64,000 nt of DNA from Escherichia coli (lineage in GTDB: Bacteria > Pseudomonadota > Gammaproteobacteria > Enterobacterales > Enterobacteriaceae), in NCBI RefSeq assembly GCF_024700885.2, contig NZ_CP117014.1. One strand, given 5' to 3'. The position numbers were made by a program, and so were the translations under genes. Within the stretch, counting starts at the first letter, position 1, and each line of letters opens with the position of its first letter. The notes beneath the pieces were generated by a model. That model worked only from the letters and a program-made list of their open reading frames with translations. It made no database searches and was not told the origin of the DNA. Positions 1 to 64,000 of this stretch are shown piece by piece.

Positions 1-42
1 GTGGTGGACGACGAGTGATGGGAAAAGACTGTAGTTGTTCAT
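1..42 (-). CDS. Partial ORF start (MNNYSLFPSLVVHH...) running off the left window edge
   Basis: ATG at 42-40 on minus strand preceded by AAGGAG (53-58); only 14 codons visible. By P1 synteny the gene after ref would be mat, unverified. Confidence 0.2.
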   Translation of the reverse strand, partial: MNNYSLFPSLVVHH

Positions 43-287
43 AGTGTAGTGACTCCTTGCTTTCGGAGCCGCCATCGACTGTTCCACGGTCTGGTGGCGG
101 CGCAATAAAGGCTGGAACACCGTGAGTCAACGGGGGCTTTTCAGCCACCTATATTGCACCGCCATAGGTATGACGGCGGCAATAATACGAAAAACTAAAC
201 AGTTTGTCTCAAAAAGTTGACCGGTGTGCCAATCGGTAGTGAATGTACATCGGAGAAATTTACAATTCAACTTAAAATGTTAGAAAA

Positions 288-866
288 CTAATTTATCGAT
301 TCAATCGCCATCTGATACAACGTCATTTCATCGGCATTGTGCCGTATGAAATCTGCTTTTCCGCCTATTTTTCCATCAGCATGAACAGGGACCAGCCAGG
401 GATATTGTTCTCGGACCTCGGCTGGCGCTGCGTACTGGTGGTGCCATTTACACAAAGGGAGGACATATTTATGCGCGTTCTCTGCCGTTCTCCCGAAGAT
501 ATGGTGCAGGGATACCACTGGGCTATGTTGCCCGTGAATATGGCAGGCAATGCAGGGGAGAGTACCTATAGCGGTCTGTATCCGGCGTTCATCGGCTGTG
601 AGTGATCTGCCTTTCAGGCCGCGTGACGTGCGTGTTTTTTTGGGCGGAGCGGATACAGCTTTATCTTTTCTCCGCTGTTCATATTGCTTTGCTTTTTCAT
701 TTTTCTTTTGCCGATATTCAGGCGATGCGGCCTTTTCTCTCGCTCGCTGCTGCTGGCGTTGAGCTTGTTGAAGGCGCTTTGCCCTTTGTTCCTCTCGCCA
801 GGCCGGGTCAGCCAATTTTTGCATGGCTTTTTGTCTCTGTTTCTCCCAATAACTCTGTTTCTGCAT
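288..866 (-). CDS. ref: Ref-like HNH endonuclease (recombination enhancement function)
   Basis: 192 aa; Cys/His motifs LPCIACHIHG, SLHHIFGRT, PLCKWHH, APAEVREQYPWLVPVHADG match my recollection of P1 Ref. Confidence 0.65.
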   Translation of the reverse strand: MQKQSYWEKQRQKAMQKLADPAWREEQRAKRLQQAQRQQQRAREKAASPEYRQKKNEKAKQYEQRRKDKAVSAPPKKTRTSRGLKGRSLTADERRIQTAIGTLPCIACHIHGQHSPVVSLHHIFGRTAENAHKYVLPLCKWHHQYAAPAEVREQYPWLVPVHADGKIGGKADFIRHNADEMTLYQMAIESIN

Positions 867-936
867 GATGGCAGTCTCTTACTTTTCAACGATTTTTCTA
901 TGATTGATCAAAACGGTTAGATATTCAAAATTGATT

Positions 937-944
937 TTCTAACA
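937..944 (+). promoter_or_regulatory. Operator-like motif TTCTAACA in the ref promoter region
   Basis: Lies within GTTAGA-N-ATTGATTTT-CTAACAC about 70 bp upstream of the ref start; same motif recurs at about 12 other promoters. Confidence 0.45.
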
Positions 945-1138
945 CAAAACATTAATATCATCACTGATAAATGTTTGGAGGACATGATGCTTATAGCTTT
1001 AAGTGCGATCCACCAGCCATCTGTGAATGAGATTGGCCTGTTCTATGTGTTGTTTTTCGGGGCGTTGGCGCTACTTGAGCTTGGTATTGAGCTTTTCGCA
1101 GTGCTTATGTTTTGCGTCACGATTTTGGGGAAATTTTG

Positions 1139-1750
1139 ATGGTGAAACGTGTTTTGAAAATTTACATCGCGGGGCCGATGACTGGTTATCCAGATTACAA
1201 CCGTGCTGCGTTTAATGCGAAAGCGAGCGAGCTGATGGCTGAAGGGCATATCGTTCTGAATCCAGCTGTGTTACCTGGTGGCCTTTGTCAGAGTGAATAC
1301 ATGGATATTTGCCTGGCAATGGTGCGTTCTGCTGATGCGATCTACTTGCTCAATCGATGGGAGGAATCGATTGGTGCTCGTGCAGAGCACGCGCTGGCTG
1401 AAAAGCTGGGGCTGACTGTAATTTATGAGTCACCAACCAACATTGAATGCCAGGTTGCTCCGCATATTTACCGGGAACTGGTCAATGCACTGCGTGATAT
1501 CGCTGCTGTATATCACGGCACAGAACAGCTTCGTGAGCGTTTAGCCCATACCATTTCCTATTACCTGTCTTTATCTCATGAGCACAAGCTCCGCCAGAAG
1601 GTAATGATCAAATTTATCATGAGGTTATCGAAATCCCTGGCAAACGCCGATCCAAAGAATCCATTACCGAAAGAGGCAATGAATTACCTGAAGTCCTGCA
1701 ACGTTGTTTCTGAAGATGGCGTTCTTTTGGTTAGAAGGAGTTCTGCGTGA
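1139..1750 (+). CDS. DUF4406-like (nucleoside 2-deoxyribosyltransferase-fold) protein with a C-terminal module shared with the 8866-10386 protein
   Basis: KIYIAGPMTGYPDYNRAAF...VLNPA motif; C-terminal PHIYRELVNALRDIA..GTEQLRERL recurs as PHVYRELVNRLHDTA..GTQQLRERI. ATG at 1139 chosen over the upstream alternative start at 1112. Confidence 0.5.
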   Translation: MVKRVLKIYIAGPMTGYPDYNRAAFNAKASELMAEGHIVLNPAVLPGGLCQSEYMDICLAMVRSADAIYLLNRWEESIGARAEHALAEKLGLTVIYESPTNIECQVAPHIYRELVNALRDIAAVYHGTEQLRERLAHTISYYLSLSHEHKLRQKVMIKFIMRLSKSLANADPKNPLPKEAMNYLKSCNVVSEDGVLLVRRSSA

Positions 1751-1779
1751 GCTGGCGGGGATGGGGAAGGGCAGAAATC

Positions 1780-2064
1780 ATGATACTCCGCCAGTGCGCC
1801 GGAACTATGACGGTCGAGAGTATTGGGAAGCTGATCGGTCGTACCGGTGATGCCGTCAGGACTAAAGCGCGGGAGTTGGGGATCAGCATGATTCTGAAAG
1901 GAGACTTTCATCCGTCAGCCAAATTCCGGCAGAGCGATATAGAACTGGCGCGGCAGCTTCATCAGTGTGGTGTTCCCCGCCGTGAGATCGCGGAAAAACT
2001 CGAAATGCCCCTGGGCATGATTAATCAGTACGTTTATTTCGAAAGGAGAGTACATGAAGTCTGA
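1780..2064 (+). CDS. Small putative DNA-binding (HTH) protein
   Basis: ORF; segment TVESIGKLIGRTGDAVRTKARELGI is HTH-like. Start taken at the internal ATG with an RBS. Confidence 0.4.
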   Translation: MILRQCAGTMTVESIGKLIGRTGDAVRTKARELGISMILKGDFHPSAKFRQSDIELARQLHQCGVPRREIAEKLEMPLGMINQYVYFERRVHEV

Positions 2065-2557
2065 AGGTTTAACGCCAGCACAACTGGCAGAGCGTAACGC
2101 TGAGTATGTAACGGAAATTTCCCGACTTGAGAAAGCGTGTGCTGCGCTGGCGGCGGAGAATGCGAGACTGAATGCGATATGTGAGGATCGCCGCACGTTC
2201 ATTATGAATGGCGTGCAGCTTGGCTTTATCAAGGTGCCAACAGTGGAAATAGATCCAGCTCTCGAAACAATTCGTCTCGCCCTATCACCACAAAAAACCA
2301 CTCCTGCGACCGACACTTTCCTGGATGAAGTGAAGACTGAAGCACGCAAGGAGGGCGCTTACTTTGTGGCGAACAGGATGCTGGCTGCTTGGGAAGCTGG
2401 TTTTATTGATGATACTGCGAAGAACGCCGCGGATATTGCCCGGATGATTCTTACCTCTACTGAGTTTATGGCTAATGCGCGGGAAGGCGATTTTGACCGC
2501 TCATTCTCTGATGGCGTTCTCGAAGATATCGCCGAACAGCTTAGAAAAGGAAGGTAA
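2054..2557 (+). CDS. Ead/Ea22-like coiled-coil protein (paralog family member)
   Basis: ACAALAAENARL motif and C-terminal similarity to 5775-6488 (FLDEVKTEARKEGAYF / FLAEIRAEARNEGVNY); RBS AAGGAGAG. Confidence 0.5.
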   Translation: MKSEGLTPAQLAERNAEYVTEISRLEKACAALAAENARLNAICEDRRTFIMNGVQLGFIKVPTVEIDPALETIRLALSPQKTTPATDTFLDEVKTEARKEGAYFVANRMLAAWEAGFIDDTAKNAADIARMILTSTEFMANAREGDFDRSFSDGVLEDIAEQLRKGR

Positions 2558-2560
2558 ACA

Positions 2561-2809
2561 GTGAGTAATACCGCACGACTACAGCTTGGTTTTTCACCGC
2601 TATCAAAAACCATCGTGTTGGCAAAAATGCGTGACTTAGGGGATGGAACAAAACGTCGTGTTGGCAATGATCGCGGTCGTGATGTAACCAACGAGGCCGC
2701 TCAACTCCTCTGGCATCTGGTCATGGCAGAAGGCGGTGAAATTAATTGGGAGCTGGATGATGGTTCTCGCATGGTATTGAAGGCAGAAAAGCAGGAACCA
2801 CCACAGTGA
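2561..2809 (+). CDS. Hypothetical small protein
   Basis: ORF with GTG start and RBS, translationally coupled to neighbours. Confidence 0.35.
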   Translation: MSNTARLQLGFSPLSKTIVLAKMRDLGDGTKRRVGNDRGRDVTNEAAQLLWHLVMAEGGEINWELDDGSRMVLKAEKQEPPQ

Positions 2810-3081
2810 ATATCGACACCACGATAACGCTCGATACGGCCCTAAATACCGGTCTGGCACTTCTTGGTTGGCTTTACATCATGTCCCGTACCTGGCGATG
2901 GCTGGGTTCCATTTTCCTAAAAGAGTGGAAAAAACGGCGCAAACAGGAACTACGCCAGAAGGCATTAGAAGCGTTCTATGACGCATTTGAACTTAGCCGC
3001 ATTGAACCAGGCACAACAGCCAGAATAGCGACAAAAGGCGACCTGATGATAGTGATGTTCAGACAGGAGAAAACCAAATGA
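2806..3081 (+). CDS. Hypothetical small membrane protein
   Basis: ORF with hydrophobic stretch LNTGLALLGWLYIM; overlapping start/stop coupling. Confidence 0.35.
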   Translation: MNIDTTITLDTALNTGLALLGWLYIMSRTWRWLGSIFLKEWKKRRKQELRQKALEAFYDAFELSRIEPGTTARIATKGDLMIVMFRQEKTK

Positions 3082-3302
3082 CAGAACAGACGATGACAAA
3101 TCGCGAACTTGTTGATGCCGCGATTGAACTTGCTGGCGATTTTTATTCCATGATGGGGTACACGCATCGCCCAGGCTTCAAATATTGGGAGTCTCCGCAC
3201 CCGCAAGAGCAACGGGTATTTCAAATGGCCTGCCGCGCTTTTGAAGTTATTCGCGGTTCTGATGTGATGGACGCGGTTGCTGATTTGGAGGATGAAGAGT
3301 GA
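3078..3302 (+). CDS. Hypothetical small acidic protein
   Basis: ORF with ATG and RBS AGGAGA; coupled to neighbours. Confidence 0.35.
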   Translation: MTEQTMTNRELVDAAIELAGDFYSMMGYTHRPGFKYWESPHPQEQRVFQMACRAFEVIRGSDVMDAVADLEDEE

Positions 3303-3610
3303 ACACAATTAAAGAAATGCCGGTAGAACGTGATGAATATGGCTGCTGGACACATCCGGAGTATGAGAAGTTTTGCGCAGGTCGTGAATATATTTCCACT
3401 GAGGAATTTGACGCCTGGATGAAGGAAAATAATCTTCAGTGGACTATTCGCAGTATGGATGAAGATGATTTTGATCTGGACGCAGCTGGTCCCGATATTG
3501 CCGCCTGGGAACCGGAGCGACCAGAGGGTGAAGGCTGGTTTGTTGGCTCTATTCATGACACTGAAGATGGTCCGGTTTGTATCTGGCTGCGTGAGAAGGT
3601 TGCCGCATGA
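3299..3610 (+). CDS. Hypothetical small acidic protein
   Basis: ORF with GTG start and RBS GGAGGA. Confidence 0.35.
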   Translation: MNTIKEMPVERDEYGCWTHPEYEKFCAGREYISTEEFDAWMKENNLQWTIRSMDEDDFDLDAAGPDIAAWEPERPEGEGWFVGSIHDTEDGPVCIWLREKVAA

Positions 3611-3767
3611 CCCAGGCTCTGCATGAAGTGAATTTATATAGCCGTATTGATGGTTCTGGCTATAGAAACTAGACACGGGCGCGGTTTTTAGCGGAAATCT
3701 GACGCTAATGCAGGTGAAGGGAGGGCAGCTTAAAGTCTGATCAAATCATTTACGCACTCAAAATCAC

Positions 3768-3796
3768 GTTAGAACATTGATTTTAGTTTTCTAACA
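3768..3796 (+). promoter_or_regulatory. Operator-like inverted repeat GTTAGAA-N14-TTCTAAC overlapping a putative promoter
   Basis: Perfect 7-bp inverted half-sites 45 bp upstream of the 3839 start; contains the recurrent TTCTAACA motif. Confidence 0.45.
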
Positions 3797-3838
3797 TATT
3801 ATTTTACCGATCGGAACAAAACAGAGTCGGTATGCATT

Positions 3839-4834
3839 ATGAGTGCAATAATCACCCCATATGTCGTAAATGAAACTGGTGTGGCTGTCTTTCCTGTAGA
3901 TAAGCCCACCAGCAATTACATCGGCGCAGGACGCCGTTTTCTTATATCCCCATTGCCGCGTGAACAGGCTGAAAACACCCCTGATGGTGTCGTTGACCTG
4001 AATTATTCACTGGTTGCCAACCAGTCACTGGCACCCTTTTTTCAAAGTGAGCGCGTATTTAACGCGTTAGGTGGTGAGGATTCTCTCGTTCACTGGGTTA
4101 GCACCAACATTCACGATTGCCAGGTGCATGATAAGCGCGATTGCAGCCACCAGCTAACCACCCATTTCTATAACGGTTCTGCCGTTCGCCTGTGCTGGAA
4201 GCATGATGCGGAATACATGATGAAGGGATACGGCAAGCTGGAAGACCAACTGTCACTGAATCGCGCCAACTGGATTATGAACTGGGCTGCCAGCGAGTTA
4301 AAACTTCCGCCAGATCGCGATCTGAGCATGGTTGAACTCACCTTTTGGGCCATTCGCCGGAATCTTAAAGACGAACTGCCTGATGAAGCTGGTCGCATTG
4401 CATTTTGTCAGCCAAAAACTGAAATCCCTACCGGCACTCTGAAAGAGTCGGATATTACTTGGGAGCATAGTACCCGCGAGCTGGTGGATATTTCCGCAGA
4501 GCAGATCGTCAATCTGTCCGTCGATGAAGATTCTGGCCTCCTATATATGCGCCGTCCAAAAACCTTACTCGGAAAAAGCCCGGCTTATCTCCGGTTTGTG
4601 GTGTCTCGCCCGTGTGTAGGCTGCGGCGGCAAGGTTAATCACCCATTCATGTACCGCGCCCGCTCGTTAAACGAACACGACCGCTGGACTGTTCCTCTTT
4701 GCGATGACTGCGCCAGAAGCGCAGAAAACGATGTCCGGGCATGGGAAAAAGCACATGGCATACGCCTTTACGTAGCCGCTAACCAGCTTTTCGACTTCGC
4801 CATTGAGCGCGGAGTGATCACGTTCAATAACTGA
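3839..4834 (+). CDS. DUF968-like / HNH-like Cys-His protein
   Basis: 331 aa; C-terminal CVGCGG...HPFMYRARSLNEHDRWTVPLCDDCAR resembles the Ref-type Cys/His cluster. Confidence 0.5.
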   Translation: MSAIITPYVVNETGVAVFPVDKPTSNYIGAGRRFLISPLPREQAENTPDGVVDLNYSLVANQSLAPFFQSERVFNALGGEDSLVHWVSTNIHDCQVHDKRDCSHQLTTHFYNGSAVRLCWKHDAEYMMKGYGKLEDQLSLNRANWIMNWAASELKLPPDRDLSMVELTFWAIRRNLKDELPDEAGRIAFCQPKTEIPTGTLKESDITWEHSTRELVDISAEQIVNLSVDEDSGLLYMRRPKTLLGKSPAYLRFVVSRPCVGCGGKVNHPFMYRARSLNEHDRWTVPLCDDCARSAENDVRAWEKAHGIRLYVAANQLFDFAIERGVITFNN

Positions 4835-4847
4835 TGGGAGCAATGCA

Positions 4848-5141
4848 ATGAGTCAAGGTAATGGTGACGGAGCTGCAAAGTGCAGAATCTCCACTTGTTT
4901 GATTAATGACAAAAAAATAGAACCGTGCGCGGCGTTGGCACAATCTCTGGAGAAGGATGCTGAATACACGACGCGGAAAGGTCTGCTGAAATACAAAATC
5001 TATAACCATGAATTAATTCATTCACAAGACCTGATCATGCTGCGGTCTGGTGAATTTTCTAAATCGCCTATTCGAGTTTCATTTTGCCCATTCTGTGGTG
5101 AAAGTCTGAAAACGTGGGAAGCGGAGGCAACCAGTGAATAA
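4848..5141 (+). CDS. Small Cys-rich protein with C-terminal zinc-ribbon-like CPFCGE
   Basis: ORF with ATG and RBS; CxxC pairs. Confidence 0.35.
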   Translation: MSQGNGDGAAKCRISTCLINDKKIEPCAALAQSLEKDAEYTTRKGLLKYKIYNHELIHSQDLIMLRSGEFSKSPIRVSFCPFCGESLKTWEAEATSE

Positions 5142-5778
5142 CCGCTTTTACATGATGTGCTTGCGTGAAACTGTGGGTAATAACGCCTCATTCCATTGCC
5201 ATAACGGCAATGGTTACAGTTCTGATATCGATCGCGCTCATATTTACACGCTGGAAGAAGCCCAAAAAGCCTGGAATTGTGGGCGAGATATCGATCAGCC
5301 TGTTTGTGCCGATAGTGTGGATGCAATGGCTGTGTGGCACGTTGATTGCCAGTACATCCCTACAGAAAGCCTGATTGAGTCAGATTGCACTGAGTATGTG
5401 GCCTACAAAAAAGGTAGCTGGAACGGCAACGATGTTTACTGGCTTCAACACGGTGGATTGCCAACAGATGACTTCAGTAAAGCGACCATCTTTAGCTTCG
5501 CCAACAAAAACGAACCAGGAATAGTTTGGTTGCCATTTTCCATTGCTGATGCAGCAAAGCGCCGGACGTTCAATATCAATAACTTTAACCGCAGAACAAT
5601 GGTTCAGGGCGCAGGTTTGGTCATGCCTGACTGGTTGAAAGAGCAGAACAGAAGAAAGAAGTCGCGAAGCGGGAAGGTGCGTTGGAATTGTCCGCATTGC
5701 GGAAAAATAACCTGGCAGTACAGCCCATATGATTTTGAAGGCTGTCGTGATTACAACTGTGAAGGATGGCGAGAATGA
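5134..5778 (+). CDS. Hypothetical protein with C-terminal zinc-ribbon-like motif
   Basis: 214-aa ORF; WNCPHCGK...CEGW near the C-terminus; start uncertain (GTG 5134 or ATG 5152). Confidence 0.35.
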   Translation: MNNRFYMMCLRETVGNNASFHCHNGNGYSSDIDRAHIYTLEEAQKAWNCGRDIDQPVCADSVDAMAVWHVDCQYIPTESLIESDCTEYVAYKKGSWNGNDVYWLQHGGLPTDDFSKATIFSFANKNEPGIVWLPFSIADAAKRRTFNINNFNRRTMVQGAGLVMPDWLKEQNRRKKSRSGKVRWNCPHCGKITWQYSPYDFEGCRDYNCEGWRE

Positions 5779-6488
5779 CAATTGACTATCAGGTACTGCG
5801 TGAGGCGGCAGAAAAGGCAACACCAGACGAATGGGTCGCATTTATTTCGACGGATACTGGTACTTATGCGGTGCACACGCCCGGTGATGAACGATGTGAA
5901 GACGTTATCAAATGGACCGGCTTTGATGGACAGAAAAATGCAGAGAACAACGCTCGTTATGTTGCCGCGTTCAACCCAAAGGTTGCACTGGAGCTTCTTG
6001 GTGAAATTAAGCGCCTGGAGGACACAAATATTGATGCTATGTGTCGAATTGCAGAGCTTGAGACTAATCTCGCGGCGCTGGCGGCGGAGAATGAACTGGC
6101 TCGTAAGGCAGTTCAGGCATTCTGCGATGTTGTTGGCGACAACACCGAGGTTATCGCTGAGGAGGTTGGGCGAGATGGCGTTCTGGTTATTTTGGAGGCC
6201 ATGAAGGCAACAGGAAATATGCCAGCCACCGATGCTTTTCTGGCTGAAATTCGTGCGGAAGCACGCAACGAGGGAGTTAACTATACCGCCAGCCGTCTTG
6301 CTGCTGCGTTCAATCACGGATTTATCAATAAGTCTTTGCGTGAAGTTTTCGACGTTACACGCATGATTTTGTCAGCGAAAGAAGAGTTGGCTAATGAAGC
6401 GCATCCGATTGATGGCCTGTCTGGTGAATATGCGGAGAAATCCCTTGAAGAATGGGCGGAACAGATTCGCAAAGGAGCTGACAAGTGA
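5775..6488 (+). CDS. Ead/Ea22-like protein (paralog of 7423-8178 N-terminus and 2054-2557 C-terminus)
   Basis: N-terminal MTIDYQVLREAAEKAT...AAFNPKVALELL matches 7423 ORF (MSKINYQALREAAEKAT...AAFNPKVALALL); LAALAAENE coiled coil. Confidence 0.5.
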   Translation: MTIDYQVLREAAEKATPDEWVAFISTDTGTYAVHTPGDERCEDVIKWTGFDGQKNAENNARYVAAFNPKVALELLGEIKRLEDTNIDAMCRIAELETNLAALAAENELARKAVQAFCDVVGDNTEVIAEEVGRDGVLVILEAMKATGNMPATDAFLAEIRAEARNEGVNYTASRLAAAFNHGFINKSLREVFDVTRMILSAKEELANEAHPIDGLSGEYAEKSLEEWAEQIRKGADK

Positions 6489-6895
6489 AGAAGATGATTT
6501 TTATCGCGGCATTGTTGGTGAATATCCAACAAGTGCATGCTTCAGCAGCTATTGTAGCCTCTACCGCCGCGACTACGGCTGCTGTAGCTGCTGCGAACTC
6601 TGCGAATATCGCAAACCAACAGGCACAGCGTGCTGCTAATGCATCAGCCAGCGTTCACTCAATCACCATTAAGAGCAGTAAGCAAAATCTGGGATTCATA
6701 ACGTGCGGCACGCGTTCTAATGAAGCTGTAGGTTCACTTGGATGTACGGTATATGGGGGTAGTGAGAATAGAGAAATTCCATGGAAAACGTGGCCCGGAT
6801 ACGTTCTTGGCTCGAAGCTCCCGGCCAGTTATGAAGTAAACGCCGTATCGTTTGATCACTATAACGGCGTGGCAACGGTCTATTTTGCATATTGA
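6485..6895 (+). CDS. Small secreted/periplasmic protein (signal peptide)
   Basis: N-terminal MKKMIFIAALLVNIQQVHA followed by an Ala/Thr-rich region; no lipobox cysteine. Confidence 0.4.
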   Translation: MKKMIFIAALLVNIQQVHASAAIVASTAATTAAVAAANSANIANQQAQRAANASASVHSITIKSSKQNLGFITCGTRSNEAVGSLGCTVYGGSENREIPWKTWPGYVLGSKLPASYEVNAVSFDHYNGVATVYFAY

Positions 6896-6902
6896 GGCCC
6901 GC

Positions 6903-7436
6903 ATGAAATTCTCCAAATTTTCTGAGTTGGTGAATCGTATTTTGTTGAATCGTATTTTGTCCAACAACCACAGCCATCGTCGCGATATGGATGTAACGAT
7001 CGTTGTTCATTCGCCTGGCAGCATTGGTTCAACACCCTCAGTTGAGGTTCAGTCAATTCACGCTGGTTTTGATTGGGATTCCGGGAAAGTGCTGATTTTC
7101 CCAGCACAGCCACTGACCACTCTAACACCAGAACAGATTACTGATATTACTGATAGTGTGCGCAAAGGTCAGTCCTGGCACGCATATCAGGAATACAAGA
7201 AGCATAAAGAGCAGTTGGAAAAATTATCGATTGAACTTGATACCGCAAAACAGCGCATTGCAGAGCTGGAGAGCAATCGCGCGGCGCTGGCGGCGGAGCA
7301 TGGTATTCAGATTGCAATAAATGAACTGCTTGCTCTGGCCCCGCGTCTGGATAAACGAGCGGTGGATGCACTCTCTGTGGCTGTGGAGCACCTGTGTAAA
7401 CTGATTAAGAAGGAGGCAGTCAGTGAGCAAAATTAA
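6903..7436 (+). CDS. Ead/Ea22-like coiled-coil protein
   Basis: ELESNRAALAAEHG motif; ATG at 6903 with RBS chosen over the upstream alternative start. Confidence 0.4.
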   Translation: MKFSKFSELVNRILLNRILSNNHSHRRDMDVTIVVHSPGSIGSTPSVEVQSIHAGFDWDSGKVLIFPAQPLTTLTPEQITDITDSVRKGQSWHAYQEYKKHKEQLEKLSIELDTAKQRIAELESNRAALAAEHGIQIAINELLALAPRLDKRAVDALSVAVEHLCKLIKKEAVSEQN

Positions 7437-8178
7437 TTACCAGGCACTGCGTGAGGCGGCAGAGAAAGCAACGTGGGGAGACTGGGACTCATATAAACCA
7501 CACCGTGGCGCACGTGGTTATAAGGTCCGACTAAGTGGTCAGGCCATTGCGCAACACGTTCTGAAAAACAACGCTGAATTTATTGCTGCCTTTAATCCAA
7601 AGGTTGCTTTGGCATTACTGGATGAACTGGAAAGAAACCAGCAATACATCAAACGCCGCGACCAGAAGAACGAGGATATTGCTCTTACGGTTGGGAAGCT
7701 GAGAGTTGAGCTTGAGGAAGTAAAACAACACGCTGAAGAATTATCCGAAACCAAGGCTGTTCGTAACCAATGGCGGCCAGATATTTGCCCAATAACCGGA
7801 CGTGCATTTTTCATGTGGATTGAGCATCCAACATTGGGAAATGTGCCGACATATGGTGGCCCATTAGATAGTTACACCATTCCAACAAAGGACGGTGACG
7901 GTGAGTTTTCATGTGAGCGTTACGATCATGATTTTGGCGGTTGGGTAGAAAGCGAATGTCTTGGGTTATATCTGATTGATGATAGAGAACAATGCAGGGT
8001 CTACGAACTGGAGGAGCGCGTTAAGGAACTGGATGCTCGGGAAATATCGCTCCCGGAACGTAGCAGCATGCTTCATCGAACAGATTTTCACGATGATTAC
8101 CAAACGGTAATGGCATACAAAGTTTCTGAAGTCATCGATGCAATCCGCGCTACTGGCATTCGCATCAAAGGAGAGTGA
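7423..8178 (+). CDS. Ead/Ea22-like protein
   Basis: GTG start with RBS AAGGAGG; N-terminal paralogy to 5775-6488. Confidence 0.45.
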   Translation: MSKINYQALREAAEKATWGDWDSYKPHRGARGYKVRLSGQAIAQHVLKNNAEFIAAFNPKVALALLDELERNQQYIKRRDQKNEDIALTVGKLRVELEEVKQHAEELSETKAVRNQWRPDICPITGRAFFMWIEHPTLGNVPTYGGPLDSYTIPTKDGDGEFSCERYDHDFGGWVESECLGLYLIDDREQCRVYELEERVKELDAREISLPERSSMLHRTDFHDDYQTVMAYKVSEVIDAIRATGIRIKGE

Positions 8179-8179
8179 G

Positions 8180-8590
8180 ATGAACGCTATAACCAAAGAA
8201 CGTATCAAATTATTCATTAAAAATCCGCTTGATAACGGACTTACTCGTGGCGAACAAATGGAACTGGCACGAATTGCTCTGGCATCGCTGGAAGCAGAGG
8301 CAGTTATGTTCTGTATATCAGGACAAAATGTAGATTCAGAAGAACATGTATCAACCAGCAAAGCGGTTGTTGATGCCTGGGTTGAAGAATGGAATCAGGT
8401 TGACGGAAGTCCTGGCGAACCACTGTACAAAACTATGCCACTCTACTATCACGCTGCCTTGCCAGCGCCGGTAGTGCCGGATGAAATGTATTGGCAGGAT
8501 GCGCCAGTTGAAGGCAGCAGCAAAGCGGCTGCATACGCTACAGGCTGGAACGCCTGCCGCGCCGCTATGCTTCATGGGAAAGGAGAGTGA
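8180..8590 (+). CDS. Hypothetical protein, N-terminal paralog of the 8866-10386 protein
   Basis: First 40 aa (MNAITKERIKLFIKNPLDNGLTRGEQMELARIALASLEA) nearly identical to 8866 ORF; about 90% DNA identity over roughly 120 bp. Confidence 0.45.
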   Translation: MNAITKERIKLFIKNPLDNGLTRGEQMELARIALASLEAEAVMFCISGQNVDSEEHVSTSKAVVDAWVEEWNQVDGSPGEPLYKTMPLYYHAALPAPVVPDEMYWQDAPVEGSSKAAAYATGWNACRAAMLHGKGE

Positions 8591-8591
8591 T

Positions 8592-8855
8592 ATGGCAACT
8601 TTAACAAAAAAAGAACGGGCATGGTTGAACGAATTACAGGACGTTCTTGATCGCTGTCCATCACCGAAAAAAATTGGTTTTTACACCATTGGCGATAAAA
8701 GCATTTACCTGTATGACCTGCGCCGCATGGATGAAATCATGGAGACTCTTGATAATCGTTCGTCGATGGATTGGTGTGTTGCTGTTCATGATATGAATGC
8801 AGGGTTTGATGAAAAGATTTTGTTCCCCTCATCAGTTGAAAGCACTGCGGGTTAA
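8592..8855 (+). CDS. Hypothetical small protein
   Basis: ORF starting MATLTKKERAWLNEL at an ATG directly after the previous stop. Confidence 0.35.
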   Translation: MATLTKKERAWLNELQDVLDRCPSPKKIGFYTIGDKSIYLYDLRRMDEIMETLDNRSSMDWCVAVHDMNAGFDEKILFPSSVESTAG

Positions 8856-8865
8856 GGAGTAACAC

Positions 8866-10386
8866 ATGACCACTATTACCAAAGAACGTATTGAATTGTT
8901 CATTAAAAATCCGCTTGAAAACGGGCTTACCCGTGGTGAACAAATGGAACTGGCACGGATTGCGCTGGCATCGCTGGAAGCAGATCCAGTTAAACGAGTT
9001 AACTCAGATCAGATGCGCCGAGTCTGCTTAGAAGCTAATCGCCATTTAGATAAATATGACGCGATGGCGAAAGAGGTAAATAAGTTGCTTGGACGCATCG
9101 CCCCGCCAGCGCCGGTAGTGCCGGAAGAAGCAACTCCGGAAAACGTAGAAATGCTCTCTGGCTATGTTTCCACGTACAAATTAACCGATAGCGAGCGCGA
9201 TATTGCTGCCGAAATATGGAACGCCTGCCGCACCGCCATGCTTCAGTCCGGAAACTTTCGGGAAAGCAAGAATTCGTCAACCAATAATTTTCGGGAAATC
9301 GCGGAAACGTCAACCAACTATCCGGTAATTCCTAGTGAGGTGTTGTCAGCAATCCTGAAGTTTGCCAGAGTTCGTGCCGATTTCGATGATTTTGACGGTG
9401 ACAGGCGAGGTATCGGTGATTGTCTGGATGAGGCCGAGCAAGAGCTTATCGTTACCATTAACAAATATGCCAGTCAGTTGGCAGCAGAACCGATAGCGAC
9501 TAATGACGTTCGAGAGCAAACAGCCGTTCCGCCAATACAGGCTGATGTCGCGCAAGCAATTGAAAATCTCAAGCAGAAGTTAGTGGAATGCAATCGCTAT
9601 AACTACTGCGCAGATGCAGTTAAAGGCGTAGAGGATGCCAGCCGCGTCTTGGCACTCCAAAATCAAAATATGTCAGCACCGGTAACGCCGGAGGCCATTG
9701 AAAACGCAATTGAATATATCCGCAGTATCGCTTTTCACATCGATGAAGACGATTACCACGGCAAGCATATTGCGTATTTCATGCGACAAGCATTGGCCTG
9801 GCTGGAAGGGCATTCATGCAGCGACGACAGGCTGGGTAAGGCCGACAATCAACCCGCATCTGGTAACCAGTCTGCCGAATCCAATCGCGGTAATGAGTGG
9901 ACCGGCAATCCTGATATTGATAACGCCATCATCATGCTCGACCGCATAGATACGGCGGAAAGTTGCGATGATGACCGTATTGAGGCCGTTAAGGCTGTGT
10001 TGCGTAGACTGGCAGGCAACTATCCGGATATTCCGGATAGTTCGGTGCCAGCGCCAGGAAAGGGCGTCACCGGTGAACGTATCCGCATTAAGCCGCATGT
10101 TTATCGCGAACTGGTTAACCGTCTCCACGATACAGCGATCAAGTGTGCTGGCACCCAGCAATTACGAGAAAGAATTAGCCGTGTTTTGGGCGACGTTATT
10201 ACACCAGATCATCATAAACAAGCCGAGAAAAGTGGCCTGGAAAGGTGTCGCCTTGAGGCGGCATTAAACATTAAGCCGGGGCATACGCTTGGCATTATTG
10301 ATGCACTATTGGTTCATAAGATGGCCAGGGCTTTATTGCCGCTGGTGGCTGAAAAGCATGAGGTGGACCATGCCAACGAAAGCTGA
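8866..10386 (+). CDS. Hypothetical 506-aa modular protein
   Basis: N-terminal module shared with 8180 ORF; C-terminal PHVYRELVNRLHDTAIKCAGTQQLRERI module shared with 1139-1750 protein; RBS AAGGAG. Confidence 0.45.
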   Translation: MTTITKERIELFIKNPLENGLTRGEQMELARIALASLEADPVKRVNSDQMRRVCLEANRHLDKYDAMAKEVNKLLGRIAPPAPVVPEEATPENVEMLSGYVSTYKLTDSERDIAAEIWNACRTAMLQSGNFRESKNSSTNNFREIAETSTNYPVIPSEVLSAILKFARVRADFDDFDGDRRGIGDCLDEAEQELIVTINKYASQLAAEPIATNDVREQTAVPPIQADVAQAIENLKQKLVECNRYNYCADAVKGVEDASRVLALQNQNMSAPVTPEAIENAIEYIRSIAFHIDEDDYHGKHIAYFMRQALAWLEGHSCSDDRLGKADNQPASGNQSAESNRGNEWTGNPDIDNAIIMLDRIDTAESCDDDRIEAVKAVLRRLAGNYPDIPDSSVPAPGKGVTGERIRIKPHVYRELVNRLHDTAIKCAGTQQLRERISRVLGDVITPDHHKQAEKSGLERCRLEAALNIKPGHTLGIIDALLVHKMARALLPLVAEKHEVDHANES

Positions 10387-10654
10387 ATTACAGGTGCGCG
10401 TAGATGAGCTTGAAAAAGAGAACGCGAGCCTCAAAAAAATGCTGTCGCGGGCGGAAAGGGAATTATCAGGCAAATTATTGCCAGAAGAACTGCCACCAGC
10501 AGATATACCTGATCGAGTGTCCTGGTGGATGAAGTATTTCCGTGCACCGTGGGAGGCGTTTTGGTGCTACGACCATCGCAGATGGTGTGATGAGCTTGAT
10601 AGCAGTTTCCCCTATTTTGCAGAAGGGAACTCTTGCCCTGAATGTAGGCGTTAA
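10370..10654 (+). CDS. Small Cys-motif protein (tandem paralog 1)
   Basis: Ends WCYDHRRWCDELDSSFPYFAEGNSCPECRR; paralogous to next ORF. Confidence 0.4.
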   Translation: MPTKAELQVRVDELEKENASLKKMLSRAERELSGKLLPEELPPADIPDRVSWWMKYFRAPWEAFWCYDHRRWCDELDSSFPYFAEGNSCPECRR

Positions 10655-10959
10655 TGATGACCGGCGAGCTTTATTTTAAAATGGCACGGGAGCGGCGTGT
10701 GCATCTGGATCGGATATTTCATCTCCAGAAGAGAGTAGAAGAACTGGAACGTCGTCTGAACTGTTATCCTGTTGATATGGTGTCTGCAATACCGCCGATT
10801 CCAATAGAAATGCAGATCCGCCTATGGATGGAAGAATATGGAATGCCGTGGGAGATATTTTTCTGCTTCGACCATAAACAGTGGGTAGATGAGCTGGATA
10901 ATAGTTTCCCATATTTCACAGAGAACACATGCCCAGTATGCAGGAAGAACGGAATATGA
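10654..10959 (+). CDS. Small Cys-motif protein (tandem paralog 2)
   Basis: Ends FCFDHKQWVDELDNSFPYFTENTCPVCRK. Confidence 0.4.
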   Translation: MMTGELYFKMARERRVHLDRIFHLQKRVEELERRLNCYPVDMVSAIPPIPIEMQIRLWMEEYGMPWEIFFCFDHKQWVDELDNSFPYFTENTCPVCRKNGI

Positions 10960-11480
10960 CAAAATTTGGAAAGCTGGAAGCTCATTTGCTAACTCGCAAC
11001 TACCGCCATGATATACACCCATATAGACAGTGGATCGATGAAAGCGAAGGAGTAGTTACATTCCCTCTCTACAGGTTTGATGGGATGTTGGCTGGGTATC
11101 AGACATATAGACCAGGTGCACCTAAGCAGCATAGCAATCCGAAGATGGCCCGGTATTTCACGCGATCACACGGCAGACAGTTACTTTGGGGAACCTATCT
11201 TCCTTTAAAAGATGGCCCAATATGGATAACTGAGTCTATTTTTAAGAGCGCAGCTGTACACAACGCGGGCGGCAATTCGTGGGCGCTGTTAGGTTCAACT
11301 TTCTCCGCAGGATTACGCCGTCAACTTGCGATGCTGCCGTATGACTTTCGCGTAATAGGTGACAATGATGCGGCTGGTGAATCACTTGTGAAGTCTTTCG
11401 GAAAAGGTTTTGTGGCCCCGGATCTTGACGAGCTACAACCACATGAAGTGTCTCATTTGATTTTTAGCCATAGCCAATAA
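10956..11480 (+). CDS. Stand-alone Toprim-domain protein
   Basis: ESIFKSAAVHNAG ... VIGDNDAAGE resembles the Toprim conserved Glu and DxD motifs; ATGA overlap with the previous stop. Confidence 0.45.
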   Translation: MTKFGKLEAHLLTRNYRHDIHPYRQWIDESEGVVTFPLYRFDGMLAGYQTYRPGAPKQHSNPKMARYFTRSHGRQLLWGTYLPLKDGPIWITESIFKSAAVHNAGGNSWALLGSTFSAGLRRQLAMLPYDFRVIGDNDAAGESLVKSFGKGFVAPDLDELQPHEVSHLIFSHSQ

Positions 11481-11690
11481 GCATCTCTCCCCTTTGAGGT
11501 CACAATTAGTGGCCTTAAACAATGTGTTTTCTACCTCGATTTAGCCTTTATTATCGTTTTGCATTTCTCTAATCCGGGCAACGAGGTTACGCTGATTCGT
11601 TGGTGATGAATAGTAGCAAAGCGCACAAAATCATCTGCGGTGGTTGATGTACGTAACGCGTTTGCACCAAATGTGTCTCTTTAATGTATA

Positions 11691-11706
11691 CTGTATAAAT
11701 GAACAG
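11691..11706 (+). promoter_or_regulatory. LexA (SOS) box upstream of humD
   Basis: CTGTATAAATGAACAG fits CTGT-N8-ACAG, 22 bp upstream of the humD ATG. Confidence 0.6.
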
Positions 11707-11727
11707 TATTATTGAGGTGAAAACGCT

Positions 11728-12117
11728 ATGGGCTTCCCTTCTCCTGCGGCGGACTATGTTGAAAGCCGAATTTCTCTTGATCAGCAACTAATCAGGCATC
11801 CATCAGCGACATACTTCATGCGGGCGGCAGACAGCCATCACCGTGAGGGAATATTGCAGGGTGCTTTGCTGGTGGTTGATTCTTCGCTTACTCCAGTTGA
11901 TGGTTCGCTGCTTGTGTGCGCTATGGAGGGAGAATATCGCGTAAAAAGATACCGGAAGTATCCGCGCCAGCACCTGGAGGATTTAAGCACCGGGAAGAAA
12001 GAGGCGTTACCAGTAGATGACGATGGTTACACGGGTAGTAATGCTGTTTTTGGTGTGATCACCCACATTATCAATGACGCCAGGGGCGGTGAATTTGATG
12101 ATAGTCCTGCTATATGA
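11728..12117 (+). CDS. humD: HumD (UmuD-prime homolog, S24 peptidase-like)
   Basis: 129 aa starting MGFPSPAADYVE; P1 synteny humD-phd-doc; LexA box upstream. Confidence 0.65.
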   Translation: MGFPSPAADYVESRISLDQQLIRHPSATYFMRAADSHHREGILQGALLVVDSSLTPVDGSLLVCAMEGEYRVKRYRKYPRQHLEDLSTGKKEALPVDDDGYTGSNAVFGVITHIINDARGGEFDDSPAI

Positions 12118-12251
12118 TTTGTTTTCAGAGAAACCATAGAGAGGCATGACTGGATCTATATCGCCCTGGCCATTTAAATGATTCCTCCCATTAGACGCGG
12201 TTACTCACTTGAAGATAAGATGAGGTTATAATTCTCTTTTTAGGTACGCGA

Positions 12252-12674
12252 ATGAGTTCGTCTGCTTTTGTCACTGTTGTCACTGGAGTAAGCGTTTTTG
12301 TCCTAGGTCGACTCATCATCAAGGGGGTTGAGTCTTACATTTCATTCAAGGAACAGTTGGGGGAAATATCGCATCTGTTATTGTCTAACCAAGCAAAGCT
12401 ATCGAATCCCCGCTCTGACTTAAAACAAGAAATCATCCATGATTTGAAAGATGCGGCAGCACAGTTACGGGTGAAGTACGAACTATTACCTTTCTATATC
12501 AAAATGTTACACATCGGTTTTCGCCTTGTTCCATCAGAAACTGAAATTCGTAAAGCGGCGCAAGAATTGAATCTGATAGCCTCGATACATGATGGTAAAA
12601 CCGGAGAGCTGCCATATGAGCACATAGCCAAGATTGGATTACTGCTCAGAATTCCAACCACTTATTCTGCTTAA
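12252..12674 (+). CDS. Moron: membrane-anchored protein inserted between humD and phd
   Basis: N-terminal TM helix FVTVVTGVSVFVLGRLII; own TATAAT at 12226-12231; AT-richer than flanks; P1 has humD directly followed by phd. Confidence 0.5.
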   Translation: MSSSAFVTVVTGVSVFVLGRLIIKGVESYISFKEQLGEISHLLLSNQAKLSNPRSDLKQEIIHDLKDAAAQLRVKYELLPFYIKMLHIGFRLVPSETEIRKAAQELNLIASIHDGKTGELPYEHIAKIGLLLRIPTTYSA

Positions 12675-12782
12675 TCCCAGCAATTGCAAGACTGCATCTC
12701 GAGGATTTAAGGCACCAAGAAGTGGTATTCAGCATCATTAAAACCTATAATTGCGTACACATAACGAGCACACGAGGTGTTT

Positions 12783-13004
12783 ATGCAATCCATTAACTTC
12801 CGTACCGCGCGCGGCAACCTTTCTGAAGTGCTCAACAATGTTGAAGCCGGGGAAGAGGTTGAAATCACCCGCAGAGGCCGTGAGCCAGCAGTAATTGTCA
12901 GCAAGGCTACTTTTGAAGCCTACAAAAAAGCGGCGCTGGATGCCGAATTTGCATCCCTGTTTGACACCCTGGACTCCACCAACAAGGAACTGGTTAACCG
13001 ATAA
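12783..13004 (+). CDS. phd: Phd antitoxin
   Basis: [73 protein letters not shown] matches my memory of P1 Phd across the full length. Confidence 0.85.
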
Positions 13005-13384
13005 TGAGGCATATATCACCGGAAGAACTTATTGCGCTTCATGATGCGAATATAAGCCGCTACGGCGGCCTGCCGGGAATGTCAGATCCGGGTAGGGCAG
13101 AGGCCATTATCGGGAGAGTTCAGGCCAGAGTTGCCTACGAAGAGATCACCGACCTTTTCGAAGTCTCCGCCACCTACCTGGTGGCTACGGCGAGAGGGCA
13201 TATATTCAATGATGCCAATAAGCGTACCGCGCTAAACAGTGCGCTGCTATTTCTACGCCGTAACGGTATACAGGTATATGATGATCCCGTGCTGGTGGAG
13301 CTTGCAGTGGGGGCTGCAACTGGTGAAATCCCCGTATCTTCAGTAGCGAAAAAACTACGTGAACTATATGGTTCCAATATTTGA
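13004..13384 (+). CDS. doc: Doc toxin (Fic-fold kinase)
   Basis: 126 aa with [10 protein letters not shown] Fic-type motif; near-identical to recalled P1 Doc; ATGA overlap with phd. Confidence 0.85.
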
Positions 13385-13385
13385 A

Positions 13386-13415
13386 AAGAAGCCCGCTCAA
13401 CCAGGCGGGCTTCTT
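13386..13415. terminator. Bidirectional rho-independent terminator between convergent doc and 13420 gene
   Basis: AAGAA-GCCCGC-tcaaccag-GCGGGC-TTCTT hairpin with flanking A/T runs. Confidence 0.55.
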
Positions 13416-13419
13416 ACTA

Positions 13420-14514
13420 TCACTCAATGATTTTTTCTGCTGTCAGCCAGCTAATTTCTTGCCTGTCTTTCGGCGGTTTTAGCATGTGGGCGTATTCAGC
13501 GACATTCTCCCACGGAATTGTTTTTGCCCACTCAACGATAGCATTGTGATCTGCAGTGAAGAGTGGAATGGTGTGCGATTTCAACCATTCTAATGTCGTG
13601 ACGCCATGTTTTTTGGCGTGGTGCTGCGCATGATGCCGGGCTATCACTCGTAATGGTATTGTCCATTCACTACCATCAGGCATCGAAAAGCGCATTGTCT
13701 TCGGCATATCTGATTCAAGAACAGCCTCCCTAATACCAGGGAACTCACCAAGAATCATACGACGATAGTCATCACTATTTCGCCCGCCATACCTTTCGGC
13801 AAAATGATCAAGATATTCTTGGGTAATAAATGGTGAATCCTCCGCACTCAGCTTAATGGCTTTATATACACCACTCGGATTATCTTCAGCTAAAGCACGT
13901 CCATGATGTGAATCATAAAAAAAGCCTATTTCCTCTGGTGACGGAATTGAAGTGAGCAATATGCGTGAATCACCACTAGTCATGCTTGCCCACACAATGC
14001 TGTATGCCCGATCGCTGATATGTGCGGAATCCACAATAATGAATAAAAGATGGTCGGCGTAGTGACCTGCAATGCTATCTTCATAGTTAAGGCGGAAGTT
14101 ACAAAAGCACATTCCCCAAAATTCATTGAACATCAGACCGCTATCACCGACCTTAAAATACTCAATGATAAAAGGTTGTTTTTTCAGCAATGCCTCCCAA
14201 CATTGCCACACATATGCAACAATTCCTCTTTTGCAAACATTTGATTTTGGATAAACAATTACTGTCCGGGAATCAGGATACATAATCGTATAAAGGGTAC
14301 TAATAACAGCAAGCACTTGCGGTCGTCCGATCCCATACGGAGTGGTGACAGTAGCTTTTGCATTATTGGGCTGTATAGCTTCAACAATTTGTTGTTGCTG
14401 GTGGCTTAAATCAATATCAAACAATTCTTTTGCTGCCAGTACCCAATTGTCTTTATATTTCTCCACCAGCGACAGCCAGCGCGGATCTTTATAAATATTG
14501 CTCTTAGTCGCCAT
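13420..14514 (-). CDS. Terminase large-subunit (PacB) paralog with degenerate Walker A/B motifs
   Basis: Aligns with PacB (19603-21111): DPRW, SHQQQQI, FYDSHH, SPF, EYGGR shared; Walker A GHGTGKS replaced by PYGIGRP, Walker B ILDEAS by IVDSAH; divergent shorter C-terminus. Start set at MATKSNIYKD (ATG 14514). Confidence 0.6.
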   Translation of the reverse strand: MATKSNIYKDPRWLSLVEKYKDNWVLAAKELFDIDLSHQQQQIVEAIQPNNAKATVTTPYGIGRPQVLAVISTLYTIMYPDSRTVIVYPKSNVCKRGIVAYVWQCWEALLKKQPFIIEYFKVGDSGLMFNEFWGMCFCNFRLNYEDSIAGHYADHLLFIIVDSAHISDRAYSIVWASMTSGDSRILLTSIPSPEEIGFFYDSHHGRALAEDNPSGVYKAIKLSAEDSPFITQEYLDHFAERYGGRNSDDYRRMILGEFPGIREAVLESDMPKTMRFSMPDGSEWTIPLRVIARHHAQHHAKKHGVTTLEWLKSHTIPLFTADHNAIVEWAKTIPWENVAEYAHMLKPPKDRQEISWLTAEKIIE

Positions 14515-15271
14515 CTGCCACTTCCTTAACTTCTTCTTTGGCCTGTTCTGCAATCGCCGCACGGCATTTCGCCCTGGCTGTAGCGATTGCTTCAGCTCGC
14601 ACATCGTCTGGAATCGTTGACGTGATATACATATCCAGTTCTTCGGCACGGAATACTGTTTGGTCCAGATATTCGCGTAGCATCCAGGTAAATTCGAAAT
14701 CACACGCGATAATCTCTGCGCTACCTTCTGCACCATTTGGGAAATGAATAAATGCCTGTTTAGCCAAACCGATAACACGACATGCGGTTGCCAAAACAGC
14801 GACAACTAGGTTTACATTTTCACACGCTACGGGCTGGTTAACGCCGGAGATTACTCCATTTAACTGTCGGTTATATGGAAGGTAGTTTGAGATGCGTTCT
14901 ACGCGCCATGTGCCAGTCAGGCTGCCATTTTTAAATATAATTGGTGTAACGGATAGCCCAAGCTCGCGTATAAGTCGTTGCGCTATAGCAGGATCATTAA
15001 ACAGGTCTAATGCTACACATTCGAAAGACTGCGCAAGGGCAAACAGTTCTTCCAGAGAGTAGTCTTTGCCCCTGGCGGTGATGTAACGACGAACGCCGCT
15101 GTCTGCATCACTCCATATAGCTACGCCATGCTCTTCATTCAGCTCTTCATTAAAGCCGAGATACGTCATGATAGTGCGTTCAATCGTGTCAAACGGCAGT
15201 GACATGTCGGCGTTAACAGCCACCAGCAGGCCATTACGCAAGCGGTATTGAATTGTTTTAGTGCTTTCCAT
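14504..15271 (-). CDS. Hypothetical 255-aa protein
   Basis: ORF tightly coupled within the six-gene minus-strand operon. Confidence 0.4.
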   Translation of the reverse strand: MESTKTIQYRLRNGLLVAVNADMSLPFDTIERTIMTYLGFNEELNEEHGVAIWSDADSGVRRYITARGKDYSLEELFALAQSFECVALDLFNDPAIAQRLIRELGLSVTPIIFKNGSLTGTWRVERISNYLPYNRQLNGVISGVNQPVACENVNLVVAVLATACRVIGLAKQAFIHFPNGAEGSAEIIACDFEFTWMLREYLDQTVFRAEELDMYITSTIPDDVRAEAIATARAKCRAAIAEQAKEEVKEVADGD

Positions 15272-15277
15272 GTCAAA

Positions 15278-15718
15278 TCACTCCACAACAAACCAGTCAC
15301 AGGCCAGCAGGTCGCCAACTGAAGGCACCCACGGAACAACTACACCTTGTGCATTTTTTAAGGCGAAATAAGCACCATACGGAACGAGGTCGCCGGGGAA
15401 ATATCCCTTAATGGCTTCCATTCGTGCCGGGTACTGTCCTTCAGGAACCAGCCAGCAGAATTGGTTTTCGCCGTTCCACCCGCGTCGAGCAACTTTCTTG
15501 CCTTCCTTCAGCCACATCAGCGCGTCTGAAAAGTCGGCTGCTTCAAGGTCGATTTCTTCTTGCTGGGTGGTGATGCCACCAGCAGAAATAGTTACGCTCC
15601 CGGTAAGATTAATCATCACGCCGTTGTCATCCGTAATGATGACCGTGGTTCCATTTTTTTTGTGAGCTTTGTATTTGGGACGGAACTTAAAAAGCTCTTT
15701 CGTTGCCATGTTATTCAT
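15278..15718 (-). CDS. DUF2829-like protein (Tad2-like candidate) with N-terminal extension
   Basis: C-terminal half FSDALMWLKEGKKVARRGWNG...VPWVPSVGDLLACDWFVVE fits my recollection of the DUF2829 signature. Confidence 0.45.
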   Translation of the reverse strand: MNNMATKELFKFRPKYKAHKKNGTTVIITDDNGVMINLTGSVTISAGGITTQQEEIDLEAADFSDALMWLKEGKKVARRGWNGENQFCWLVPEGQYPARMEAIKGYFPGDLVPYGAYFALKNAQGVVVPWVPSVGDLLACDWFVVE

Positions 15719-15732
15719 AGTCTTTTCTCTGC

Positions 15733-16227
15733 TTATAACTTTTCGTACTGAAGCGGTGAACGCTTAATTTCAAAGTGGCCTTCCGATGTGCTACCAAAGC
15801 CACCAGCACCACGCTCCGTTTCGTTGAGTTCCTCAACCTCGACTAGTGAGACTTGTTCAACACGCTCAAAAATTCCTTGCATGACAGCCATTCCAGGCTT
15901 GAGACAAACGCCTTCCCCGCCGGGATCAGTAATCAGTTTTGCCATGATTTCGCCGCGATAATCGGAGTCGATAATTCCTACGCAGTTAGCCAGGCGAGTA
16001 TGTTTTTTGCAGCCCAATCCTGATCGCGGATAGAGTTTCAGACACCAGCCGGGCGGGATCTCCATAGCCAGTCCGGTATACACCCACCAGCTTGAGGAAA
16101 TTGCACCATTGCTATCGACGCATGGTTTTATTTCAACAGCCTCAAAATCCATCGCCGCCGATCCGGAGGTGGCATAAGCTGGAAGTTTTGCTGCCGGATG
16201 TAGGCGTTTCACTTTTACGTAAATCAT
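15733..16227 (-). CDS. dut: dUTPase (trimeric dUTP diphosphatase)
   Basis: Motifs SAAMDF, PRSG, GIIDSDYRGEI and RGAGGFGSTS. Confidence 0.75.
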   Translation of the reverse strand: MIYVKVKRLHPAAKLPAYATSGSAAMDFEAVEIKPCVDSNGAISSSWWVYTGLAMEIPPGWCLKLYPRSGLGCKKHTRLANCVGIIDSDYRGEIMAKLITDPGGEGVCLKPGMAVMQGIFERVEQVSLVEVEELNETERGAGGFGSTSEGHFEIKRSPLQYEKL

Positions 16228-16706
16228 TGTTTTTTAGCTCTCTGCGTGAAGGTGTAAACCCGACGTTTGATATGTGGAACGGTAGGAACAGGAAGACAGG
16301 AACTTTCAATAACTCCTTGCTCATCCAGCGATCGCACCGCCCGCAAGAACTGCGACGTGTCGCCGCCAAACTGGCGGGCATAGGTGCTGCCGTTATGAAG
16401 TATTTGAGCTATTACCCGAGTTTTTGTCTGGCTGTCACGATATGCGAATAGCCGCACGGCCTCTTCTGGCGCAATCGCTAACTGATAGCCTTTCCCGGCA
16501 CGGTGTCGAATGAATCCATGCGCCAGTAGGTTTTTGAGTTCGTTACGAGTGCGAACAGATCCGTAACCCAGGAAGTGTGGATTGATAACGACTGGCTTAA
16601 ACCATTCCGTAGGTGCTTTAGCTAATAGAGCTAACAGCTTCCCGGATAATTCTGGATAGGAAGACGGGTAACAATTCAGAGATGGGTAATAAGTTTTCAC
16701 CGACAC
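16224..16706 (-). CDS. Hypothetical 160-aa protein
   Basis: ORF with 4-bp overlap to the downstream gene. Confidence 0.35.
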   Translation of the reverse strand: MSVKTYYPSLNCYPSSYPELSGKLLALLAKAPTEWFKPVVINPHFLGYGSVRTRNELKNLLAHGFIRHRAGKGYQLAIAPEEAVRLFAYRDSQTKTRVIAQILHNGSTYARQFGGDTSQFLRAVRSLDEQGVIESSCLPVPTVPHIKRRVYTFTQRAKKQ

Positions 16707-17041
16707 CCCCTTGCAGGATATCGACCGGCATTAGTATCCGGTGCAATAAAGCCGGTAGTGGGGCGAGTGAAAGCGAGATTAATCTTCTCGACCATAGTGC
16801 GATAATTTTCCTGATAGTGGGCCAGGAGTTTTTCGGCGGCAATGATGGTTACTTTCCGGACGTAGCTTTCTGCTTCCTCCAGATTTCGCCAGTTTTTTTC
16901 GAGGGTAAACACAGGGACGGCCTCAAGCCCGGTCATGATGCCGAACACAACGACAGCATGACTGTTCTTAACACCAGCGGCGAAGGTTACGGTGTAACCA
17001 TCCACCTTGAAGCGTCTTGATTCCGTGATTTGACTCTGCAA
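16697..17041 (-). CDS. Hypothetical 114-aa protein, first gene of the operon (P1 c8 position)
   Basis: ORF preceded on its upstream side by the TGTTAGAA operator-like motif at 17099-17106. Confidence 0.35.
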   Translation of the reverse strand: MQSQITESRRFKVDGYTVTFAAGVKNSHAVVVFGIMTGLEAVPVFTLEKNWRNLEEAESYVRKVTIIAAEKLLAHYQENYRTMVEKINLAFTRPTTGFIAPDTNAGRYPARGCR

Positions 17042-17098
17042 AGCACCCTCCTAAATAGGCGAGGGTACTTTACAGCAAAGGCGTTAATCTAAAAAGAT

Positions 17099-17106
17099 GT
17101 GTTAGA
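17099..17106 (-). promoter_or_regulatory. Operator-like motif (TGTTAGAA) upstream of the 17041-13420 operon
   Basis: Same motif family as 937-944 and others. Confidence 0.4.
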
Positions 17107-17114
17107 AATTTAAT

Positions 17115-18143
17115 TTACGAATCCATCAGGCGGCTATTAGCCCCCACAGACACGCCGCCACGGCGAAGATACCGCATAAGTGTTTCCGGTTTCTTCCAGG
17201 TTCCTTCCTGCATGATCTCCACCATAGACACCTGCTTTTCAGCCATATCAATAGCGGCCCCGACGCGTGCACTATGCCCGGTCCACGTCCGGTATCTTCC
17301 TTTGTTTGGCGTAGCATCTCTTTTATTCAGCAACACCCAGGCGTCGCTGAATATTTTCTCCATTGCAGGTGCAGTAAGGGGCGTTGTCGTGATCCTGGCC
17401 TTATTGCTACGGTGTATCGGCGGGAACAGCACTGCGTCAGGATGTTCGCGAAGCCCGGAAACATCCAGCCAGTCATTCAGCACAGCGGTAGTGCGACGGG
17501 AAAGCACCTTATCAAGCCCGGCGGCGGTCGTTATTGTCTTCGTGTGTGAAATATGTAGCGTGACAGTGTCACCTGTTTGATCCAGATCTCCTACACGAAT
17601 ACGCGAGATTTCCGACATACGCATCAGCGTATTGTATGCAACAAAGAGAAAAGCCCGGTTGCGCAGGTCCACCAGCCGTTCTGACCTGGACAACAGGACG
17701 TCGAGCAGTTTCAGATCGTCCCACCGAAGCGGTATAGCCTGGCCTGTTCGTTCGCCTTTTTCAGTTGCCGCTTCGCGCCGGATGCGCCGCATAGCCAGAG
17801 AAACACTTTTATCATCCGAAAGTGGCGGAAGGCCACAATGCGAAAGCAGCATATTCAGCATGGCGTAGTGCTTATCAATGGTGGTCGAAGCCAGATCGGC
17901 ATCATGCAGCTGAAGAAAATACTCGCGGGCCATTTCTGGTGAGATCGGAAACCAGGCAAGCTGGCGAGCGTGACACCAGCGCGCCCATGAATGAAACACC
18001 AACCGGAGGTCGCGCAGAGTATTCGGCGCATAAGCCCCCTGGTCATTCATGAACCGCATAAAGTTTTCTGCAGCCTCCTGGTACTCTTTGCCAATGTTGC
18101 GCAGAAAACCACCGGAGCTGCCAGAGATAATTAATTCACTCAT
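17115..18143 (-). CDS. dre: Cre-family tyrosine recombinase (Dre-like)
   Basis: 342 aa; AVSLAMRRIRRE, AYNTLMRMSEISRIRVGDL, WTGHSARVGAAIDMA parallel recalled Cre (AVSLVMRRIRKE, AYNTLLRIAEIARIRVKDI, WSGHSARVGAARDMA) at roughly 40% identity; adjacent rox-type site. Confidence 0.85.
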   Translation of the reverse strand: MSELIISGSSGGFLRNIGKEYQEAAENFMRFMNDQGAYAPNTLRDLRLVFHSWARWCHARQLAWFPISPEMAREYFLQLHDADLASTTIDKHYAMLNMLLSHCGLPPLSDDKSVSLAMRRIRREAATEKGERTGQAIPLRWDDLKLLDVLLSRSERLVDLRNRAFLFVAYNTLMRMSEISRIRVGDLDQTGDTVTLHISHTKTITTAAGLDKVLSRRTTAVLNDWLDVSGLREHPDAVLFPPIHRSNKARITTTPLTAPAMEKIFSDAWVLLNKRDATPNKGRYRTWTGHSARVGAAIDMAEKQVSMVEIMQEGTWKKPETLMRYLRRGGVSVGANSRLMDS

Positions 18144-18295
18144 GAAACTATTTAACCTCTATATACAGATAACGCTACGCGAAAAATATAAAAATGACAG
18201 GGTAGCTATAAGTTAATTTTCAAGATTCAAGCCTTTGATTCGAGGCGCGTATTTTCAGTGATGTCAATACTGATCATCTACCCATAATTATAGCC

Positions 18296-18327
18296 TAACT
18301 TTAAATAATGCCAATTATTTAAAGTTA
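18296..18327. other. rox-type recombination site (14-bp inverted arms, 4-bp spacer GCCA)
   Basis: TAACTTTAAATAAT-GCCA-ATTATTTAAAGTTA, perfect arms; arm begins ATAACTT-like as in loxP; 150 bp upstream of the recombinase start. Confidence 0.8.
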
Positions 18328-18426
18328 TAAAATGCCGATTTTTTTTAATCCATCATAGATTGATGATGACCAGTAACACGTTGCCTTCATGGTCTTTAAT
18401 TTGCGAAGTGTGGTTTCTACGGTTGG

Positions 18427-18521
18427 TTTTCTAAAATTGATGACAAAAAATCACAGTTCGATCCTTTACTCACTCTGTTATTCGACATAAATTTGTCATA
18501 GTAATTTTATGTTAGAAAACT
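18427..18521 (+). promoter_or_regulatory. Two operator-like motifs upstream of the 18538 gene
   Basis: TTTTCTAAAATTGATGAC at 18427-18444 and TGTTAGAAAACT at 18510-18521. Confidence 0.4.
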
Positions 18522-18537
18522 AAATCGAGTAGGAATA

Positions 18538-19575
18538 ATGAGTAAGAAGTCGATCGAGAAAGAGTACAAACGGTTCCTGCAAACCGCTGAACGGTGGAAA
18601 GAGCTGGTGGTCGCAAACTCTGTTTTCCATGATACCAGTTATGCTGGCGAGGAATTCCGCCATGTTGCATTAACGCATGACCAAAACATATTAGAAGAAG
18701 CTGAAAAATGTCTTGCTGAATGGAAAGCCTTCGTTGACATGTGCCGCGATGCCGACGGCAAAGCGTCGAACATTGTTGAGTCTGTATATTCTCCGATCCC
18801 ATTCATCATTGAGGACACCAATCAAAGCACGCATGTCGTTGTGCAAAGCGCTACAACAACACGTACATTTACACGTGAACAATTGCTAAAAAAATACGAC
18901 AAAATCATAAAGAAAAGCCTTAAAAATAGGGTTTTTTCTCAAATCGTAGGTGATCTTGAAGAAGAACAGCGCTTCTTTGAAGCTGAGCCTGAAGGCGAGA
19001 TCTACCGGGCGCGTAAAGAGGCATATACAGATGTTGTGCTGACAACAAACATCGAAGGCAGCAATGCCCTTTCTCGCTTTAGAGTTGGCGCACATGGTGC
19101 ATTGGTTTTCGCAAGACTACCGAAGACAACGATCCCCGTTGTCAATAATGTTGGTGAACGCCGGAGCATTACAATTTATTCTGGCGTCGAATCGGTACCT
19201 TGCAGCCTTCTCGGCGATTTTAACTTATATCGTGTTCGTGACCTGGAAAAACACCAGCCAAGCTATGTTGCGAAGTCGTACATCTTAAGGAACATCGATA
19301 TTCGCAATGAAAGCCTTAAGCAGAAATCCGCTAAGATGCTGGAGGATGCCGATCCGGCTATTCGCCATATCATTGAGCGTAAGATACGTACATCACGTGA
19401 AGCAATGGCAAGGCTGGATAAAATGGATCTGGAATTGTTAGACGTAATGATGGCCTCTGGAGACGACCTGACCGGCATTAAACTGAATGAAGCTCGTAAA
19501 AAATACGGCAAAGCAATCGAAGAACGTTACGGATACACATTCCCCCAAACGCAGTACGCCGCGAAGCTCTGGTAA
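18538..19575 (+). CDS. Hypothetical 345-aa protein, candidate immunity repressor (C1 position)
   Basis: Lies between pacB and the rox/recombinase, transcribed opposite to pac as c1 is in P1; two operator-like motifs upstream. No sequence match to C1 verified. Confidence 0.35.
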   Translation: MSKKSIEKEYKRFLQTAERWKELVVANSVFHDTSYAGEEFRHVALTHDQNILEEAEKCLAEWKAFVDMCRDADGKASNIVESVYSPIPFIIEDTNQSTHVVVQSATTTRTFTREQLLKKYDKIIKKSLKNRVFSQIVGDLEEEQRFFEAEPEGEIYRARKEAYTDVVLTTNIEGSNALSRFRVGAHGALVFARLPKTTIPVVNNVGERRSITIYSGVESVPCSLLGDFNLYRVRDLEKHQPSYVAKSYILRNIDIRNESLKQKSAKMLEDADPAIRHIIERKIRTSREAMARLDKMDLELLDVMMASGDDLTGIKLNEARKKYGKAIEERYGYTFPQTQYAAKLW

Positions 19576-19584
19576 TCACAACCG

Positions 19585-19604
19585 GCCCCGCATCGCGGGG
19601 CTTT
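19585..19604. terminator. Bidirectional terminator between convergent 18538 gene and pacB
   Basis: GCCCCGC-atc-GCGGGGC followed by TTT. Confidence 0.5.
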
Positions 19605-21111
19605 ATATATCCAGATCCGGCATTTCGATATCCGCCAGAACCTGATCTCGGAAAGTTGCCATTTCGGCACCAATATCTTCATTAGCAGGCACATAGTCCA
19701 CCAGCATAGTGAAGCAGTAGGTATCCCATCGGTCAGGCGATTTGATGTTTAGCTTTTGCCGCATGTGCTCTTTGCGCATCATCGCCATTTTCCCTTCTTC
19801 ATTCAGTAAAAAGGGGATTTTTGACGCTTGCTCTGCCGTTTTAGGGTCACTGTCTATCCGCATACGCCCTGACTTTATGGCATCACGCGCCATAATGTTT
19901 GCGTAGGCACGCTGATTAACAAATCGCTCCCTGTCTTTGTTCGCAAACATGGGTTTTCCCCACCGAATACGTACCGGGTTCGCACCACGACGCACCAACT
20001 GCGCACACGTATCAGAACCAAAACCATCAGCATCAACCGCGATTGTTATATTCGGGTATTTTTCCGGCGTACATTCGTTATATATGAAGTCAGCAAAGGC
20101 CAATGGGTCCATAGTGCCAGGCATCTCCATTACCTTAAAGTTAACAACGCGCCGCTTATCCCTGTGACCTGATACCTTGCAGATGTTGAGGACCGACTTA
20201 TCTCGCCCATTACCAACGTCAGCCGTTGCCACCCATCCCCAGTTTTTCTCCAACAACACCTTGCGGCGAGCAGAGCGATCGCATTCATCACGACCAAGCA
20301 AATAGCCGTTAATTTCTCGTGGGAACTGACCAAGCACCTTGACCATGTACTCAATAGAATCGCGCCCACCATATTCCAGAAGCTTCTCCTTGATGAATTG
20401 TGGTGTGACGAACGGTGATTCTTCCGAGTTAAGAACAATTGCTGTCCAGATCCCTTTCGGGTTGTCTGGGGTTTTTGCTCGAGAATGGTGCGAATCGTAG
20501 AAATAACCACTTGGCCTTGTTGGCTGGGATAGCATCAACATCCGGTTATCTTCTTCAGTAAGAGCACCGGTCATTACGCCGATCGCCTTATCAGATATAC
20601 CAGATGCTTCATCCAGAATTAGAAGCAAATGTGCCGCGTGTTCCCCCGCCAGCGCTTCTTCGTTGCCGAGTCGATAACCTTTGCAGAGAACTTCCCAAAT
20701 CCCCTTACGGGAGCGCTCATAAAACATGGTGTCAGAGAGGACAAAATAGGTCTGCAACCACCCATGACGCTTAACTGCATTCGCCCAATACTGTTTAACG
20801 TATTTGAATACGCCTGTTTTTACCTGGCCTATCTTGTTAGCAACAATGATGACACGGGCATCGGGGAACAGGATCATAAAAATCAACAGCAACATCGCGG
20901 TAAGGGACGACTTCCCCGTTCCGTGTCCGGACGTGACGGTCGTCCTACTCCCCGTTTCCTGCACTGACTGAATGATCTGCTGCTGCTGGTGGGAGGGGAA
21001 CATCCCAAAAATATCGACTACAGCCTGGGTAAAGTTGTAGCGGTATTTGATTACCATATCGCGCCAGCGTGGATCGCTGGTGACGCATTTAATCTTGCGC
21101 CCGCCAGCCAT
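19603..21111 (-). CDS. pacB: Terminase large subunit (PacB-like)
   Basis: 502 aa; Walker A SGHGTGKSS, Walker B LLLILDEAS; downstream of pacA with overlapping stop/start. Confidence 0.75.
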   Translation of the reverse strand: MAGGRKIKCVTSDPRWRDMVIKYRYNFTQAVVDIFGMFPSHQQQQIIQSVQETGSRTTVTSGHGTGKSSLTAMLLLIFMILFPDARVIIVANKIGQVKTGVFKYVKQYWANAVKRHGWLQTYFVLSDTMFYERSRKGIWEVLCKGYRLGNEEALAGEHAAHLLLILDEASGISDKAIGVMTGALTEEDNRMLMLSQPTRPSGYFYDSHHSRAKTPDNPKGIWTAIVLNSEESPFVTPQFIKEKLLEYGGRDSIEYMVKVLGQFPREINGYLLGRDECDRSARRKVLLEKNWGWVATADVGNGRDKSVLNICKVSGHRDKRRVVNFKVMEMPGTMDPLAFADFIYNECTPEKYPNITIAVDADGFGSDTCAQLVRRGANPVRIRWGKPMFANKDRERFVNQRAYANIMARDAIKSGRMRIDSDPKTAEQASKIPFLLNEEGKMAMMRKEHMRQKLNIKSPDRWDTYCFTMLVDYVPANEDIGAEMATFRDQVLADIEMPDLDI

Positions 21112-22475
21112 TAATCATCCTCCGGCGGTTCTATCGCGATATCATCATCTCCGGCGTCATACCCTGCATCAGATGCATCATAATCACCGTAAATTTCAGC
21201 CGTTGCCGAAGGGTCAATATCCAGCTCTTCGTCGTTGGCCTCGAATTCTCCAGCTTTACGCTCGCCATTGCGGTCGTAATCTCCGCACCCCAATTCTTCA
21301 ACAATGGTTGCCACATCCGCCCGGCGCTCTGCCAGCCATTGCGGATGGTTAGCCTGAAGCGTTGCAAACTCCCTTGCCTCTTTGTCCAGCTGTTCATCAT
21401 CAACATCATTGACGTCAGAAACAGGTGGTTCGAGAAGAGTGATAGCTTTCGCCGCGCGCGCCGCGAGGATAGCCGGGACGCTGACACCCTGGCGCTCGAT
21501 GTATTCAGCAACACCGATATCATCCAGTTCCTCGCGCTCACGCATACGTATAGCGGCGGCGATAACTCTGGCTGCGCGTGCGTCAGCGCCAATGCGATAT
21601 TCAATCTCTTTGCCACGCTGTTCGGCCTGTAGGCGTGCTAATTCGAGTTTTTCTCTGGCCTCAGCCTCTTTGAATGCTTGCTGGCGAGCGCTCTGACGAA
21701 GCTTTTCATCCCCCTGTCGCAGCTTTTGTTCGGACTGATATATAGCTGCCAACCTACTGATAAAATCATTCATGTAGTAGGCCGCGTCACTGATTAGACC
21801 GAGAAGGCGCTGCCCAGGGTGCATTCCTTCTGGCTCTTTATCGCCCAAGGCGTCTATTTCCGCCTGTAGACGTTCGGCCTCCTGATCAACAATGCTTTGA
21901 TACTGAAGTGCGCGCTCTTGCGCCATTTGAATTGCTAACCGCAGGTGTTCTTCTGCGCCGTTCTTCATCATATCGCGAGCCACATTCGTAGTTGGCAATG
22001 TGGCACGCTGCACAGCACCGTCAGGGATCATTGCAGAAGATCCCTCAATTTTTGGGGCGTTTTTATCTTCTTCGGGGATCATTTTCGCCATTTTTTCGCG
22101 CAATGATCTCCTGACAGATTCTTTTATCTCATTGTTATTATTTGAATTATTTTCATGATCCGAAGTTTTCTTTCTCGGCATACTTCGGAAAGAACCTGCG
22201 CCCTGCGAATTGTCAATTTCTGTAAATTTTGTTTTTTCTGCACCCTCTTCCAGCTTTTTTGTTGCTCTTCCCGCCCGTTTTTTTTCAGGTGATTTGGTGC
22301 TTTTTTTTGTTGTCTTTACCTGCGACCGCACCTCATTTTTTTTCATATTGAGATGCTTTCTGGCTGTATTGAAGCTAAGGCCATGCTCCTCACAGTATTC
22401 CTTTACAGTGATCCCTTTTTCTTCACGCAACGCTATAAAGCGGGCGCGGTGCTCCTCCCAATTAACCAGACTCAT
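21111..22475 (-). CDS. pacA: Terminase small subunit (PacA-like)
   Basis: 454 aa, N-terminal HTH-like and Lys/Glu-rich region; position immediately upstream of pacB; GATC cluster inside. Confidence 0.6.
   Translation of the reverse strand: MSLVNWEEHRARFIALREEKGITVKEYCEEHGLSFNTARKHLNMKKNEVRSQVKTTKKSTKSPEKKRAGRATKKLEEGAEKTKFTEIDNSQGAGSFRSMPRKKTSDHENNSNNNNEIKESVRRSLREKMAKMIPEEDKNAPKIEGSSAMIPDGAVQRATLPTTNVARDMMKNGAEEHLRLAIQMAQERALQYQSIVDQEAERLQAEIDALGDKEPEGMHPGQRLLGLISDAAYYMNDFISRLAAIYQSEQKLRQGDEKLRQSARQQAFKEAEAREKLELARLQAEQRGKEIEYRIGADARAARVIAAAIRMREREELDDIGVAEYIERQGVSVPAILAARAAKAITLLEPPVSDVNDVDDEQLDKEAREFATLQANHPQWLAERRADVATIVEELGCGDYDRNGERKAGEFEANDEELDIDPSATAEIYGDYDASDAGYDAGDDDIAIEPPEDD
22026..22160. 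other. Candidate pac site (cluster of Dam GATC hexamers inside pacA)
   Basis: Five GATC sites within 135 bp (22026, 22039, 22077, 22105, 22157), far above chance; P1 pac is a cluster of TGATC(A/G) elements inside pacA. Confidence 0.35.
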
Positions 22476-22864
22476 AAAGCAACACCACGCTTTTTAACGG
22501 CGGCATTCCACAGCTTATTCGCCATGTCCACCAGCTCTCGTTGCTCTTTTCGCGCCTGTTCGACTGATTTCCTGCTACAGTTTTTAACCAGTAAACTGCC
22601 ATATTCAGGGGTTCGCCCACGCACCTTGAACTGATATCCGTTCAGGCCATGCAACCAGTATTTTCGTGGGTAAACACGATCATCAAGCTCACAGATTGCC
22701 CTGCTTGAACGAACAAAATGACGAATGATGTTAGTTACACTTACTCGTGAAACATGGAGATGAGGGTATTTTTCTTTGGCGAGAGTGGTAATTTCAGTGA
22801 CTGTCAGATAGCAGTCAGCCCTGATCATGATATCCGCAATTTCTGCGCTGCTGATTTGTTCCAT
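22472..22864 (-). CDS. Hypothetical 130-aa protein, positional analog of late-promoter activator Lpa
   Basis: Immediately upstream of pacA as lpa is in P1; operator-like motif TATTAGAA at 22941-22955 upstream. Confidence 0.3.
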   Translation of the reverse strand: MEQISSAEIADIMIRADCYLTVTEITTLAKEKYPHLHVSRVSVTNIIRHFVRSSRAICELDDRVYPRKYWLHGLNGYQFKVRGRTPEYGSLLVKNCSRKSVEQARKEQRELVDMANKLWNAAVKKRGVAL

Positions 22865-22972
22865 TAATCCCCCGGGCAGGAAATGACCGAGGGGATGATA
22901 ATGAGAATGTTAAAACTGTATAGACTGGTAAAAAGATGAATGTATTAGAAAATTAATACTAAATATCTAATG

Positions 22973-23365
22973 CTACCAGCTAGACAAACGAACAACATGT
23001 TTCACTTTTGCGATCCACTGTCCGCGATAACTATTGATTACGGCCTGTGCCAGCTTCAAATTGGCTTCAAAATCAGCCTTACTACCATCAGACTCCACCA
23101 GCATTCCTCCATCTATTTCTGGTAAACATAGATAATCCTGCTCAACCTGCAGCGGCATTGATGGCTCTCTGAATGGGGTTACTTGCTCTGCTTTCCAGCG
23201 AAATCTAACCCTTATCCCCCTGGTGGTCATTACTAGATAGCCTGTTATAGTGCTTTTATGGCCCACATCAGTACGCGTGGCATTGCATGACTCGATCTTA
23301 CAGTTAGCGATAGACCACTCCATATTGGTGGCCTGTTGAGTGCTTAATTTGGTAGTCCCGTACAT
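22973..23365 (-). CDS. Hypothetical 130-aa protein
   Basis: ORF coupled with the upstream 191-aa gene. Confidence 0.3.
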   Translation of the reverse strand: MYGTTKLSTQQATNMEWSIANCKIESCNATRTDVGHKSTITGYLVMTTRGIRVRFRWKAEQVTPFREPSMPLQVEQDYLCLPEIDGGMLVESDGSKADFEANLKLAQAVINSYRGQWIAKVKHVVRLSSW

Positions 23366-23940
23366 CAGAAAGCCTCCCAGTCAGTCGCGATAATATCCAC
23401 ACCAGTTGCAAACCAGTCTGTCTGCGCCTGTAAATCCCCATTCATCATTACCAGGCGAGGCATCACCATCACATCGCACCCTTCCACAATATCGAATGCC
23501 TCTTCCGGCAAGAATTCGAAGAGCTTTTCTTTGCTGCCAATACTGCCACGGAACATCGATATATAGCTCCCTTTGGGCCATGATGTCCGCCGGGCATCAA
23601 GCCCTTTCATCATCCAGTAAAAAGCCGAGGAAAAAGGGATATTCTTTTTGCCAATGATTACATTATTCGCTTCTGTGTATTTCAGGAACTTAACTAACCT
23701 TACCATTGACTCGGATAACGCAACGTATGGCTCATGATTGATTGCTGACACGCTTACACCGTGCAATCCAACGCTTACCACTGTCATATCGCCGCTCTGT
23801 GCGGTTTCGATATTGACGCCTTTGCGAACTAATGAGGCGTAAATTTCCTCTCGCTTTTGGGTCCAGCGTTCACGCTTCCCTATGAAGTCACTCAAAATGA
23901 GATCTTCTTCTGTATATGCGTTATCGTTCGCCATTAACAT
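23365..23940 (-). CDS. Hypothetical 191-aa protein with a possible DUF2829-like C-terminal region
   Basis: FYWMMKGLDARRTSWPKGSYISMF ... TDWFATGVDIIATDWEAF loosely parallels the 15278 ORF pattern. Confidence 0.3.
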   Translation of the reverse strand: MLMANDNAYTEEDLILSDFIGKRERWTQKREEIYASLVRKGVNIETAQSGDMTVVSVGLHGVSVSAINHEPYVALSESMVRLVKFLKYTEANNVIIGKKNIPFSSAFYWMMKGLDARRTSWPKGSYISMFRGSIGSKEKLFEFLPEEAFDIVEGCDVMVMPRLVMMNGDLQAQTDWFATGVDIIATDWEAF

Positions 23941-24392
23941 AACGTTTCCTTTTTTACACGCGCGACTATCCCCCGGAAGTACCGGTAGTGATGTCGTAAC
24001 TTCGTATTAATTAAGGGGTACAGCCTGAGCGGCTATATGATGAATTGAAAGGAGTTGTGGCGGTGGTGCCTCCACCTGCCAGGTTAGCCACTCCTGGCGA
24101 CGTCACTTATCAGAACGTAGTGAATGAAAATGGCTTCGTCACGAGCGCATAGCCGCAATTACCACAACGGAAACGGCGCTCACGCTAATTAAACGCCTTT
24201 TCCTGTTGTGCGCCGTGCTCTTCCGGCTGTCACACCGAATCGCCAGGATGGTGAATCCGCAGTCCGACGCTATGAACGGGGCTTGCACATTCCGGCTACC
24301 TGGTGTGCCCATGCAGTGTTAGTAAAAGGTACCTAACAGCTACACCAGACCGCTAACGACGCATGTGCCATACGCCGTGTTACAACCAAATG

Positions 24393-24468
24393 TGGTGGCC
24401 CCTACCGGACTTGAACCGGTGACCGTGCGATTATGAGTCGCCCGCTCTAACCACTGAGCTAAAGGGCC
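24393..24468 (-). tRNA. tRNA with CAT anticodon, most like tRNA-Ile2 (lysidine, reads AUA)
   Basis: GGCCCTTTAGCTCAGTGGTTAGAGCGGGCGACTCATAATCGCACGGTCACCGGTTCAAGTCCGGTAGGGGCCACCA; cloverleaf folds; closely resembles E. coli ileX as recalled. Confidence 0.75.
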
Positions 24469-24897
24469 AGATTACTGTTAATTACGCTTACGCTTTTTGC
24501 CAGAACCGCGTAAGGCTTTTGCCGCTTGCTCTACCCCGTATGCAACCACCAGCAGAAACAATAATGTCCACTCCGGGTTTTTATCGGCAAACGCCCAAAA
24601 ATCCATCACTTGCAGCCACCTTTTAAGACAAAACGCCATTGCTGTTAGGTTGCGGTGCCGGGCGCCTCCCGGTGACGTTAACCAGTTAACAATTAACGCC
24701 GGATCACTTATGGATTCTCGTTACGCCAGTAAAAAGACCACCTTTACTGTTTTAACTGTTCCGCGTGCGCTTAGCCGCATTCACCGCAATGGTAAGAGCA
24801 TTTGGCTGACTGGGCGGCGATGACGCCTGTACGCATTTGGTGATCCGGTTCTGCTTCCGGCATTCGCTTAATTAGCCAAATACCCTTAATGTTGCAC

Positions 24898-24984
24898 TGG
24901 CGGAGAGTAATGGAATCGAACCATCATCGCTTGCGCAATGGGACGGTTTTCAAGACCGCTTGAGCACCATGCTCCCTACTCTCC
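24898..24984 (-). tRNA. tRNA-Ser (anticodon TGA) with long variable arm
   Basis: GGAGAGT...GGTCTTGAAAACC...GGTTCGATTCC...CTCTCCGCCA; 87 nt. Confidence 0.7.
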
Positions 24985-25438
24985 CGTTATTGTGGCGACC
25001 GGTGCTGATCTCCGGCTTGCGGTTATTTCAGACTCTCACGGGCGTTTAATTGCCCCGCCGAACAGCTCTTTTCCGCAATAGCTGCAATGTCTTTCGCGCA
25101 TCAGCCTGCGCATTCACCACAATGTTGAGAACACTGGTTGTCACGCTGCAACGCAACATTTATTCGTAGATTGGGATATGACCCCGTTACGCCAGTGTTC
25201 TCAACGTTGTAGTGCCGGTTACGGTTCCGGCCAGACCTCTTCCTCAACGGGGTGTTCTCCATACGGACTACCGTTTATTGGTCGTTCCTGCGGTTTATGT
25301 TGTGAAGCCAGATGCTTATCTTCTGGTTGCTTCAAAGAGCTGCACTTCATCACAACGGTAAGAGCATTTATGGCTCGCATCGCGGGAAAAAGCCCACGGT
25401 AGAGAGTCGAACTCTACAAATGCTCTTACCTGTTGTGT

Positions 25439-25514
25439 TGGTGCCGGTTAACGGGATCGAACCGCTGACCATTCGCTTACAAAGCGACTGCTCTACCAAC
25501 TGAGCTAAACCGGC
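25439..25514 (-). tRNA. tRNA-Thr (anticodon TGT)
   Basis: GCCGGTTTAGCTCAGTTGGTAGAGCAGTCGCTTTGTAAGCGA...GGTTCGATCCC...AACCGGCACCA. Confidence 0.7.
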
Positions 25515-25518
25515 AATT

Positions 25519-25605
25519 TGGTGGGGAGTGATGGAGTCGAACCACCCGAGTCGCAATGACAGTAGATTTACAGTCTACCCCGCTACCCCTACGGACTAAC
25601 TCCCC
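25519..25605 (-). tRNA. tRNA-Tyr (anticodon GTA) with long variable arm
   Basis: GGGGAGTTAGTCC...AGACTGTAAATCT...GGTTCGACTCC...CTCCCCACCA. Confidence 0.7.
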
Positions 25606-25610
25606 TAAAT

Positions 25611-25687
25611 TGGCGATGGTGGGTGGATTCGAACCACCTACCGAAAGCTTAGAAGGCTGCTGTTCTATCCTACTGAGCTACACCATC
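25611..25687 (-). tRNA. tRNA-Arg (anticodon TCT, reads AGA)
   Basis: GATGGTGTAGCTCAGTAGGATAGAACAGCAGCCTTCTAAGCTTT...GGTTCGAATCC...CACCATCGCCA; anticodon loop CTTCTAA like argU; stem slightly degenerate. Confidence 0.6.
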
Positions 25688-26191
25688 ACTTGCCGGGTAC
25701 GTCTCCGGCGAGGGCTTCCACCTCCGTATGCTTTTCGGCGCACCGCGCCCTGGCTGCAATTCGGTAACAGGGGATGCACAACCCTGGCTTCCAGCGTGAT
25801 TAGCGCCTTCAGCATGACGGGATATACCCGTTACAAGAAGTTCTCCCAGGATGCCATTAAGCAATGGCTGTTACGCGGGAAGGACGCAACAGGTAAGGGC
25901 GCTGACCAGAAAGACCTGACCCTTCTCATTCATCTGGTTAATCACACCAGCGCCCTTGCCTGTTATGCCTCCCCGTTCCCTAATACACAGACGGGGACAC
26001 TCTGCGGTCGATTTTTTTGACGGGGGACGACTCATACCCCGTGGCGTCTGGCTTCTTAGGCCGCTACCATCATCAGATCATCGTTTGCATTTACTTTAAT
26101 GGTCAGTTTCTAAACCGCCGCAAAGTCGCTAACCATGACGAAAACCCTAAAAAAGCCCACCCGAAGATGGGCAAATACGCTACATCTCACA

Positions 26192-26270
26192 CAAGAAAGA
26201 AGCCGACTGCCTGAGCTGGATTCACTTTCAAATGCCCGCTGAAAGGGATCACAAGTCGGCTTCTTTCTTG
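26192..26270. ncRNA. Long perfect hairpin (17-bp stems, about 45-nt loop), candidate structured RNA
   Basis: CAAGAAAGAAGCCGACT ... AGTCGGCTTCTTTCTTG in a 1.2-kb ORF-poor region next to the tRNA array. Confidence 0.3.
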
Positions 26271-26756
26271 ATGCGGCACTCTCTCCGCCCGTCACCGCTC
26301 TGTCTCGGTTGTCGCGTTTGCCACGCCAGCCGTAACGAGGTTTAAAGTCTTTACACGTTTCCATCACTCGACTGCCGTCTGTGGCTGTTCGTTGCAGCGG
26401 GGGTGCCTCCCCCTGGGGATATCCCCGGCCTTACCCCATTCTTTCAAGACACAATGCAAGGCCACATCCGCATAGGTGCATTACCGCAACATTAAGGAGA
26501 CTCAGGGCAAAAGGTAACCGCCACAAAAATCCCTATGCCTCCTTAATGTTGAAGATGTGCATTGATGATTAGATGCAGCATGTACCGTTACTCTCTGCCG
26601 GACCATCATCAATGAACACCTTAAAAAGACCTTCCGTGGCTCAACATGTATTGTCGTTTACTCCGCAAAGTGCTCTCTCTGAAACCACTTTCCGCACTAA
26701 ACCTGCTGAACTTTGGCCTGCACGGTGCCAAAGCGTGCTCTTGCATTACTATACAT

Positions 26757-26920
26757 TTCTAACACTTTAATTTGTTAAATGCTGGTGGGCGAACAATAAC
26801 CAATAAGTGACTATCAAGCCCAGCAAGCGAAACGTGGGTACCGCCCACCAGCAAGGAAAATTCTATGTTAAGTTATCTTCACAATCAATACATTCGAATT
26901 GTGATTTTAGATTTCTAACA
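26757..26920. promoter_or_regulatory. Two operator-like motifs flanking an 11-bp perfect inverted repeat
   Basis: TTCTAACA at 26757-26764 and 26913-26920; GCTGGTGGGCG ... CGCCCACCAGC between them. Confidence 0.35.
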
Positions 26921-26922
26921 CA

Positions 26923-28131
26923 TTATTTCCCATAAAGATCTTCTACACCCCCATTCTTCTTATCCCATTCGTTCGCCCATACCCGGCAAGCGTCAATGAT
27001 TTCCTGACGACGATCTCCTTGCATGAACGGGATGCTTTCATGGAAACAGCTTGGAATGCAGGCCACACTGAATACAGTATCAAACTCCGTCTGCTTGATT
27101 GCCTCCAGCGTCTCCGGACGCATTTTTAATTCATCGATTGGCGCATCCTTAGAGTCCATAATCCGGCGATATAAGCGCGGAAAATCCGTCTCCAGATACG
27201 CCATAATTTTATCTGCGAGACATTCGTCTATGTCGGTATTCCAGTCCTTTTCGAAGCCCGGCAGGCGATAGTAAAGCGGCGTTCCCCATACCGATGGGAT
27301 CACATCCATCGTTAACAGGCGATTGGTTCTGATTTGTTGATGGTAATTAGCCGTCAGCAGTGCTTCGCCACGCTGCCCAGTTTCCGCAACCAGGCCGTGC
27401 GGATACTCATGGATGTAGGCAATGGCATCCCTTCCATCATACATAAGTGGAAATGTCTCTGGTCTTTGTCCCATGCCACAAGCACGGTTCAGATCGTGAC
27501 CAAGCTGTGAGCACTCTCGCTTTAATGTTTCGATAATGCTCTGCGCTGTAGCCAACTTTTTACGCAGTGTGACGCCTTCGCCTTGATAATCAATGCATTG
27601 CTGATTGAGCTTGGTTAAACGCTCTTTTAGTTCCCGGCGCTCTCTTTTCAGCGTGCGGTTATCCTTCTCCGCAACATCCAGCCGCTTTGTCAGGCTTGGC
27701 GGATAGTCTTTTTTGTAACGGTTCAAATCGGCTTCGGCAGATTTACGCAGTGTATTTGCCTGTTCAAGACGCGCTTCCAGATTGCCGATCTCATTACGCA
27801 TATTCGCGGCAAATTGATTAACTGCATCACCCAGGCTTTCAACTGTCGCTGATACGCCTGTGACTTGTGAAAAACGGATCAAGCCATCATTAACTGCTTG
27901 TTGGTATTCCTCAAACTGATCCACCAGCTTATTGTAATCAACTGCCCCATCATCAAGCAGCTTGTTGATTTCCGCCACCAGGTTATCTGTAGTGGCAATG
28001 ACACTCTCGTGCAGTCGCTTTGACAGGTCATCACCCGGATTCCGTTTCTGTATAAGAGCGATTTGTGTGCGCAGCGTTTCAATTGCTGTCGAGATAATTT
28101 CCAGATTAGAAGTATCAGTGTGTTGACTCAT
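26923..28131 (-). CDS. Hypothetical 402-aa protein: N-terminal coiled coil plus unrecognised C-terminal domain
   Basis: ORF with operator-like motif (28162-28169) in its promoter; no motif I can assign to a known family. Confidence 0.5.
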   Translation of the reverse strand: MSQHTDTSNLEIISTAIETLRTQIALIQKRNPGDDLSKRLHESVIATTDNLVAEINKLLDDGAVDYNKLVDQFEEYQQAVNDGLIRFSQVTGVSATVESLGDAVNQFAANMRNEIGNLEARLEQANTLRKSAEADLNRYKKDYPPSLTKRLDVAEKDNRTLKRERRELKERLTKLNQQCIDYQGEGVTLRKKLATAQSIIETLKRECSQLGHDLNRACGMGQRPETFPLMYDGRDAIAYIHEYPHGLVAETGQRGEALLTANYHQQIRTNRLLTMDVIPSVWGTPLYYRLPGFEKDWNTDIDECLADKIMAYLETDFPRLYRRIMDSKDAPIDELKMRPETLEAIKQTEFDTVFSVACIPSCFHESIPFMQGDRRQEIIDACRVWANEWDKKNGGVEDLYGK

Positions 28132-28212
28132 TGCTATTCCCGTTACTTTGTTAAATTATTTTTCTAACATATTTTATTAGTTTGATGACAGTATCGAAAG
28201 ATGCAATAAACA

Positions 28213-28238
28213 AAAAACCCGCTAATTGGCGGGTTTTT
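28213..28238. terminator. Rho-independent terminator separating the 104-aa gene from the 402-aa gene
   Basis: AAAAACCCGC-taattg-GCGGGTTTTT. Confidence 0.6.
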
Positions 28239-28244
28239 ATGCAA

Positions 28245-28559
28245 TTACTGTGTTGCAGCCTGATAAATAAGATACGCGATAAATACAGGTACGATGGCCC
28301 ATTGCAGCAATGAAAGTAGCCTCATTACTGTTATTGGGGTAACTCCATCCACGTATTGTTTCTCTGACATTTTCCCGAACCAACTAACCGACAACAGTGC
28401 CGAGTTTTCCCCCAATTCCAGCTCTCTGAGAGCTTCACGGATTAACGGCGCTGTCACAGCCTTAACCGGTGTGCTCAACGTGATACTCCGCGTCCTCCCC
28501 GCATCGTCAGCGAACGCCAGACTCACATAATATTTTTTGCTCAATGTACAAACTCCCAA
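28245..28559 (-). CDS. Small protein with C-terminal transmembrane helix
   Basis: C-terminal LLSLLQWAIVPVFIAYLIY; start uncertain, may be the shorter MSEKQYV form. Confidence 0.35.
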   Translation of the reverse strand: MGVCTLSKKYYVSLAFADDAGRTRSITLSTPVKAVTAPLIREALRELELGENSALLSVSWFGKMSEKQYVDGVTPITVMRLLSLLQWAIVPVFIAYLIYQAATQ

Positions 28560-28741
28560 TCATCAGCGCTTGCACTTTCCGGGGTTATGTGAACCTTATC
28601 GCCAGTAACAATATTGCGAGCTTCAAAACTTCCATTGATACGTTTCGAGATCTCAATACATAGAGCCTGCTGCCATGAGCGACGACGAGCGATAGCATTA
28701 GTTCCTGCAGGGATAAGTTCTGCCACGTTAAGTAACCGCAA
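28541..28741 (-). CDS. Hypothetical 66-aa protein
   Basis: ORF immediately downstream of the VRR-NUC gene; short overlap with the next ORF. Confidence 0.3.
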   Translation of the reverse strand: MRLLNVAELIPAGTNAIARRRSWQQALCIEISKRINGSFEARNIVTGDKVHITPESASADDWEFVH

Positions 28742-28755
28742 AACGATTTCTCCGT

Positions 28756-29250
28756 TTAATCAAGACAAACATACTCCGTGATAGCTTTTATGGCTTCAGC
28801 GGCACTGCGCGCCTCAAAGCAGTAGTAACCGGCTTCTGTGAGGCGAGTCATCCAGACGAGTTGTTCGGGAGTCAGGCGATTTCTCCCATGTTTCATCTCA
28901 ATGCGCATTCCGTGGTATCCCCCACAAGCAAGGTCTATAGAAAGATCGGGATATCCCTTCTTTTGGCCCTCTGCCACCATTTTTATTGCCGTCCTTATGC
29001 CTCGCAGGCCACCGTTTGGAGTGGCGTGAGTATGCTCATACACATAACGCATATTGCGATACATCCAGTCCAGGACGCGAACCTGCTCGTAATGCTCATG
29101 GTTCCTTTTGATTAGATCTGGGTTTTTCTCCAGTTCTCTAAGAGCTGCGGCATGTGGGGATGTTTCAGAATATTCACTGCGACGCCTTCTCTTTCGCGCT
29201 ATTTTTCTAACACACCCATTGATAGTAAATATGCGAAATAATAACAACAA
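28756..29250 (-). CDS. VRR-NUC domain nuclease (PD-(D/E)xK fold); true start probably internal
   Basis: GYPDLSIDLACGGYHGMRIEMKHG...LTPEQLVWMTRLTEAG fits the VRR-NUC pattern; operator-like motif at 29205-29212 lies inside the longest ORF, so the real start is likely Met63/Met67 (about 29064). Confidence 0.55.
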   Translation of the reverse strand: MLLLFRIFTINGCVRKIARKRRRRSEYSETSPHAAALRELEKNPDLIKRNHEHYEQVRVLDWMYRNMRYVYEHTHATPNGGLRGIRTAIKMVAEGQKKGYPDLSIDLACGGYHGMRIEMKHGRNRLTPEQLVWMTRLTEAGYYCFEARSAAEAIKAITEYVCLD

Positions 29251-29386
29251 CGTTAGATTTGTAAAACAAGAGAGATACTACTCAAGGATGGTCTATATGC
29301 AACAGGTCGGATTTGCTTTTAGAGTAAAGAGTGACCTTAATCAACAAGGAGGGTAAATCGCATGGCATTTACCCAACCTGTTATTT

Positions 29387-29647
29387 TTAAAGGGTTATTT
29401 TATCCTGTTCGGATAATTCTTTGATTGTCTTGTCGATTGCGATCAACCAACCTTCATAGGTTAAATCATCAACAAGTTCTACCAACTTATCATCGGTGTG
29501 AGGAAAGTATATCCAGCTCCAGTTCGCAGGGTTTTCTGCTTTTCGCAGCGTAAAAACCTTCTTGTATCGGTGGAACTCAAGGATATACCCCTTCGATATG
29601 GAATATTCCTTTAGGTCTTCGACCGTAAACCTACGATTCTTTCGCAT
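29387..29647 (-). CDS. Small protein, positional analog of P1 Lxc/Bof
   Basis: 86 aa, directly downstream of the ulx-like and darB-like genes as in P1; no sequence match verified. Confidence 0.35.
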   Translation of the reverse strand: MRKNRRFTVEDLKEYSISKGYILEFHRYKKVFTLRKAENPANWSWIYFPHTDDKLVELVDDLTYEGWLIAIDKTIKELSEQDKITL

Positions 29648-29649
29648 GG

Positions 29650-30084
29650 CTACCCCATAATTCGATATTTCTCTATAGACTCGTCGTAACTTGTGTACAC
29701 GTATGGCTCTGTATCATCGGCATAAGGTGCGACTTCCAGAGCATGAACAGGATTGTATACCGCGTCATTTTCCAGGCGATCGCTCGAATACAGATGCCCA
29801 GCCAAAACCGTAAGCGCCGGGCGACTCATTTTGTAGATCTCTGCCACATCACTATCTACAACTTGTCCAAATGATATGTCGCCGCGCTCCAGCAATAACG
29901 TTTTAAGCGCAGGCCACCACGGCCCATAAAGGTGATAAAGCTGTGGATCTCGTTTCAGCCTTTCCACCATGCCATTCAGATATGCATCCAGAAACGCCTC
30001 TTCACTCCTGCCATTGAGCGCCTGCGGCAAAATGTCCTCAAGGTAGGATTCCGTCGGTTTTACAGTGTCAATTAATGTCGTCAT
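29650..30084 (-). CDS. Hypothetical 144-aa protein, positional analog of P1 Ulx
   Basis: Immediately downstream of darB-like gene. Confidence 0.3.
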   Translation of the reverse strand: MTTLIDTVKPTESYLEDILPQALNGRSEEAFLDAYLNGMVERLKRDPQLYHLYGPWWPALKTLLLERGDISFGQVVDSDVAEIYKMSRPALTVLAGHLYSSDRLENDAVYNPVHALEVAPYADDTEPYVYTSYDESIEKYRIMG

Positions 30085-30120
30085 TCAAATTCGGCCCCAG
30101 TTGGGGCCGCTCCTTATCTG

Positions 30121-33100
30121 TTAGGCCGCATCGGCGATTATTTTACGCAGTTCATCTACCGAGTAACGCGTAGATACCATCCATGCAGGACGGTCAAAGT
30201 TCACATCAGCAACCGGGTTTGCTTCAAAATTCCAGAAACGTCCGCCAATCTTCTTAATCGCGTCTTTGGCGTTCCGTATTGTCGAGGAACCTGGTTGGTC
30301 GGCAATGAGATAAACCGCGCCAACGTCCTCGCTGACGCTCCACCAGCGCCCGCGAACACGCGCCTTAGCGCGAATCGGCTTATCATTAACCACAATGATA
30401 TAGTCATCATTCGCCGCTTCATCAGCTCTGGCTTCAGCCACTGCCGCCTGCTCTTCTCTTTTGCTTTCAGCCTGCTCAAGCCTTTCCGCGATCTCTGATT
30501 CAGTGGCCCCGCCGTTTTTCAGCGATACATAGTCCTGCCACGTTGCCGATTTGAGCGTATCCGGCAACTCATTCACATAGTCGCCGTCTTTCAACTCACG
30601 GGCGCGGCGGGTAGCCATTTCTACCAGGCGATTAACAGAAACAGCATCAGCAAAATCGTCCTTACTAATGTGTTTTTCATCAAATGCATTGATGACAGCC
30701 CCCACCTTAATCCACTGTGCTGCCGGTGATTCCAGGGGGTTATCAGCCTGAACAATGGCGAGTTTCGCTCCATCTACCCCATTATTCGCCAGCTGTTCCA
30801 ATGCCGCCCATCCATCTGCATCACTGAGTGATTTATATTGCTCAAACAATGCATCGCGCCAGGCCACCAGCGCAGAACGTGTTTTTTCGATCTTCGCCTT
30901 AATTTTCGCGATCTTGACCTGATTAAACATCCGTTCAATATCATCGATATTGCTAAAGGCTTTCATCCTGCCCTGGAATAAACGGTATGCCAGCACGGTC
31001 CTCCAGAATGATTCCAGACCTTCTCCGGACGGTTTGCGGAACAAGCTAAGAATATCTTCAGAAGTGACTTTATTAAGCGAACGACCTGACAGACCACGCC
31101 CAGCCATCCAGTTTTCGAACTCATGGGCAACATCATCCATCGTTGCCTGTGCGCCCCATGCCTGCATTCCCTGGGTGTAATCATACCCATACAATGCCTG
31201 GAGGAATCCCTCGCCGTCCACGATATTCAGCGGGTTATCACTGGCTTGTATTTTTGCCACTTCACGCTTCAGCGCCTCGTCGTTGCCATCAGGATATATC
31301 CATCGCTCAGGTGCTATATCCGATGCTCGCCCGATTTTTTGGCCTATCACGCCATCATAGGCCGATGACAGCGCGATCTGACCATCATCTGTGCGATATG
31401 CCCAGTATTTAATAGCTGACCCACCGCCCCATGCATTACCAGGTTTACCAGCAATAACATTCATTACCCCATTGCGAATAGCATCATAGAACTGATCGCG
31501 AGTAAGTATTGTTGATAGCTGGTGGCACTGAACACCACGCGCAGCCGTTGCGCGCGATTCAGCTACCCCCTCTTCAAAAGTTACCGCTTCAATCACAGAG
31601 TCAAACGGCAATGTAACGATTGACCCCGGTGCTCGAGCGTAACGACTTGCTCTATCCAGCCAGGCGATACGGCAGAGGTATTGTGCTTTTTCACCGTCAA
31701 TTTTTTCCACCCGGACAATCGCTGTTGTTTCGCGATCATCAATGACTGCACGGTAATAACTACCTTTATGCAACAGGATATTCTTGTCAGTGCGCATATA
31801 TTCCTGTGGGTTCTGAATAACATCGATACTGATATCCAGCACACCAGACTTAATAGCGCGCTCCACCTCACCACGAGAGCGTTTCATTATGGTATCCGCG
31901 TCTTTTGCCCTGGTGATCGCAAACCGCAGCACCCGCGCACGTTTTCTGTAGCTACTCAACTGCTCAAGCGCGTATTTTTGCCCATTCCTGTTCGTACCCG
32001 CTTTTATCAGGTCGTCAAGATTGCGCTGGTAATACTCTATCTGTTCCATCGCGCTTTTCAGTTCTGTCTCCATCATGCCGATATCTTTTCCGGCGGCGTT
32101 TGCCGCTTTCAGGTAGATATCGAGAGCATTGTTGGCCTCGCGCTGTGCTTTCAGTTTCAGACGTTCTTCACGCTCTTGCGCCTGGCGAGCCATGATTGCG
32201 CGGCGTTCTTCCGGGTTTGCCGCCAGCATAATGGCGCGTTCATCAGCATCATCCGCATCACCATTGGCGATCTCTGACATGTCGGATGTCATCACCATCT
32301 TGATCCAGTCTTTCTTACGTTTCAGCGTATCCAGACGGAAGTCGTCGAATGTGCCTTTGCCACAATAGTAGTGAACATTGACCTTTTCTTGCGGTGAACC
32401 TACGCGCGCACCGCGCCCATTTCGTTGGTCGATACTGGCTGGTGTCCAGGGTAGTGTCAGGTGGTGGATATCGGTTGTCCCGATGTGCAGGTTAATACCT
32501 ACTTCAGCCTTCTTGTTACAGATTATGATGCGCGTGCGACCTTCGTTATAGTCGGCGGCAATACCTTCCATGCCCTCAAGGCCAGCATCATTTTTAGCGG
32601 AGAGATAATCCTCATATTGGGCAAGTTTGCTGTAGTAGGTTTCCCATGCCCCTTCTTTGTATTCACCGTTTTTGTTTGGAGTAGGTTCGGTCGGCTTATT
32701 CACCTTCTTCAGCTTGATGCCACCAGCCTGGCTAACTGTCGTCGCATTGATAATGCCAATCTCCTGCTCCGGCATTTGCAGTGCACTGGCGATAATACGG
32801 CGCAGCTTCTGGTGCTGGGCTTTTTCATCAATAAAGACGATCTGCTTACCGTTCTTCAGACCTTCACGAAGATTTTCGATCAGCGCGGCATACTTCGGCG
32901 GGATGGGGTGCGACACCTGCTGCATATCAATGCCGGCAGCCGCAATGGCCTTCAGTATTTCAGCTTCCAGTTCAATGCTGGCACGTATTTCAACATGCGT
33001 CGGATGTTCACTAAAAGCGGTCTTCACTACCTTGCTGGTACGCGTACTGACCAGCCCGCCAGCGCCGTCTTCCTCGGCCTCATCAACATCATCTGCCACT

Positions 33101-36100
33101 TTACCGCCAGCTACTTTTGGCAAGGCATCAGCAATAGCTTTTACCTGGTCTGCAAGCTCAACGGGGAACTGGAATGTAATCGCACTGGCATACAGATCCG
33201 GGTCTATAGCAACCTTATCCATGTCACGGATGATGGAGAAGATGAAATCATCCGGTTTGTCGTTAGTGATATGCCCGTTTTCATCGACTGTCAGCTCATC
33301 ATTGCGACTTAACTCCTGAGCACGCTTACGAAGCTCTTCATAAGCAGTCTCCTGCTCCCCTGTCATCGGGATCTGCAAGGTGTTCTCGATGATGTCGGGA
33401 ATTTTAACCGTCGCTCCGACATCTGCAGCAGTCTTCAGAGTGGTCCAACGATGGAAAATACCACGCAGGCCGTCAAGGTTCTGGAAGCCCACCAGCCCCT
33501 GCTTCTCTTCCACTTCCCCGGAAATTTTCTGGACCTGAACTGTGGCTGTTTTGCCAAACACACGAACGAAATCATCAGGCGTAATGATGCCCATGCGCAT
33601 CCACTCTTCCTGCGGAATGACAGTAGACAGCATGTTGAAGGCATCAATCGGACTGTTCACCAGCGGTGTTGCCGTCAGCATGACTACACCACGCCCGTTG
33701 TTGCGTTTCATCATGTACGCAGCTTTTACAGCCATGTCGCGGGCCATCTTGGATACTGCCGGGTTAGGCAAATATGCCAGTTGTCCCGCTTCACGCCCGG
33801 CATTAAAGGAGTTGCGGTAGTTATGCCCCTCGTCGGCAATCACGCTATCGAAGTTCATATCCTCAAAGTACGGGATATTCTGCTTCTTCGTTGTACCGGT
33901 ATTCGCGGCCTGATCCTTAATCTTGTTCTTCTTCTGCGCATCACGGTGTTTACCGGACGCCAGGTCAAGACGCCCCATTTCCACAGCATTAAAGACAGCT
34001 TGCTGTGAGTTCTCCTCGATGGTTTTTTCTCGTAGCGGGATAGACGCGAATTGTTCTTTTGTCATGATGACCGTTCGCCAATTTGACGACGGGATCATGT
34101 TCATGCGCTGAACGATAACGGCGCTGGCGGACTCTTTCACAACATTTCTGGTAAGAGGCTGCCCGTTACTGTCGAGGCGTGGTTCGCCATTTTCATCAAG
34201 CACCGGCGCGGTCAGAATATTTCCGCTGTCATCACGAACTTCATCCAAACCGATAAACATCATATTGGCGAAGGCATCAGCACTGTAGAAACTCTGTGCC
34301 TCGTGATACCAGTTCTGATAAACCGCCTTCGGAACAACAATACACGTGCGTTTAGTGCGACCTGTTTCGAAGTTATACGCCTCAAGCGCAAGCGCGGTCG
34401 TGGTTTTACCCAGCCCGGTACCAAATCCCATGATGCCGCGCCCATCTTCTGACAAGCTACGAACTTCTTCATTCTGATAAGTCAGAGGAATGCGCTTTCC
34501 ACTAATCCCTTCCAGGCCAAGCGGTGCGTTAGAGTGCGTGAACGGAATGAAGCCATTGAATGCGTCGTTATAGTCACGGGCTATCTGATCCGCCTGCGGG
34601 TGGGTGCGTAACCAGTCGTTAAAGCTAACTTCCAGTTGAGCAATTTTATCCAAGTACTCGTTAGCGTTCTGCCCACGCGGTTTAACACCGTTCAGGTAGT
34701 TTTCTAACTGGTTCAGGAAGCCGTCTTTATTGTTGGCCTTCTTGAACTCATTCCCGTTTTTGCCGTTTACGGTTCGTAGTTGATAGCCGGTAAATACCCC
34801 GTCCTTACCTTCGTAATCGTCCGGAGATACCAGAATGCCATCGACGACCTTCAGATCAGGTTCAGTGTACTTAAACTCGTCATAGCCCTGCTCTGCCAGG
34901 AACTCTTTTATCAAGCGGCGATCCAGCCAGCGGGCATTCAGATTAACGGTGACTTTATTTAGTGGCGTGAAAATGCGTTTCTCTTCGATTTTCGCCAACT
35001 GACGCTCAAAGTTCGCTTTCTGCTCACCTGTTGACGCATCACGCCAGCCCACCAGCAGTGCTGTTTTGGTTGCAACATCGCCGCTGGTGGCGCGGTCCAT
35101 CGGCAGCAGACAGCCATACCCATCAATAGCGATATCATCAAATTTCGCCAGGTATTCAAGGACCGCGTCGTCGTCCTCTGGCAGTTCACCAGCAAACGCC
35201 TCACGAAAGTCGCCCAGCGTTATAGGATTAAGGGCTACATCACTAAAAAGATGTGCTATCACTTGTTCAGGACGCGTAAAGTCAATACCGGCAGCACCAT
35301 CCGTTACATCAAGTCGCCCTGCCAGAAGGTCAGAAGTGGAACCATCCTGTTTCACATTGCCAGTGAACGTCATCCAGTTTTTAGCGCCAGCTTCAGCAAG
35401 CCCATTCAGCTTAATCGCGTGCGGTGGTCCATACTTCGCAACTTCTGCTGCCGCCAGGCGGGATGCATCTGCCAGTTTGTCATCAACGTTCACCCCCAGG
35501 TTACGCAAATCAAGTGCCTTGTTGATCAACTGACCTATCAGTGCACCGCGCATAACGCGCTCCCTGTCTTTTTCTCGCTGCTTGCCAGCAAAGCGAATCA
35601 TTGCTGCCACTTCATCACTGACAACCGATGGATAGTCGGACGCGATCGCCGATATCTGGTCCCATGACAAAGCCAGAATCCCGTTTGTTGACTGGAACGC
35701 GATCTGCAGATCGCCAAACGTCGAAACACCATATCGACTTACATCAAGCGCGGAGGATTTGGTTGTCGTGTCCTTAACCCATTTCAGACCATCAAACTCA
35801 TGCCAGATACCGCCTACAAGGCGTTTATCGCCCACTTTCGCGCCCTGCCATGCCTGAGTAGTTACGCCGAGCAAATCCCAATTGATGCGACTATCAAAGC
35901 GACGAGATAGCGCGGTTTTCATCGACTCATTGGATACACGACCGTCTTTTTTCACCACCAGGGTATTGCGGAAGCTGGTACGTTCCATGTCGCCGTAAAC
36001 AAATCGCTTCCCTTCGGTTGTAAACCATTTCCCTTTGAGGAAGGTATCCCAAAGGACGTTTGCCGATTTGAGCGTCGAATCATCCGTATCGGGGATCATC

Positions 36101-36957
36101 ACCAGGAAGGCTTCCGGGTGTTTACGCAATACCCATACGTCCACCACGGTATCTGTACCTGATTCACTGAACGTACCGGAAGGCATACGATGCGCGCCCA
36201 AAAATTCCGCTTTACGGCTGACTTTATCGCGCAATTTTTTGTATTTCGTACCATCAGTCATGCCATTCGGCACCACCAATACGATAAGCCCACCAGGTTT
36301 AACCTTGTCGATCGTGCGCAGCACAAAGTAATTGCCAACGTTCTTCTCGTTTGCATATGCCGGATCAAGCCCTGCAACGCCGGAACGGCCTTCGCCAAAC
36401 GGTACGTTACCAACAGCGTGGTCATACATTGCGTCTTTCGCCGCCAGCGCCTCAAACGCCCCGATATTCACATCGTCTTCCGGGTGCAAAAGCTGGTTTA
36501 TTCGACCGGAAATCGGAGACAGCTCGGCGCTGGTCATTATCATTCCCTGCCGTTTTGTCTCCTGGAAAATACCCGTGCCAGCTGATGGTTCCAGTACGTG
36601 ACCGCCATCAATACCGTAGTCAGCAAACAGCTCCCATATACCTTCAGCCATAAACTGTGGCGTGTAGTATTCGTATTGGCTGCCCTCACCATCTGTCAGG
36701 CCGCCTTCACCGGTATACCCAGCAAGAATCTGACGTTGTTCGTCAGTTAATTTCGCCCCATCGAAGCCGGGCGGAAGGGAATTAAGAAGATTTACTGCGG
36801 CATTGTTTGCTGCCCGGCGTGTTTTCTGAATACTGACGCCATCGGCTTTCCTGACGCCAAAGGTCGCAACAGCACGTAATTTATGCAACCGACTAACAAT
36901 TTCAATCAGTTCGCCTAAGCTGGAGGCTTCACTGATTGAATGAAGTAGTTTGTCCAA
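30121..36957 (-). CDS. darB: DarB-like virion anti-restriction protein (N6-adenine methyltransferase plus helicase)
   Basis: 2278 aa (P1 DarB about 2255 aa as recalled); methyltransferase motifs LEPSAGTGIF and NVPFG; helicase Walker A GFGTGLGKTT and VIADEGHNYRN. Confidence 0.75.
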   Translation of the reverse strand: MDKLLHSISEASSLGELIEIVSRLHKLRAVATFGVRKADGVSIQKTRRAANNAAVNLLNSLPPGFDGAKLTDEQRQILAGYTGEGGLTDGEGSQYEYYTPQFMAEGIWELFADYGIDGGHVLEPSAGTGIFQETKRQGMIMTSAELSPISGRINQLLHPEDDVNIGAFEALAAKDAMYDHAVGNVPFGEGRSGVAGLDPAYANEKNVGNYFVLRTIDKVKPGGLIVLVVPNGMTDGTKYKKLRDKVSRKAEFLGAHRMPSGTFSESGTDTVVDVWVLRKHPEAFLVMIPDTDDSTLKSANVLWDTFLKGKWFTTEGKRFVYGDMERTSFRNTLVVKKDGRVSNESMKTALSRRFDSRINWDLLGVTTQAWQGAKVGDKRLVGGIWHEFDGLKWVKDTTTKSSALDVSRYGVSTFGDLQIAFQSTNGILALSWDQISAIASDYPSVVSDEVAAMIRFAGKQREKDRERVMRGALIGQLINKALDLRNLGVNVDDKLADASRLAAAEVAKYGPPHAIKLNGLAEAGAKNWMTFTGNVKQDGSTSDLLAGRLDVTDGAAGIDFTRPEQVIAHLFSDVALNPITLGDFREAFAGELPEDDDAVLEYLAKFDDIAIDGYGCLLPMDRATSGDVATKTALLVGWRDASTGEQKANFERQLAKIEEKRIFTPLNKVTVNLNARWLDRRLIKEFLAEQGYDEFKYTEPDLKVVDGILVSPDDYEGKDGVFTGYQLRTVNGKNGNEFKKANNKDGFLNQLENYLNGVKPRGQNANEYLDKIAQLEVSFNDWLRTHPQADQIARDYNDAFNGFIPFTHSNAPLGLEGISGKRIPLTYQNEEVRSLSEDGRGIMGFGTGLGKTTTALALEAYNFETGRTKRTCIVVPKAVYQNWYHEAQSFYSADAFANMMFIGLDEVRDDSGNILTAPVLDENGEPRLDSNGQPLTRNVVKESASAVIVQRMNMIPSSNWRTVIMTKEQFASIPLREKTIEENSQQAVFNAVEMGRLDLASGKHRDAQKKNKIKDQAANTGTTKKQNIPYFEDMNFDSVIADEGHNYRNSFNAGREAGQLAYLPNPAVSKMARDMAVKAAYMMKRNNGRGVVMLTATPLVNSPIDAFNMLSTVIPQEEWMRMGIITPDDFVRVFGKTATVQVQKISGEVEEKQGLVGFQNLDGLRGIFHRWTTLKTAADVGATVKIPDIIENTLQIPMTGEQETAYEELRKRAQELSRNDELTVDENGHITNDKPDDFIFSIIRDMDKVAIDPDLYASAITFQFPVELADQVKAIADALPKVAGGKVADDVDEAEEDGAGGLVSTRTSKVVKTAFSEHPTHVEIRASIELEAEILKAIAAAGIDMQQVSHPIPPKYAALIENLREGLKNGKQIVFIDEKAQHQKLRRIIASALQMPEQEIGIINATTVSQAGGIKLKKVNKPTEPTPNKNGEYKEGAWETYYSKLAQYEDYLSAKNDAGLEGMEGIAADYNEGRTRIIICNKKAEVGINLHIGTTDIHHLTLPWTPASIDQRNGRGARVGSPQEKVNVHYYCGKGTFDDFRLDTLKRKKDWIKMVMTSDMSEIANGDADDADERAIMLAANPEERRAIMARQAQEREERLKLKAQREANNALDIYLKAANAAGKDIGMMETELKSAMEQIEYYQRNLDDLIKAGTNRNGQKYALEQLSSYRKRARVLRFAITRAKDADTIMKRSRGEVERAIKSGVLDISIDVIQNPQEYMRTDKNILLHKGSYYRAVIDDRETTAIVRVEKIDGEKAQYLCRIAWLDRASRYARAPGSIVTLPFDSVIEAVTFEEGVAESRATAARGVQCHQLSTILTRDQFYDAIRNGVMNVIAGKPGNAWGGGSAIKYWAYRTDDGQIALSSAYDGVIGQKIGRASDIAPERWIYPDGNDEALKREVAKIQASDNPLNIVDGEGFLQALYGYDYTQGMQAWGAQATMDDVAHEFENWMAGRGLSGRSLNKVTSEDILSLFRKPSGEGLESFWRTVLAYRLFQGRMKAFSNIDDIERMFNQVKIAKIKAKIEKTRSALVAWRDALFEQYKSLSDADGWAALEQLANNGVDGAKLAIVQADNPLESPAAQWIKVGAVINAFDEKHISKDDFADAVSVNRLVEMATRRARELKDGDYVNELPDTLKSATWQDYVSLKNGGATESEIAERLEQAESKREEQAAVAEARADEAANDDYIIVVNDKPIRAKARVRGRWWSVSEDVGAVYLIADQPGSSTIRNAKDAIKKIGGRFWNFEANPVADVNFDRPAWMVSTRYSVDELRKIIADAA

Positions 36958-37108
36958 AGGATTTCCCCCTCTAAACCGTAAAAAATTCCGCTATGCGGTA
37001 CGGTTGAGAGGGTATGGAGAATGTTATTTTCAGGGGGACGATACTACCGTCAAAATCACATACTCCCCATAGTTTGCCTACTTATTAACCCATGACCGGG
37101 AGAAAAAT

Positions 37109-37594
37109 ATGGCAAACATTGAACCTCGCTGGCTAATTGAAGCCCGTAAGCACATTGGCTTGACTGAAATAAAAGGCGCTAAACACAACCCTGAAATCGT
37201 TCAGTTCTGGCGCGACATCAAGCGCGGCGGAATTAAAGACGATGAAACGCCGTGGTGCGCAGCATTTGTCGGTGCAATGCTGGAACGTGTAGGCATTCGC
37301 TCAACAAGATTTGAGTCGGCAAAATCCTATCTGGATTGGGGCGAGAAATTAGATACACCGGCATACGGATGTATCGTTGTATTTACCCGCGTAGGCGGTG
37401 GGCACGTAGGCTTCGTTGTCGGACGCCGCGCCAATGGCGATCTGCTTGTCCTGGGTGGGAACCAGGGGGATGCGGTTAATATTCGCGCATTCCCAACATC
37501 AAGAGTGTCTGGCTATCGCTGGCCTGCTGGCGAACCACGCAATACCGCCCTGTTACCAGTCGGAGACGCAGCAACCTCAACTAATGAGGCATGA
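37109..37594 (+). CDS. CHAP/NlpC-P60-like peptidoglycan hydrolase (candidate endolysin)
   Basis: Cys in ETPWCAAFVGA and His in GGGHVGFVVG typical of the TIGR02594-type family; occupies the lyz region relative to P1. Confidence 0.5.
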   Translation: MANIEPRWLIEARKHIGLTEIKGAKHNPEIVQFWRDIKRGGIKDDETPWCAAFVGAMLERVGIRSTRFESAKSYLDWGEKLDTPAYGCIVVFTRVGGGHVGFVVGRRANGDLLVLGGNQGDAVNIRAFPTSRVSGYRWPAGEPRNTALLPVGDAATSTNEA

Positions 37595-37622
37595 AAAAAG
37601 CCCCGGCCAGGCCGGGGCATCA
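37594..37622. terminator. Rho-independent terminator after the hydrolase gene
   Basis: AAAAAAGCCCCGGCC-a-GGCCGGGGC. Confidence 0.55.
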
Positions 37623-37823
37623 CGCTTCAAGTCACGATCCAATCATTACCGACTATATCAGCCGTCGATAAATCAACTTCCCGGATCTGGAGTCCATTAA
37701 TACAAAACCATCCGGTAGTAGAGTAATTATCAGGCCAGGCCCATACACCAACACTCCATGCTTTACGGCGGCACACTTCAGCCTGTCCTTCCCTGATTTT
37801 TTTTACCGCCTGCATGATGTCCA

Positions 37824-38531
37824 TCACTCACCTCCCCAACCGATCACCTGGAATTGCCCCATTTTGGGGTGATACCAGCGTTTTCCTCGGTGTTCAGCCT
37901 CCGACATCATCCGGTTAAAAGCATTCATGAAGGGAGATAAGGCCACGATGGAACGACGCGACAATACCCCCTCTGGAGTCAAAAACTCATGTGTATCGGT
38001 GGGAATCCGGTAAGCGTTGACAAGGTTTCGGCATTTGGCTTCAGTCAGGCCGCATTTCGCCGCCAGCTGGCGGTAGCCAATGTAGCCTTCCGGAATATTG
38101 CCTTTCTTTATTTGCTCGACGGTTTCAGCGACCTGGCTAACCTTTGACTCAACAGCATGAATCAGCTTTTGCTGCTGAACTGCATTCGCAGCCATTGCAG
38201 CGATCATCTCTATTTCGGTCAACGGCTGGCGTACTTGTTCTTCCAGTTCGCGCCAGCGGTCCACCAGCCGGGCGGTGAATTCGGGAGAGAGCTGCGCGAC
38301 GACAATGATGCTGTCTCGTTTGCCTTGCTCGCCTTCGAAGACGTAAGCCTCAACGCCACGACGCAATCCTAAGTTATTGATTTTTTCGAAAACAGCCATT
38401 GGCGGTTTTCGGATAATGCTTCGAGCAACCATACGCTCAATACTACGTTTAACGTCAGAGTGTTGGCTTCCCACCAGCTCCGCAATCTCAATGCTGGTCA
38501 TTGATAGTTTTTCGAGAATGCAGATACCCAT
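37824..38531 (-). CDS. Rha-family phage regulatory protein
   Basis: N-terminal MTSIEIAELVGSQHSDVKRSIERM resembles the Rha domain. Confidence 0.45.
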   Translation of the reverse strand: MGICILEKLSMTSIEIAELVGSQHSDVKRSIERMVARSIIRKPPMAVFEKINNLGLRRGVEAYVFEGEQGKRDSIIVVAQLSPEFTARLVDRWRELEEQVRQPLTEIEMIAAMAANAVQQQKLIHAVESKVSQVAETVEQIKKGNIPEGYIGYRQLAAKCGLTEAKCRNLVNAYRIPTDTHEFLTPEGVLSRRSIVALSPFMNAFNRMMSEAEHRGKRWYHPKMGQFQVIGWGGE

Positions 38532-38755
38532 CAGTGTGCCTCCGCAATTCCGGGATTGGTAATATTGCGATACCAGGGATTAGTGTTTGGTTGTGGGGAA
38601 GTAGAGAAACGACCAGTAAGAACACCATGCTGATCAGGGATCAGAGAACGGGCTTCTTTTTCGGTTGCGGCAATTGCGAAGTGATCGCAGCGTTTTTGCA
38701 GGGAGTGGAAACGCCAGATGAATTCTGGACGTGAGCAAGGATTGGCATTAACCAT
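38531..38755 (-). CDS. Hypothetical 74-aa protein
   Basis: ORF coupled to Rha-like gene. Confidence 0.3.
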   Translation of the reverse strand: MVNANPCSRPEFIWRFHSLQKRCDHFAIAATEKEARSLIPDQHGVLTGRFSTSPQPNTNPWYRNITNPGIAEAH

Positions 38756-39168
38756 AGTTACGGCCTCACTAACAGGTTTAACAACCTGCCACCCGCTGTC
38801 AAACAGGTGGCAGGACGTGACAGGGTTGACAGACTGGCGTTAGTGAAACCAGCAGGCCGAAGCCTCCCCATCACGCCCCACCATAATTCGGGCGTAACGC
38901 GGTTTACGGACACAAAAATACCGCAATATCGGAAATCTGCGGTTGTCCGCACTAACATTCAGGCTGTCAAACCCGGTCGCAGAATTTGCTACGACGGCAT
39001 GAATATAAGCCTGAAAACATGGAAGATCAACTAAAAATTTCAGCAATGGATGACTTCAGTCGATGATGCAGATCATACATTCCGTTTTAGAAACAGCAAA
39101 TTAATTTTCTAACATAAATAATCGGCCGAGCATTTTCCGATCATTGGGATGTTTTGTAGACACACAGG

Positions 39169-40131
39169 TCATCCCCTAAATCCCGCAGGGATTGACCAAT
39201 CCTCACGGTCAAATTCAGACCGATAGCCACGCTGTTTCATCAGGTCAAAGGCTTCACCAATGGTTGCACACCCCTGGGAGCCAGAATAATCCATTGAGAA
39301 ATCTAGGGCACTGGATTGTTTAGGCTTATTCACTGCGGTAGCGGCACTACGTATCCATGCAAATTTTTTTGCCAGCTTTTCAGCGGTACGATACAGAGCC
39401 TGCCGTTTTGCGTGCCCCTCGTCTGAACGACGCTTTGCAGCTCTCGCTTTTGCCGCCGCCAGGCAGTGGTTGGTATGTTCTTCCCTGATTACTGGTTTTT
39501 TATCCAGTACCCCGTTATCCGTTTGAGAACTATCTGCAGGTGAAGCCTTTGGCTGAACCGCGCATGATCTTTCTCTTCTTTTGGCTATAGAGTGACTCTT
39601 ATTTTCTATTGGCTGTTCATTTTGAACATGGGGGGACTTGTTCAATTTGAACAGGGGGTTCCCAGTTTCAAAAAAATAACGAACCTTTGAAATCAACTGC
39701 TTAACCAGTTTTGTGGCGTTGGCAAATTTGATGCCCTGCTTACCCCCTATCTCCATTGCTACATGAATGAAGTGGAGAAATTGTGTCGTAAACCGATATA
39801 CGTTACACACCTGGGCATTGTTATTCGCTACCTGATGTTGCTTAACAAGCATTCCGCACTTCGTCGCTTCAGCAAATGCCCGGCGCACAGTAGAAATACT
39901 GCGTCCTGTAATCTCGGACATATCAGCATATGAGCGACGGATCATGTATTCATCGGTAGACCCTGCCAGGTTGGCGAACTCGGCAATAATGGCGCTATGT
40001 GAAGGGGAAAGAAGACCGCTATGACGAGCAAAAAAACTCAACTGATGACCTTTGATTTTTTTGTGGTATTCAGTGTTGTTTTTATACTCAGAAGTGTTGA
40101 AAGTTACTGAAACTGAATTTAAAATACTCAC
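39169..40131 (-). CDS. Putative replication initiator (RepL-like) with internal palindromic repeats
   Basis: HTH-like MSEITGRSISTVRRAFAEATKCGML; two tandem palindromes inside the coding sequence; operator-like motif upstream. Confidence 0.4.
   Translation of the reverse strand: MSILNSVSVTFNTSEYKNNTEYHKKIKGHQLSFFARHSGLLSPSHSAIIAEFANLAGSTDEYMIRRSYADMSEITGRSISTVRRAFAEATKCGMLVKQHQVANNNAQVCNVYRFTTQFLHFIHVAMEIGGKQGIKFANATKLVKQLISKVRYFFETGNPLFKLNKSPHVQNEQPIENKSHSIAKRRERSCAVQPKASPADSSQTDNGVLDKKPVIREEHTNHCLAAAKARAAKRRSDEGHAKRQALYRTAEKLAKKFAWIRSAATAVNKPKQSSALDFSMDYSGSQGCATIGEAFDLMKQRGYRSEFDREDWSIPAGFRG
39614..39657. repeat. Two tandem palindromic sites TGTTCA-N3-TGAACA inside the RepL-like gene (candidate internal origin)
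   Basis: TGTTCATTTTGAACATGGGGGG and TGTTCAATTTGAACAGGGGG about 24 bp apart. Confidence 0.4.
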
Positions 40132-40304
40132 CAGATAGTTCCGTGAAAAAATCTATCTACCGTATAAATCTATGGCAGTGGATTTATACACCCAAAAAGC
40201 CGCTTCTCAGCGGCTTTTGCTTTTTTGGCAGTCGCTACCGGAGCAGTGACCGCGATCCTACTCGATCCCATCCACCAGGATCAACAGTGTATATAAATAC
40301 ACTA

Positions 40305-40312
40305 TGTTAGAA
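40305..40312 (-). promoter_or_regulatory. Operator-like motif upstream of the RepL-like operon
   Basis: TGTTAGAA about 175 bp upstream of the 40131 start. Confidence 0.35.
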
Positions 40313-40331
40313 ATTTAACTTAACAAGGCGA

Positions 40332-41330
40332 TTACCCCCTTCTGGAAACGAAGAGTAACGGGGTAGTGTTTTTGTTCTCCTTCGGTGATAACTCTGGTTC
40401 TTTCTTGCCTGATACCGGTAAGCCATAAGTAGCATTTGCCCCAAGAGATTCAAGCATCGCAGCCACTATGCGGGCATCATCTTCAGACTGCATACGGCAG
40501 AGCGCCCGGCGCTGTTCTGCGCTGATAAAAACAGGCATTTCCTGGATAGCTTCACGCAAAATCCGGCGGCATTGCTTTGCATTTTCCCCCTGGCTTTCCA
40601 TCATCGCTGTTTGAGCGCGCAGCTTATCTCGAAGCTGTATGTTTTCCACTTCAAGGAGCATCAATTCTGATTCCAGGGCTTCACGATGTGCAGATTCGAG
40701 CATGGCTTGCTGATTTTTCATTGCTGAAAAGTGGTGAACCAGATCCGTAGCAGCGTTATCGGTAAAACCTTGTTCGATAAGTGCTGCATGAATAGCCGCA
40801 TCGCGCTCTTCTGCTGATTCAAGCATCAGGCTTTTCTTGTCGAGGCTGATATAGTTAGGCACAGTTACGTAATCAAAGCCGTGGAAAGACTTTACCAGGG
40901 ATACCGATGAATCTGGACCAGATGTAGCCCACGACCAACCACCAGCACCAGAATTAATCATGCCCTGAACAATACGCCCGGTGTCTGTATTCAGTATTTC
41001 CTGCGTATGAGTAACAATGCCGTTGTCGTCAATCGAAATGTCGATAGTCCTGTTTGACGGCACGTTCTCCAATACAACAGGCTTCCCATCTACCATCACA
41101 ACAGAGACTTCCGGCAAGTTCAGGCTTTTCGTTTTGTTATAGTGCATCGCCCGGCGACCATGACCGTAATAACCATACATCTCACCCAGCGCGATACGCT
41201 CTTTTGTTTCTGGCGAGTTGAATGTGTCTCGTACCGACTGAATGACGTAATTTCGGTTGTTCTGCGGTGTGTGTTTGCGGATTTTCTCTACCAGGGAGAA
41301 GCGATCCGTAACAGTATTCAGTGATTGCAT
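40332..41330 (-). CDS. Putative prohead protease/scaffold (Pro-like)
   Basis: 332 aa with C-terminal coiled coil; directly downstream of the portal candidate. Confidence 0.4.
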   Translation of the reverse strand: MQSLNTVTDRFSLVEKIRKHTPQNNRNYVIQSVRDTFNSPETKERIALGEMYGYYGHGRRAMHYNKTKSLNLPEVSVVMVDGKPVVLENVPSNRTIDISIDDNGIVTHTQEILNTDTGRIVQGMINSGAGGWSWATSGPDSSVSLVKSFHGFDYVTVPNYISLDKKSLMLESAEERDAAIHAALIEQGFTDNAATDLVHHFSAMKNQQAMLESAHREALESELMLLEVENIQLRDKLRAQTAMMESQGENAKQCRRILREAIQEMPVFISAEQRRALCRMQSEDDARIVAAMLESLGANATYGLPVSGKKEPELSPKENKNTTPLLFVSRRG

Positions 41331-41343
41331 TATTTCCCTCCGG

Positions 41344-43026
41344 TTAATTGCTCATCACAAATTTTGCAAAGTTTATTAACTGTTCTGGCGTCCAGTTTTC
41401 CGGATCGTCACCGGACGACAACGGCGCGGATTCGTACATACCATGCTCGTTGTTTTGCTCTGATTCATTCGCCTTAAACTCTTTGATCATGGTGTTGAGA
41501 GTGTCATCGTCGATGTGCAACTGCTCAGTGAACAGATAACGCATAAACGCGTCGCTACCAGCCAGTTTCGGGTTGTTCTGGATCTGGTCCATAATTTGGG
41601 AGATGACAGCAACAAAGTTGGCGCGTGCATCCAGTTCTCGGTTTTCCTCTTCCTGGATAGCTGTGTTCATTGAGTTGAATTGCACGTCATAAGGGCGGTT
41701 TGTTTCGGTGTAAACCTTGCCGTATTTATAAGCGAGGTGAATGTCCAGAAGCCGATAAATAGTTCGCTGGGCGGCCTGTCTGATCCAGTTCGCACGCAAT
41801 GCAGCCTGGATAGCAGTTTGCTGCCAGCCGCCTTCTCCAAGCCCTCCGCTCATCTGATCAGCCCAGCCAAGCATTGTTGCGTCAATGCCGAGGCTTGCAG
41901 CAAGCTGCCGGAGGTGAAACATAACGTCTTCGATACCACTGATATCTGCGGGTATGGATTGCGTATCAATGGTGATGCCGTTCTTCCCGTCTCCCATAAC
42001 AGGTATCAGATGGTTAAGCACAGTCGGAATAGCGTTGGCATTAATCGACCTTTGCGCCACCAGGTCACTATGACGCTTCAATGCCTGGCTGACGCCACGC
42101 GTATAGTTCGCCGCATTAACCGGGTCCAGTGTGTTCGTCGTAAGAGCAATCAGGCGGTCAATTTTGGCTGCATTATTTCGCGTTGATTTCAGCGCGGCGA
42201 GCGAAGCACATAAATTAAGGTAAGGTTCATAGCTGTATTCCAGGAATGAAGTTCCGTAATTCTGCGTCTCCATTAACGGCTTATCAGCCTGATCACTTAA
42301 CAGTGAGTACCCTTTTGTGCCGTAGCTAACCGGAATAACTTTATGCTGTGGCGTCCAATAGGGATTTTTCATGGAAACCAGATTCCACGGTTCGGTTATT
42401 ACTCTGCGCAAACTATGCGTATCCAGAATGTAATCACCACTGAAACCTACCAGCTGGCTACCACGATAAAACTCCTGGACGAAGTGTGGCAGAGTGTAAT
42501 AACTGGACTCAATGCCTGTTATCCCCCTGCCCTGTTCAGCATAAGGTCGGACATAAGACACCCCAAAGATCGCCATAATCATGGCCCATGAAGGAAGTCC
42601 GTCATTAATCACCGTCCCCAAATCAGCGGTTAACTCTTCACATCTACTTACTGCCTCGGCATCGGAACCATCCTTTGGCGAAAGGATGAATGCTTGTCCG
42701 GTTTTTTTTGAAGGCGCAAGCGCATGTGCAATGTGAATATTTAAAGCCGTCGAGATAGTCGGGCTTTTAGCCATCGTTTCCAGGATGTTGTACTTTTGCA
42801 GGCGGTCGCCGGGCAGTTCTGCCGAAATTGATACTGTATCTGCCGCGCTTGTCATGCCATCGCTATTGCCACCCAGTATCCCCGGACGTAAAGCGGACAG
42901 ACCAGAACGCGCAACGACACTATGACCGCTCGTAAAAACGACCGGATCGGCAGGCGTGACATCGCCACTGTTGAAGGCTTTCTTCAATGCCGACAGAAAG
43001 CCTTTGTTTTTGTCTTTCGTTGCCAT
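41344..43026 (-). CDS. Putative portal protein (Prt-like)
   Basis: 560 aa; size and position next to protease gene and the dar cluster. Confidence 0.4.
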   Translation of the reverse strand: MATKDKNKGFLSALKKAFNSGDVTPADPVVFTSGHSVVARSGLSALRPGILGGNSDGMTSAADTVSISAELPGDRLQKYNILETMAKSPTISTALNIHIAHALAPSKKTGQAFILSPKDGSDAEAVSRCEELTADLGTVINDGLPSWAMIMAIFGVSYVRPYAEQGRGITGIESSYYTLPHFVQEFYRGSQLVGFSGDYILDTHSLRRVITEPWNLVSMKNPYWTPQHKVIPVSYGTKGYSLLSDQADKPLMETQNYGTSFLEYSYEPYLNLCASLAALKSTRNNAAKIDRLIALTTNTLDPVNAANYTRGVSQALKRHSDLVAQRSINANAIPTVLNHLIPVMGDGKNGITIDTQSIPADISGIEDVMFHLRQLAASLGIDATMLGWADQMSGGLGEGGWQQTAIQAALRANWIRQAAQRTIYRLLDIHLAYKYGKVYTETNRPYDVQFNSMNTAIQEEENRELDARANFVAVISQIMDQIQNNPKLAGSDAFMRYLFTEQLHIDDDTLNTMIKEFKANESEQNNEHGMYESAPLSSGDDPENWTPEQLINFAKFVMSN

Positions 43027-43209
43027 GAGTCACCGCGAAATGTTTTCAGTTTGCGGCAGCATAATCAGTATGTGATTTTTGATGATGGATCTTTTCAACT
43101 AGAAATATTGGCTGGCCCCTCTCGTAACAAAGTGAAGAATAAAACTTGAATATGCACATTGTGCGCATTAAGATTGAAAAAGTTGACCACTTTGCTGCGG
43201 AGAAATCCC

Positions 43210-43512
43210 ATGAAAAGCTCTTTAATTAATTCCAAATTACACCAACTTGCTATCAAAAATCGAGTTCCTGCATGGTCGGTTTACATGCATATCAGCCGCG
43301 CATGTCTGAGCAATGAAAACATTTACAATCTGCAAATTCTAAGCCGGGAAGGCAGGACTTTGTTTAGCGTTGCAGAGGATTCCTATAAGGCCTGGGATAT
43401 GCTGGATGACGCGTTAAGCCAATACGCGCAAACAGAAGAATGCCAAAAAGAATGGGCCAGGTACTGTGATGAAGGGATGCCATGCTGCGGTCTATTCGGC
43501 GCAGCTCTGTGA
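43210..43512 (+). CDS. Hypothetical small protein
   Basis: ORF; ATG at 43210 with GGAG upstream. Confidence 0.3.
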   Translation: MKSSLINSKLHQLAIKNRVPAWSVYMHISRACLSNENIYNLQILSREGRTLFSVAEDSYKAWDMLDDALSQYAQTEECQKEWARYCDEGMPCCGLFGAAL

Positions 43513-43524
43513 ATCGATTCAACG

Positions 43525-43788
43525 ATGATATACTTCGTTGCGAATCACAGCATTGGCAAAGGGCATATTGTGAAACAACTCCCACCAAACACCCCGGAAA
43601 CTATAATTGAAATCCGCCAGCGAATGGGGCTAACGCAAACGGAGTTAGCCCACAAAATGGGGTATCAACTCCGGGCTTGGCAATTCAAAGAAGATAGAAA
43701 TAAACCGAGACGCCTTATGGCTGGTGAATTTGAGTACCTGTTATTGCTTGCTGGAGAGCATCCTGAATTTATTCTTACACCACGCTAA
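43525..43788 (+). CDS. XRE-type HTH regulator (Hxr-like)
   Basis: IRQRMGLTQTELAHKMG helix-turn-helix; same position relative to ddrB as hxr in P1. Confidence 0.5.
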   Translation: MIYFVANHSIGKGHIVKQLPPNTPETIIEIRQRMGLTQTELAHKMGYQLRAWQFKEDRNKPRRLMAGEFEYLLLLAGEHPEFILTPR

Positions 43789-43792
43789 AAAA

Positions 43793-43808
43793 ACCCGCCT
43801 GACGGCGG
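43793..43808. terminator. Bidirectional terminator between convergent hxr-like and 43823 gene
   Basis: AAAAAAACCCGCC-tgac-GGCGGGATT. Confidence 0.55.
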
Positions 43809-43822
43809 GATTATCAATCATA

Positions 43823-44116
43823 TCAATTCACATCAATGTCTTGATATGATTCGCCAGTATCGTCTTCGTCGTCAGGATCTCCTTCCACCTCTGGCCACTC
43901 AACCTCCCAGCCAACAGTTTCCAGGCTCCGCAGAACAAACACCCCATCGGCATGAATGGTATTCACGATCCCCATTGCGGAATTTGAGTTGATAAAGCGT
44001 AAATCTTGCGCAATATTTTCTTCCGAAATATCGCCTTCAAATATACGCAATGTGCCGTCATCAGAGCATTCAACAATCCCTCTAATCCCAGCGGGACTCA
44101 CAATGCTATACTTCAT
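43823..44116 (-). CDS. Small acidic protein (IddB-like position)
   Basis: 97 aa, acidic C-terminus; overlaps the stop region of the upstream 1013-aa gene. Confidence 0.3.
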   Translation of the reverse strand: MKYSIVSPAGIRGIVECSDDGTLRIFEGDISEENIAQDLRFINSNSAMGIVNTIHADGVFVLRSLETVGWEVEWPEVEGDPDDEDDTGESYQDIDVN

Positions 44117-47100
44117 TTTGCAACTCCTTCATACATCCCAAGAAAAATTCCAGCACGCCGTCATTGTTTAATACAGAGTTAGTCGCCTGCTCCGGATCGG
44201 CATACATCTGCAAGGCCATAGAAAAAATCTCAGTCGCCCTGCAATTGCTTAATGCAGGTGGCTTTGATATAAATCTGCCGCTGACAGAACTTACCGTATT
44301 TTCCATATAAATTTTAGACATATATCCATGACTTAGGTCGGTTCGCACCAAATACTCAGCACTGCCACGGCTACCAATATTATGATAAGAAACTTTACCG
44401 TTAGTTTTTGATTTAATGAAGGCTTTGGCCCTCTCCAATAGATGGGGATTTGAATGTTCTATATGGTGACCTATTTCATGCCATAATACACGCTCGTGAT
44501 CACTATTAGCATCAATTGTTATATTCCCATTTCGACTTGCAAAAGCACGAACATTGTTCTTGTGGTTAATATTTTTTAATGTAGATAAAGTCCCTCCTGA
44601 AATAATATAGGCTTTTTCAATCGTCTCGCGAATACTGTATGCTTTACGGGAGAAAGTTTCATTATCGTGACCACTTAACTGCTCTGCTTCATCAGAAATA
44701 GCAATCCCACGACTCCATTCCTTAGACTGGTCATGTGACACATTTGACGATTCAAGAATCATGTCAAATGCGGCTCTGACTTTTTTATGTACTACATTTT
44801 CAAGCGCATTAGGATAGGCTTTTTGTCCACGTGTTAATGAAGCTATTTCATATAGTTCTGCTTGCAAGTCTTCCGGTATGTCCAGATTAAAAACAAGCAT
44901 TTTTTTCAGATCATATCCAATCCCATGATCATTCTGGTGCAAAACCTCAGCAAGGTAGTCAGTGAGTTTTTCCTTATTTGACCTAACTTTATTGATTTGT
45001 TCTATAGTAAAGTCAACACGCTCCTTGATTCCGTAATATGAGGAATGCTCTGCTAATTCCACTATCTCCTTAAGCCTGACAAGTGTCTCAATATACGCAT
45101 CAGCGATCTCCTCTGCCGTTAGTTCAGAGCTAACTCCGACACTGGCTGTTATTTTCCTACCAGCCGCCATAATATCGTCGATATTATGCAAGCTCTTTTT
45201 GAATAACTTCAAAGTATTTTGGATTATGCACACCATCTCTTCTGCGCTTCCAGCTTTATTCATTTCCTTTCTAAATCTTAAAGCTGTTTTCTCTGCAATA
45301 GACGCTGGAGATTTTAAATAGTTACCTAACCAAACAAGACAACCATTGCGCAATTCATCAATACTAAAGTCATCAGGAATATGTTTTGCTGCATTATGTA
45401 AAACACGTATAAATTGTTCAGCGGGCACGCCTTCTTCTGATATGTTGCAAAACGTTTCAATATCACAATCAATATTTCTTTCATCTGCGAGCGAAGGAGC
45501 TTCATCTCCTTTTTCAATCGCGTCACGCAGTGCGTTAGCATAAAAATTGCTGCGTTGATAAGACAATAACATCGTTGTTAACACAGCGTCGCTGTATCCA
45601 TAACGTTTAGCCCACTCCTTAATCTCATTAACGGTGACATTGCGAATATAAAAACCAAGTTCCAAAAATACATTGCGCTTTATTTTTTTTGCGGACTCCT
45701 TAATTTTTTCTGACACCTTCACGATTCGGATCAAGTCCTCCACGCTGGTCGCATCAGCAATTAGCTTTGAAATGTATGGTTCGACATCTCCTGAAACCGA
45801 TTCAAACATGGCGAAATTAAGCCCTTTACCTTCGCCATACTCAGCCTCAATTTCATCAGAAACGGCAGATAAAATGCTACGCAGATCGACATCTCCGCCG
45901 CCGAACATATCGCCTAACGCTTGTTGCTGGTGAATAAGTTCATCGTTAATTTTTTGCGCCAGTTTCTTGAAAGCTGCCCCCATTCGCTTAGCGCTTCGGT
46001 TGTTGGCAACAATAAACAGAGCAAGCGCTTCTGCTTCCGGAGTGCTATCTCCAAACAATCCACGCTGTGCGATCACCTCTTCTACTGCCTGACCGTTATC
46101 TTTTGCTTCACGAACAAGGTTAATTGCTTCCTGTAGCGCGGCAATAGCCTGTTTATCCAGACCATTCAATTGCTCTATACCGTCTACCAGTCCGGTTACC
46201 GTGTCATGGTGAACATCACCTGAAAGCGACTGCATTTGCGCAAAATCGCTGGCTGCCGTATTTAATGCGGTAAGAATGTTACGCATTTCCGGATCTGGCT
46301 CTTCCGCCACCAGCCGAACAAGCCTTTCATCCTTGTACGCTTTGGCAAAAATTGCATTCTGGATGCGGTCGATAAGTTGTTTCGTTGGACGCCCATCGGC
46401 AGTAAGCAAACCTGCCGTCGCCGTATCACCTATTTCGCGCAAAAACGCACGAATAAACGCATCATTGGACCGCGCCAGTAGATTTCCATCATCTGAAGGA
46501 TTAAATAGCGCCATGACGCTCTCAGTGAGAAATTGCGCATCCGCATACGCTTTTTCACTTGCAGCCATCTCTTGCAGATCGCTGATGTTTGAATCGCGGG
46601 CAAATTGTGCGCGGTCTACATCTGTGAGTCTTTCTCGCACCAATACGGGCATAGACATTTGTGAAATGTCGTCAGGATTCAGACCAAACTCTTTTGCATG
46701 ATCGATCAGGTACTGGCGATATTCATCCGCCTGCCCTTGCTCATAGGCACGCCAGATACCCATGCTCCTTCCGTTGCCGGATTCAACAACGTTGTCCGGA
46801 CCAACTATCGGCGCTCCGTGGCTGCTCATGCCGGAATCCGTTAATTGTGCCGGGCGTAAATTGGAGGCAATACGGTTAACCTGGAGTTTGCTTGATAGCC
46901 GTGTACGGTCACGTGGCTGGAGTTCTTCCGGGAAGGCCGGATTAATCGTACCGTCAAGGTTGTTCGAAATGATCAGACTGCTGGCATCAACGACCTTAAA
47001 AGCCGTCTTTACCTCTGCCCCTTTACTGGTGACTACGTAACTACTGCGCCCCTGGCGTGTTTCTCGCCTCTCTAATGAAGAAACCAGCGCAATAACACTG

Positions 47101-47147
47101 TTAATGTCTGCTGCTTCGGATAGCGCGGAAGTAACTGACTTGTTCAA
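44106..47147 (-). CDS. Large virion/anti-restriction-cluster protein (DdrB-like position) with HExxH motif
   Basis: 1013 aa; LWHEIGHHIEH zinc-metallopeptidase-like motif near C-terminus; position in the dar operon. Confidence 0.45.
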   Translation of the reverse strand: MNKSVTSALSEAADINSVIALVSSLERRETRQGRSSYVVTSKGAEVKTAFKVVDASSLIISNNLDGTINPAFPEELQPRDRTRLSSKLQVNRIASNLRPAQLTDSGMSSHGAPIVGPDNVVESGNGRSMGIWRAYEQGQADEYRQYLIDHAKEFGLNPDDISQMSMPVLVRERLTDVDRAQFARDSNISDLQEMAASEKAYADAQFLTESVMALFNPSDDGNLLARSNDAFIRAFLREIGDTATAGLLTADGRPTKQLIDRIQNAIFAKAYKDERLVRLVAEEPDPEMRNILTALNTAASDFAQMQSLSGDVHHDTVTGLVDGIEQLNGLDKQAIAALQEAINLVREAKDNGQAVEEVIAQRGLFGDSTPEAEALALFIVANNRSAKRMGAAFKKLAQKINDELIHQQQALGDMFGGGDVDLRSILSAVSDEIEAEYGEGKGLNFAMFESVSGDVEPYISKLIADATSVEDLIRIVKVSEKIKESAKKIKRNVFLELGFYIRNVTVNEIKEWAKRYGYSDAVLTTMLLSYQRSNFYANALRDAIEKGDEAPSLADERNIDCDIETFCNISEEGVPAEQFIRVLHNAAKHIPDDFSIDELRNGCLVWLGNYLKSPASIAEKTALRFRKEMNKAGSAEEMVCIIQNTLKLFKKSLHNIDDIMAAGRKITASVGVSSELTAEEIADAYIETLVRLKEIVELAEHSSYYGIKERVDFTIEQINKVRSNKEKLTDYLAEVLHQNDHGIGYDLKKMLVFNLDIPEDLQAELYEIASLTRGQKAYPNALENVVHKKVRAAFDMILESSNVSHDQSKEWSRGIAISDEAEQLSGHDNETFSRKAYSIRETIEKAYIISGGTLSTLKNINHKNNVRAFASRNGNITIDANSDHERVLWHEIGHHIEHSNPHLLERAKAFIKSKTNGKVSYHNIGSRGSAEYLVRTDLSHGYMSKIYMENTVSSVSGRFISKPPALSNCRATEIFSMALQMYADPEQATNSVLNNDGVLEFFLGCMKELQNEV

Positions 47148-47240
47148 AATACACTCCCCTTACATAGAAAGCAGGAAGTGTAAAAAGTGTGTGATTTATG
47201 GACTTACAGGAAAGTGAAAGGGGCATTTCAGCCCCTTTGA

Positions 47241-47609
47241 TTACCCTGCATAACCGTTGGCTTTCACCCAGCTTATGGTCTGCTCTTTTGCCTGTTCCAA
47301 CGTAAGGAACTCGCCAACATAGTTTGAGATCCCACGCAGCGCATCAATAAATTCCATTTGTGTGGACTTTGTGAACACACCGCCCAGGAAGTCAGTCACT
47401 ATCTTAGGAACTTCATCTACAACAGGATCAGTCTGTTGTTGCGGTTCCGCTGCCGGTTGCGCGGCAGTCCCCAAGCCCAATTTCAGCATCACATCAACAA
47501 TCTGCTTACCAATGGTGACGCGTTGCAATACTGGCGCCGTTTTCTGCGCCTGCATTAGATCTGATAGCTCTTTACCTAATTTCAGGCGGTCTAAAACAGA
47601 GATGGTCAT
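47241..47609 (-). CDS. Small protein (DdrA-like position)
   Basis: 122 aa; located between DarA-like and DdrB-like genes. Confidence 0.35.
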   Translation of the reverse strand: MTISVLDRLKLGKELSDLMQAQKTAPVLQRVTIGKQIVDVMLKLGLGTAAQPAAEPQQQTDPVVDEVPKIVTDFLGGVFTKSTQMEFIDALRGISNYVGEFLTLEQAKEQTISWVKANGYAG

Positions 47610-49534
47610 TAAGCACCTCCCTGCTGAATTTCAGCCAGAATGTTGATCAGGTAGTCAACTGCTGCACCAACAGTGGCTTCGTTCTCGTCGTATCGACCTG
47701 CGCTGATTAGAGCGTTTGCTGCTTCCTGCACATGATCAAGTTCAGCACTGATGACCGTCAGATCGCGGGATGTAAACTGCTCCGGCACGGATTTCAGGTA
47801 CTCCAGTGCTTTATCTGCCTCCTGATCAGCTTCACTTGCTGATTCACCAGCTTCTTCTGGCTCCGGCTCCTGTTCTGGTGCTGGTTGTGGTTGTGATTCC
47901 GGCTCAACCACATGCTCTGCTTTTACTTCGCTTGAATGATTTTGAAGGGCGTTATACACGTCCATAATGAAAAGGTTCTCCCCATCACCAAGTGGATACG
48001 CCACGTTTGGAAACGCTTTGCGGAAAAGAATTTTCACTTGCGCCTTGAATGTTTTCAGGTCACTGCCAAACAGGTCTACATAGCCATCAATATGTTTCGA
48101 CATGCTGGACACAACCAATTGGCCTGCAAAATCTTTCAGCTCATCTTCATCAGGAAGATAGAGCAACTCGTACTGGCTGACTTCTTCATCTGTCAGTTTA
48201 CGGTCATACGTAATGATACCGTGACGAGCATATTCGTAATACTGATCAGCCTGGTCAGGACGATCAAGCACGGCTTTATTTCCATCCGGCACAGCACCAA
48301 CACCAGCCGGGCGAGATTGAAGTGCATAGTGGTATTTACCTACATCCTGGCTCTCTGGTTGTGATACTGGGTTCGTCTCGGGGTCTGTCTGTGGTGGTTC
48401 GGGGTCTTCCTGCTGGCCTGGTAACACATCAACTTTATATTTATCTGCGTTATGCTCTCGGTAGGCTTTAAGTAATTTGGTTGCAGCATCTGCCAAACTG
48501 CCTCCTTTGACAGCACTGGCATCAATACTGAATTTACCTTCAGGTGCTACTATCGTAACGAAATTGTCACTGCCGGACGTGATATAATTAACTTCAGCGC
48601 CATTATCCAGCACTGTTTTTCCGTCAATGGCAAGATTATGTTTTACATGTCGCAGCTGGTCACTAAACGCTCGTTCCTTCGTTTTTTCACCTTTAGCAGA
48701 CAACAATTTATCGCGTTTTTCTTGTAATTCCTCGTTGATGGCTTTCTGGGCATCAAGTTTTTTTTGCATCTCCGTAAGAGCAGCACGCTTTTCAGTCAGC
48801 CCACGTTGCGCAACGTCCACCTGATCAATCATTATTGACCGTTCTTCTGCCAGTTTATCTGCTTCATTGAGATAACTCTCAATATCTGCCTTCATTTTGT
48901 CCTGGCGCTCTTTTGCTTTCTTAAATTTTTCGCTGTTACGCTCAATCAAATTAGATAGCGCCTGGCATACCTGGCTTAAAGAAACATCTCTCCCACCAAT
49001 CGGGGCGACAACGTGAGTTACGTTACGCTTATTAAGTAAAAACTGAAATGCAACAAGCTCGTCGTTACTCTTTATTTTTGCCCCGTCAGCTGTTGGAGAG
49101 TGGAAAATTATGCTTGTACTCTGCCCGTCAGTAAGTGGTATCTGCGCGGTCAAAACAGGGATATTAGCTACCCGACGTACACGACCGATAATCGCACCAC
49201 CAATACAATTACGTCCATTTTCATCGGTCCCGGCTTCATCAGTCCCTGCCATAATATTCGTACCATTCAGGCCACGATTCAGCGCACGGACGAAAGCTCG
49301 CATTGTTTGGGCTAACCGAATTCTGGTTGTAGTTATGGACTCAAACATAGCTTCGTCAGACACAACCAGAATTTCATTGCCCATATAGGCAAGCTCAATA
49401 TCTTCTAAGGTCGCCGCCTCAAAAATCAGGTCATCTTCGCTTAATTCTTCTGAAGACCAGCGACTTGGCACATAGCCGGGGATCGTATCAGCAAAAGTAG
49501 ACTGAATATTAATTCGTAAAGGATTGTTAATCAT
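47609..49534 (-). CDS. DarA-like internal head/anti-restriction protein
   Basis: About 641 aa from ATG 49534 (GGAGG RBS); P1 DarA about 639 aa as recalled; coiled-coil centre, acidic Pro/Glu-rich linker. Confidence 0.45.
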   Translation of the reverse strand: MINNPLRINIQSTFADTIPGYVPSRWSSEELSEDDLIFEAATLEDIELAYMGNEILVVSDEAMFESITTTRIRLAQTMRAFVRALNRGLNGTNIMAGTDEAGTDENGRNCIGGAIIGRVRRVANIPVLTAQIPLTDGQSTSIIFHSPTADGAKIKSNDELVAFQFLLNKRNVTHVVAPIGGRDVSLSQVCQALSNLIERNSEKFKKAKERQDKMKADIESYLNEADKLAEERSIMIDQVDVAQRGLTEKRAALTEMQKKLDAQKAINEELQEKRDKLLSAKGEKTKERAFSDQLRHVKHNLAIDGKTVLDNGAEVNYITSGSDNFVTIVAPEGKFSIDASAVKGGSLADAATKLLKAYREHNADKYKVDVLPGQQEDPEPPQTDPETNPVSQPESQDVGKYHYALQSRPAGVGAVPDGNKAVLDRPDQADQYYEYARHGIITYDRKLTDEEVSQYELLYLPDEDELKDFAGQLVVSSMSKHIDGYVDLFGSDLKTFKAQVKILFRKAFPNVAYPLGDGENLFIMDVYNALQNHSSEVKAEHVVEPESQPQPAPEQEPEPEEAGESASEADQEADKALEYLKSVPEQFTSRDLTVISAELDHVQEAANALISAGRYDENEATVGAAVDYLINILAEIQQGGA

Positions 49535-50147
49535 GCTCATCCTCCAGGCGCGCGATTTCTTCTTTAAGAGCACGTGTCTTAGCTACTTCCTGAGACAAGG
49601 CAGCTTTAACGTTACCCGTATCTTGCATTACTTTGTCTGACTTGCTCTGGAGTTTAGACAGTTTGTCGTTAGCATTAGCGATATCTTCACGGAGTGCATC
49701 ACGTGATTCTTTCGCTTCAGCTAATTTCTGAGCGTTAGATTTAACTCCCTGCCGCTTCTTATTTCCGTCATCAATATTTTTTGCTGCACGAGCAAGTTTT
49801 CGAGCTAATGACTTCTGGAAAGAAGTTGCTCCGCGATTAAATAAAGCCGCAAGAGATTGCCCCAAAGCCGACATTGTTTTTACTGGCTTGAACGGTACTG
49901 TTTTACCATTCAGTTTGATCCCAGATATATCACCGGTATCGTTAACCTGAACTTCCATTGTCTGTTCATCAATACCAATAAGGGTAAATGTGCGCGTCAT
50001 GATCCCATCTTTCTTCCTGCCATTACTTGCAGGGATCACCCTCGCTATCTTGTAACCACCTTTGCTGATTTCTTTGACGAGTTTTGCCAGCCCCTTTTCG
50101 TTTAACTCATCATAATTAAGAAGAACATAATTATTCTTATTTGACAT
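49527..50147 (-). CDS. Hdf-like protein
   Basis: 206 aa from ATG 50147 (AAGGAG RBS); coiled-coil; position between lydB-like and darA-like. Confidence 0.35.
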   Translation of the reverse strand: MSNKNNYVLLNYDELNEKGLAKLVKEISKGGYKIARVIPASNGRKKDGIMTRTFTLIGIDEQTMEVQVNDTGDISGIKLNGKTVPFKPVKTMSALGQSLAALFNRGATSFQKSLARKLARAAKNIDDGNKKRQGVKSNAQKLAEAKESRDALREDIANANDKLSKLQSKSDKVMQDTGNVKAALSQEVAKTRALKEEIARLEDEHD

Positions 50148-50583
50148 CCCAGTCTCCTTCACGCTTTTCGATCGTAAACTGGCGCTCTATGCAGTCATTG
50201 ATAGGGAAAATGCGATAAAGCGGATTCAGTCGGCAGTTACCGTTAGTCAATGTGACTTTCAGATCCCACTTCGTTGGCTCAAGATATTTCGTATCGATGA
50301 GCAAATACTCTTCTCTCTCACCGCGTTTTGAGGCGTCAACTGGTCGCGTTTTCCCTGAAATAACCACAGATGGATTTTTCAGGTCTTGCAACCAATATTC
50401 GATTTGAGCATTGCTGACCCAGCTTCGCTTAACACGTAGCGAAACAGGAAATGCTATAGCGGATTCTTTCACTACAGCGTCACCAATACTCAAAATCTCA
50501 ACACTCTTGCGACGAAAAATGAAACGGTCAATGATGGCAACAAATGCCATGATAAAAATGAAATAATTTCCAAAGTTACCCAT
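50137..50583 (-). CDS. LydB-like (antiholin position)
   Basis: 148 aa with N-terminal hydrophobic segment; directly after the holin candidate. Confidence 0.35.
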   Translation of the reverse strand: MGNFGNYFIFIMAFVAIIDRFIFRRKSVEILSIGDAVVKESAIAFPVSLRVKRSWVSNAQIEYWLQDLKNPSVVISGKTRPVDASKRGEREEYLLIDTKYLEPTKWDLKVTLTNGNCRLNPLYRIFPINDCIERQFTIEKREGDWDVK

Positions 50584-50909
50584 TATTTCTCTCCACCTTT
50601 TCCCCCATTCGCTATTACGCTTAAGAGATTCAAGACGTAACTAGCTCTGGACTTCAAGCCCTGTAAAATTTCACTACCGTTGTTACTGGCAATCAGAACA
50701 ACGCAGAAAATGATACCTTCAGGCCATTCTTGGCTAACCGCCACCCCATACCCCGCAAGCCCGGCTGTTACCGCAGTAAACAATTCACTCGCAAGATTGA
50801 GCAGGGACGCAGAAATGCGCCCGTCTCTAACTCCGAGAAGGAATACGCCGGTTCCACTTAGTAGGGATGTTATGACTACTACAGCCAGATTTTCATAATC
50901 TGCAAACAT
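50583..50909 (-). CDS. Holin candidate (LydA-like)
   Basis: 108 aa with multiple hydrophobic helices; first gene of the operon next to the invertase. Confidence 0.45.
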   Translation of the reverse strand: MFADYENLAVVVITSLLSGTGVFLLGVRDGRISASLLNLASELFTAVTAGLAGYGVAVSQEWPEGIIFCVVLIASNNGSEILQGLKSRASYVLNLLSVIANGGKGGEK

Positions 50910-51012
50910 ACCCCTCCAGAAATAACATCTAATGCGCCACTAACTTAGTCAGTTTGTTATTTCCTTACAGGACATCTTCTAGGATCGTATCCTTAGCATA
51001 CAAGGGAGACAT

Positions 51013-51048
51013 ATGCTTATTGGATACATTCGCATATCAACAAATGAT
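51013..51048 (+). pseudogene. Relic of a second invertase 5-prime end (MLIGYIRISTND...) in inverted orientation
   Basis: About 80% identical to the first 36 bp of the intact invertase gene (51698-51663) but frame diverges immediately. Confidence 0.5.
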
Positions 51049-51125
51049 GATGCGCCGCGCGATAAATGCACTCTATCTTGTGCGATAAATGGCATCCACG
51101 CGGCGTTTCATTATTTGAAAAAGAA

Positions 51126-51698
51126 TTACATTTCAGGTTGCGTTATGACAGTCCCAACAGGGTGATAGCGGTAGATCGTTGACAGTCCAATATCATAGAT
51201 AATTGCCAGCCGCTTTCTGTCATACCCTTTCTGGAGCAATCTTGCGATCTGCTCATGCTGCTCCTTCGTCAGTTTCGGGCGACGTCCTCCAACTCTTCCT
51301 TGTGCTCGCGCAGCAGCCAGTCCTGCCAGCGTGCGCTCAACTATCAGTTCACGCTCCATTTCTGCCAGTGCACCCATCATATGAAAAAAGAACCTTCCCA
51401 TCGGAGTGCTGGTATCGATTGAATCCGTCAGACTGCGAAAATTGACACCTTTTGCGCGTAACTCTTCTGTGAGAGCAATGAGGTGTTTCATTCTTCTACC
51501 CAACCGATCCAGCTTCCAGACCACCAATGTATCCCCTCTTTTAAGGCACTTTAAAGCGCGTTTCAGGCCTGGTCGTTCCGACTTGGTTCCGCTCATTTTG
51601 TCCTCAAAAATCTGTTCACATCCTGCGCACATTAATGCATTGCGTTGCAAATCTGTGTTTTGGTCATTTGTTGACACACGTATGTAGCCAATCAGCAT
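51126..51698 (-). CDS. cin: Serine DNA invertase (Cin/Gin/Hin family)
   Basis: MLIGYIRVSTNDQNTDLQ...LVVWKLDRLGR...C-terminal HTH (GLSTIYRY); about 190 aa from ATG at 51698; adjacent invertible segment. Confidence 0.85.
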   Translation of the reverse strand: MLIGYIRVSTNDQNTDLQRNALMCAGCEQIFEDKMSGTKSERPGLKRALKCLKRGDTLVVWKLDRLGRRMKHLIALTEELRAKGVNFRSLTDSIDTSTPMGRFFFHMMGALAEMERELIVERTLAGLAAARAQGRVGGRRPKLTKEQHEQIARLLQKGYDRKRLAIIYDIGLSTIYRYHPVGTVITQPEM

Positions 51699-51742
51699 TA
51701 AAAATACTCCCTTTTGAGTGGTTAAAGTACTGAGATAATGTG

Positions 51743-51768
51743 GGGAGGATTTGAGAGATAAACGTTGG
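51743..51768. repeat. Left crossover site (cix/gix-like) of the invertible segment
   Basis: Reverse complement TTCTCCCAAACC-AA-CGTTTATCTCTC; inner half-site identical to the right site. Confidence 0.65.
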
Positions 51769-51769
51769 T

Positions 51770-52123
51770 TTGGGAGAAGCGGCAAAACGGAATGTGGGCA
51801 CAGGAGATAATCAGATACCGGATATGGGAGCATTCGCTTCTGGTTCGGGATGGTTCAGGCTACCAGGTGGATATATTGTTCAGTTTGGCACTTTTTCAGG
51901 AAACACGACCCGCTTTATCAGTGGACACTTCCCTATACCATTCCCTAATCGGCCGATGGTTTCAGTCAGTGTTATGTCTGATGCCGTTCAGTCAGACCCG
52001 TCGAATCCTGCCCCGCATGTTTTGTCTGTAAATTTTGAACATATCAGTAATTCAGCGTGGCGTGTGGCAACCAGTGATATCTCACAGCAATACAGATTCA
52101 GTTATATTTCGATAGGATGGTAG
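51770..52123 (+). CDS. Alternative tail-fibre C-terminal exon (Sv-prime), currently silent
   Basis: Starts directly at the left crossover site; no own ATG; would fuse in frame to ...YLGLGE of the fibre after inversion. Confidence 0.6.
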
Positions 52124-52566
52124 AAATGCAGAAATATATTTTCAGTGCCGATAAAAATGCGTTTTTCCCTGTGGAGCTTAAAATCGCTTATCAGGAATCC
52201 GGCGAATGGCCCGATGATGGAATCGAAATTGACGACACTGTTGCTGCCGAATTTATGAAGGAAGCACCAGAAGGAAAATACAGAGGTGTCATCGACGGAA
52301 TGCCTGCATGGATTGATATTCCACCGCCAACTCATGAGGAACAAATTGCCGCAGCCGAACTGAAAAAGCAGCAATTGATTAATCAGGTCAACGAATACAT
52401 AAACAGTAAGCAATGGCCTGGTAAAGCGGCGATTGGTCGCCTGAAAGGTGAGGAACTGGTGCAATATAATTTGTGGCTGGATTATCTGGACGCACTGGAA
52501 CTGGTCGATACTTCCAGTGCGCCAGATATTGAATGGCCTACGCCTCCGGCAGTTCAGGCCAGATGA
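52117..52566 (+). CDS. Alternative tail-fibre assembly chaperone (U-prime)
   Basis: 149 aa; C-terminal [23 protein letters not shown] parallels the other Tfa ([25 protein letters not shown]). Confidence 0.65.
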
Positions 52567-53131
52567 CATCAGGCGCGGTGCTGGTATCTGTTGCCTCCAC
52601 CGCGTCAATGTAATCCAGCACAGCGTTAAGTCGGGTGGTTTCTGCCTGCGTCAGCTTCCGCCCGGCCCGTAATTTCAGCTGAATCAGACTGATGGAAGCC
52701 ATTGCAGCATCAATCAGCGACTGGCGCTTTACTTCTGCCGCGTCTAGTGCGGCGCTATGCTGTGCCTCGGTATCCGTCACCCATTTCTCACCATCCCATT
52801 TATCGTATGGCGTTAACGGTGAAAGCGTGACATAACCGTCTTTGATGGCACCGATATAATCCACTGTAACAGCTGCGCCATTTTCTGTTGAGTAAACAGT
52901 CTCATTGCGATGGTCTTCTTCATGGCTCCATCCCTTACCCGTAAATACTGCCACTCTTCCCGGAATGTATTCGCCCGGGTCAATACCAGTGGAACAGGCG
53001 GGCATACTTACGCCAGTATTAATATATTCATCAGACCAGCCAGTATATTCATACGTAACTGCCTCATAATAAAAACAACGCATATTACCCGGTACTGTAG
53101 CCAGCCCATTTTCATCAAAAACAGGTTTCAT
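52538..53131 (-). CDS. Tail-fibre assembly chaperone (U), expressed orientation
   Basis: 197 aa; MKPVFDENG...Tfa-type sequence; directly downstream of the fibre gene. Confidence 0.7.
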   Translation of the reverse strand: MKPVFDENGLATVPGNMRCFYYEAVTYEYTGWSDEYINTGVSMPACSTGIDPGEYIPGRVAVFTGKGWSHEEDHRNETVYSTENGAAVTVDYIGAIKDGYVTLSPLTPYDKWDGEKWVTDTEAQHSAALDAAEVKRQSLIDAAMASISLIQLKLRAGRKLTQAETTRLNAVLDYIDAVEATDTSTAPDVIWPELPEA

Positions 53132-55740
53132 TATGCAGCCCTCACAATATAATTAAAGGCGATGTTACGTGGACGGTTTTCATTAGCTGTTGGCACGACA
53201 CGAGAGGCGTCGAATCCAAGGTCATCGGTTTTGCCTATATCAGTTGTGTTATTCGGCATTCTCGCTGATCGTGTTCCTGCATCGTAAAAAGCCCCTCTGA
53301 TTGCATCAAAAGACATACCGATCCCGCCATCTGCGAATCCCTCAATATTTCTTATTGCATCCCCCTGTGAAGATAATAATTGTCGCCCGGCATCCACTCC
53401 ACGTCCGTCATCCCAGCCACGAATAAATTCACCGCGTAAATCAGGCAATTTATTTGTCGGATAAACCTTTGCCAGTTCCGGGTATTCTTCAGCAGAAAAA
53501 GCCGCACCGTTGCATTTCAGCCAGCCTGTTGGCGGAGTGGCGGAAGGCCACGGAACAGGCACACCAACGGGTAATGCCGAACCTTCTCCCAAACCAAGGT
53601 AATTGAGGACATCTTTTATACTGCCCTTAGCGATAATAGCGCGACCAATAGCTGTAAGGGTTGTCAGCGCTGCGCGGTCTGCTCCGGTAAAATAAGGCAA
53701 CCGATCTGCTGCAGTGGCAAGTCCTGCCAGAGCAGTGAGCGTGGCATCTGCCGGTTGTTTTCCGTTTGCCAGATCGTATGCAGCCTTGACAGCTTTCGGT
53801 GTAGCGGCCAGCACTTCAGACGTGCTGTTAGTGGCACTACTGAGCTGAGTGATGCCTTTCGCTGTCAATGAAGCTGTTGGCACACCAGTGATCTGATTCC
53901 AGGGATGTATATGATTGGATGGTGCCTTTCCGGCTGCTAGATCGTATGCAGCTTTAACCGCTTTTGGAGTTGCAGCTAATGTTTCAGAAGTGCTGTTGGT
54001 GTCGCTACTGAGCTGAACTATCCCTTTTTGTGTCGTGGTTGCATCCTGGGCTGTGTACTTCCCGTTAGCCAGGTCATATGCAGCCTTGACAGCTTTCGGT
54101 GTAGCGGCCAGCACTTCAGACGTGCTGTTAGTGGCACTACTGAGCTGAGTGATGCCTTTCGCTGTCAATGAAGCTGTTGGCACACCAGTGATCTGATTCC
54201 AGGGATGTATATGATTGGATGGTGCCTTTCCGGCTGCTAGATCGTATGCAGCTTTAACCGCTTTTGGAGTTGCAGCTAATGTTTCAGAAGTGCTGTTGGT
54301 GTCGCTACTGAGCTGAACTATCCCTTTTTGTGTCGTGGTTGCATCCTGGGCTGTGTACTTCCCGTTAGCCAGGTCATATGCAGCCTTGACAGCTTTCGGT
54401 GTAGCGGCCAGCACTTCAGACGTGCTGTTAGTGGCACTACTGAGCTGAGTGATGCCTTTCGCTGTCAATGAAGCTGTTGGCACACCAGTGATCTGATTCC
54501 AGGGATGTATATGATTGGATGGTGCCTTTCCGGCTGCTAGATCGTATGCAGCTTTAACCGCTTTTGGAGTTGCAGCTAATGTTTCAGAAGTGCTGTTGGT
54601 GTCGCTACTGAGCTGAACTATCCCTTTTTGTGTCGTGGTTGCATCCTGGGCTGTGTACTTCCCGTTAGCCAGGTCATATGCAGCCTTGACAGCTTTCGGT
54701 GTAGCGGCCAGCACTTCAGACGTGCTGTTAGTGGCACTACTGAGCTGAGTGATGCCTTTCGCTGTCAATGAAGCTGTTGGCACACCAGTGATCTGATTCC
54801 AGGGATGTATATGATTGGATGGTGCCTTTCCGGCTGCTAGATCGTATGCAGCTTTAACCGCTTTTGGAGTTGCAGCTAATGTTTCAGAAGTGCTGTTGGT
54901 GTCGCTACTGAGCTGAACTATCCCTTTTTGTGTCGTGGTTGCATCCTGGGCTGTGTACTTCCCGTTAGCCAGGTCATATGCAGCCTTGACAGCTTTCGGT
55001 GTAGCGGCCAGCACTTCAGACGTGCTGTTAGTGGCACTACTGAGCTGAGTGATGCCTTTCGCTGTCAATGAAGCTGTTGGCACACCAGTGATCTGATTCC
55101 AGGGATGTATATGATTGGATGGTGCCTTTCCGGCTGCTAGATCGTATGCAGCCTTGACAGCTTTCGGTGTAGCCGCTTTTCTTTCTTCTGTACTGCTTAT
55201 TTCATTAGAGAATTCGACACCAACAGCCCGGTTAACCCGGTATTTAAGCACAATCATTTCTTTAGTCACAGCCGTTGCGCCGCTAGGCACGATAACTCGA
55301 CATAATTCAATTTGATTCTGCCCAATAGTATTGTCCGTACGCGCGTAAATTCTTGCAGCACTGACAGAAGATGCGCTATCTACCTGTGTCGTTTTTACAC
55401 CATGTTCAAAATTGGCTTCCAGCACAATAATGTTGGTAGCCCCTGCCTTTACCGAGACAGTCACATCTTCTATTTGCTGAACGGATATCTGAACATTATT
55501 TACATCTACTGAAGCAGCCCCTTTACCTTCGGAGTTTTCAGAAGTTATGCGGACACTCAACCCTGTGCCGGGAACCGGTTCAAATCCACAGTAAAAGCCA
55601 GGCAAAACAATATTTTTTAGTTTTCTGTTAAGAGCCAGACTACTATAGAGTTCGAAATATTGAACATCAGCAAGCAACGACTGTGAGACACCAGAGGATA
55701 GTGTCATTATGTTGTTCGTTTTATCAGCCCCCATAATCAA
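53131..55740 (-). CDS. Tail fibre protein S with tandem-repeat shaft and invertible C-terminus
   Basis: 869 aa; repeated ATPKAVKAAYDLA units; C-terminal GEFIRGWDDGRGVD...NIAFNYIVRAA; right crossover site inside the gene. Confidence 0.8.
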   Translation of the reverse strand: MIMGADKTNNIMTLSSGVSQSLLADVQYFELYSSLALNRKLKNIVLPGFYCGFEPVPGTGLSVRITSENSEGKGAASVDVNNVQISVQQIEDVTVSVKAGATNIIVLEANFEHGVKTTQVDSASSVSAARIYARTDNTIGQNQIELCRVIVPSGATAVTKEMIVLKYRVNRAVGVEFSNEISSTEERKAATPKAVKAAYDLAAGKAPSNHIHPWNQITGVPTASLTAKGITQLSSATNSTSEVLAATPKAVKAAYDLANGKYTAQDATTTQKGIVQLSSDTNSTSETLAATPKAVKAAYDLAAGKAPSNHIHPWNQITGVPTASLTAKGITQLSSATNSTSEVLAATPKAVKAAYDLANGKYTAQDATTTQKGIVQLSSDTNSTSETLAATPKAVKAAYDLAAGKAPSNHIHPWNQITGVPTASLTAKGITQLSSATNSTSEVLAATPKAVKAAYDLANGKYTAQDATTTQKGIVQLSSDTNSTSETLAATPKAVKAAYDLAAGKAPSNHIHPWNQITGVPTASLTAKGITQLSSATNSTSEVLAATPKAVKAAYDLANGKYTAQDATTTQKGIVQLSSDTNSTSETLAATPKAVKAAYDLAAGKAPSNHIHPWNQITGVPTASLTAKGITQLSSATNSTSEVLAATPKAVKAAYDLANGKQPADATLTALAGLATAADRLPYFTGADRAALTTLTAIGRAIIAKGSIKDVLNYLGLGEGSALPVGVPVPWPSATPPTGWLKCNGAAFSAEEYPELAKVYPTNKLPDLRGEFIRGWDDGRGVDAGRQLLSSQGDAIRNIEGFADGGIGMSFDAIRGAFYDAGTRSARMPNNTTDIGKTDDLGFDASRVVPTANENRPRNIAFNYIVRAA
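53584..53609. repeat. Right crossover site (cix/gix-like) inside the tail-fibre gene
   Basis: TTCTCCCAAACC-AA-GGTAATTGAGGA, inverted relative to the left site; segment between sites about 1.84 kb. Confidence 0.65.
53761..55160. repeat. About 4.6 copies of a 300-bp tandem repeat inside the tail-fibre gene (copies 2-5 perfect)
   Basis: Identical text recurs at 54061, 54361, 54661, 54961; first copy at 53761 slightly divergent; encodes a 100-aa unit. Confidence 0.85.
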
Positions 55741-56183
55741 CCCTCAACTTGCTCGATTGTCATGAGAATACTGTAACGTTTACCTTTATAGAGGGTATCT
55801 TGCTGGGTGCAAAGCACACCAAAAGCCTGTTCCTCAGCATCAACAAGCACAAGCGTGTTAAAGTCGTAAGGCGTGTTATCCGGCATTCTTTCTTGAGGGA
55901 AGGCTGCATTGATCGTGATAATCCCATCCACGCTGGACAATATCAGATCGGACACAGCAAACTGTTGAGCGCCACTCAATTTAAAATCGAGCGGAATGTC
56001 CGCTATATTCCAGCCTCCTGCACCATTAGCAGTTACCAGACTAGATTTGCACCAATACGCCTTAGAGATAACAAAACGCGCACCTTTGCCGATCGCCGAC
56101 TCTGCGCGGCGTGAATAATAGTAGGAAAGTAATTGCGCCTTATACAGGCGGTTACCATCTCTTGCCTTTAAATTTTCAGCCAT
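55737..56183 (-). CDS. Tail-fibre-associated protein (gene R position)
   Basis: 148 aa; 4-bp overlap with the fibre gene start. Confidence 0.4.
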   Translation of the reverse strand: MAENLKARDGNRLYKAQLLSYYYSRRAESAIGKGARFVISKAYWCKSSLVTANGAGGWNIADIPLDFKLSGAQQFAVSDLILSSVDGIITINAAFPQERMPDNTPYDFNTLVLVDAEEQAFGVLCTQQDTLYKGKRYSILMTIEQVEG

Positions 56184-56277
56184 ACGAACATAGCCCCTTC
56201 ATAAGCAATGAACCAAAGGAGAGTATGCTCAGTTTGTGATTTCCGTTGTTCTTCCCCCAAATGCGGGGGAAGAATTA

Positions 56278-57123
56278 TTAAACAGATTGAAGGTGGTAAT
56301 CCAAAGGCCACGCATCGAGTGGGGTTACATCAAGATGTAATTGCTTTTCTGCCGTTCGGTTCGGTATGGCATTAAGAGAAATATTGTCTGCCTGGCAGGA
56401 GGTATCACTACGGGATAGCATATCAGCCATACTCTCAGTAACATAAACACCTTCAATTACCGAAACATCCGTAGACAGGTAATTTAATATTTCTGCCACT
56501 TCAGGGAATACAGCACTAAGCCGAAACGAGACGCCATCAAAAACAATATGCAATGGCAACAAAGGGGCTATTACTGTTTCGAAGTCAGATAACAATTTCT
56601 GCACAGCGGCTTCTTTATCCTGCTCTCCATATGAGCGATATAGCTTGTTCTGATCAACAACGACCAGCCCCCTTGATGTCAGGAAGAGCTCACCGAATTG
56701 AGCCTGTGCCGTAGGTATTTCTATTTCGGTCGCAAAATATGAACCATAGGGGTGTTTTTCTATATTTACAGGTGCATACAGCGGTTCCCAACTAACAGGA
56801 ATACAACCGAATTCACGCCAGAATGTCTGCTCAATAGGCAAGATAGTACCTTTAAAGTGCACTTCATCTAAACGCTGCGCCAGAAGCATTGGCCTACGGG
56901 CATTATCTTTTTCAGTGATAACGAAAAAACGCCCGTATTCAGCAATGCGGGCATCCATATCCTCACTGTCCATAGTGAAGAAGGATTTTCTGTTACTTAT
57001 TCTTGTTAATATTGGTTCTACTGCCTCATTCCAGACATCCTGTAAAGCGTCTATAAATGCACTCCAGAGATGTGAATCCTGTTTTACTTTAGTTAATCGT
57101 TCCTTAAGCCAATTATCTTTCAT
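56278..57123 (-). CDS. Baseplate protein (gene 16 position)
   Basis: 281 aa in the baseplate cluster. Confidence 0.4.
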   Translation of the reverse strand: MKDNWLKERLTKVKQDSHLWSAFIDALQDVWNEAVEPILTRISNRKSFFTMDSEDMDARIAEYGRFFVITEKDNARRPMLLAQRLDEVHFKGTILPIEQTFWREFGCIPVSWEPLYAPVNIEKHPYGSYFATEIEIPTAQAQFGELFLTSRGLVVVDQNKLYRSYGEQDKEAAVQKLLSDFETVIAPLLPLHIVFDGVSFRLSAVFPEVAEILNYLSTDVSVIEGVYVTESMADMLSRSDTSCQADNISLNAIPNRTAEKQLHLDVTPLDAWPLDYHLQSV

Positions 57124-57133
57124 GCTAACCTCA

Positions 57134-58564
57134 TTACGGGTAAGAAATGCTGAACGTTGAAGATTTTACGTTAAGATAAATGAAGTCATTAAAGTAAACA
57201 GCATCTTTCATATTTTGTATTGTTATGTCGTAAGACAGAAACATATCCAGAGACTCTATTACTCGCCAAATATCTTTAACTTTTACCTGTGCATAACATT
57301 GCTGGGAATCATCATCACTCTGTAGTAATAAACTGAATGATGACGAATCACGGCCAAAATTATCTTCCAACGCTGCTTTAATAGCATTTTGAGCATCGTC
57401 TATCAGAACATTTTTACGTGCAATACCTATAAATTTTATAGTAAATGGCTGTTCATTTGTATCTACATACTCGAACCGCTTGTTCAACTCATTTGGAACA
57501 TTCTCTAGAGCTTTCAGTATTTCTGATTTTAGCTGAGCCTGGCTTACACCCGGCTTATGTCCGCAAAAGAAAATTTTGTTGATGTTTCGAACGTCAAACC
57601 CAGTTATTTTCTCTTGTAACGCTTCGCCCCAAACGTTCAACCATGAAGTTCCATGAACAACATTCTGAATGAATTGGCGATAATCACCGCCCCATACCAC
57701 TTGTTCATCGTATGCAACATAATACTGAGCACGATTTCGAGTTTCTTCTGTAGTTTCCATACCACTACCACCGGTAATGATCGAATCAGTTTTAAACTCT
57801 AGTGACTCCGCATATTGAGCGATATTTCCAGCCGGTTCTAACTTTTGTCCTTCAGCCAAAGTATAGTCGCCAAGGCTAGCCATAACATCGATTCGAACCT
57901 GACAGCCTGCTGGAGGCATCATACCCATAGAACCATCACCAAACTTGACTCCAAGTTGTTCTGTAGGTTTATATGCCAATGAATAGTGCTTACTCTTGTC
58001 TCTGGACATTCTAAATAATGGGTTATATGTCCATTTTTCTTCTACTCCATCTGTAATAACATAAACATCCAGGCTAGAGACTTCTTTTGTTAACTCTCTG
58101 GAAAGCAACAATGTCAGAAATAAAGTTTCCTTCTCAATATCAAATGTAATGCTAACAGCTTCATGCTGTTTAGTTTCTACGCCAGAAACAGTTCCTCCAG
58201 CAGGAATTACAACACTGTTAATAATTGCCAAAGGTGTTTGGTCATTGGCAAGCAATTCAGCCCCGGCTGGTAACGTAATATCCCGATCAGTTTTATTGGT
58301 TATAGACGTTGTTCCGTATGAAGCACTAACAAATCGCCCTACGTAGCTACGGTCTTCAGCAACCGCTAAAATACTTGAGCGACGCGTTGCCGTTGAAATA
58401 AGTCCCTCAGTGAGGCCGCGGCTTGCAAATGTACGGGCAATATAAATAAGCTGCGCTCCGAATATAGCGTGCATCTGCACAAACTGACTATTTACAAATC
58501 GTGACCACCATGTGTTTTCGTTTAACTTGGCGTTAAATTTGTCCAGTAATTCTGTAATCGTCAC
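57134..58564 (-). CDS. Baseplate protein (BplA / gpJ-like)
   Basis: 476 aa; position and size. Confidence 0.45.
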   Translation of the reverse strand: MTITELLDKFNAKLNENTWWSRFVNSQFVQMHAIFGAQLIYIARTFASRGLTEGLISTATRRSSILAVAEDRSYVGRFVSASYGTTSITNKTDRDITLPAGAELLANDQTPLAIINSVVIPAGGTVSGVETKQHEAVSITFDIEKETLFLTLLLSRELTKEVSSLDVYVITDGVEEKWTYNPLFRMSRDKSKHYSLAYKPTEQLGVKFGDGSMGMMPPAGCQVRIDVMASLGDYTLAEGQKLEPAGNIAQYAESLEFKTDSIITGGSGMETTEETRNRAQYYVAYDEQVVWGGDYRQFIQNVVHGTSWLNVWGEALQEKITGFDVRNINKIFFCGHKPGVSQAQLKSEILKALENVPNELNKRFEYVDTNEQPFTIKFIGIARKNVLIDDAQNAIKAALEDNFGRDSSSFSLLLQSDDDSQQCYAQVKVKDIWRVIESLDMFLSYDITIQNMKDAVYFNDFIYLNVKSSTFSISYP

Positions 58565-58935
58565 GCGCCCACCCCACTTGATTTCTGCATAACAATATCC
58601 ATGCTCCCACCTTTCGCATAAAAACTAATTAATAAAGAATCTTCAGAAATTGATGTGCAACGAATCCCCTGCACATCCAAACCTGGCAAGTCTTGTCGTA
58701 GTTTTTTCATCATTCTCCCTTCAATAGCCACTTCAACTATGTGCGAAGTTTCAGAGCCGAATGGTTCATGCTTAAATTCTTCCATTGGACTCCCCCAAGA
58801 GGGTAAACCATAAACACTCCCTTCAGGGGTTCGTAGCCACTCGTCAAGTCGGGCCATCCATGCTGCGGTACTTCCTTCTGCAATAATGACACCGCTCTCA
58901 TTCGTTTGAAGTCTTGCGTCTATTTCGTAAAGCAT
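58561..58935 (-). CDS. Small baseplate protein (PmgA position)
   Basis: 124 aa; 4-bp overlap with the downstream gene. Confidence 0.4.
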   Translation of the reverse strand: MLYEIDARLQTNESGVIIAEGSTAAWMARLDEWLRTPEGSVYGLPSWGSPMEEFKHEPFGSETSHIVEVAIEGRMMKKLRQDLPGLDVQGIRCTSISEDSLLISFYAKGGSMDIVMQKSSGVGA

Positions 58936-58940
58936 CAGTA

Positions 58941-61900
58941 TTAATCCTCAAGCAGAGCATCCAGCGACTGGTCATTAATAGTTGTGCTCGCACGTGGTCG
59001 CGGCTGCGGCTGCGATGTTTTGACAACATTATCCGGATCGCCTTTTGTATTGTTCTTGTTCACATTCAGCAGATCGTTCAGGATAGAGCAGATGTTATCC
59101 AGCGCCTTCAACATAGCAGGATCGTTATTTATAGTGTCAGTAGTTAATGGTTGTCTTATTCCGCTTCGTGCGAGATCGGTTACAGTAGGGAGTTGTGGCG
59201 GCATAGCAAGAAAAGGTTCTTGCACAGCTGAAGCAGAGCCAAATATGGCGTTATTGGCACCAGTTGCTATTCCCCTAATGCTATTAGCGGTTTGTTGAAT
59301 CCCCCCATTCAGCCAGTCTCCAACATTTCTTGTTAATGGGCTAATAGCTCGCGCAATCGCACTATTCTGCCCAGTAGACTGCATTACAAGATCGTTCAAT
59401 ATCCCTGTACTATCAATCCCCCCAACAAGTCGTGAAAGGTTATCGCCAACGGCAGGAATTACTGCGGTTCCTGTCTGTTTAAGCCCTGACACCGTGGAAT
59501 CAAATAGCGAACCAAAGAAGCTCTTATCCTCACCTGTAACCACCTTGTAGCCGTTGTCATAAATCTGCACATCACTTGGTGCCGTGATAGTTCGTTTTCC
59601 AGAGGTAACTACTGGCGCAGCTCCCGCCATAGCCTGGCTGATTGCTAGAGCCTGCTCCTGCTGTGGAGTTTTCGGAGTAGAAGGGGATACTTGATCTCCC
59701 GGAAGTAGATCAATGATTTCTGTATCGTGATTAACAGTGCGTTTTTGTTGTATGGCTGTTGCGATATCAGCCACTTGAGAAGCTTTTTTAAATCCAAAAG
59801 ATTTACCGGTTAAGCCGGATATCTTTTCAGTAAGAGCCTGATCCATTCCTTTCGCTTTTTCGGAAAGCGAAGATATAGAACCAAACGAAGTAGCCAACGC
59901 AAAATCCTTTACCAGGTCCAGACTTGTTCCAGCAAGGCTGGTAGCCGCGCCGCCAAATAAATTACTTGCACCACTGATTCCGCTTTCATTTATTGCGATT
60001 AACCGCTCAAGCAAACTCGATGGAGAGCCGGTATTAACATCAGCGTTCTCTGGATTAATCGGTTGTGGTTGGTTACCTGTTTTTTGTGGCTTTTTGACTG
60101 CCTGGGCATGTTGTGCAACCTCAATTGGCTGTTGTGTTGCTGTCGGAACGGCATTCAAAACTGGTTGAGCTGGAGATTTTCCATTAGCATATTTTACCTT
60201 GCGACCAACACTATATTGCGAATCGCGGGCAATTAGCTGACCACCATTTTCTTTCTGAATTTTATTAATCCGCGCCAAGGTTTCGTCAGAGAATTGCCCC
60301 TCCCATCGACCAGTGTTTGTGTTAAATGCTCCAAGTGCGTTCTTAATGAACTCATTATTAACTGCCGGATTTCCGCCTTCTTTCGTCGCAATTGCACGAA
60401 CTAATTGCGTCATAACCTCTGGTTTGCTGACATCTATTTTTTCATTAGGCGATACACCAAGATATTTACTGACGTTATCAATATATTGGTTAGTATTGTT
60501 CTCATTTGGCGGTGCCCATTTTGAAATGATGCTGGATACCGTCTGTAACTTCTGATATCCCGCTGCGGCACTGGTGCCGTTGTAATAGCTGGAAACCTGG
60601 TTTGCCAGTGCCCTGATCCCTTCTTCAGGTGTGTTAAATCGCGCAAAACGTTGTTCACCTTTTGCATTTGGCGATTCCAGCGTCGCCCCTTCCTGGTTGG
60701 CAAAAACAAGATTGCCGAGATTATTATTTCGGTAATTGCGGTTTTTAGCGTTGCTGCCGCCAATATTCAGATCCGCTGCAATGGTGTTGTTGGCAGGTGC
60801 ACTAAATTCAGTTGGAGAAGTATACCCGTGCTCACCAACTCCATCCTCGCCATTACGCCCACCTTGTAATTGTTCACCTAGAGAATGAATCGCATCGACA
60901 GTTTTTTTGGTGCCGTCTTCAACAGCTTTTTTTACTTGTTTCGTGTTTTCGTCAGTGGATAAAAATGTATCCTTAAGGCTACCAAAAACAGATTTGGTGA
61001 TATCTACCGCGCCGTTAACACCACGAGCAATATCTCCGGTATCAAAATTCTGAAGTTTTTCACCTGCTCTTTCAAATCCTAGCGCAGAAATTCCTTTCCC
61101 TATCAAGTTCGTTGCGCCCGACACCAAGCCCCCCATATCGAGCACATTAGCTGTTGCGTAAGCCGTTTTTTGCTGTTCGGATACAGCATTATCGTCACTT
61201 AATCCAAAGGCTGCCTTTTGCGCCTCTGTATCTGTGTAACCATCTATGGCGTCATATCCAGCCATTGCCAGCGAACCGATGATAGGGACCGCTCTTGCCG
61301 CTGTGGATGCTGCTGATTTAACACCTATTTTTGCAGCACTTTTGAGGGCTACAGATTCAGTTTTTTTCTTTGCAATGGCTTCGCCGGTTTTAATGGTGGC
61401 ATCTTCAGCCACAACACCAGCTGACTTCACGGCCTTAGCAGTATTTTTTGTTTCCTTTGCAATCCCCTTTGATGTATCGCTGATAGTGCTTACATCTTTG
61501 GGTTTGCTGATCTTATTTTTAACTACTTTTGCTGCTCCGACACCAGTGCCAGCCGCAGCGCTACCGGCAGCAACTTTTTCGCCAGCGGAGAGTGCTTTTT
61601 TCCCAAGATTGCGTCCTTTCCTTTTCGATTTGTTCCGTTTATTTTTTCCCGTCTGATCACCAATATTGATTTTATTTCTTCTGCTTGCTCGATTTTTCCA
61701 GAGATCACTTAAGCCGAACTTATTTCCAGAAGACACTGATTTCCGAAGCTTAACTATCTCGTCAGAAACATTTTCCAGACCATCAATTATTTCGTTGTCA
61801 TTGGTCTGAAGGATTTTGGTTTGCTCTTCTACTGCTTGTGCGGATTTTGTCTCAACAGCGTTATTGAACGCTTTTGCAGATGTTGCTTTTTGAGAATTCA

Positions 61901-62810
61901 CCGCCGCCGGATAAGTAATTACTGGTGATATTGCTTTCGAGGTTGATGTTTCTTTTTTCCCCTTTTCTACCCATTCTTTAAGAGATTCTGCTTTACCTGT
62001 GATCTCTTTAGTTATATCGTACATGCCACGAGCCGCCATCCAGAACGGCCCACCAGCACCGACACCAGCTGCATTTGTTAAAGACTCTTCACTGGAAGAC
62101 CGATTGCCATCTACCCCCATAATGGAACCTAGCTTTCTGAGAAAGCCAGCTTGTAATTTTGCGTCGGCTTTACGTGCGTTCTGCAATTCTTTTTTTCTGG
62201 CTACATCCTCATTGCTTTTTTGGGATACAAAACGTCCATTACTATCCCGCAGCGGGCCTTTTAGACTTTGGGGGGATTGTGGTTCAAGAGGGGCTGAATT
62301 AGCAGCTACCGGTATAAAACCGTCCGATTTTCGGATGGTCTGACGTGATTGCACGGAGCGAACACTTTCTGGTGTGTTCGTTGCAACGATAGAGCGGTCC
62401 ACGGTTTGGTTTATCGGTGCCCTCTCCTTTTTAGCAGGGAGACGTTTTTTATATGGGTTAGTTTGGACATCTCTAACGCTATCAGATGTACTTTGCTCGT
62501 ACTCTTTACGCCTGCGTGATAGTCTGTTGCTAACTCTGCCTTGCCTTTCGTCCTGTTGAGTTATGGTGCTTGCCCCAGAAAGAATGGCGTCTTTTACCTC
62601 AGCAAGAGCTTTAAGTTCGTTTGTGCTCGCTTCCTGAATAGCGTCAATTATTGCGATACGGTCTTTATTCTCTTTCAAAATAACCTCTCTTTTACCAGCG
62701 CGATCAACGTTTCCCGGCTTGAGCTTTGTATTTTTCTTCCAGGGCTTTTGACATATGGAGTGCTCGCCATTGCGGTAATTGTTCAGCGTCACTAACGGGC
62801 TGATATCCAT
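58941..62810 (-). CDS. Tail tape-measure/injection protein (Sit-like)
   Basis: 1289 aa, Lys/Ala/Gly-rich with repetitive low-complexity stretches; position upstream of baseplate genes. Confidence 0.55.
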   Translation of the reverse strand: MDISPLVTLNNYRNGEHSICQKPWKKNTKLKPGNVDRAGKREVILKENKDRIAIIDAIQEASTNELKALAEVKDAILSGASTITQQDERQGRVSNRLSRRRKEYEQSTSDSVRDVQTNPYKKRLPAKKERAPINQTVDRSIVATNTPESVRSVQSRQTIRKSDGFIPVAANSAPLEPQSPQSLKGPLRDSNGRFVSQKSNEDVARKKELQNARKADAKLQAGFLRKLGSIMGVDGNRSSSEESLTNAAGVGAGGPFWMAARGMYDITKEITGKAESLKEWVEKGKKETSTSKAISPVITYPAAVNSQKATSAKAFNNAVETKSAQAVEEQTKILQTNDNEIIDGLENVSDEIVKLRKSVSSGNKFGLSDLWKNRASRRNKINIGDQTGKNKRNKSKRKGRNLGKKALSAGEKVAAGSAAAGTGVGAAKVVKNKISKPKDVSTISDTSKGIAKETKNTAKAVKSAGVVAEDATIKTGEAIAKKKTESVALKSAAKIGVKSAASTAARAVPIIGSLAMAGYDAIDGYTDTEAQKAAFGLSDDNAVSEQQKTAYATANVLDMGGLVSGATNLIGKGISALGFERAGEKLQNFDTGDIARGVNGAVDITKSVFGSLKDTFLSTDENTKQVKKAVEDGTKKTVDAIHSLGEQLQGGRNGEDGVGEHGYTSPTEFSAPANNTIAADLNIGGSNAKNRNYRNNNLGNLVFANQEGATLESPNAKGEQRFARFNTPEEGIRALANQVSSYYNGTSAAAGYQKLQTVSSIISKWAPPNENNTNQYIDNVSKYLGVSPNEKIDVSKPEVMTQLVRAIATKEGGNPAVNNEFIKNALGAFNTNTGRWEGQFSDETLARINKIQKENGGQLIARDSQYSVGRKVKYANGKSPAQPVLNAVPTATQQPIEVAQHAQAVKKPQKTGNQPQPINPENADVNTGSPSSLLERLIAINESGISGASNLFGGAATSLAGTSLDLVKDFALATSFGSISSLSEKAKGMDQALTEKISGLTGKSFGFKKASQVADIATAIQQKRTVNHDTEIIDLLPGDQVSPSTPKTPQQEQALAISQAMAGAAPVVTSGKRTITAPSDVQIYDNGYKVVTGEDKSFFGSLFDSTVSGLKQTGTAVIPAVGDNLSRLVGGIDSTGILNDLVMQSTGQNSAIARAISPLTRNVGDWLNGGIQQTANSIRGIATGANNAIFGSASAVQEPFLAMPPQLPTVTDLARSGIRQPLTTDTINNDPAMLKALDNICSILNDLLNVNKNNTKGDPDNVVKTSQPQPRPRASTTINDQSLDALLED

Positions 62811-62824
62811 ACAGAGTCAGGTTG

Positions 62825-63646
62825 TTAATAATGGTTAGCCATCCATTCAGATCTAATTGATGGGATAAACTCTCTATTGAGAAAGGGGACGTACAGTGTG
62901 GTTGTCACATCTGCACCCTCCTTAGCGTTTTTGCAATGTTGCGGAGGCAGGATCAGTCGGCTTGAGCCTCTCTCAATAGACATTTTCAGGCCGTGACGTA
63001 GGTCTTTTTGCATAAGCTGTATGCGAGCCACAAGCGGAGTAAATTCGGTTTCAAGCGCCATGCTTTCAATGATGTCAAAGCGTCGGTTAGCGGCCTGCGT
63101 GAAGTCCTCCGGATCGTCTTCAAGCGCCGTGCATAAAGCGAGTTCAGCAATTCGCATCCGTGCTACGCCAGCACTGTATTCGGGACTTTTCATATCAGGA
63201 AGTGACGCTCGCATTCGTTCAAGGAGTTCCGCACCTTTCCCGGTTAATGGTTTAAGTATCCAGTCAGTTGGTACTCCATTTACTGGTACGTTGGTTTTCA
63301 CGTAAGGAGGTACAGTGAGTATTTCTACTGTTTGGGCCAGGTCGCTCAGGTTAATATCTGCATGATGCGTATTACCGCAGTGACTGCACTCATAGGAGTA
63401 GGTCATTACTGCATCGGGGCGCGAATTAACAAATATCCACCAAAGGGCAGTTCTGCGATCCTGGACTGTCCAGTAAGCACTGTCGTTAATTTCACCATCC
63501 TGCATAGAGTTAAGGTACTCTGTAGTAGTTGCCTCATCTTCTGCCGGGTTCAGGTCAGAATATTTCAGCGCATCCTTCACGGTAGGGGCGTGGAACTGAA
63601 TTTCTGTCTCAGGACGGGAAGGCAATGGGAATTTTGGAATGTTCAA
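62825..63646 (-). CDS. Hypothetical tail-morphogenesis protein (PmgB position)
   Basis: 273 aa with CSHCG motif; directly upstream of sit-like gene. Confidence 0.35.
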   Translation of the reverse strand: MNIPKFPLPSRPETEIQFHAPTVKDALKYSDLNPAEDEATTTEYLNSMQDGEINDSAYWTVQDRRTALWWIFVNSRPDAVMTYSYECSHCGNTHHADINLSDLAQTVEILTVPPYVKTNVPVNGVPTDWILKPLTGKGAELLERMRASLPDMKSPEYSAGVARMRIAELALCTALEDDPEDFTQAANRRFDIIESMALETEFTPLVARIQLMQKDLRHGLKMSIERGSSRLILPPQHCKNAKEGADVTTTLYVPFLNREFIPSIRSEWMANHY

Positions 63647-63732
63647 GTATTCCTCCGATAAGCAGATGTCTGTTTATTCGTTGGAGGATAGGTAGTGTGT
63701 GAAATTGGGTGGAGCTTTGTAATTCTTCTTTT

Positions 63733-63941
63733 TTATCCACAGGATAGATCCAATATATAGATCCTGATTAGATCCATATAGTACCAAATAGATCCCGTAG
63801 CTCTTCAGGCCGCGCCACATAAGGCTTTAACCACTATTCAGATGTGTGCTGGAGGGAGAACGATGTGTGCTGACGGGAAAAATATGTGTGCTGGAGGGTT
63901 TTACATGTGTGCTGACGGGATGTAGGATGTGTGCTGACGGG
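63733..63941. other. Plasmid-type replication origin (oriR-like): DnaA box, GATC heptamer cluster, five iterons
   Basis: TTATCCACA at 63733-63741; AGATCC repeats at 63746-63795; five 21-bp-spaced iterons (G/C/T)ATGTGTGCTG(G/A)(A/C)GGG at 63841, 63862, 63883, 63904, 63926. Confidence 0.75.
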
Positions 63942-64000
63942 AAAAAAAGCCGGATATCCACTGTCGTAAACTTTATTCACAACATGACGGTAACTTATTG

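Follow-up and report, generated by a model that had tools for sequence, protein, structure and literature searches.

The tRNA array at positions 24393–25687 of the stretch of Escherichia coli DNA analysed here (64,000 nucleotides, hereafter the window) is likely to be the tRNA operon of a D6/P1-type phage-plasmid, in which a single transcript would carry codon-supplying tRNAs together with hairpins serving as structural punctuation. The window is a D6/P1-like phage-plasmid, and the array as such is already known, being annotated on dozens of E. coli phage-plasmids. Its five tRNA genes are intact, the specificities of four of them (Arg, Ile2, Thr and Ser) match the codon bias of the element, and the repeats of the locus form hairpins far beyond chance, which would function in processing, in transcript stability or as a scaffold for recombination.

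Five tRNA genes and their specificities

Using ARAGORN, we found exactly five tRNA genes on the minus strand of the 64-kb window, just where the first-pass annotation of this DNA had placed them. Its statement that three of the genes are only 4–5 bp apart holds as well, the gaps between Thr and Tyr and between Tyr and Arg being 4 and 5 nt, respectively. The genes are as follows.

24393–24468, minus strand: tRNA-Ile2, anticodon CAT, presumed to be lysidine-modified and to read AUA (ARAGORN; Rfam tRNA model, 66.7 bits)
24898–24984, minus strand: tRNA-Ser (TGA) of type II, whose D arm is short and whose variable arm has 6 bp (ARAGORN)
25439–25514, minus strand: tRNA-Thr (TGT) (ARAGORN; Rfam, 67.2 bits)
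25519–25605, minus strand: tRNA-Tyr (GTA), type II, an optional cassette (ARAGORN; Rfam, 41.9 bits)
25611–25687, minus strand: tRNA-Arg (TCT) (ARAGORN; Rfam, 55.1 bits)

A cloverleaf with a paired acceptor stem and an encoded CCA is present in all five genes. As to possible pseudogenes, the CAT, Thr, Tyr and Arg genes score 42–67 bits with the Rfam tRNA model (RF00005; threshold 29), whereas tRNA-Ser stays below this threshold and has its top Rfam match with tRNA-Sec (43.5 bits, threshold 47). This tRNA is atypical; its 7-bp acceptor stem is fully paired, position 73 is G, the variable arm has a GNRA loop and the anticodon arm is normal. PGAP annotates the identical five-gene set on plasmids that are 99.7% and 99.3% identical to the window, and arrays of this kind are kept in hundreds of plasmids. 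All five genes are apparently functional.

The CAT gene had been suggested to resemble tRNA-Ile2 rather than tRNA-Met, and it is indeed 89.5% identical to ileX of K-12, compared with 71.4% to metT/metU, and has the same 5′ strand of the anticodon stem as ileX. Its acceptor stem (GGCCCTT/AGGGGCC) provides the pairs C4:G69 and C5:G68, which are positive determinants for TilS, whereas metT has U4:A69 and A5:U68 at these positions. The gene is called tRNA-Ile by PGAP on NZ_CP066033 and many relatives, and tRNA-Ile2 in the annotation of P1. One relative (a single contig) has a natural C34-to-T change, which results in the anticodon TAT (UAU) and indirectly supports the presumed lysidine-dependent Ile identity. 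Judged by these sequence features, the CAT tRNA is of the Ile2 type and not a tRNA-Met; the Met identity elements that would have spoken for the latter were looked for, and the features found are of the Ile2 type.

The tRNA-Arg gene, which is cognate to AGA as had been proposed, occupies the slot of tRNA-Asn (GTT) in P1 and D6. Its acceptor stem and T arm are common to the tRNA-Asn of P1, D6 and Ro157, while its D loop is argU-like and its anticodon arm is that of an Arg tRNA. The tRNA-Thr is 77.6% identical to thrU of K-12 and has U32 where the host has C32; this is the only position at which its anticodon loop differs from the host, and the loops of the Tyr, Arg and Ser tRNAs are the same as in tyrU, argU and serT. 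tRNA-Tyr is present in Ro157 and SSU5-like plasmids and absent from P1, D6 and RL465. In the lytic phage rV5, tRNA-Tyr is 93% and tRNA-Ser 90% identical to the respective gene of the window.

Codon usage of the element

Relative to a host reference of 40 K-12 genes from one 50-kb region, the ORFs of the window over-use AGG 7.5-fold, AGA 6.2-fold, AUA 3.9-fold and ACA 3.4-fold, which are ranks 1–4 among 61 codons, and UCA 2.4-fold (rank 6). The enrichment of AUA and AGA, for which the first-pass annotation had recommended a search, is therefore strong. Tyr codons in the same ORFs are not enriched (1.14-fold and 0.93-fold, ranks 26 and 36), so that rare-codon supply fits four of the tRNAs and fails to explain tRNA-Tyr.

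Comparison with related arrays

In the order of the window, Arg-Tyr-Thr-Ser-Ile2, the corresponding slot contains Asn-Thr-Ile2 in P1, Asn-Thr-Ser-Ile2 in D6, Asn-Tyr-Thr-Ile2 in Ro157 and Arg-Thr-Ser-Ile2 in RL465, and 120 IMG/VR contigs display 19 array types. The array is thus larger than that of P1 with its three tRNAs, as had been stated. At the orthologous position, P1 carries trnA (Asn), trnT (Thr) and trnI (Ile2) in the C1-controlled ban operon (NC_005856). Both elements have tRNA-Thr and tRNA-Ile2, the Ile2 region being 97% identical, and the hairpin units A and B described below as well as the leader are common to both at 86–89%. However, P1 has Asn in the slot that Arg occupies here, lacks Tyr and Ser, carries tciA-C between its tRNAs, and has the ORFs upl and plp annotated on the opposite strand over a region that appears here as structured RNAs, whereas the window lacks a P1-type C1 operator. 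D6 is the best phage match to the window (91.8%) and has the flanking genes and the Ser, Thr and CAT tRNAs in common with it, although the CAT tRNA is unannotated in the D6 record; compared with D6, Arg stands in place of Asn in the window, Tyr is additional and the tciA/tciB cassette is gone. For the D6-like plasmid prophage pYU39_89, Asn, Thr, Ser and 'Met' tRNAs have been described as a 'tRNAs region' (PMC6799933).

More distant systems share parts of this arrangement. The tRNA cluster of the Vequintavirus rV5 (Arg-AGA, Tyr, Ser-UCA, Thr-ACA, CAT, Pro) covers the same five specificities, and its tRNA-Ser is followed by a trailer with a homologous structured interior; its Thr and CAT tRNAs, however, are only about 70% identical to those of the window, the order differs, a Pro tRNA and a tRNA-like gene are added, and its hairpin arms are of another sequence. 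The cluster of T4, with which we compare specificities and not sequence, contains Arg-UCU, Ile-CAU, Thr-UGU and Ser-UGA among others and is co-transcribed with the stable RNAs C and D. It combines four of the five specificities of the window with non-tRNA structured RNAs on one transcript, albeit in a lytic, AT-rich phage with eight tRNAs, and its tRNAs are classically read as codon compensation. Among T5-like anti-defence tRNAs, tRNA-Tyr acts against Retron-Eco7, and tRNA-Lys against PARIS and PrrC. The tRNA-Tyr of the window resembles these in being unexplained by codon usage and in lying next to an anti-defence gene; it differs in that its anticodon loop is identical to that of the host.

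In the late leader of lambda (tR′ to S), a type-A hairpin is located at about 44787–44862, directly after tR′, and in mEp506, Kapi1 and P22-like prophages this slot holds tRNA-Asn and tRNA-Thr. An intermediate locus matches lambda (44707–45025 tested) at 89.3% over 311 nt. In lambda, unlike in the window, the hairpins are not beside tRNAs and belong to a Q-dependent late operon rather than to a repressor-controlled early operon. We found no description of a function of the lambda late-leader hairpins in the literature. Morons and sRNAs are known from the 'moron insertion site' of lambdoid phages, 3′ of PR′ (PMC4104026). In the record of CUS-3, 'boundary sequences' are annotated in the homologous Q-S interval.

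Hairpin units between and upstream of the tRNA genes

The first-pass annotation had noted conserved inverted repeats between the Ser and Thr genes and had offered two readings, decayed tRNA genes or processing structures. The repeats exist, but only the position 24791 was correct. GGTAAGAGCATTT is found at 24791 and 25357 (not 25348), with its reverse complement at 25418 (not 25421), and CAATGTTGAGAACACTGG begins at 25120 (not 25113), with an inverted partner that begins at 25192 (not 25181) and differs by one base; three of the five coordinates were thus off by 7–11 nt and one by 3 nt. The repeats make up the arms of long RNA hairpins, which start 1–3 nt after tRNA 3′ ends. The relevant features are listed below.

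24651–24788, minus strand: STnc100-like partial segment (Rfam RF02076, 39.1 bits; gathering score 47)
24776–24897, minus strand: hairpin unit C (inverted repeat I2 and folds)
24997–25016, minus strand: small leader hairpin GCCGG-AGATCAGCA-CCGGTC, about 12 nt upstream of tRNA-Ser (read from the sequence)
25109–25218, minus strand: hairpin unit B (inverted repeat I4; 23-nt arms 25115–25137 and 25192–25214, 91% complementary; z-score −6.8)
25210–25237, minus strand: relic of a tRNA-Thr 3′ end, 28 nt, GGTCTGGCCGGAACCGTAACCGGCACTA compared with GGTCAGCGGTTCGATCCCGTTAACCGGCACCA (read from the sequence)
25299–25368, minus strand: conserved 70-nt spacer segment with a small hairpin at 25303–25332 (94–99% identity)
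25342–25445, minus strand: hairpin unit A (inverted repeat I11; arms including GGTAAGAGCATTT / AAATGCTCTTACC; z-score −7.5)
25880–25972, minus strand: upstream hairpin I8 of the same family (AACAGGCAAGGGCGCTG ... CAGCGCCCTTACCTGTTGCG; z-score −6.1)
26480–26556, minus strand: upstream hairpin I5 of the same family (CAACATTAAGGAGG ... CTCCTTAATGTTGCGGTAATGC; exact motif match; z-score −5.4)

Over six hairpin units, the RNA folding z-scores are −7.5, −6.8, −6.1, −5.4, −5.1 (the last for I7, see below) and −2.2. The stems comprise 17–25 bp with one bulge or mismatch, which corresponds to about two helical turns; in form they resemble substrates of RNase III, and they might be cleaved as such. The stem of unit A begins 1–3 nt past the CCA of tRNA-Thr, and unit C, which begins at the 3′ end of tRNA-Ser, consists of a long basal stem with two small internal hairpins. 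A degenerate motif of the 3′ arm has four exact matches, all on the minus strand within 24781–26496, and when up to two mismatches are allowed, eight matches are obtained compared with 2.6 expected, a number reached in none of 100 shuffles. AAATGCTCTTACC is restricted to the tRNA region of the window.

The spacers contain further conserved parts. The segment 25299–25368 is 94–99% identical in P1-like and SSU5-like phage-plasmids of E. coli and in Klebsiella phage-plasmids, and the Klebsiella copy is located directly upstream of tRNA-Ser. Its hairpin (25303–25332) is a paralogue of the leader hairpin at 24997–25016, and the two stems differ and yet pair (CCGG/CCGG and CCAGA/TCTGG, with the loops AGATCAGCA and AGATAAGCA). 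A type-A hairpin adjoins this leader directly, without an intervening tRNA, in 38 IMG/VR contigs. The relic at 25210–25237 is kept in P1, D6 and Ro157. The STnc100 match covers positions 31–147 of the 206 positions of the model at a score below threshold, and D6 and P1 have the same partial match at the same relative place.

No Rfam family covers the hairpins in the window, lambda, P1, D6, rV5 and other sequences searched with gathering and E-value thresholds; beyond tRNAs, the matches were limited to C4/a1b1, STnc100 below threshold and spurious hits of miRNA and tmRNA models. A text search of the literature for the hairpin sequences yielded neither a match nor a description, and ORFs in the spacers, such as those of 74 aa at 25178–25402 (plus strand) and 53 aa at 24478–24639 (minus strand), have no Pfam match. 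Two other candidates were rejected. The consensus of the P1 C1 operator is unmatched in the window within three mismatches, and the repeats are therefore not P1-type operators. The boxA-like motif of units A and C (TGCTCTTA) is missing from other members of the family and lies hidden within the stem.

Covariation of the hairpin arms

Since the interiors are too unrelated for an alignment of whole units by MAFFT, alignments of the arms only were used. In 16 distinct variants of the unit A arms, 96.7% of the positions are paired and 7 of 15 pairs have changed on both sides, which was reached in none of 500 shuffles; these alignments were built by hand from sequences of common descent, with arms that had been picked because they pair. 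The alignment, which includes variants of I8, contains 28 cells changed on both sides, and slid controls are 38–51% paired. For unit C, 96.4% pairing and seven double-changed pairs (0 of 500 shuffles) were found across lambda-like, P1/D6-like and rV5 copies, and its internal helices covary too. In a Klebsiella plasmid, the arms of unit B show compensatory changes around an unrelated interior.

Within the window, the hairpins fold with similar quality on either strand, and the assignment to a strand therefore rests on the comparative asymmetry of wobble pairs, with 34 G:U cells compared with one A:C cell on the tRNA strand of the arms. Two asymmetric features, the bulged A of the 5′ arm and the flank GTTGYGRTGAA on the 3′ side, are always directed with transcription in P1/D6-like, SSU5-like and lambda copies, and in most contigs a type-A hairpin comes right after the CCA of tRNA-Thr or tRNA-Asn. 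Lineages with common arms, which are more than 90% identical, have unrelated interiors, and P1-like plasmids have interior alleles in common with lambdoid prophages of 37–45 kb. The 64-nt interior of unit C is identical to lambda 44868–44931 at 63 of 64 positions; rV5 lacks the type-A arms and has the unit C interior only, co-directional with its tRNAs. Conserved, covarying RNA hairpins therefore describe the repeats better than decayed genes, and of the two initial readings, the one as processing structures is the closer.

Upstream region and candidate promoter

Two features further upstream are relevant for the origin of the transcript.

26155–26276, minus strand: perfect 17-bp hairpin at 26192–26270, followed by a terminator-like hairpin and T run at 26172–26155 (I7; z-score −5.1)
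26860–26888, minus strand: promoter-like site TTGATT-17-TAGAAT (sigma-70-like search)

The promoter-like site is the only sigma-70-like match within 23300–27200, and it is bracketed by two copies (26752–26772 and 26908–26928) of a 21-mer that occurs five times in the window compared with 0.01 expected. It may drive the ncRNA/tRNA operon, with the 21-mer as a putative operator; as an analogue of such a promoter and operator we take Pban and Op72, as in the annotation of P1. By homology mapping, 26155–26276 corresponds to the annotated 'dicF-like region' of P1. The terminator-like hairpin at 26172–26155 is located between the candidate promoter and the tRNAs, a counterpoint to a single transcript.

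Proposed explanation and alternatives

In the explanation that we favor, a single minus-strand transcript would start at a probably repressor-controlled promoter near 26860–26888 and carry several structured RNAs together with Arg-UCU, Tyr-GUA, Thr-UGU, Ser-UGA and Ile2-CAU. The mature tRNAs would supplement the host pool for AGA/AGG, AUA, ACA and UCA, i.e. codons used 2.4- to 7.5-fold above the host-gene sample, and would thereby raise translation, while tRNA-Tyr may serve as a reserve when nucleases attack tRNA-Tyr. The hairpins of about 18–25 bp at tRNA 3′ ends and in the leader, kept by compensatory substitutions on the transcribed strand, most likely act as punctuation at the level of the transcript, by endonucleolytic separation of the precursors and/or as protective ends. 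Their repeated, conserved arms would additionally allow tRNA cassettes to be exchanged by homologous recombination, which would account for the polymorphism in Asn/Arg and in the presence of Tyr and Ser. Any benefit of the array has to be conditional, since a CRISPRi knock-down of trnT, trnI and the intervening genes of P1 left plaque formation unaffected in the laboratory (PMC10695390).

With regard to the tRNAs, the array, or at least its Tyr, Arg and Asn members, could instead serve mainly in counter-defence by replacing tRNAs destroyed by anticodon nucleases or toxins, which we consider unlikely. This would give tRNA-Tyr the rationale that codon supply does not, and the polymorphic slots hold Asn, Tyr and Arg, i.e. 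tRNAs of the kinds that colicins E5 and D cleave. Immediately downstream, the array is followed by a gene for a homologue of the anti-Thoeris protein Tad2 (39.3 bits), the tciA-C genes of P1, annotated for tellurite and colicin resistance, are located inside the same operon, and the tRNA-Tyr of T5-like phages rescues them from Retron-Eco7, the PtuAB effectors of which degrade tRNA-Tyr (PMC11555353). However, four of the five tRNAs read codons that are among the most over-represented, and the loop-escape signature proposed for nuclease-resistant phage tRNAs (PMC10264068) is absent here, since the anticodon loops of the Arg, Tyr and Ser tRNAs are host-identical and that of tRNA-Thr differs at position 32 only. 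Equally concerned with the tRNAs, and quite improbable in our view, is the notion that some of the five are pseudogenes or mis-specified, such as a dead tRNA-Ser or a CAT gene encoding an elongator tRNA-Met. The score of tRNA-Ser below the Rfam threshold would agree with it, as would the label tRNA-OTHER that this gene, called tRNA-Ser by PGAP, has in RefSeq records of some relatives and the remark in the D6 record that tRNAscan-SE left its amino acid uncalled; yet its cloverleaf is sound, its CCA is encoded and it is 90% conserved in a lytic phage. The CAT gene is labeled Met by ARAGORN, but the program by design does so for every CAT anticodon, and the identity to ileX and the Ile2 acceptor pairs argue for the opposite.

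As to the repeats, they might act as DNA, i.e. as recombination linkers, cruciforms or protein sites for cassette exchange without a function as RNA. Wholesale replacement of the interiors between arms of more than 90% identity, the interior alleles common to P1-like plasmids and lambdoid prophages, the 38 'empty' leader-plus-trailer junctions without a tRNA and the 'boundary sequences' of CUS-3 would all be in line with this, and template switching at quasi-palindromes could mimic compensatory change. Nevertheless, we regard a purely DNA-level role as rather unlikely, as selection on DNA alone would give symmetry instead of 34 G:U to one A:C on the tRNA-sense strand, the bulged A and the flank are always oriented with transcription, and covariation extends to the internal helices of unit C. 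Highly improbable is the reading as decayed tRNA genes, which turned out to be largely wrong: only the 28-nt relic at 25210–25237 is of this kind, with its end TAACCGGCACTA compared with TAACCGGCACCA in tRNA-Thr and a hairpin following as it does after tRNA-Thr. Interior stem-loops resembling T arms (GTAGAG-TTCGACT-CTCTAC in the window, AGGG-TTCGAAT-CCCT in P1/D6) also fit this reading, but neither ARAGORN with a lowered threshold nor Rfam detects an additional tRNA on the minus strand, the arms are homologous to no part of a tRNA, and elements 94–99% conserved across hundreds of plasmids, with selection that preserves their stems, do not indicate decay.

Implications

The tRNA array itself is ordinary, being one more allele (Arg-Tyr-Thr-Ser-Ile2) in the variable slot of P1/D6-type elements. 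The polymorphism of this slot, with Asn or Arg on a common acceptor stem and T arm and with optional Tyr and Ser, is a natural experiment on codon supply versus anti-defence. The spacers could possibly constitute an undescribed family of structured phage RNAs that travels with tRNA cassettes between unrelated phage families, a proposal that we put forward tentatively. One type of this family may combine a long covarying stem with horizontally exchanged interior alleles in at least six unrelated versions, and a second type, represented by unit C, may have a conserved three-helix interior in the lambda late leader, P1/D6-like plasmids and rV5. If this is true, the elements would mark processing or insulation boundaries of tRNA and sRNA cassettes or, alternatively, serve as scaffolds for the display of variable loops, whose specificity would be regulatory or that of a decoy. 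The hairpin spacers tie the P1 tRNA operon to the late leader of lambda and to rV5, with selection at the level of RNA and outside of Rfam, and they pose a small and testable question, namely how phages punctuate and exchange cassettes of tRNAs and sRNAs.

A five-tRNA array on a phage-plasmid

Over the 64 kb, ARAGORN predicts five tRNA genes and no more, each of them on the minus strand with the very coordinates proposed by the first-pass annotation, with the Thr, Tyr and Arg genes packed only 4 and 5 nt apart:

24393-24468 (-): tRNA with anticodon CAT
24898-24984 (-): tRNA-Ser-TGA
25439-25514 (-): tRNA-Thr-TGT
25519-25605 (-): tRNA-Tyr-GTA
25611-25687 (-): tRNA-Arg-TCT

All five have a paired acceptor stem and an encoded CCA, and four of them score 42-67 bits with the Rfam tRNA model (threshold 29). 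The tRNA-Ser, which has G73 and a variable arm of 6 bp, is atypical, its best Rfam match being the tRNA-Sec model at a score below threshold. The genes did not turn out to be pseudogenes, nor did the CAT tRNA show Met identity. Indeed, its proposed assignment as an Ile2-type tRNA is borne out: it is 89.5% identical to ileX, the tRNA-Ile2 of E. coli K-12, versus 71.4% to the elongator genes metT and metU, and it shares with ileX the acceptor-stem pairs C4:G69 and C5:G68, which we take to be TilS determinants and which are U:A and A:U in metT. PGAP labels the gene tRNA-Ile on every RefSeq relative examined, the P1 orthologue is annotated tRNA-Ile2, and in one IMG/VR contig a single C34-to-T change yields the anticodon TAT, which is sensible only if the gene is an AUA decoder.

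In the tRNA-Arg gene the D loop is argU-like and the anticodon arm of Arg type, but acceptor stem and T arm are shared with the Asn-GTT gene located in the same slot in phages D6 (L001, 3587-3662) and P1 (L002, 3278-3353). The two genes are alleles, and that for tRNA-Arg has the appearance of a chimera or of a remoulded tRNA.

The top phage match to the tRNA region is D6 (91.8% over 86% of the 2.2-kb query), followed by P7, P1 and other Punavirus genomes, and E. coli plasmids of 96-97 kb carry near-identical copies (99.7% and 99.3%, 100% of the query). Since Rfam also detects C4 antisense RNA together with its a1/b1 targets, the window is a D6/P1-type phage-plasmid. The C4 RNA and the a1/b1 sites, i.e. 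the immunity region ImmI, lie at 38803-38888 and 38956-39008 (-) with full Rfam scores, which confirms the P1-family identity.

The five-gene array is not new: annotations of this allele already exist, with the same genes marked on NZ_CP066033, CP077480, CP035876 and many others; for D6-like plasmids, a "tRNAs region" has been named in the literature (PMC6799933). The block [Arg or Asn]-Tyr-Thr is present in 261 of 5,426 complete E. coli genomes, always on a plasmid and never on a chromosome, and 120 IMG/VR contigs contain 19 array types, with the array of the window in five contigs. The locus is a polymorphic slot, and the array is, as anticipated, larger than the three-tRNA array of P1.

Table. 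tRNA arrays at the locus.
P1: Asn-Thr ... Ile2
D6: Asn-Thr-Ser-Ile2 (CAT gene absent from the annotation of the record)
Ro157c2YLVW: Asn-Tyr-Thr-Ile2
RL465: Arg-Thr-Ser-Ile2
Window: Arg-Tyr-Thr-Ser-Ile2

The lytic phage rV5 carries the same five specificities plus Pro, and shares 90% identity with the window in tRNA-Ser and 93% in tRNA-Tyr. Between tRNA-Ser and tRNA-Thr of rV5 (L136, 62,2xx-62,3xx), ARAGORN finds a tRNA-like gene of 99 nt whose anticodon has four bases (atcc); this gene scores 35.5 bits with the Rfam tRNA model and is absent from the annotation of the record.

Codon usage and possible roles of the tRNAs

The suspected enrichment of AUA and AGA was found when codon usage in 60 non-overlapping ORFs of the window (17,376 codons in total) was set against that in 40 annotated genes of K-12 (14,323 codons).

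Table. Codon usage, window/host ratio and rank among 61 codons.
AGG: 7.5x, rank 1
AGA: 6.2x, rank 2
AUA: 3.9x, rank 3
ACA: 3.4x, rank 4
UCA: 2.4x, rank 6
UAU: 1.14x, rank 26
UAC: 0.93x, rank 36

The tRNAs are intact and their specificities match the codon bias. From the ratios and ranks we conclude that classical codon compensation suits four of the tRNAs very well, whereas tRNA-Tyr does not fit. A reasonable rival explanation is that tRNA-Tyr serves anti-defence, as the tRNA-Tyr of T5-family phages rescues these phages from Retron-Eco7 (PMC11555353) and immediately downstream of the array lies a gene for a homologue of the anti-Thoeris protein Tad2; against this, phage and host do not differ in the anticodon loops of tRNA-Tyr, tRNA-Arg and tRNA-Ser. 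The Tad2-family gene (23365-23940, -; Pfam PF11195, 39.3 bits, cut-off 25) lies directly downstream of tRNA-Ile2 and is named accordingly by PGAP, so that an anti-defence gene adjoins the array. Since CRISPRi knockdown of trnT, trnI and the intervening genes of P1 caused no plating defect (PMC10695390), any benefit of the array would be conditional.

Conserved hairpins in the tRNA spacers

The tRNA strand from 24770 to 26860 contains no credible ORF and at least eight long hairpins, including three units in the spacers:

25342-25445 (-): unit A, beginning 1-3 nt past the CCA of tRNA-Thr
25109-25218 (-): unit B
24776-24897 (-): unit C, beginning at the CCA of tRNA-Ser

The inverted repeats reported by the first-pass annotation do exist, but their coordinates were partly wrong: GGTAAGAGCATTT is located at 24791 and 25357 with its complement at 25418, and CAATGTTGAGAACACTGG at 25120 with a partner at 25192 containing one mismatch. 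Of six hairpins compared with shuffled sequence, five fold with z-scores of -5.1 to -7.5, and unit C with -2.2. Five hairpins share a signature, CAAC(A)GGTAAG or a near variant on the 5' side and CTTACC(N)GTTGYGRTGAA on the 3' side; the degenerate 3' motif has four exact matches, all on the minus strand and within the hairpin region.

The repeats had been suggested to be decayed tRNA genes or processing structures. Decay accounts for a minor part at most, the only relic on the minus strand being 28 nt of a tRNA-Thr 3' end (25210-25237) followed by hairpin B, and ARAGORN at a lowered threshold found nothing further on this strand. Together, relic and hairpin resemble a copy, since diverged, of the module formed by the tRNA-Thr 3' end and hairpin A.

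Across P1, D6, Ro157, an SSU5-like E. coli plasmid and a Klebsiella plasmid, the arms, i.e. the two stem strands, are conserved with compensatory changes, and the interiors between them are completely unrelated. Thus, GGTAAGAGCATTT/AAATGCTCTTACC of the window corresponds to GGTAAGGGTATTT/AAGTACCCTTACC in P1 and D6, and in unit B GAGAACACTGG/CCAGTGTTCTC corresponds to GAGACCACTGG/CAGTGGTCTC in Klebsiella. A scan of viral contigs revealed at least 120 further hairpin loci, most with tRNA-Thr or tRNA-Asn directly 5'. When the arms alone of 16 distinct variants were aligned, by hand and with arms chosen for pairing and sequences related by descent, 96.7% of cells are paired, 7 of 15 pairs (28 cells) are changed on both sides, and the covariation score was equalled in 0 of 500 shuffles; sliding the partners by 1-3 columns lowers pairing to 38-51%. 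On the tRNA-sense strand, 34 G:U or U:G pairs over eight columns stand against one A:C, an asymmetry that points to selection on the transcribed-strand RNA rather than on DNA. The stems, which abut tRNA 3' ends, are kept at the RNA level, and tRNAs and hairpin interiors are exchanged modularly between lineages.

Further features were observed in this region. The stretch 26155-26276 (-), corresponding to the annotated "dicF-like region" of P1, contains a hairpin with a perfect 17-bp stem and, after it, a strong terminator-like hairpin with a run of T; it could be an sRNA in its own right, and the Rfam DicF model gave no match there at E≤5. The prophage-associated sRNA family STnc100 has a partial sub-threshold match (39.1 bits versus 47) just downstream of unit C (24651-24788, -) and in the same relative place in D6 (L001, 2727-2847) and P1 (L002, 2502-2621). 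The P1 ORFs upl and plp (L002, 2660-3229) run opposite to the tRNAs across the counterpart of units A and B; they look doubtful as genes, and the corresponding ORFs of the window have no Pfam match.

Counterparts in lambdoid phages and rV5

The interior of unit C, AATTAAGCGAATGCCGGAAGCAGAACCGGATCACCAAATGCGTACAGGCGTCATCGCCGCCCAG, is found again in 93 viral contigs, among which lambdoid prophages of 27-45 kb are numerous. In lambda, 44868-44931 matches it at 63/64 positions; this stretch follows directly on tR', the 6S RNA terminator, and precedes S, and about 44787-44862 forms a type-A hairpin, a relative of unit A. In mEp506 the slot after tR' instead holds tRNA-Asn and tRNA-Thr, a pair also found in P22-like prophages (PMC2629481); this slot, 3' of PR', is the "moron insertion site" of lambdoid phages, where sRNAs are known to reside (PMC4104026). 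The tRNA-Ser trailer of rV5 has an interior homologous to that of unit C. Over nine lambda-like, P1/D6-like and rV5 copies, the basal stem and internal helices are 96.4% paired, seven pairs are altered on both sides (score matched in 0 of 500 shuffles), and the GGCG/CGCC hairpin shows two independent compensatory changes.

The lambda late leader right after tR' (L209, 44785-44931) contains two structured elements homologous to tRNA-flanking hairpins of P1/D6-like plasmids; the record has orf-64 alone there (44621-44815), overlapping the start of this stretch. Rfam holds no family for the spacer hairpins or their lambda counterparts, and a text search for the hairpin sequences found no paper.

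Possible expression and function

Five copies of the 21-mer TAGATTTCTAACACATTATTT lie in the window when up to 3 mismatches are allowed (0.01 expected):

270-290
3784-3804
17092-17112
26752-26772
26908-26928

Two copies bracket a promoter-like site (26888-26860) upstream of the tRNA operon. By analogy with Pban and Op72 of P1, we regard the 21-mer as a candidate operator of a D6-type C1 repressor; the window contains no P1-type operator. A single polycistronic transcript would start at the promoter-like site, the hairpins, which have the shape of RNase III substrates, may act as endonucleolytic processing or protective elements, and the repeated conserved arms could be substrates for cassette-swapping recombination.

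The array itself is correctly recognized and ordinary, a feature of a known kind. Only the spacer hairpins carry some novelty, with a function that we infer from sequence.

Follow-up and report, generated by a model that had tools for sequence, protein, structure and literature searches.

A tmRNA-like tag RNA in the putatively repressor-controlled leader of the tRNA operon of a D6-like phage-plasmid

Comparison with related sequences showed that the 1.2-kb gap between a pmgS-like gene and an array of five tRNA genes in a P1-family element of Escherichia coli is a non-coding control region followed by a leader of approximately 1.17 kb, and that this leader belongs to an operon on the minus strand, tRNA(Arg, Tyr, Thr, Ser, Met)-tciA-tciB. 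The same comparison showed the gap to be the counterpart of the Pban/Op72 region of P1 together with the leader of the ban operon. The window, as the whole stretch of 64,000 nucleotides analysed here is called, was 97.7% identical to phage D6 and, judged by its sequence, is a D6-like phage-plasmid of the P1 family. The pmgS-like gene, the gap and the five tRNA genes follow one another in that order, all genes near the gap lying on the minus strand; the transcribed strand, which requires correction with respect to an earlier note on this DNA, is the minus strand. A conserved part of the leader, named tag RNA here, resembles the coding part of tmRNA. On balance we consider it somewhat more likely than not that the leader is under repressor control and that the tag RNA anneals to the host tmRNA and serves as a replacement template for the tag, with the promoter, the operators, the read-through of terminator T1 and the RNA ends all being predicted. 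The features of the region are collected in Table 1.

Table 1. Features of the control region, leader and tag RNA in the window (positions in nucleotides; L numbers denote related loci)
Feature	Position	Strand	Remarks
O1, upstream D6-type C1-operator-like motif (ATTTCTAACAC on + strand)	26908-26928	.	Direct repeat; just past the pmgS-like stop codon
Sigma-70-like promoter, TTGATT-17-TAGAAT	26860-26888	-	Predicted start near 26853
H1, hairpin with inverted Chi pair GCTGGTGG as its 12-bp stem	26780-26853	.	Chi at 26781-26788 (+) and 26845-26852 (-)
O2, downstream copy of the operator-like motif	26752-26772	.	Direct repeat; about 95 nt past the predicted transcription start
H2	26549-26625	-	Inverted repeat I2; one-sided G-U changes keep pairs on minus-strand RNA only
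H3	26487-26551	-	Inverted repeat I1; compensatory AU/GC and GC/AU changes
Three GC-rich hairpins, nearly invariant block	26395-26486	-	Kept even in L012/L013 (otherwise about 72% identical)
Separable leader module	26275-26390	-	Absent from L012/L013; 83% identity with intergenic DNA from a Pantoea phage-plasmid
H4, perfect 17-bp stem	26192-26270	-	Six pairs changed on both sides, one with three pair types
Junction lacking a 'pre-dicF-like' module of about 105 nt	26176-26191	-	Module present in P1, L007 and L009-L013
Intrinsic terminator T1, 7-bp stem, UUCG loop, U6	26149-26172	-	Kept in all relatives and P1
Tag RNA, conserved and structured	25688-26148	-	About 460 nt, common to P1; reaches the first tRNA
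Tag RNA head	26089-26145	-	Complementary to E. coli tmRNA, nt 68 to about 104-108
Startless frame GCA AAC GAT GAT CTG ATG ATG GTA GCG GCC TAA (ANDDLMMVAA*)	26056-26088	-	Preceded by UAAAU
Helix-5-like hairpin with stop codon in loop	26042-26069	-	Covariation, covariance model
Hairpin ACGGGG...CCCCGT, loop GUCG pairing with downstream CGAC (first pseudoknot)	26006-26042	-	Covariation
Second H-type pseudoknot, GCAGA/UCUGU and UCCCCG/CGGGGA	25970-26005	-	Covariation
Long hairpin 'cassette', 17-nt arms	25888-25964	-	Inverted repeat I4; homologous to lambdoid CACAACAGGTAAGAGCATT arms
Terminal hairpin GCCGG-N8-CCGGC	25692-25709	-	Just before the tRNA
tRNA-Arg(tct)	25611-25687	-	First gene of the array fed by the leader; tRNA scan

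Control region and leader

The earlier note had seen no convincing ORF in the gap, and the longest one found was 85 aa. Indels in the related sequences are not multiples of three, and this ORF (minus strand, 26110-26367) is interrupted there by an in-frame TGA at codon 4 in L010 and L011 and by a frameshift in L008; it was rejected as a gene, as were the other ORFs of the gap, which are broken by A7/A6 and 2-nt indels. The P1 ban-operon leader was 89.6% identical to positions 25609-26175 of the window, and since P1 homology stops at 26175, the rearrangement junction relative to P1 that had been suspected in this region is real. A hairpin described as having a 17-bp stem was recovered as a perfect inverted repeat (26192-26208 and 26254-26270), and GC-rich palindromes were located at approximately 26399-26427 (GGGGATATCCCC and GGGGG-N5-CCCCC). 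A further perfect inverted repeat is also present, but is 12 bp long (TGCTGGTGGGCG, 26780-26791 and 26842-26853) and not 11 bp as originally given. The two motifs said to flank it are copies of TTCTAACA, at 26757 and 26913, each contained in one copy of a 21-nt direct repeat (O2 and O1 in Table 1). All the features that the note had listed were thus recovered near the positions given there, and they exceed chance, both in motif counts and in hairpins that are kept with compensatory changes across plasmids that are 72-100% identical.

The window contains 11 copies of the motif TTCTAACA, where 1.98 would be expected (Poisson P = 7e-6), and all of them fall within the 13% of the window without ORFs of at least 90 aa. 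D6 carries 12 copies, and in D6 as in the window every copy is intergenic or at a gene start. In D6 the motif is separated by 28 nt from c1, by 14 nt from hrdC-dmt and by 71 nt from ref, in each case on the upstream side, and also precedes icd-ant and pmgS; in the window it additionally precedes repL. The D6 sites correspond in position to the C1 operators of P1 (upstream of c1, ref, hrdC-dmt, icd-ant and repL), and as in P1 an asymmetric operator-like sequence of approximately 17 bp is repeated at many early promoters, including that of c1. We infer that TTCTAACA marks the positions of D6-type C1 operators genome-wide, O1 and O2 being candidate TGTTAGAAA sites. The P1 consensus ATTGCTCTAATAAATTT was not matched: the D6-type consensus AAATTAnTTTTCTAACA shares only the AT-rich half with it (P1 sites from the record), which fits a different immunity specificity.

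The predicted promoter, which lies between O1 and O2, is the only promoter-like site in 24000-28500. Both motifs and both promoter hexamers are kept even in plasmids that are only 72% identical. All 12 relatives have O1, which in L009-L011 forms a bivalent inverted pair, comparable to Op72ab of P1; in L009-L011 a second half-site abuts the -35 hexamer. O1 is upstream of -35 and O2 is at about +95, so that neither overlaps the promoter, unlike Op72 in P1. The suggestion that the tRNA operon has a leader under repressor control fits the evidence well, the P1 homologue being the leader of the C1-controlled ban operon, for which the P1 record gives the order P1ban promoter, operator Op72ab, 'dicF-like region' and tRNAs. 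A D6-type C1 protein would bind O1 and O2, which bracket the promoter, and keep the tRNA operon off in the lysogen, possibly through looping of the 156 bp that separate the two sites.

From 26190 to 26750 the leader is made up of D6-specific hairpins, in which compensatory changes occur together with G-U pairs of the minus strand; both-side changes were observed in 12 predicted pairs, and many G-U pairs can form on the minus strand only. In L004, H3 is exactly inverted. The chain of hairpins probably provides processing or stability elements. H1 sits where the transcript is predicted to begin, and it had been overlooked that the perfect inverted repeat of this hairpin consists of two Chi sites. 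Chi (GCTGGTGG) is present at 36 sites against approximately 1.7 expected, a roughly 20-fold over-representation; Lobocka and colleagues are said to have described Chi over-representation in P1 in 2004. Both octamers of H1 are intact in 11 of the 12 aligned sequences, with L007 showing one change in the minus-strand copy, and the 50 nt separating them diverge among relatives. Chi pairs no more than 100 bp apart were seen three times against approximately 1.9 expected, and because such pairs are not rare in so Chi-rich a genome, a hairpin role and a Chi role are not separable. It is possible that the Chi arms of H1 also act on the DNA, against RecBCD.

Terminator T1 has the form of an intrinsic terminator on the minus strand, GCCCATC-TTCG-GGTGGGC followed by T6 (26172-26149). 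The module of approximately 105 nt that is deleted in the window corresponds to the 'dicF-like region' of P1 and lies before T1. For DicF itself (RF00039), neither the window nor P1 gave a match at E <= 1. Homology of the window to DicF was rejected, as a BLASTN analysis with the ydfC-dicB spacer had no significant match in the window and, in the relatives, matched the upstream module only.

The tag RNA and its head

The tag RNA is approximately 89-97% identical between P1 and the D6-like elements. Its structure model was built from a lambdoid-only alignment and covariance model, a mixed P1/lambdoid RNAalifold run having given a poor structure because of misalignment. The lambdoid-only model matched 25973-26146 at 99.2 bits (E = 7e-24), its sole match in the window. 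Homologues were found in 771 phage records, from lambdoid, Felix O1-like, Vi01-like and N4-like phages and P1, and are almost never annotated. They usually lie within or beside tRNA arrays, some with a promoter and terminator of their own, and in P1-type genomes directly behind a strong terminator. The tag RNA represents a large, unannotated RNA family of model phages (P1, Felix O1, Vi01) and therapeutic candidates. A literature search for phage tmRNA-like RNAs returned nothing matching.

The tag encoded by E. coli tmRNA is ANDENYALAA. As in tmRNAs, the tag RNA has a startless tag frame that ends in a hydrophobic degron of the ...AA type and is preceded by a conserved resume context. The 124 copies encode 23 distinct tags, every one with exactly 10 sense codons and a stop, and the remaining two frames are full of stops. 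The variants differ by synonymous third-position changes, end in ...AA or ...VA and have UA at -5/-4; in L091, GCA AAC has become GCT AAT, a change that leaves the encoded tag unaltered. Part of this frame is also constrained by a hairpin, which qualifies selection at the peptide level. An alternative frame, ATG CAA ACG ATG ATC TGA, was rejected, its length being variable and its ATG being lost in L091. The placement of the stop codon in the loop of a helix 5, with pseudoknots following, is likewise that of tmRNA. The helix-5-like hairpin, the next hairpin, the loop pseudoknot and stem S1 were 95% paired, with compensatory changes in 10 of 22 pairs against 0-1 in slid controls.

The acceptor stem with G3-U70, the T-arm and the 3' CCA of a tmRNA were not found. 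A scan by ARAGORN of the window and of 29 related loci, 24 of which carry the tag RNA, detected no tmRNA, and the Rfam tmRNA models aligned only the coding part, below threshold, with no tRNA-like domain in any copy. The weak Rfam matches fell repeatedly on one and the same block, whether in the window, in P1 or in a lambdoid prophage; tmRNA_permuted gave 23.8 bits, short of its gathering score of 47. Candidates for a tRNA-like domain yielded nothing consistent (3' CCACCACA with upstream GGTGGTG, a T-arm cassette in L018 and a G3-U70 element in Mushroom).

Local alignment of the tag RNA head with the reverse complement of ssrA scored 33, compared with 15.0 +/- 2.3 in 500 shuffles (0/500) and 14 for the sense strand. 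RNAduplex analysis of head and tmRNA gave a z of about -3.2, and its absolute energies look inflated, only the comparison with shuffles being used. The heads of six of the seven lineages scored 29-42 against the reverse complement of nt 68-108 of E. coli ssrA, the only ssrA used, compared with 15 +/- 2.3 (0-1 of 500), and sense-strand scores across lineages were at background; the Cyrano head showed no significant complementarity to E. coli ssrA. The target at nt 68-108 of tmRNA comprises the 3' strand of pseudoknot 1 and the linker, as well as the resume codon and codons 1-5, with GUUUUCGUC/GACGAAAAC as candidate pairing segments. If such pairing disrupts pseudoknot 1, its effect could be no more than an inactivation of tmRNA. 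Inspection of the alignment showed that phage codons 3-5 differ from those of the host, and the head therefore cannot pair with the frame of its own RNA. That it pairs with the resume region of the phage was set aside as unlikely, these codons being non-complementary and L091 breaking GCAAA/UUUGC.

Possible function of the tag RNA

After derepression, transcription would proceed leftward through the Chi hairpin, the hairpin chain, T1 and the 460-nt tag RNA into the tRNAs, and would have to read partly through T1. The head of the tag RNA would then anneal to host tmRNA and block the host tag template, the intermolecular helix taking the place of pseudoknot 1, and the phage resume context (UAAAU, then GCA) with its 10-codon frame would be placed where ribosomes resume. 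Such a hybrid would act like a two-piece tmRNA, and rescued proteins would receive a phage-encoded tag. We know of no precedent for a coding piece that borrows the tRNA-like domain of its host. A wider proposal, which we put forward only tentatively, is that at least five unrelated enterobacterial phage types (P1/D6, lambdoid, Felix O1-like, Vi01-like and N4-like) carry a parasitic 'coding piece' of this kind and that the tag is rewritten by means of a host-phage two-piece tmRNA assembled in trans. If this is true, the tag on stalled proteins would be changed from that of the host to, for example, ANDDLMMVAA or ANDxxFLAVA.

It is rather unlikely, in our judgement, that the tag RNA is solely an antisense inhibitor of host tmRNA, with the head blocking the resume region and shutting down or titrating trans-translation, and with the frame and pseudoknots being structural or an untranslated relic of ssrA. 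The statistically strong complementarity of the head and the lack of a tRNA-like domain agree with such an inhibitor, and a molecule consisting only of a tRNA-like domain, which mycobacteriophage DS6A carries, is known to inhibit tmRNA (PMC4131195); however, all 23 variants keep 10 codons and a stop, synonymous changes and the tag ends, and this peptide-level selection is hard to explain without translation. The tag RNA might instead be a complete phage tmRNA whose tRNA-like domain is unrecognised, either non-canonical in cis (such as a terminal hairpin with a CCACCA-like sequence, or a tRNA-like element next to the RNA) or encoded elsewhere as a second piece. Lambdoid copies do end in ...CCGGCCACCACA or, in L031, in a canonical T-arm with CTCCACA, Mushroom has an unannotated tRNA-like element (G3-U70, A73, CCA) directly after the tag RNA, and proximity to tRNA arrays is the usual arrangement. 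We nevertheless regard a complete tmRNA as improbable, since no acceptor pairing is consistent from lineage to lineage, L054 has a plain terminator at its end, phages differ in the tRNA that follows (Ser, Asn, Arg, Leu or none), only the coding part is detected by ARAGORN and the Rfam tmRNA models, and the antisense head would be left unexplained.

Much of the leader could also be recombination debris between mosaic modules, comprising a promoter for the tRNAs and a functionless RNA whose conservation reflects recent spread of one sequence. Modules do come and go (L012/L013 lack 26275-26390, the window lacks the pre-dicF module and L004 has H3 in inverted orientation), and P1 has a much shorter promoter-proximal leader, but the compensatory changes in H3, H4 and the tag-RNA helices, the positional pattern of the operator motif, and the retention of the tag RNA across phage families sharing almost nothing else make debris a very improbable account. 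The expectation of a regulatory RNA locus was right in spirit; what is conserved resembles the coding part of tmRNA, and not an immunity antisense RNA as proposed in the earlier note. A processed, c4-like antisense RNA of the immunity system would suit a non-coding, hairpin-rich stretch of a P1-family genome, and H4 with T1 could give an RNA of approximately 125 nt. Against it, the gap showed no Rfam match to c4 or DicF, and the covariance-model search found no known family at threshold there (below threshold were STnc100 at 39 bits, STnc240 at 25, MicA at 22 and the tmRNA models at 12-24); the icd-ant immunity-I homologues of D6, with an operator of their own, lie elsewhere (window about 38-39 kb, D6 20.7-21.3 kb), only tRNAs and no target gene are found downstream, and from 26150-26900 no small RNA is predicted that would pair with an mRNA of the ant/icd type, leaving a c4-like RNA in the gap barely credible.

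Trans-translation has long been known to affect the growth of some phages for reasons that are unclear, and the tag RNA would link phage infection to this process. If, as in the reading we favour, it redirects tmRNA tagging, or if it blocks it, this would be a new viral takeover of host protein quality control, and a role in tagging, if true, would explain why the tag RNA travels with phage tRNA arrays. The control region is the ordinary but useful part: for D6-type phage-plasmids, a common kind of element in E. coli and Salmonella, it provides a candidate operator sequence and a map of putatively repressor-controlled operons.

Comparison with known systems

The P1 ban-operon region has the same genomic role and is homologous over 25609-26175. 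In both elements an asymmetric operator of approximately 17 nt, putative in the D6-like one, consisting of a specificity half and an AT-rich half and bivalent in some relatives, is associated with a long non-coding leader into tRNAs and then tciA/tciB. The tRNAs of the P1 ban leader are tRNA-Asn/Thr, and the P1 operator Op72ab is bivalent. The predicted operator is TGTTAGAAAAnTAATTT here, whereas it is ATTGCTCTAATAAATTT in P1, and the operators flank the promoter here but overlap it in P1; the upstream gene is pmgS-like and not dmt, the leader has approximately 680 nt of additional D6-specific sequence, the dicF-like module is deleted, and D6 has no ban gene downstream. In L009, L012 and P1, a structured module of approximately 100 nt shows 78-96% identity with the segment that immediately precedes dicF in the Qin locus, and the terminator in those relatives is at the position occupied by DicF in Qin. 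The similarity is to the precursor segment and not to mature DicF, and the window keeps only the terminator. The Chi octamer is the same over-represented GCTGGTGG that forms the hotspots of P1-family genomes, but here, unlike at plain Chi hotspots, two copies in opposite orientation make up a perfect inverted repeat of 12 bp, which is conserved and lies where a transcript is predicted to begin.

With tmRNA the tag RNA shares a startless frame that starts GCA AAC GA, has 10 codons and ends in AA or VA and a stop, UA at -5/-4, a stop codon in a hairpin loop followed by pseudoknots, and a coding stretch that aligns with the Rfam tmRNA_permuted model. It differs in lacking a tRNA-like domain, an equivalent of pseudoknot 1 and a 3' CCA, in having an antisense head instead of pseudoknot 1, and in being phage-encoded, often within a tRNA operon; the family model does not match E. 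coli ssrA. Two-piece tmRNAs are known from the alpha-proteobacteria. An exhaustive ssrA search in 2014 found none in enterobacterial phages (PMC4131195). Complete tmRNAs were described in Bxz1-like mycobacteriophages and Bacillus phage G, and a 'tmRNA' consisting only of the tRNA-like domain in mycobacteriophage DS6A (PMC4131195). These RNAs are also phage-borne and derived from, or aimed at, trans-translation; they represent the tRNA-like half or the whole molecule, whereas the tag RNA comprises only the coding half and an antisense head.

Position of the region and the features reported in it

The gene-free region of about 1.2 kb between the tRNA array and the pmgS-like gene is shared with D6-like phage-plasmids: Escherichia phage D6 is 97.7% identical to window 25609-27000, plasmid pB2C_96 is 100% identical to window 26170-26925, and 119 D6-like plasmids in PLSDB carry the latter stretch. 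Five tRNAs (Arg-tct, Tyr, Thr, Ser and Met-cat) were placed on the minus strand by ARAGORN, and since the pmgS-like gene lies on the same strand, the region follows pmgS and precedes the tRNAs in the direction of transcription. Window 25609-26175 shows 89.6% identity to a stretch of P1 annotated as the ban operon leader, where the order is sigma-70 promoter P1ban, bivalent C1 operator Op72ab, "dicF-like region", tRNA-Asn, tRNA-Thr, tciABC, tRNA-Ile and ban. A rearrangement junction relative to P1, proposed in the earlier note, is real: P1 homology ends at 26175, and the upstream neighbour is dmt in P1 but pmgS in the window.

The region is non-coding, as had been suggested, with a longest ORF of 85 aa; candidate ORFs examined in 12 related sequences contained stops, frameshifts and indels that were not multiples of three. 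The other features pointed out from the sequence were also found, namely a 17-bp perfect hairpin, GC-rich palindromes near 26400-26427, two copies of TTCTAACA, each within a 21-nt direct repeat, and a perfect inverted repeat, which is 12 bp rather than 11 bp long. Further inverted repeats were detected, two in the leader (H2 and H3) and one nearer the tRNAs. Of the two roles proposed by the earlier note, that of a repressor-controlled leader is supported by the operator-like motif pattern and the homology to the P1 ban leader, whereas that of a c4-like RNA is not supported.

Features of the region and related loci (window coordinates unless another record is named)
Feature	Position	Strand	Description
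pmgS-like gene	26923-28131	-	402 aa
Motif copy O1	26908-26928		putative operator
Sigma-70-like site	26888-26860	-	TTGATT-17-TAGAAT; sole such site in 24000-28500
Inverted repeat (H1)	26780-26791 / 26842-26853		perfect
Motif copy O2	26752-26772		putative operator
Hairpin H2	26549-26625		
Hairpin H3	26487-26551		
Hairpin H4	26192-26208 / 26254-26270		17-bp perfect stem
dicF-like module	L009 (relative) 1380-1500; L002 (P1) 4570-4680; L017 (Qin) ~2260-2360		
Terminator T1	26172-26149	-	7-bp stem, UUCG loop, U6; retained everywhere
Tag RNA	25688-26148	-	
Tag RNA head	26089-26145	-	
Tag frame	26056-26088	-	
Inverted repeat	25888-25964		
tRNA-Arg(tct)	25611-25687	-	first tRNA of the array

Several differences were seen within the tRNA array. 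The first tRNA is Arg(tct) in the window and several relatives, but D6 and P1 are among those that have Asn(gtt) at this position; acceptor and T arms of the two tRNAs are near-identical, the exchange being mainly of the anticodon stem-loop. An additional tRNA-Tyr is present in the window between tRNA-Arg(tct) and tRNA-Thr. In the D6 RefSeq record the tRNAs at 7145-7850, which correspond by position to those ARAGORN assigns to the minus strand of the window, are annotated "+", a possible strand error, with the caution that the strand readout was faulty for one other record. Between tRNA-Met and tRNA-Ser (24651-24788, minus strand) there is a sub-threshold match to STnc100 of Rfam (39 bits, gathering score 47), and P1 has the same sub-threshold match in the equivalent place.

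Control region and leader

The sigma-70-like site is placed between two copies of a motif with the core TTCTAACA. This core has 11 occurrences in the window, compared with 1.98 expected (P = 7e-6), and every one of them is outside ORFs of at least 90 aa, in the remaining 13% of the sequence. The asymmetric extended consensus of the motif is approximately AAATTAnTTTTCTAACAyA. In the annotated D6 genome, copies are located 28 nt upstream of c1, 14 nt upstream of hrdC-dmt and 71 nt upstream of ref, and also before icd-ant and pmgS; in the window, repL is likewise preceded by one. The operons bearing the motif are those controlled by C1 in P1, and the P1 operator ATTGCTCTAATAAATTT (from the annotated Op72 site) has only its AT-rich half in common with the D6-type motif. 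O1, O2 and both promoter hexamers are kept in relatives down to approximately 72% identity, and three of these relatives, L009-L011, have at the upstream site two inverted copies that adjoin the -35, an arrangement like that of Op72ab. We infer from this sequence pattern that the copies are putative operators of the D6-type C1 repressor and that repressor control of the operon is probable. Because the putative operators flank the promoter rather than overlap it, DNA looping is a possibility; C1 of P1 is known to loop DNA.

The arms of the perfect inverted repeat carry GCTGGTGG on each strand and thus form a Chi pair. The window contains 36 Chi octamers (10 on the plus and 26 on the minus strand) against approximately 1.7 expected, in agreement with the Chi-rich genome of P1. 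Both octamers of the pair are unchanged in 11 of 12 aligned sequences; the exception, relative L007, has a single change in the octamer of the minus strand. The intervening 50 nt, by contrast, are divergent. The stem extension beyond Chi covaries in L009-L011 and is broken in L005-L007. On present data, Chi function and a role as a 5' RNA hairpin cannot be separated. Three close opposite-strand Chi pairs are found in the window (14397/14463, 26781/26845 and 35049/35083).

Folding of the D6-specific leader (26190-26750) with RNAalifold on 12 sequences yielded a series of hairpins in which 12 pairs have changes at both positions, including AU/GC and GC/AU exchanges in H3 and six such pairs in H4, one with three pair types. 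In H2, pairing is maintained by changes on one side that give G-U pairs; in RNA from the opposite strand they would give A-C mismatches, which argues for a minus-strand RNA. The stretch 26395-26486 is nearly invariant, and a module at 26275-26390 is absent from relatives L012 and L013; window 26280-26389 (110 nt) is 83% identical to intergenic positions 2001-2113 of an otherwise unrelated Pantoea phage-plasmid (NZ_CP034366). The most economical reading is that the hairpins serve to process or stabilise a long pre-tRNA leader. In plasmid NZ_CP058619, otherwise 95% identical, the 65-nt H3 (1818-1882) is exactly inverted, a clean stem-loop flip.

P1 and relatives L007 and L009-L013 have approximately 105 nt between H4 and T1, with visible covariation, which are absent from the window, from D6 and from several other plasmids. 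This module, the "dicF-like region" of P1, shows 78-96% identity to a stretch of about 100 nt directly upstream of dicF in the Qin prophage and does not match mature DicF; Rfam holds no family for this structured pre-dicF element. The 16-nt Qin sequence CAACCCCGCTGCAACG (~2352-2367), which follows the module and ends about 16 nt upstream of dicF, matches CACCCCCGCTGCAACG of the window (26386-26401, in the invariant GC-rich block) at 15 of 16 positions (E = 0.15), a similarity that could reflect common ancestry or be accidental.

A conserved RNA with a ten-codon tag frame

From 26148 to the tRNA, the sequence is near-identical in all D6-like plasmids and P1, even in lineages 72-85% identical elsewhere. 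The first 110 nt of this tag RNA also occur at about 140 chromosomal places in E. coli genomes; two that were examined are lambdoid prophages, with the copy between the Q antiterminator and holin genes, downstream of PR' and tR'. BLASTN with a lambdoid-type copy matched 771 phage records (among them Salmonella 272, Escherichia 227, Klebsiella 112 and Erwinia 51), nearly all without an annotated feature beneath the match. Carriers include Vi01-like, Felix O1-like (within a tRNA array) and N4-like phages, 47-kb siphoviruses and P1. Some copies have their own promoter (L023, L031, L054, Mushroom and Vi01), and one, L054, its own terminator.

Weak tmRNA-model matches fell on the same block in the window, P1 and a lambdoid copy, and the part aligned is the tag-coding stretch UAAAU GCA AAC GAU ... 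GUA GCG GCC UAA. Using a conserved upstream anchor, copies were gathered from at least 120 viral contigs; the 124 copies gave 23 distinct tags, each of exactly 10 sense codons followed by a stop. The tag is ANDDLMMVAA in the window, D6 and P1, and others include ANDDVVLMAA, ANEEMYLAVA, ANDEQFLAVA, ANDNTFLAVA, ANEERFLMAA, ANDSEVLMAA and ANSDQYLAVA; the E. coli tmRNA tag is ANDENYALAA. The frame has no start codon and is constrained at the peptide level: several peptides have two to five nucleotide versions each, and the remaining two frames are stop-rich.

The tag stop codon is located in a hairpin loop. The loop of a second hairpin pairs with a downstream tetramer (CCGA/UCGG, CCAG/CUGG, CCAA/UUGG, and GUCG/CGAC in the window), and next comes an H-type pseudoknot whose second stem is swapped wholesale between lineages (GCCC/GGGC, GGCCCUGA/UCAGGGC, GGCGGGAG/CUCCCGCC, and UCCCCG/CGGGGA in the window). 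In 22 lambdoid-type sequences pairing holds in 95% of cells, with compensatory changes in 10 of 22 pairs, against 31-42% and 0-1 pairs in slid controls. A covariance model built solely from lambdoid-type sequences has one match in the window (25973-26146, minus strand, 99.2 bits, E = 7e-24) and also matches P1, D6, Vi01, Mushroom, phiEa104 and Cyrano; E. coli ssrA was not matched.

Two further elements were noted. In Salmonella phage Mushroom an unannotated tRNA-like element (~866-947) directly follows the tag RNA, with C1-G72, G3-U70, A73, CCA and a canonical T-arm and without a D-arm; G3-U70 is the alanine identity mark. In the window (~25345-25432, minus strand) and related loci L018, L019 and L023, a T-arm-like hairpin is enclosed by a long hairpin with arms CACAACAGGTAAGAGCATT and AATGCTCTTACCGTTGTG. 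Lambdoid late leaders have these arms too, there flanking inserts that vary and in some cases resemble tRNA fragments; the arms appear to be cassette slots.

Complementarity to host tmRNA and possible mechanisms

The head, the approximately 55 nt preceding the tag frame, can be aligned with nt 68-108 of E. coli ssrA in reverse complement, a segment comprising the 3' strand of pseudoknot 1, the linker, the resume codon and codons 1-5. Head scores are 29-42 in six of seven lineages, compared to 15 +/- 2.3 for shuffled heads (0-1 of 500), and at background against the ssrA sense strand; RNAduplex agrees with the alignment. Lambdoid and P1-type heads retain UAGUUUUCGUC, GCGAC and UUUGCGG, while Felix O1-type heads retain (UA)GUUUUCGU and GCGUCUAUUUU. 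That lineages keep different subsets of one antisense sequence argues for selection on tmRNA pairing. Phage codons 3-5 differ from those of the host, and the head therefore does not pair with the frame that follows it.

One tentative explanation, covering the head as well as translation of a frame that lacks a start codon, is that the tag RNA anneals to host tmRNA and masks the host template. The intermolecular helix would take the place of pseudoknot 1, the phage resume codon (UA at -5/-4) would then adjoin the host tRNA-like domain, and the hybrid would function as a two-piece tmRNA does. It is somewhat less probable that the tag RNA acts purely as an antisense inhibitor of tmRNA, a role to which the head is also suited, the tag frame being constrained at the peptide level. 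That the RNA is a complete tmRNA with an unrecognised tRNA-like part is unlikely; ARAGORN found no tmRNA in any tag RNA copy scanned. The window copy has no promoter of its own. It would arise from transcription of the repressor-controlled leader that reads through T1, with processing then freeing it along with the tRNAs. If the two-piece hybrid does form, it would represent a new mechanism.

No description of the tag RNA was found in full-text literature outside subscription journals, so an earlier description is possible. In an exhaustive ssrA survey from 2014, mycobacteriophages and Bacillus phage G were the only phages reported to carry a tmRNA (PMC4131195).

Follow-up and report, generated by a model that had tools for sequence, protein, structure and literature searches.

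Phages P1 and D6 provide the closest described systems for the locus analysed here. In P1, immI and the lytic replicon form the series c4-icd-ant1/2-kilA-repL (NC_005856, 48.1-51.6 kb), which lies between sim and rlf. The P1 annotation places a C1 operator before c4 and another before the kilA-repL operon. The immI region of P7 carries C4 loops of a different sequence (a' CTGCTAA, b' CACAATC) with matching targets, and is the precedent for such loops and targets determining the specificity of immunity. The endolysin of P1, Lyz (gene 17), is a SAR-type, T4-lysozyme-like protein; its gene is late, has its own late promoter, is convergent to pro and has lydD and lydE as companions. In phage D6, orf16 to orf20 lie between darB and pro and are annotated as a putative peptidoglycan hydrolase, a hypothetical protein, an anti-repressor (Roi-like), icd and repL; the D6 record is without a c4 annotation. 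The same layout has been described for the D6-like plasmid pYU39_89, in which repB with its iterons constitutes a separate plasmid replicon (PMC6799933).

We analysed a stretch of 64,000 nucleotides from Escherichia coli (contig NZ_CP117014.1), referred to as the window, and in it the segment from 37,109 to 40,131. The whole segment (100%) is covered by orf16-orf20 of phage D6 at 96.2% DNA identity (MF356679, 19271-22293), with the same genes, order and orientation, and plasmid NZ_CP035876.1 is 99.8% identical to it. Most of the query was present in 107 plasmid records, and the block was found in 93 of 5,426 complete E. coli genomes. The first-pass annotation had proposed a comparison across relatives; this showed that the gene order is kept in D6, in the 107 plasmid records and in 20 of the 21 IMG/VR D6-like loci, and because of this conservation we regard the open reading frames as genuine genes and not as chance occurrences. 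The segment thus very probably belongs to a plasmid prophage of the phage-D6 type, as a standard block that combines immunity, lytic replication and lysis. Its arrangement is the standard of the D6 group and is not special to the element studied here. The block and its layout are already known, being annotated in D6 and published for a D6-like plasmid, and some of its small details may be unreported so far. D6-type elements also have a second icd-ant pair, located outside the window, and either cassette may be the one that governs immunity.

The stretch that had been described as a Rha-family regulator and a 74-aa ORF is a P1-type immI cassette, made up of an a1/b1 leader, C4, the a2/b2 sites, icd, a coupled antirepressor candidate and a 65-aa cistron, all on the minus strand. 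A sigma-70-like promoter, TTGATC-17-TATATT (39002-39030, promoter scan), aligns with P1c4 (P51b) of P1. It is followed by the leader (38950-39008), which was detected with Rfam RF03163 (55.2 bits against a gathering score of 46.7, model match 38956-39008) and which contains the decoy sites a1 (38970-38964) and b1 (38956-38950). The C4 antisense RNA itself occupies 38803-38888 and matches the full RF01695 model at 68.8 bits (gathering score 45). Its loops, a' CTGTCAA (38832-38826) and b' CACTAAC (38845-38839), are both of the P1 type in an alignment to P1 and D6. The C4 target sites (38767-38802), a2 (TTGACAG, 38802-38796) and b2 (GTTAGTG, 38773-38767), have the same sequences as the sites annotated for P1 (NC_005856), and b2 abuts GAGG, the Shine-Dalgarno sequence of icd. 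Directly downstream of C4 is the 74-aa ORF (38531-38755). Its presence had been noted correctly, but it had not been recognised as icd, the cell-division inhibitor gene and leader cistron for ant (NF033153, 38.4 bits; 59% identical to P1 Icd). The first-pass annotation had also missed the C4 RNA and the a1/b1 leader between icd and repL, as well as the 65-aa gene at 37627-37824.

Over 372 bp, the segment is 93% identical to the c4-icd region of P1, and the C4 loops, the a1/b1 and a2/b2 sites and the start of icd are identical or nearly so. Each of the four sites (a1, b1, a2 and b2) is an exact reverse complement of its loop, a' or b'. The pairing of the a' and b' loops with a1/a2 and b1/b2, respectively, is perfect in 25 of 25 loci, which together hold six loop combinations. 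D6 differs in its b' loop and in both b targets (CGTAAGT/ACTTACG), whereas the element studied here has CACTAAC/GTTAGTG, as does P1. The element therefore carries the P1 loop pair, unlike P7, and the D6-group relatives add four further combinations.

Upstream of the P1c4-like promoter is a candidate C1 operator, TATGTTAGAAAATTAA (39116-39101), followed by a second promoter-like sequence, TTGCTG-16-TATGAT (39099-39072; the whole arrangement at 39072-39116, minus strand). This layout is that of Oc4/P2c4 in P1. A second exact match to the candidate operator (TATGTTAGAAATTTAA, 40303-40318, plus strand) was found by motif scan between the pro stop codon and repL, and it is oriented relative to the gene as is the site upstream of lpa. 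The 16-mer has 12 matches against 1.57 expected, and c1, lpa, ref, c4 and repL each have a site in front of them. The c1, lpa and ref genes of P1 are also controlled by C1. The consensus of the P1 C1 operator is not present here. From its enrichment and positions, we newly propose the 16-mer as a candidate D6-type C1 operator to which C1 may bind. No convincing sigma-70 promoter was found near the 40303-40318 site, and a terminator-like hairpin lies between this operator and repL. The hairpin (40195-40218, terminator scan), situated between pro and repL, has T-runs on both strands and also serves as the 3' hairpin in a candidate plus-strand RNA of 97 nt.

We propose that the constitutive promoter and the candidate C1-controlled promoter would transcribe the leader, C4, a2/b2, icd, ant and the 65-aa gene in this order. 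As in P1, C4 would be excised from the transcript, and its two loops would base-pair with a2 and b2, which lie at the ribosome-binding site of icd. Such pairing would block translation of icd and, via coupling, expression of the Rha/Roi-type antirepressor candidate downstream. When C4 becomes limiting, the antirepressor would be made, and inactivation of the C1 repressor would be expected to follow. The RepL homolog, which in this scheme is placed immediately upstream of immI and behind the second candidate C1 operator, would be expected to start replication from the lytic origin after the removal of C1. The block would then serve three functions, with the immI operon on the minus strand, lytic replication, and a late lysis gene transcribed convergently on the plus strand.

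The third cistron of immI (37627-37824, minus strand; D6 orf17) encodes 65 residues and matches phrog_7385, which is annotated without a function. Its ATG overlaps the stop codon of ant (TGATG), and GGAGG is located 6 nt upstream. Against PF11195, the Pfam Tad2-like family, the protein scored below the cut-off (15.1 bits against 25, E 0.034), with positions 1-72 of the 73 profile positions spanned. An AF2 model built from 10 sequences had a pLDDT of 78.7; ranks 1-18 of the PDB matches to this model were all Tad2 (E 0.1-0.4), and its top matches in BFVD were Tad2-like/DUF2829 proteins (E 0.01-0.1, probability 0.99-1.0). The Tad2 anti-Thoeris sponge of phage SPO1 has 89 residues compared with 65 here, and each of these likeness scores is below significance when taken alone. 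In these comparisons the 65-aa protein looks Tad2-like (DUF2829), and it is a candidate for an anti-Thoeris role.

The 320-aa gene (39169-40131, minus strand), reported by the first-pass annotation as RepL-like, is indeed a true, if distant, homolog of P1 repL and is not a replacement for ssb. It encodes a protein with 28% identity to P1 RepL over about 290 residues (E 6e-29); residues 28-320 align with 20-281 of the P1 protein, and the C-terminal IPAGFRG is common to both. The protein also matches phrog_2418 (1e-130). Within the gene are two tandem palindromes, TGTTCAWTTTGAACA, at 39614-39628 and 39639-39653. The part of the gene that holds them is conserved no better than the remainder, and no repeats like them were found in P1 repL; it is a matter of speculation that they have an origin function.

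The remaining gene of the block is on the plus strand (37109-37594) and encodes 161 residues. It had been called a CHAP-type hydrolase, and the profile searches bear this out (CHAP 31.4 bits, cut-off 26), with TIGR02594 as the stronger match (143.3 bits, cut-off 70.55). The AF2 model (pLDDT 94.1) has a papain-like NlpC/P60 fold. Among its PDB matches, NlpC/P60 D,L-endopeptidases rank first and CHAP endolysin domains and Tse1 come next, and the best 30 are all NlpC/P60 or CHAP peptidoglycan hydrolases (probability 1.0, TM about 0.5). In 42 diverse homologs (45-86% identity), H99 is invariant, and C50, N118 and Q119 are each kept in at least 90%. Between this gene and the convergent immI operon is a GC-rich hairpin of 8 G-C pairs (37600-37618, terminator scan), with a T-run on the minus strand. 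Like Lyz of P1, the protein is encoded by a gene that is convergent to pro, and this gene is predicted to be late and to have a late promoter of its own. The two proteins have no sequence similarity, and a glycosidase in P1 stands against a Cys-His NlpC/P60 peptidase here; no hydrophobic N-terminal stretch of the SAR kind is visible in the 161-aa sequence, and the Lyz companions lydD and lydE are absent from the element. The first-pass annotation had regarded a lyz gene elsewhere as telling against its claim, and tblastn searches of the window and of D6 both came back without a Lyz homolog (best E at least 0.34).

Upstream of the hydrolase gene is a late-promoter-like box, AAATCACATACT (37053-37064), separated by 5 nt from a -10-like TAGTTT (37070-37075; the unit at 37053-37075, plus strand). 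The box is shared with late operons, being found also upstream of prt (43067), ddrB (47186), lydA (50951) and R (56231), and the window contains 8 matches against 1.47 expected. Facing darB on the minus strand (37009-37029) is a similar box, AAATAACATTCT (37029-37018), with TACCCT at 37014-37009 and one mismatch to AAATMACAWACT. The P1 late-promoter consensus is not present here. In 16 of 16 close relatives, the box of the hydrolase gene is located at -56 from the ATG, and its spacing is similar in four relatives with different flanks (20 of 20 in total). From its enrichment and position, we newly propose the box as a candidate D6-type late promoter, which may depend on Lpa.

Because the 161-aa protein belongs to the TIGR02594/NlpC-P60 group with conserved Cys50 and His99, because its gene has a conserved late-promoter-like box, and because no Lyz homolog is present in the window or D6, it is probably the endolysin and a non-orthologous replacement of Lyz, with predicted muralytic activity. 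Transcribed convergently from the plus-strand box, the gene would provide a soluble NlpC/P60-type peptidase that most likely stands in for the SAR lysozyme and would be released by the LydA/LydB holin system. One could envision instead that the peptidase has an accessory role, wall-modifying or antibacterial, and that the true endolysin is a gene not yet recognised. Tail proteins (phrog_1259) do carry TIGR02594 domains as C-terminal modules, T6SS effectors contain them too (PMC13055248), and the gene has no holin gene beside it, as lydA/lydB are about 13 kb away. In the effectors and tail proteins, however, the domain is fused to other modules, whereas here it is free-standing in 161 residues with no virion or secretion module visible. 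The D6 annotation names no free-standing peptidoglycan hydrolase besides the counterpart of this protein and otherwise lists just the tail protein Sit, and the box that is kept in all 20 relatives is that of structural and holin operons. In a P2-like phage of Aeromonas, a TIGR02594 protein, named an endopeptidase, comes next after the holin (PMC10709362). An accessory role is accordingly rather improbable, and the function of an endolysin is preferred. Even less likely, in our judgement, is an alternative reading of the RepL homolog, in which it would serve plasmid maintenance or be inactive and would have no part in lytic replication. That no family model names the gene, and that no convincing sigma-70 promoter was found for it, could be taken in favour of this reading. 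It is countered by the full-length homology to P1 RepL, by the candidate C1 operator upstream, by the 92-99% conservation of the gene among relatives, and by the separate Rep_3-type plasmid replicon (D6 orf42) that D6-type elements possess. We therefore retain a role in lytic replication for this protein.

The choice is harder for the 235-aa protein (37824-38531, minus strand), for which the assignment to the Rha family holds (Phage_pRha, 30.6 bits, cut-off 29.9). Its start codon overlaps the icd stop codon (CACTGATGG), and it occupies the antirepressor position of immI. We consider it a candidate immI antirepressor, judging by its sequence and position. Alternatively, it might be a DNA-binding regulator of lytic genes, like the lambdoid Roi and Rha proteins, and not an antagonist of C1. 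The Phage_pRha domain would suit such a regulator, and the protein has no similarity to P1 Ant1/2 (BLASTP E 0.96). Its closest relatives, which count against the antirepressor reading, are Roi proteins of the lambdoid type, encoded in loci that lack c4: the Roi/Rha proteins of HK97 and HK629 are 70-78% identical to it, the gene has 79% DNA identity to HK629 roi over 263 bp, and c4/icd, which precede the gene studied here, are missing in front of the lambdoid copies. On the other side, the gene sits exactly in the ant slot, coupled to icd and under predicted C4 control, and the protein matches phrog_63, 'anti-repressor Ant' (1.2e-46). Furthermore, segment 38350-38470 of the gene is variable among relatives, with the N-terminal part varying more than any other stretch of the block, and this would fit co-evolution with a partner. 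The DNA-binding alternative seems to us doubtful but well worth keeping in mind, and the antirepressor remains the preferred reading. A comparable question applies to the block as a whole. The first-pass annotation had held that the endolysin and replication functions of P1 were replaced, by module exchange at one site where P1 has lyz and ssb, and this might be understood as a local swap in which these genes gave way to a hydrolase of unrelated origin together with a regulator and a RepL-like gene. The endolysin does differ in kind, a TIGR02594 peptidase being present and Lyz absent; ssb is likewise absent (tblastn, window and D6), and the new hydrolase gene is convergent to pro, as is lyz in P1. 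In addition, the cargo of the hydrolase-darB gap varies among relatives (a TnpB-like IS, a 170-aa lipoprotein-like ORF or a 123-aa ORF), from which it follows that the neighbourhood exchanges DNA. The stated position in P1 is wrong, however: the P1 darB-prt gap is 75 bp, and lyz and ssb are not in it but downstream of pro, so that the description holds only loosely, as adjoining the 3' end of pro. In P1, repL adjoins immI at 48-51 kb and not at the lyz/ssb site, and the regulator, the 74-aa ORF and RepL are homologs or analogs of that immI-repL region and not replacements of ssb. The prt-pro pair is inverted relative to darB compared with P1, which points to more than one rearrangement between the P1 and D6-type layouts. 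An absence of intermediate genomes, together with the fixed D6 layout among relatives, would also argue against a single local swap, which we consider unlikely. What stands of the module exchange is the probable replacement of Lyz by a non-orthologous hydrolase and the absence of ssb; the immI and repL genes were moved and re-ordered.

The immI and repL genes of this element are a P1-type region that has been relocated and re-ordered, with a non-homologous antirepressor candidate and without kilA. As in P1, the gene in the ant position is coupled to icd and repL is linked to immI; a double promoter is also present, here with a candidate operator upstream. The differences are that P1 Ant is not homologous to the antirepressor candidate; that P1 has kilA, for which no homolog was found here; that repL is downstream of c4 in P1 and upstream of c4 in the element, with the two only 28% identical; that the element has the extra 65-aa cistron; that the block lies between darB and pro instead of between sim and rlf; and that the candidate operator has another sequence than that of P1.

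For the main point, these results have little significance, as the segment shows the normal, published D6 layout and a mosaicism that is usual among P1-like phage-plasmids. What is gained is a corrected annotation, in which an immI immunity cassette, repL and a probable endolysin take the place of a lyz/ssb replacement. Four details may be of value for follow-up: the C4 covariation, the two enriched motifs, the variable N-terminal segment of the antirepressor candidate and the Tad2-like third cistron. The covariation of C4 loops and targets in six combinations predicts which of the P1-, P7- and D6-type elements should cross-react at the level of the antisense RNA. We tentatively suggest, as a possibility with the odds against it, that immI of the D6 group is a three-cistron cassette (icd, a Rha-type antirepressor and a Tad2-like protein) gated by a C4 RNA whose two loops re-assort among P1-, P7- and D6-group elements, with two a-types and four b-types, of which six combinations have been seen. 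If this is true, the element would share antisense immunity with P1, while its C1 operator and antirepressor would be unlike those of P1, and a candidate anti-Thoeris sponge would be under the direct control of an immunity RNA.

Between darB (30121–36957, minus strand; 2,278 aa) and the pro and prt genes (40332–43026, minus strand), the window carries ORFs of 161 aa (37109–37594, plus strand), 65 aa (37627–37824, minus), 235 aa (37824–38531, minus), 74 aa (38531–38755, minus) and 320 aa (39169–40131, minus). The first-pass annotation had named all of these but the 65-aa ORF, and the four lie where it placed them. The region from 36500 to 40500 is 96.2% identical over its entire length to Escherichia phage D6 (MF356679, 18662–22662) and 99.8% identical to the E. 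coli plasmid NZ_CP035876.1. At least 80% of it is present in 107 plasmid records, and at least 80% of 37000–40200 is found in 93 of 5,426 complete E. coli genomes, mainly on plasmids of about 90–97 kb. From darB to pro, the D6 record labels the genes as orf16 (putative peptidoglycan hydrolase), orf17 (hypothetical protein), orf18 (anti-repressor, Roi-like), orf19 (icd) and orf20 (repL). A 2019 study of the D6-like plasmid pYU39_89 described a region related to ImmI that comprises c4, icd and an antirepressor, a predicted peptidoglycan hydrolase adjoining that region, and a second c4/icd region at another site (PMC6799933). The matching D6 annotation, the plasmid and genome counts and the pYU39_89 study together establish that the block is real, common and previously described, and that its layout is the known D6 layout. 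A second icd-antirepressor pair of D6-type elements lies beside pmgF and simB at 74022–75178 of the D6 record, just before window position 1.

The first-pass annotation held that this block stands where P1 has lyz and ssb, between darB and the portal/protease genes, and that endolysin and replication functions had been exchanged there. The P1 map does not agree with the first of these statements. Its order is ulx and darB (leftward), prt and pro (rightward), lydE, lydD and lyz (leftward) and ssb (rightward), so that the darB-prt gap is only 75 bp and both lyz and ssb lie beyond pro. In the window, prt and pro share the strand of darB, an inversion with respect to P1, and pro has its 3′ end towards the block. 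Like lyz in P1, the hydrolase gene converges on pro, and in that loose sense alone it occupies the lyz position. The immI cassette and lytic replicon of P1 (c4-icd-ant1/2-kilA-repL) are found elsewhere, at 48.1–51.6 kb between sim and rlf, and the neighbours of that P1 region (tub, pmgC, bplB and pmgG) adjoin one another in D6. The sole megablast match to P1 in the 4-kb query joins window 38644–39015 to P1 48210–48581 (93% identity).

The statement that replication functions were replaced is contradicted by the 320-aa protein, which aligns with P1 RepL over nearly its full length, the C-terminal IPAGFRG included (28% identity, E 6e-29); the 320-aa gene therefore corresponds to the repL of P1 itself. 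It is still linked to immI, as in P1, but it lies upstream of immI in the window and there is no kilA. With Lyz, Ssb and KilA of P1 as queries, tblastn of the window and the whole of D6 gave nothing below E 0.3; a lyz gene at another place, which would have spoken against a replacement, was thus looked for and no Lyz homolog was seen. Hence, what stands of the proposed loss of lyz and ssb is that the probable endolysin is of a different kind and that ssb is missing, whereas the rest of the block is a relocated immI-repL region and not a substitute for replication functions. Gene order is retained in 20 of the 21 D6-like loci from IMG/VR. Some D6-like relatives have additional DNA between the hydrolase gene and darB, with a 391-aa ORF that is TnpB/IS605 OrfB-like by eye (L017, 4538–5713), a 170-aa lipoprotein-like ORF (L009, 4577–5089; also in L015 and L016) or a 123-aa ORF (L020, 4658–5029), the L-numbers denoting extracted loci.

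Two other parts of the window were noted in passing. The stretch 43078–45802 has no D6 match; of its three small ORFs, one weakly matches HTH_3, and it also includes the 3′ part of the 1,013-aa ddrB (ddrB-ParB domain) at a G+C content of only 37–41%. A cluster of four tRNA genes was detected by Rfam at 24396–25687 (minus strand), and three tRNAs are annotated in the corresponding D6 region.

The 161-aa protein scores 143 bits against TIGR02594 and 31.4 bits against CHAP. Among 42 homologs of 45–86% identity, H99 is invariant and C50, N118 and Q119 are present in at least 90%. A PDB sequence search gave no relevant match; the AlphaFold model (pLDDT 94.1) resembled first the NlpC/P60 D,L-endopeptidases (T. 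thermophilus 4xcm, LytE, MepS and RipA/B) and then CHAP endolysin domains and Tse1. In the sequence, no hydrophobic stretch is apparent at the N terminus, and the hydrolase would therefore need a holin; lydA/lydB are present about 13 kb from the gene. In an Aeromonas P2-like phage, a holin gene is followed by one for a TIGR02594 protein (PMC10709362). Apart from this gene, the only wall-degrading entry in the D6 annotation is the tail protein Sit, and no further free-standing peptidoglycan hydrolase is named there.

The P1 late-promoter pattern AAGTGAYTT-N4-TANNNT, read off the P1 annotation, had no match upstream of any late operon. Comparison of the upstream regions uncovered a different box, which takes the form AAATCACATACT-N5-TAGTTT at 37053–37075, upstream of the hydrolase gene. 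It also precedes prt, lydA, the tail-fibre gene R and ddrB, and a one-mismatch copy on the opposite strand faces darB. Matches to AAATMACAWACT with TANNNT 3–5 nt further on lie at 37018, 37053, 43067, 47186, 50951 and 56231, and also at 44403 and 15997 (8 in total, with 1.47 expected). In 16 close relatives, the hydrolase copy retains its position at −56 relative to the ATG, and it occurs at a similar spacing in 4 relatives in which the surrounding sequence is otherwise unrelated. We infer that the box is a candidate D6-type late promoter, differing from that of P1. Family and fold, the late box and the lack of a Lyz homolog or another free-standing hydrolase named in D6, taken together, indicate that the 161-aa protein is most likely an endolysin and a non-orthologous replacement of Lyz.

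D6-type elements carry a plasmid replicon apart from repL, and repL is therefore most naturally read as having a lytic role. Two tandem palindromes, TGTTCAWTTTGAACA, lie 25 bp apart at 39614–39653 within the repL coding sequence. They may serve as an origin or a binding site, the origin role being only a guess; their conservation is not higher than that of the rest of the gene. A sigma-70 promoter scan for repL produced 7–8 of 12 matches at most, none of them convincing. A terminator-like hairpin (40195–40218) separates repL from a candidate operator at 40303–40318. Inside the 5′ end of repL, a promoter-like TTGAAA-17-TAAAAT (plus strand; feature 40097–40228) is directed away from the gene toward a hairpin with a T-run. 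The predicted 97-nt RNA (40132–40228; fold z = −5.15) would be antisense to the repL leader, and recalls PaskilA of P1.

The remaining genes form an immI cassette. In P1 and P7, C4 RNA is processed from the operon transcript and pairs with a2/b2, which blocks icd translation and hence ant expression. The window has a C4 antisense RNA at 38803–38888 (minus strand; Rfam 68.8 bits, gathering score 45) and an a1/b1 leader at 38956–39008 (minus; 55.2 bits, gathering score 46.7). With the sites located from the P1 annotation and alignment, a1 (TTGACAG, 38970–38964) and b1 (GTTAGTG, 38956–38950) are followed by the C4 loops b′ (CACTAAC, 38845–38839) and a′ (CTGTCAA, 38832–38826), and these by a2 (TTGACAG, 38802–38796) and b2 (GTTAGTG, 38773–38767), all on the minus strand. 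The b2 site adjoins the GAGG that precedes the icd ATG at 38755. A promoter-like TTGATC-17-TATATT (39030–39002) aligns with P51b of P1. The 74-aa ORF was identified as icd (NF033153, 38.4 bits; 59% identity to P1 Icd), and its stop is overlapped by the start of the 235-aa gene. The product of the latter contains a Phage_pRha domain and hits the PHROG family "anti-repressor Ant" at 1.2e-46, but shows no similarity to P1 Ant1; its closest relatives outside the D6 group are the Roi-like proteins of lambdoid prophages, which are without c4. By analogy with P1 and P7, release of C4 and its pairing with a2/b2 would switch off icd and then the antirepressor gene. ORFs at 38758–38958 and 38840–39046 were rejected as genes, as they overlap the C4 RNA and the leader. 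Rfam also gives a match below threshold to IsrK, an sRNA of Salmonella prophages (38914–38995, minus; 44.5 bits, threshold 50), which overlaps both the a1/b1 leader and the hairpin and T-run that come after it.

Among D6-like relatives, the most variable stretch of the block encodes the N-terminal part of the antirepressor (38350–38470, minus; approximately residues 20–60), where 30–39% of sites differ, as compared with a few percent in the flanking genes. The loop and target positions of C4 rank next, together with the promoter and operator regions. We compared the loops in 25 loci: the window, D6 (L001), P1 (L003), P7 and 21 loci from IMG/VR with a gene for this antirepressor (the handles of the set also include L007–L026, L065 and L087). 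In all 25, both a1 and a2 are exactly reverse-complementary to a′, and both b1 and b2 to b′. The set has two a types and four b types, in six combinations. CTGTCAA (a′) occurs with CACTAAC (b′) in 11 loci (P1, the window and 9 others), with CGTAAGT in 3 (D6 and 2 others) and with CACAATC in 1; CTGCTAA occurs with CACAATC in P7, with CACTAAC in 4 loci and with CATTCGT in 5. The window element thus has the C4 specificity of P1, whereas the b type of D6 is different.

The P1 C1 operator consensus ATTGCTCTAATAAATTT has no match in the window at up to 3 mismatches. An inverted repeat linking the upstream regions of c4 and repL led to the 16-mer TATGTTAGAAAWTTAA, which at the same tolerance matches the window 12 times (1.57 expected), a number reached in no shuffle. 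Sites of TRTGTTAGAAAWYTAA lie at 276, 931, 3783, 17098, 18508, 22941, 26907, 28156, 29199, 39101 and 40303, several with a partial inverted second copy. By position, they are just upstream of c1 (18508), lpa (22941) and ref (931), in the c4 promoter region (39101–39116) and upstream of repL (40303–40318). In P1, c1, lpa and ref are C1-controlled genes. The P1 annotation places a C1 operator ahead of c4 and of the kilA-repL operon. We regard TRTGTTAGAAAWYTAA as a candidate D6-type C1 operator.

The ATG of the 65-aa cistron (orf17), behind a GGAGG, overlaps the antirepressor stop. The protein belongs to a PHROG family of unknown function, is hypothetical in D6 and in RefSeq plasmids, and has very few relatives. 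Since the homolog search returned only 3 clusters, its model (pLDDT 78.7) derives from a shallow alignment. A PDB sequence search found no relevant match, and three weak lines point the same way: a full-length but sub-threshold Pfam match to Tad2-like/DUF2829 (E 0.034), a PDB structure search in which ranks 1–18 are all Tad2 (E 0.1–0.4), and best viral matches in BFVD that are Tad2-like/DUF2829 (probability 0.99–1.0). The cistron is, therefore, likely to belong to DUF2829. Tad2 is an anti-Thoeris protein (bioRxiv 10.1101/2023.05.01.538930), and by analogy the cistron is an anti-Thoeris candidate.

In sum, the observation of the first-pass annotation is confirmed in part and its interpretation is partly supported. 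The C4 loop combinations, the candidate operator, the late box and the Tad2-like cistron are side observations of modest weight. The exact match of both loops to both targets across changing types is strong comparative evidence that selection acts on the antisense pairing in these elements.
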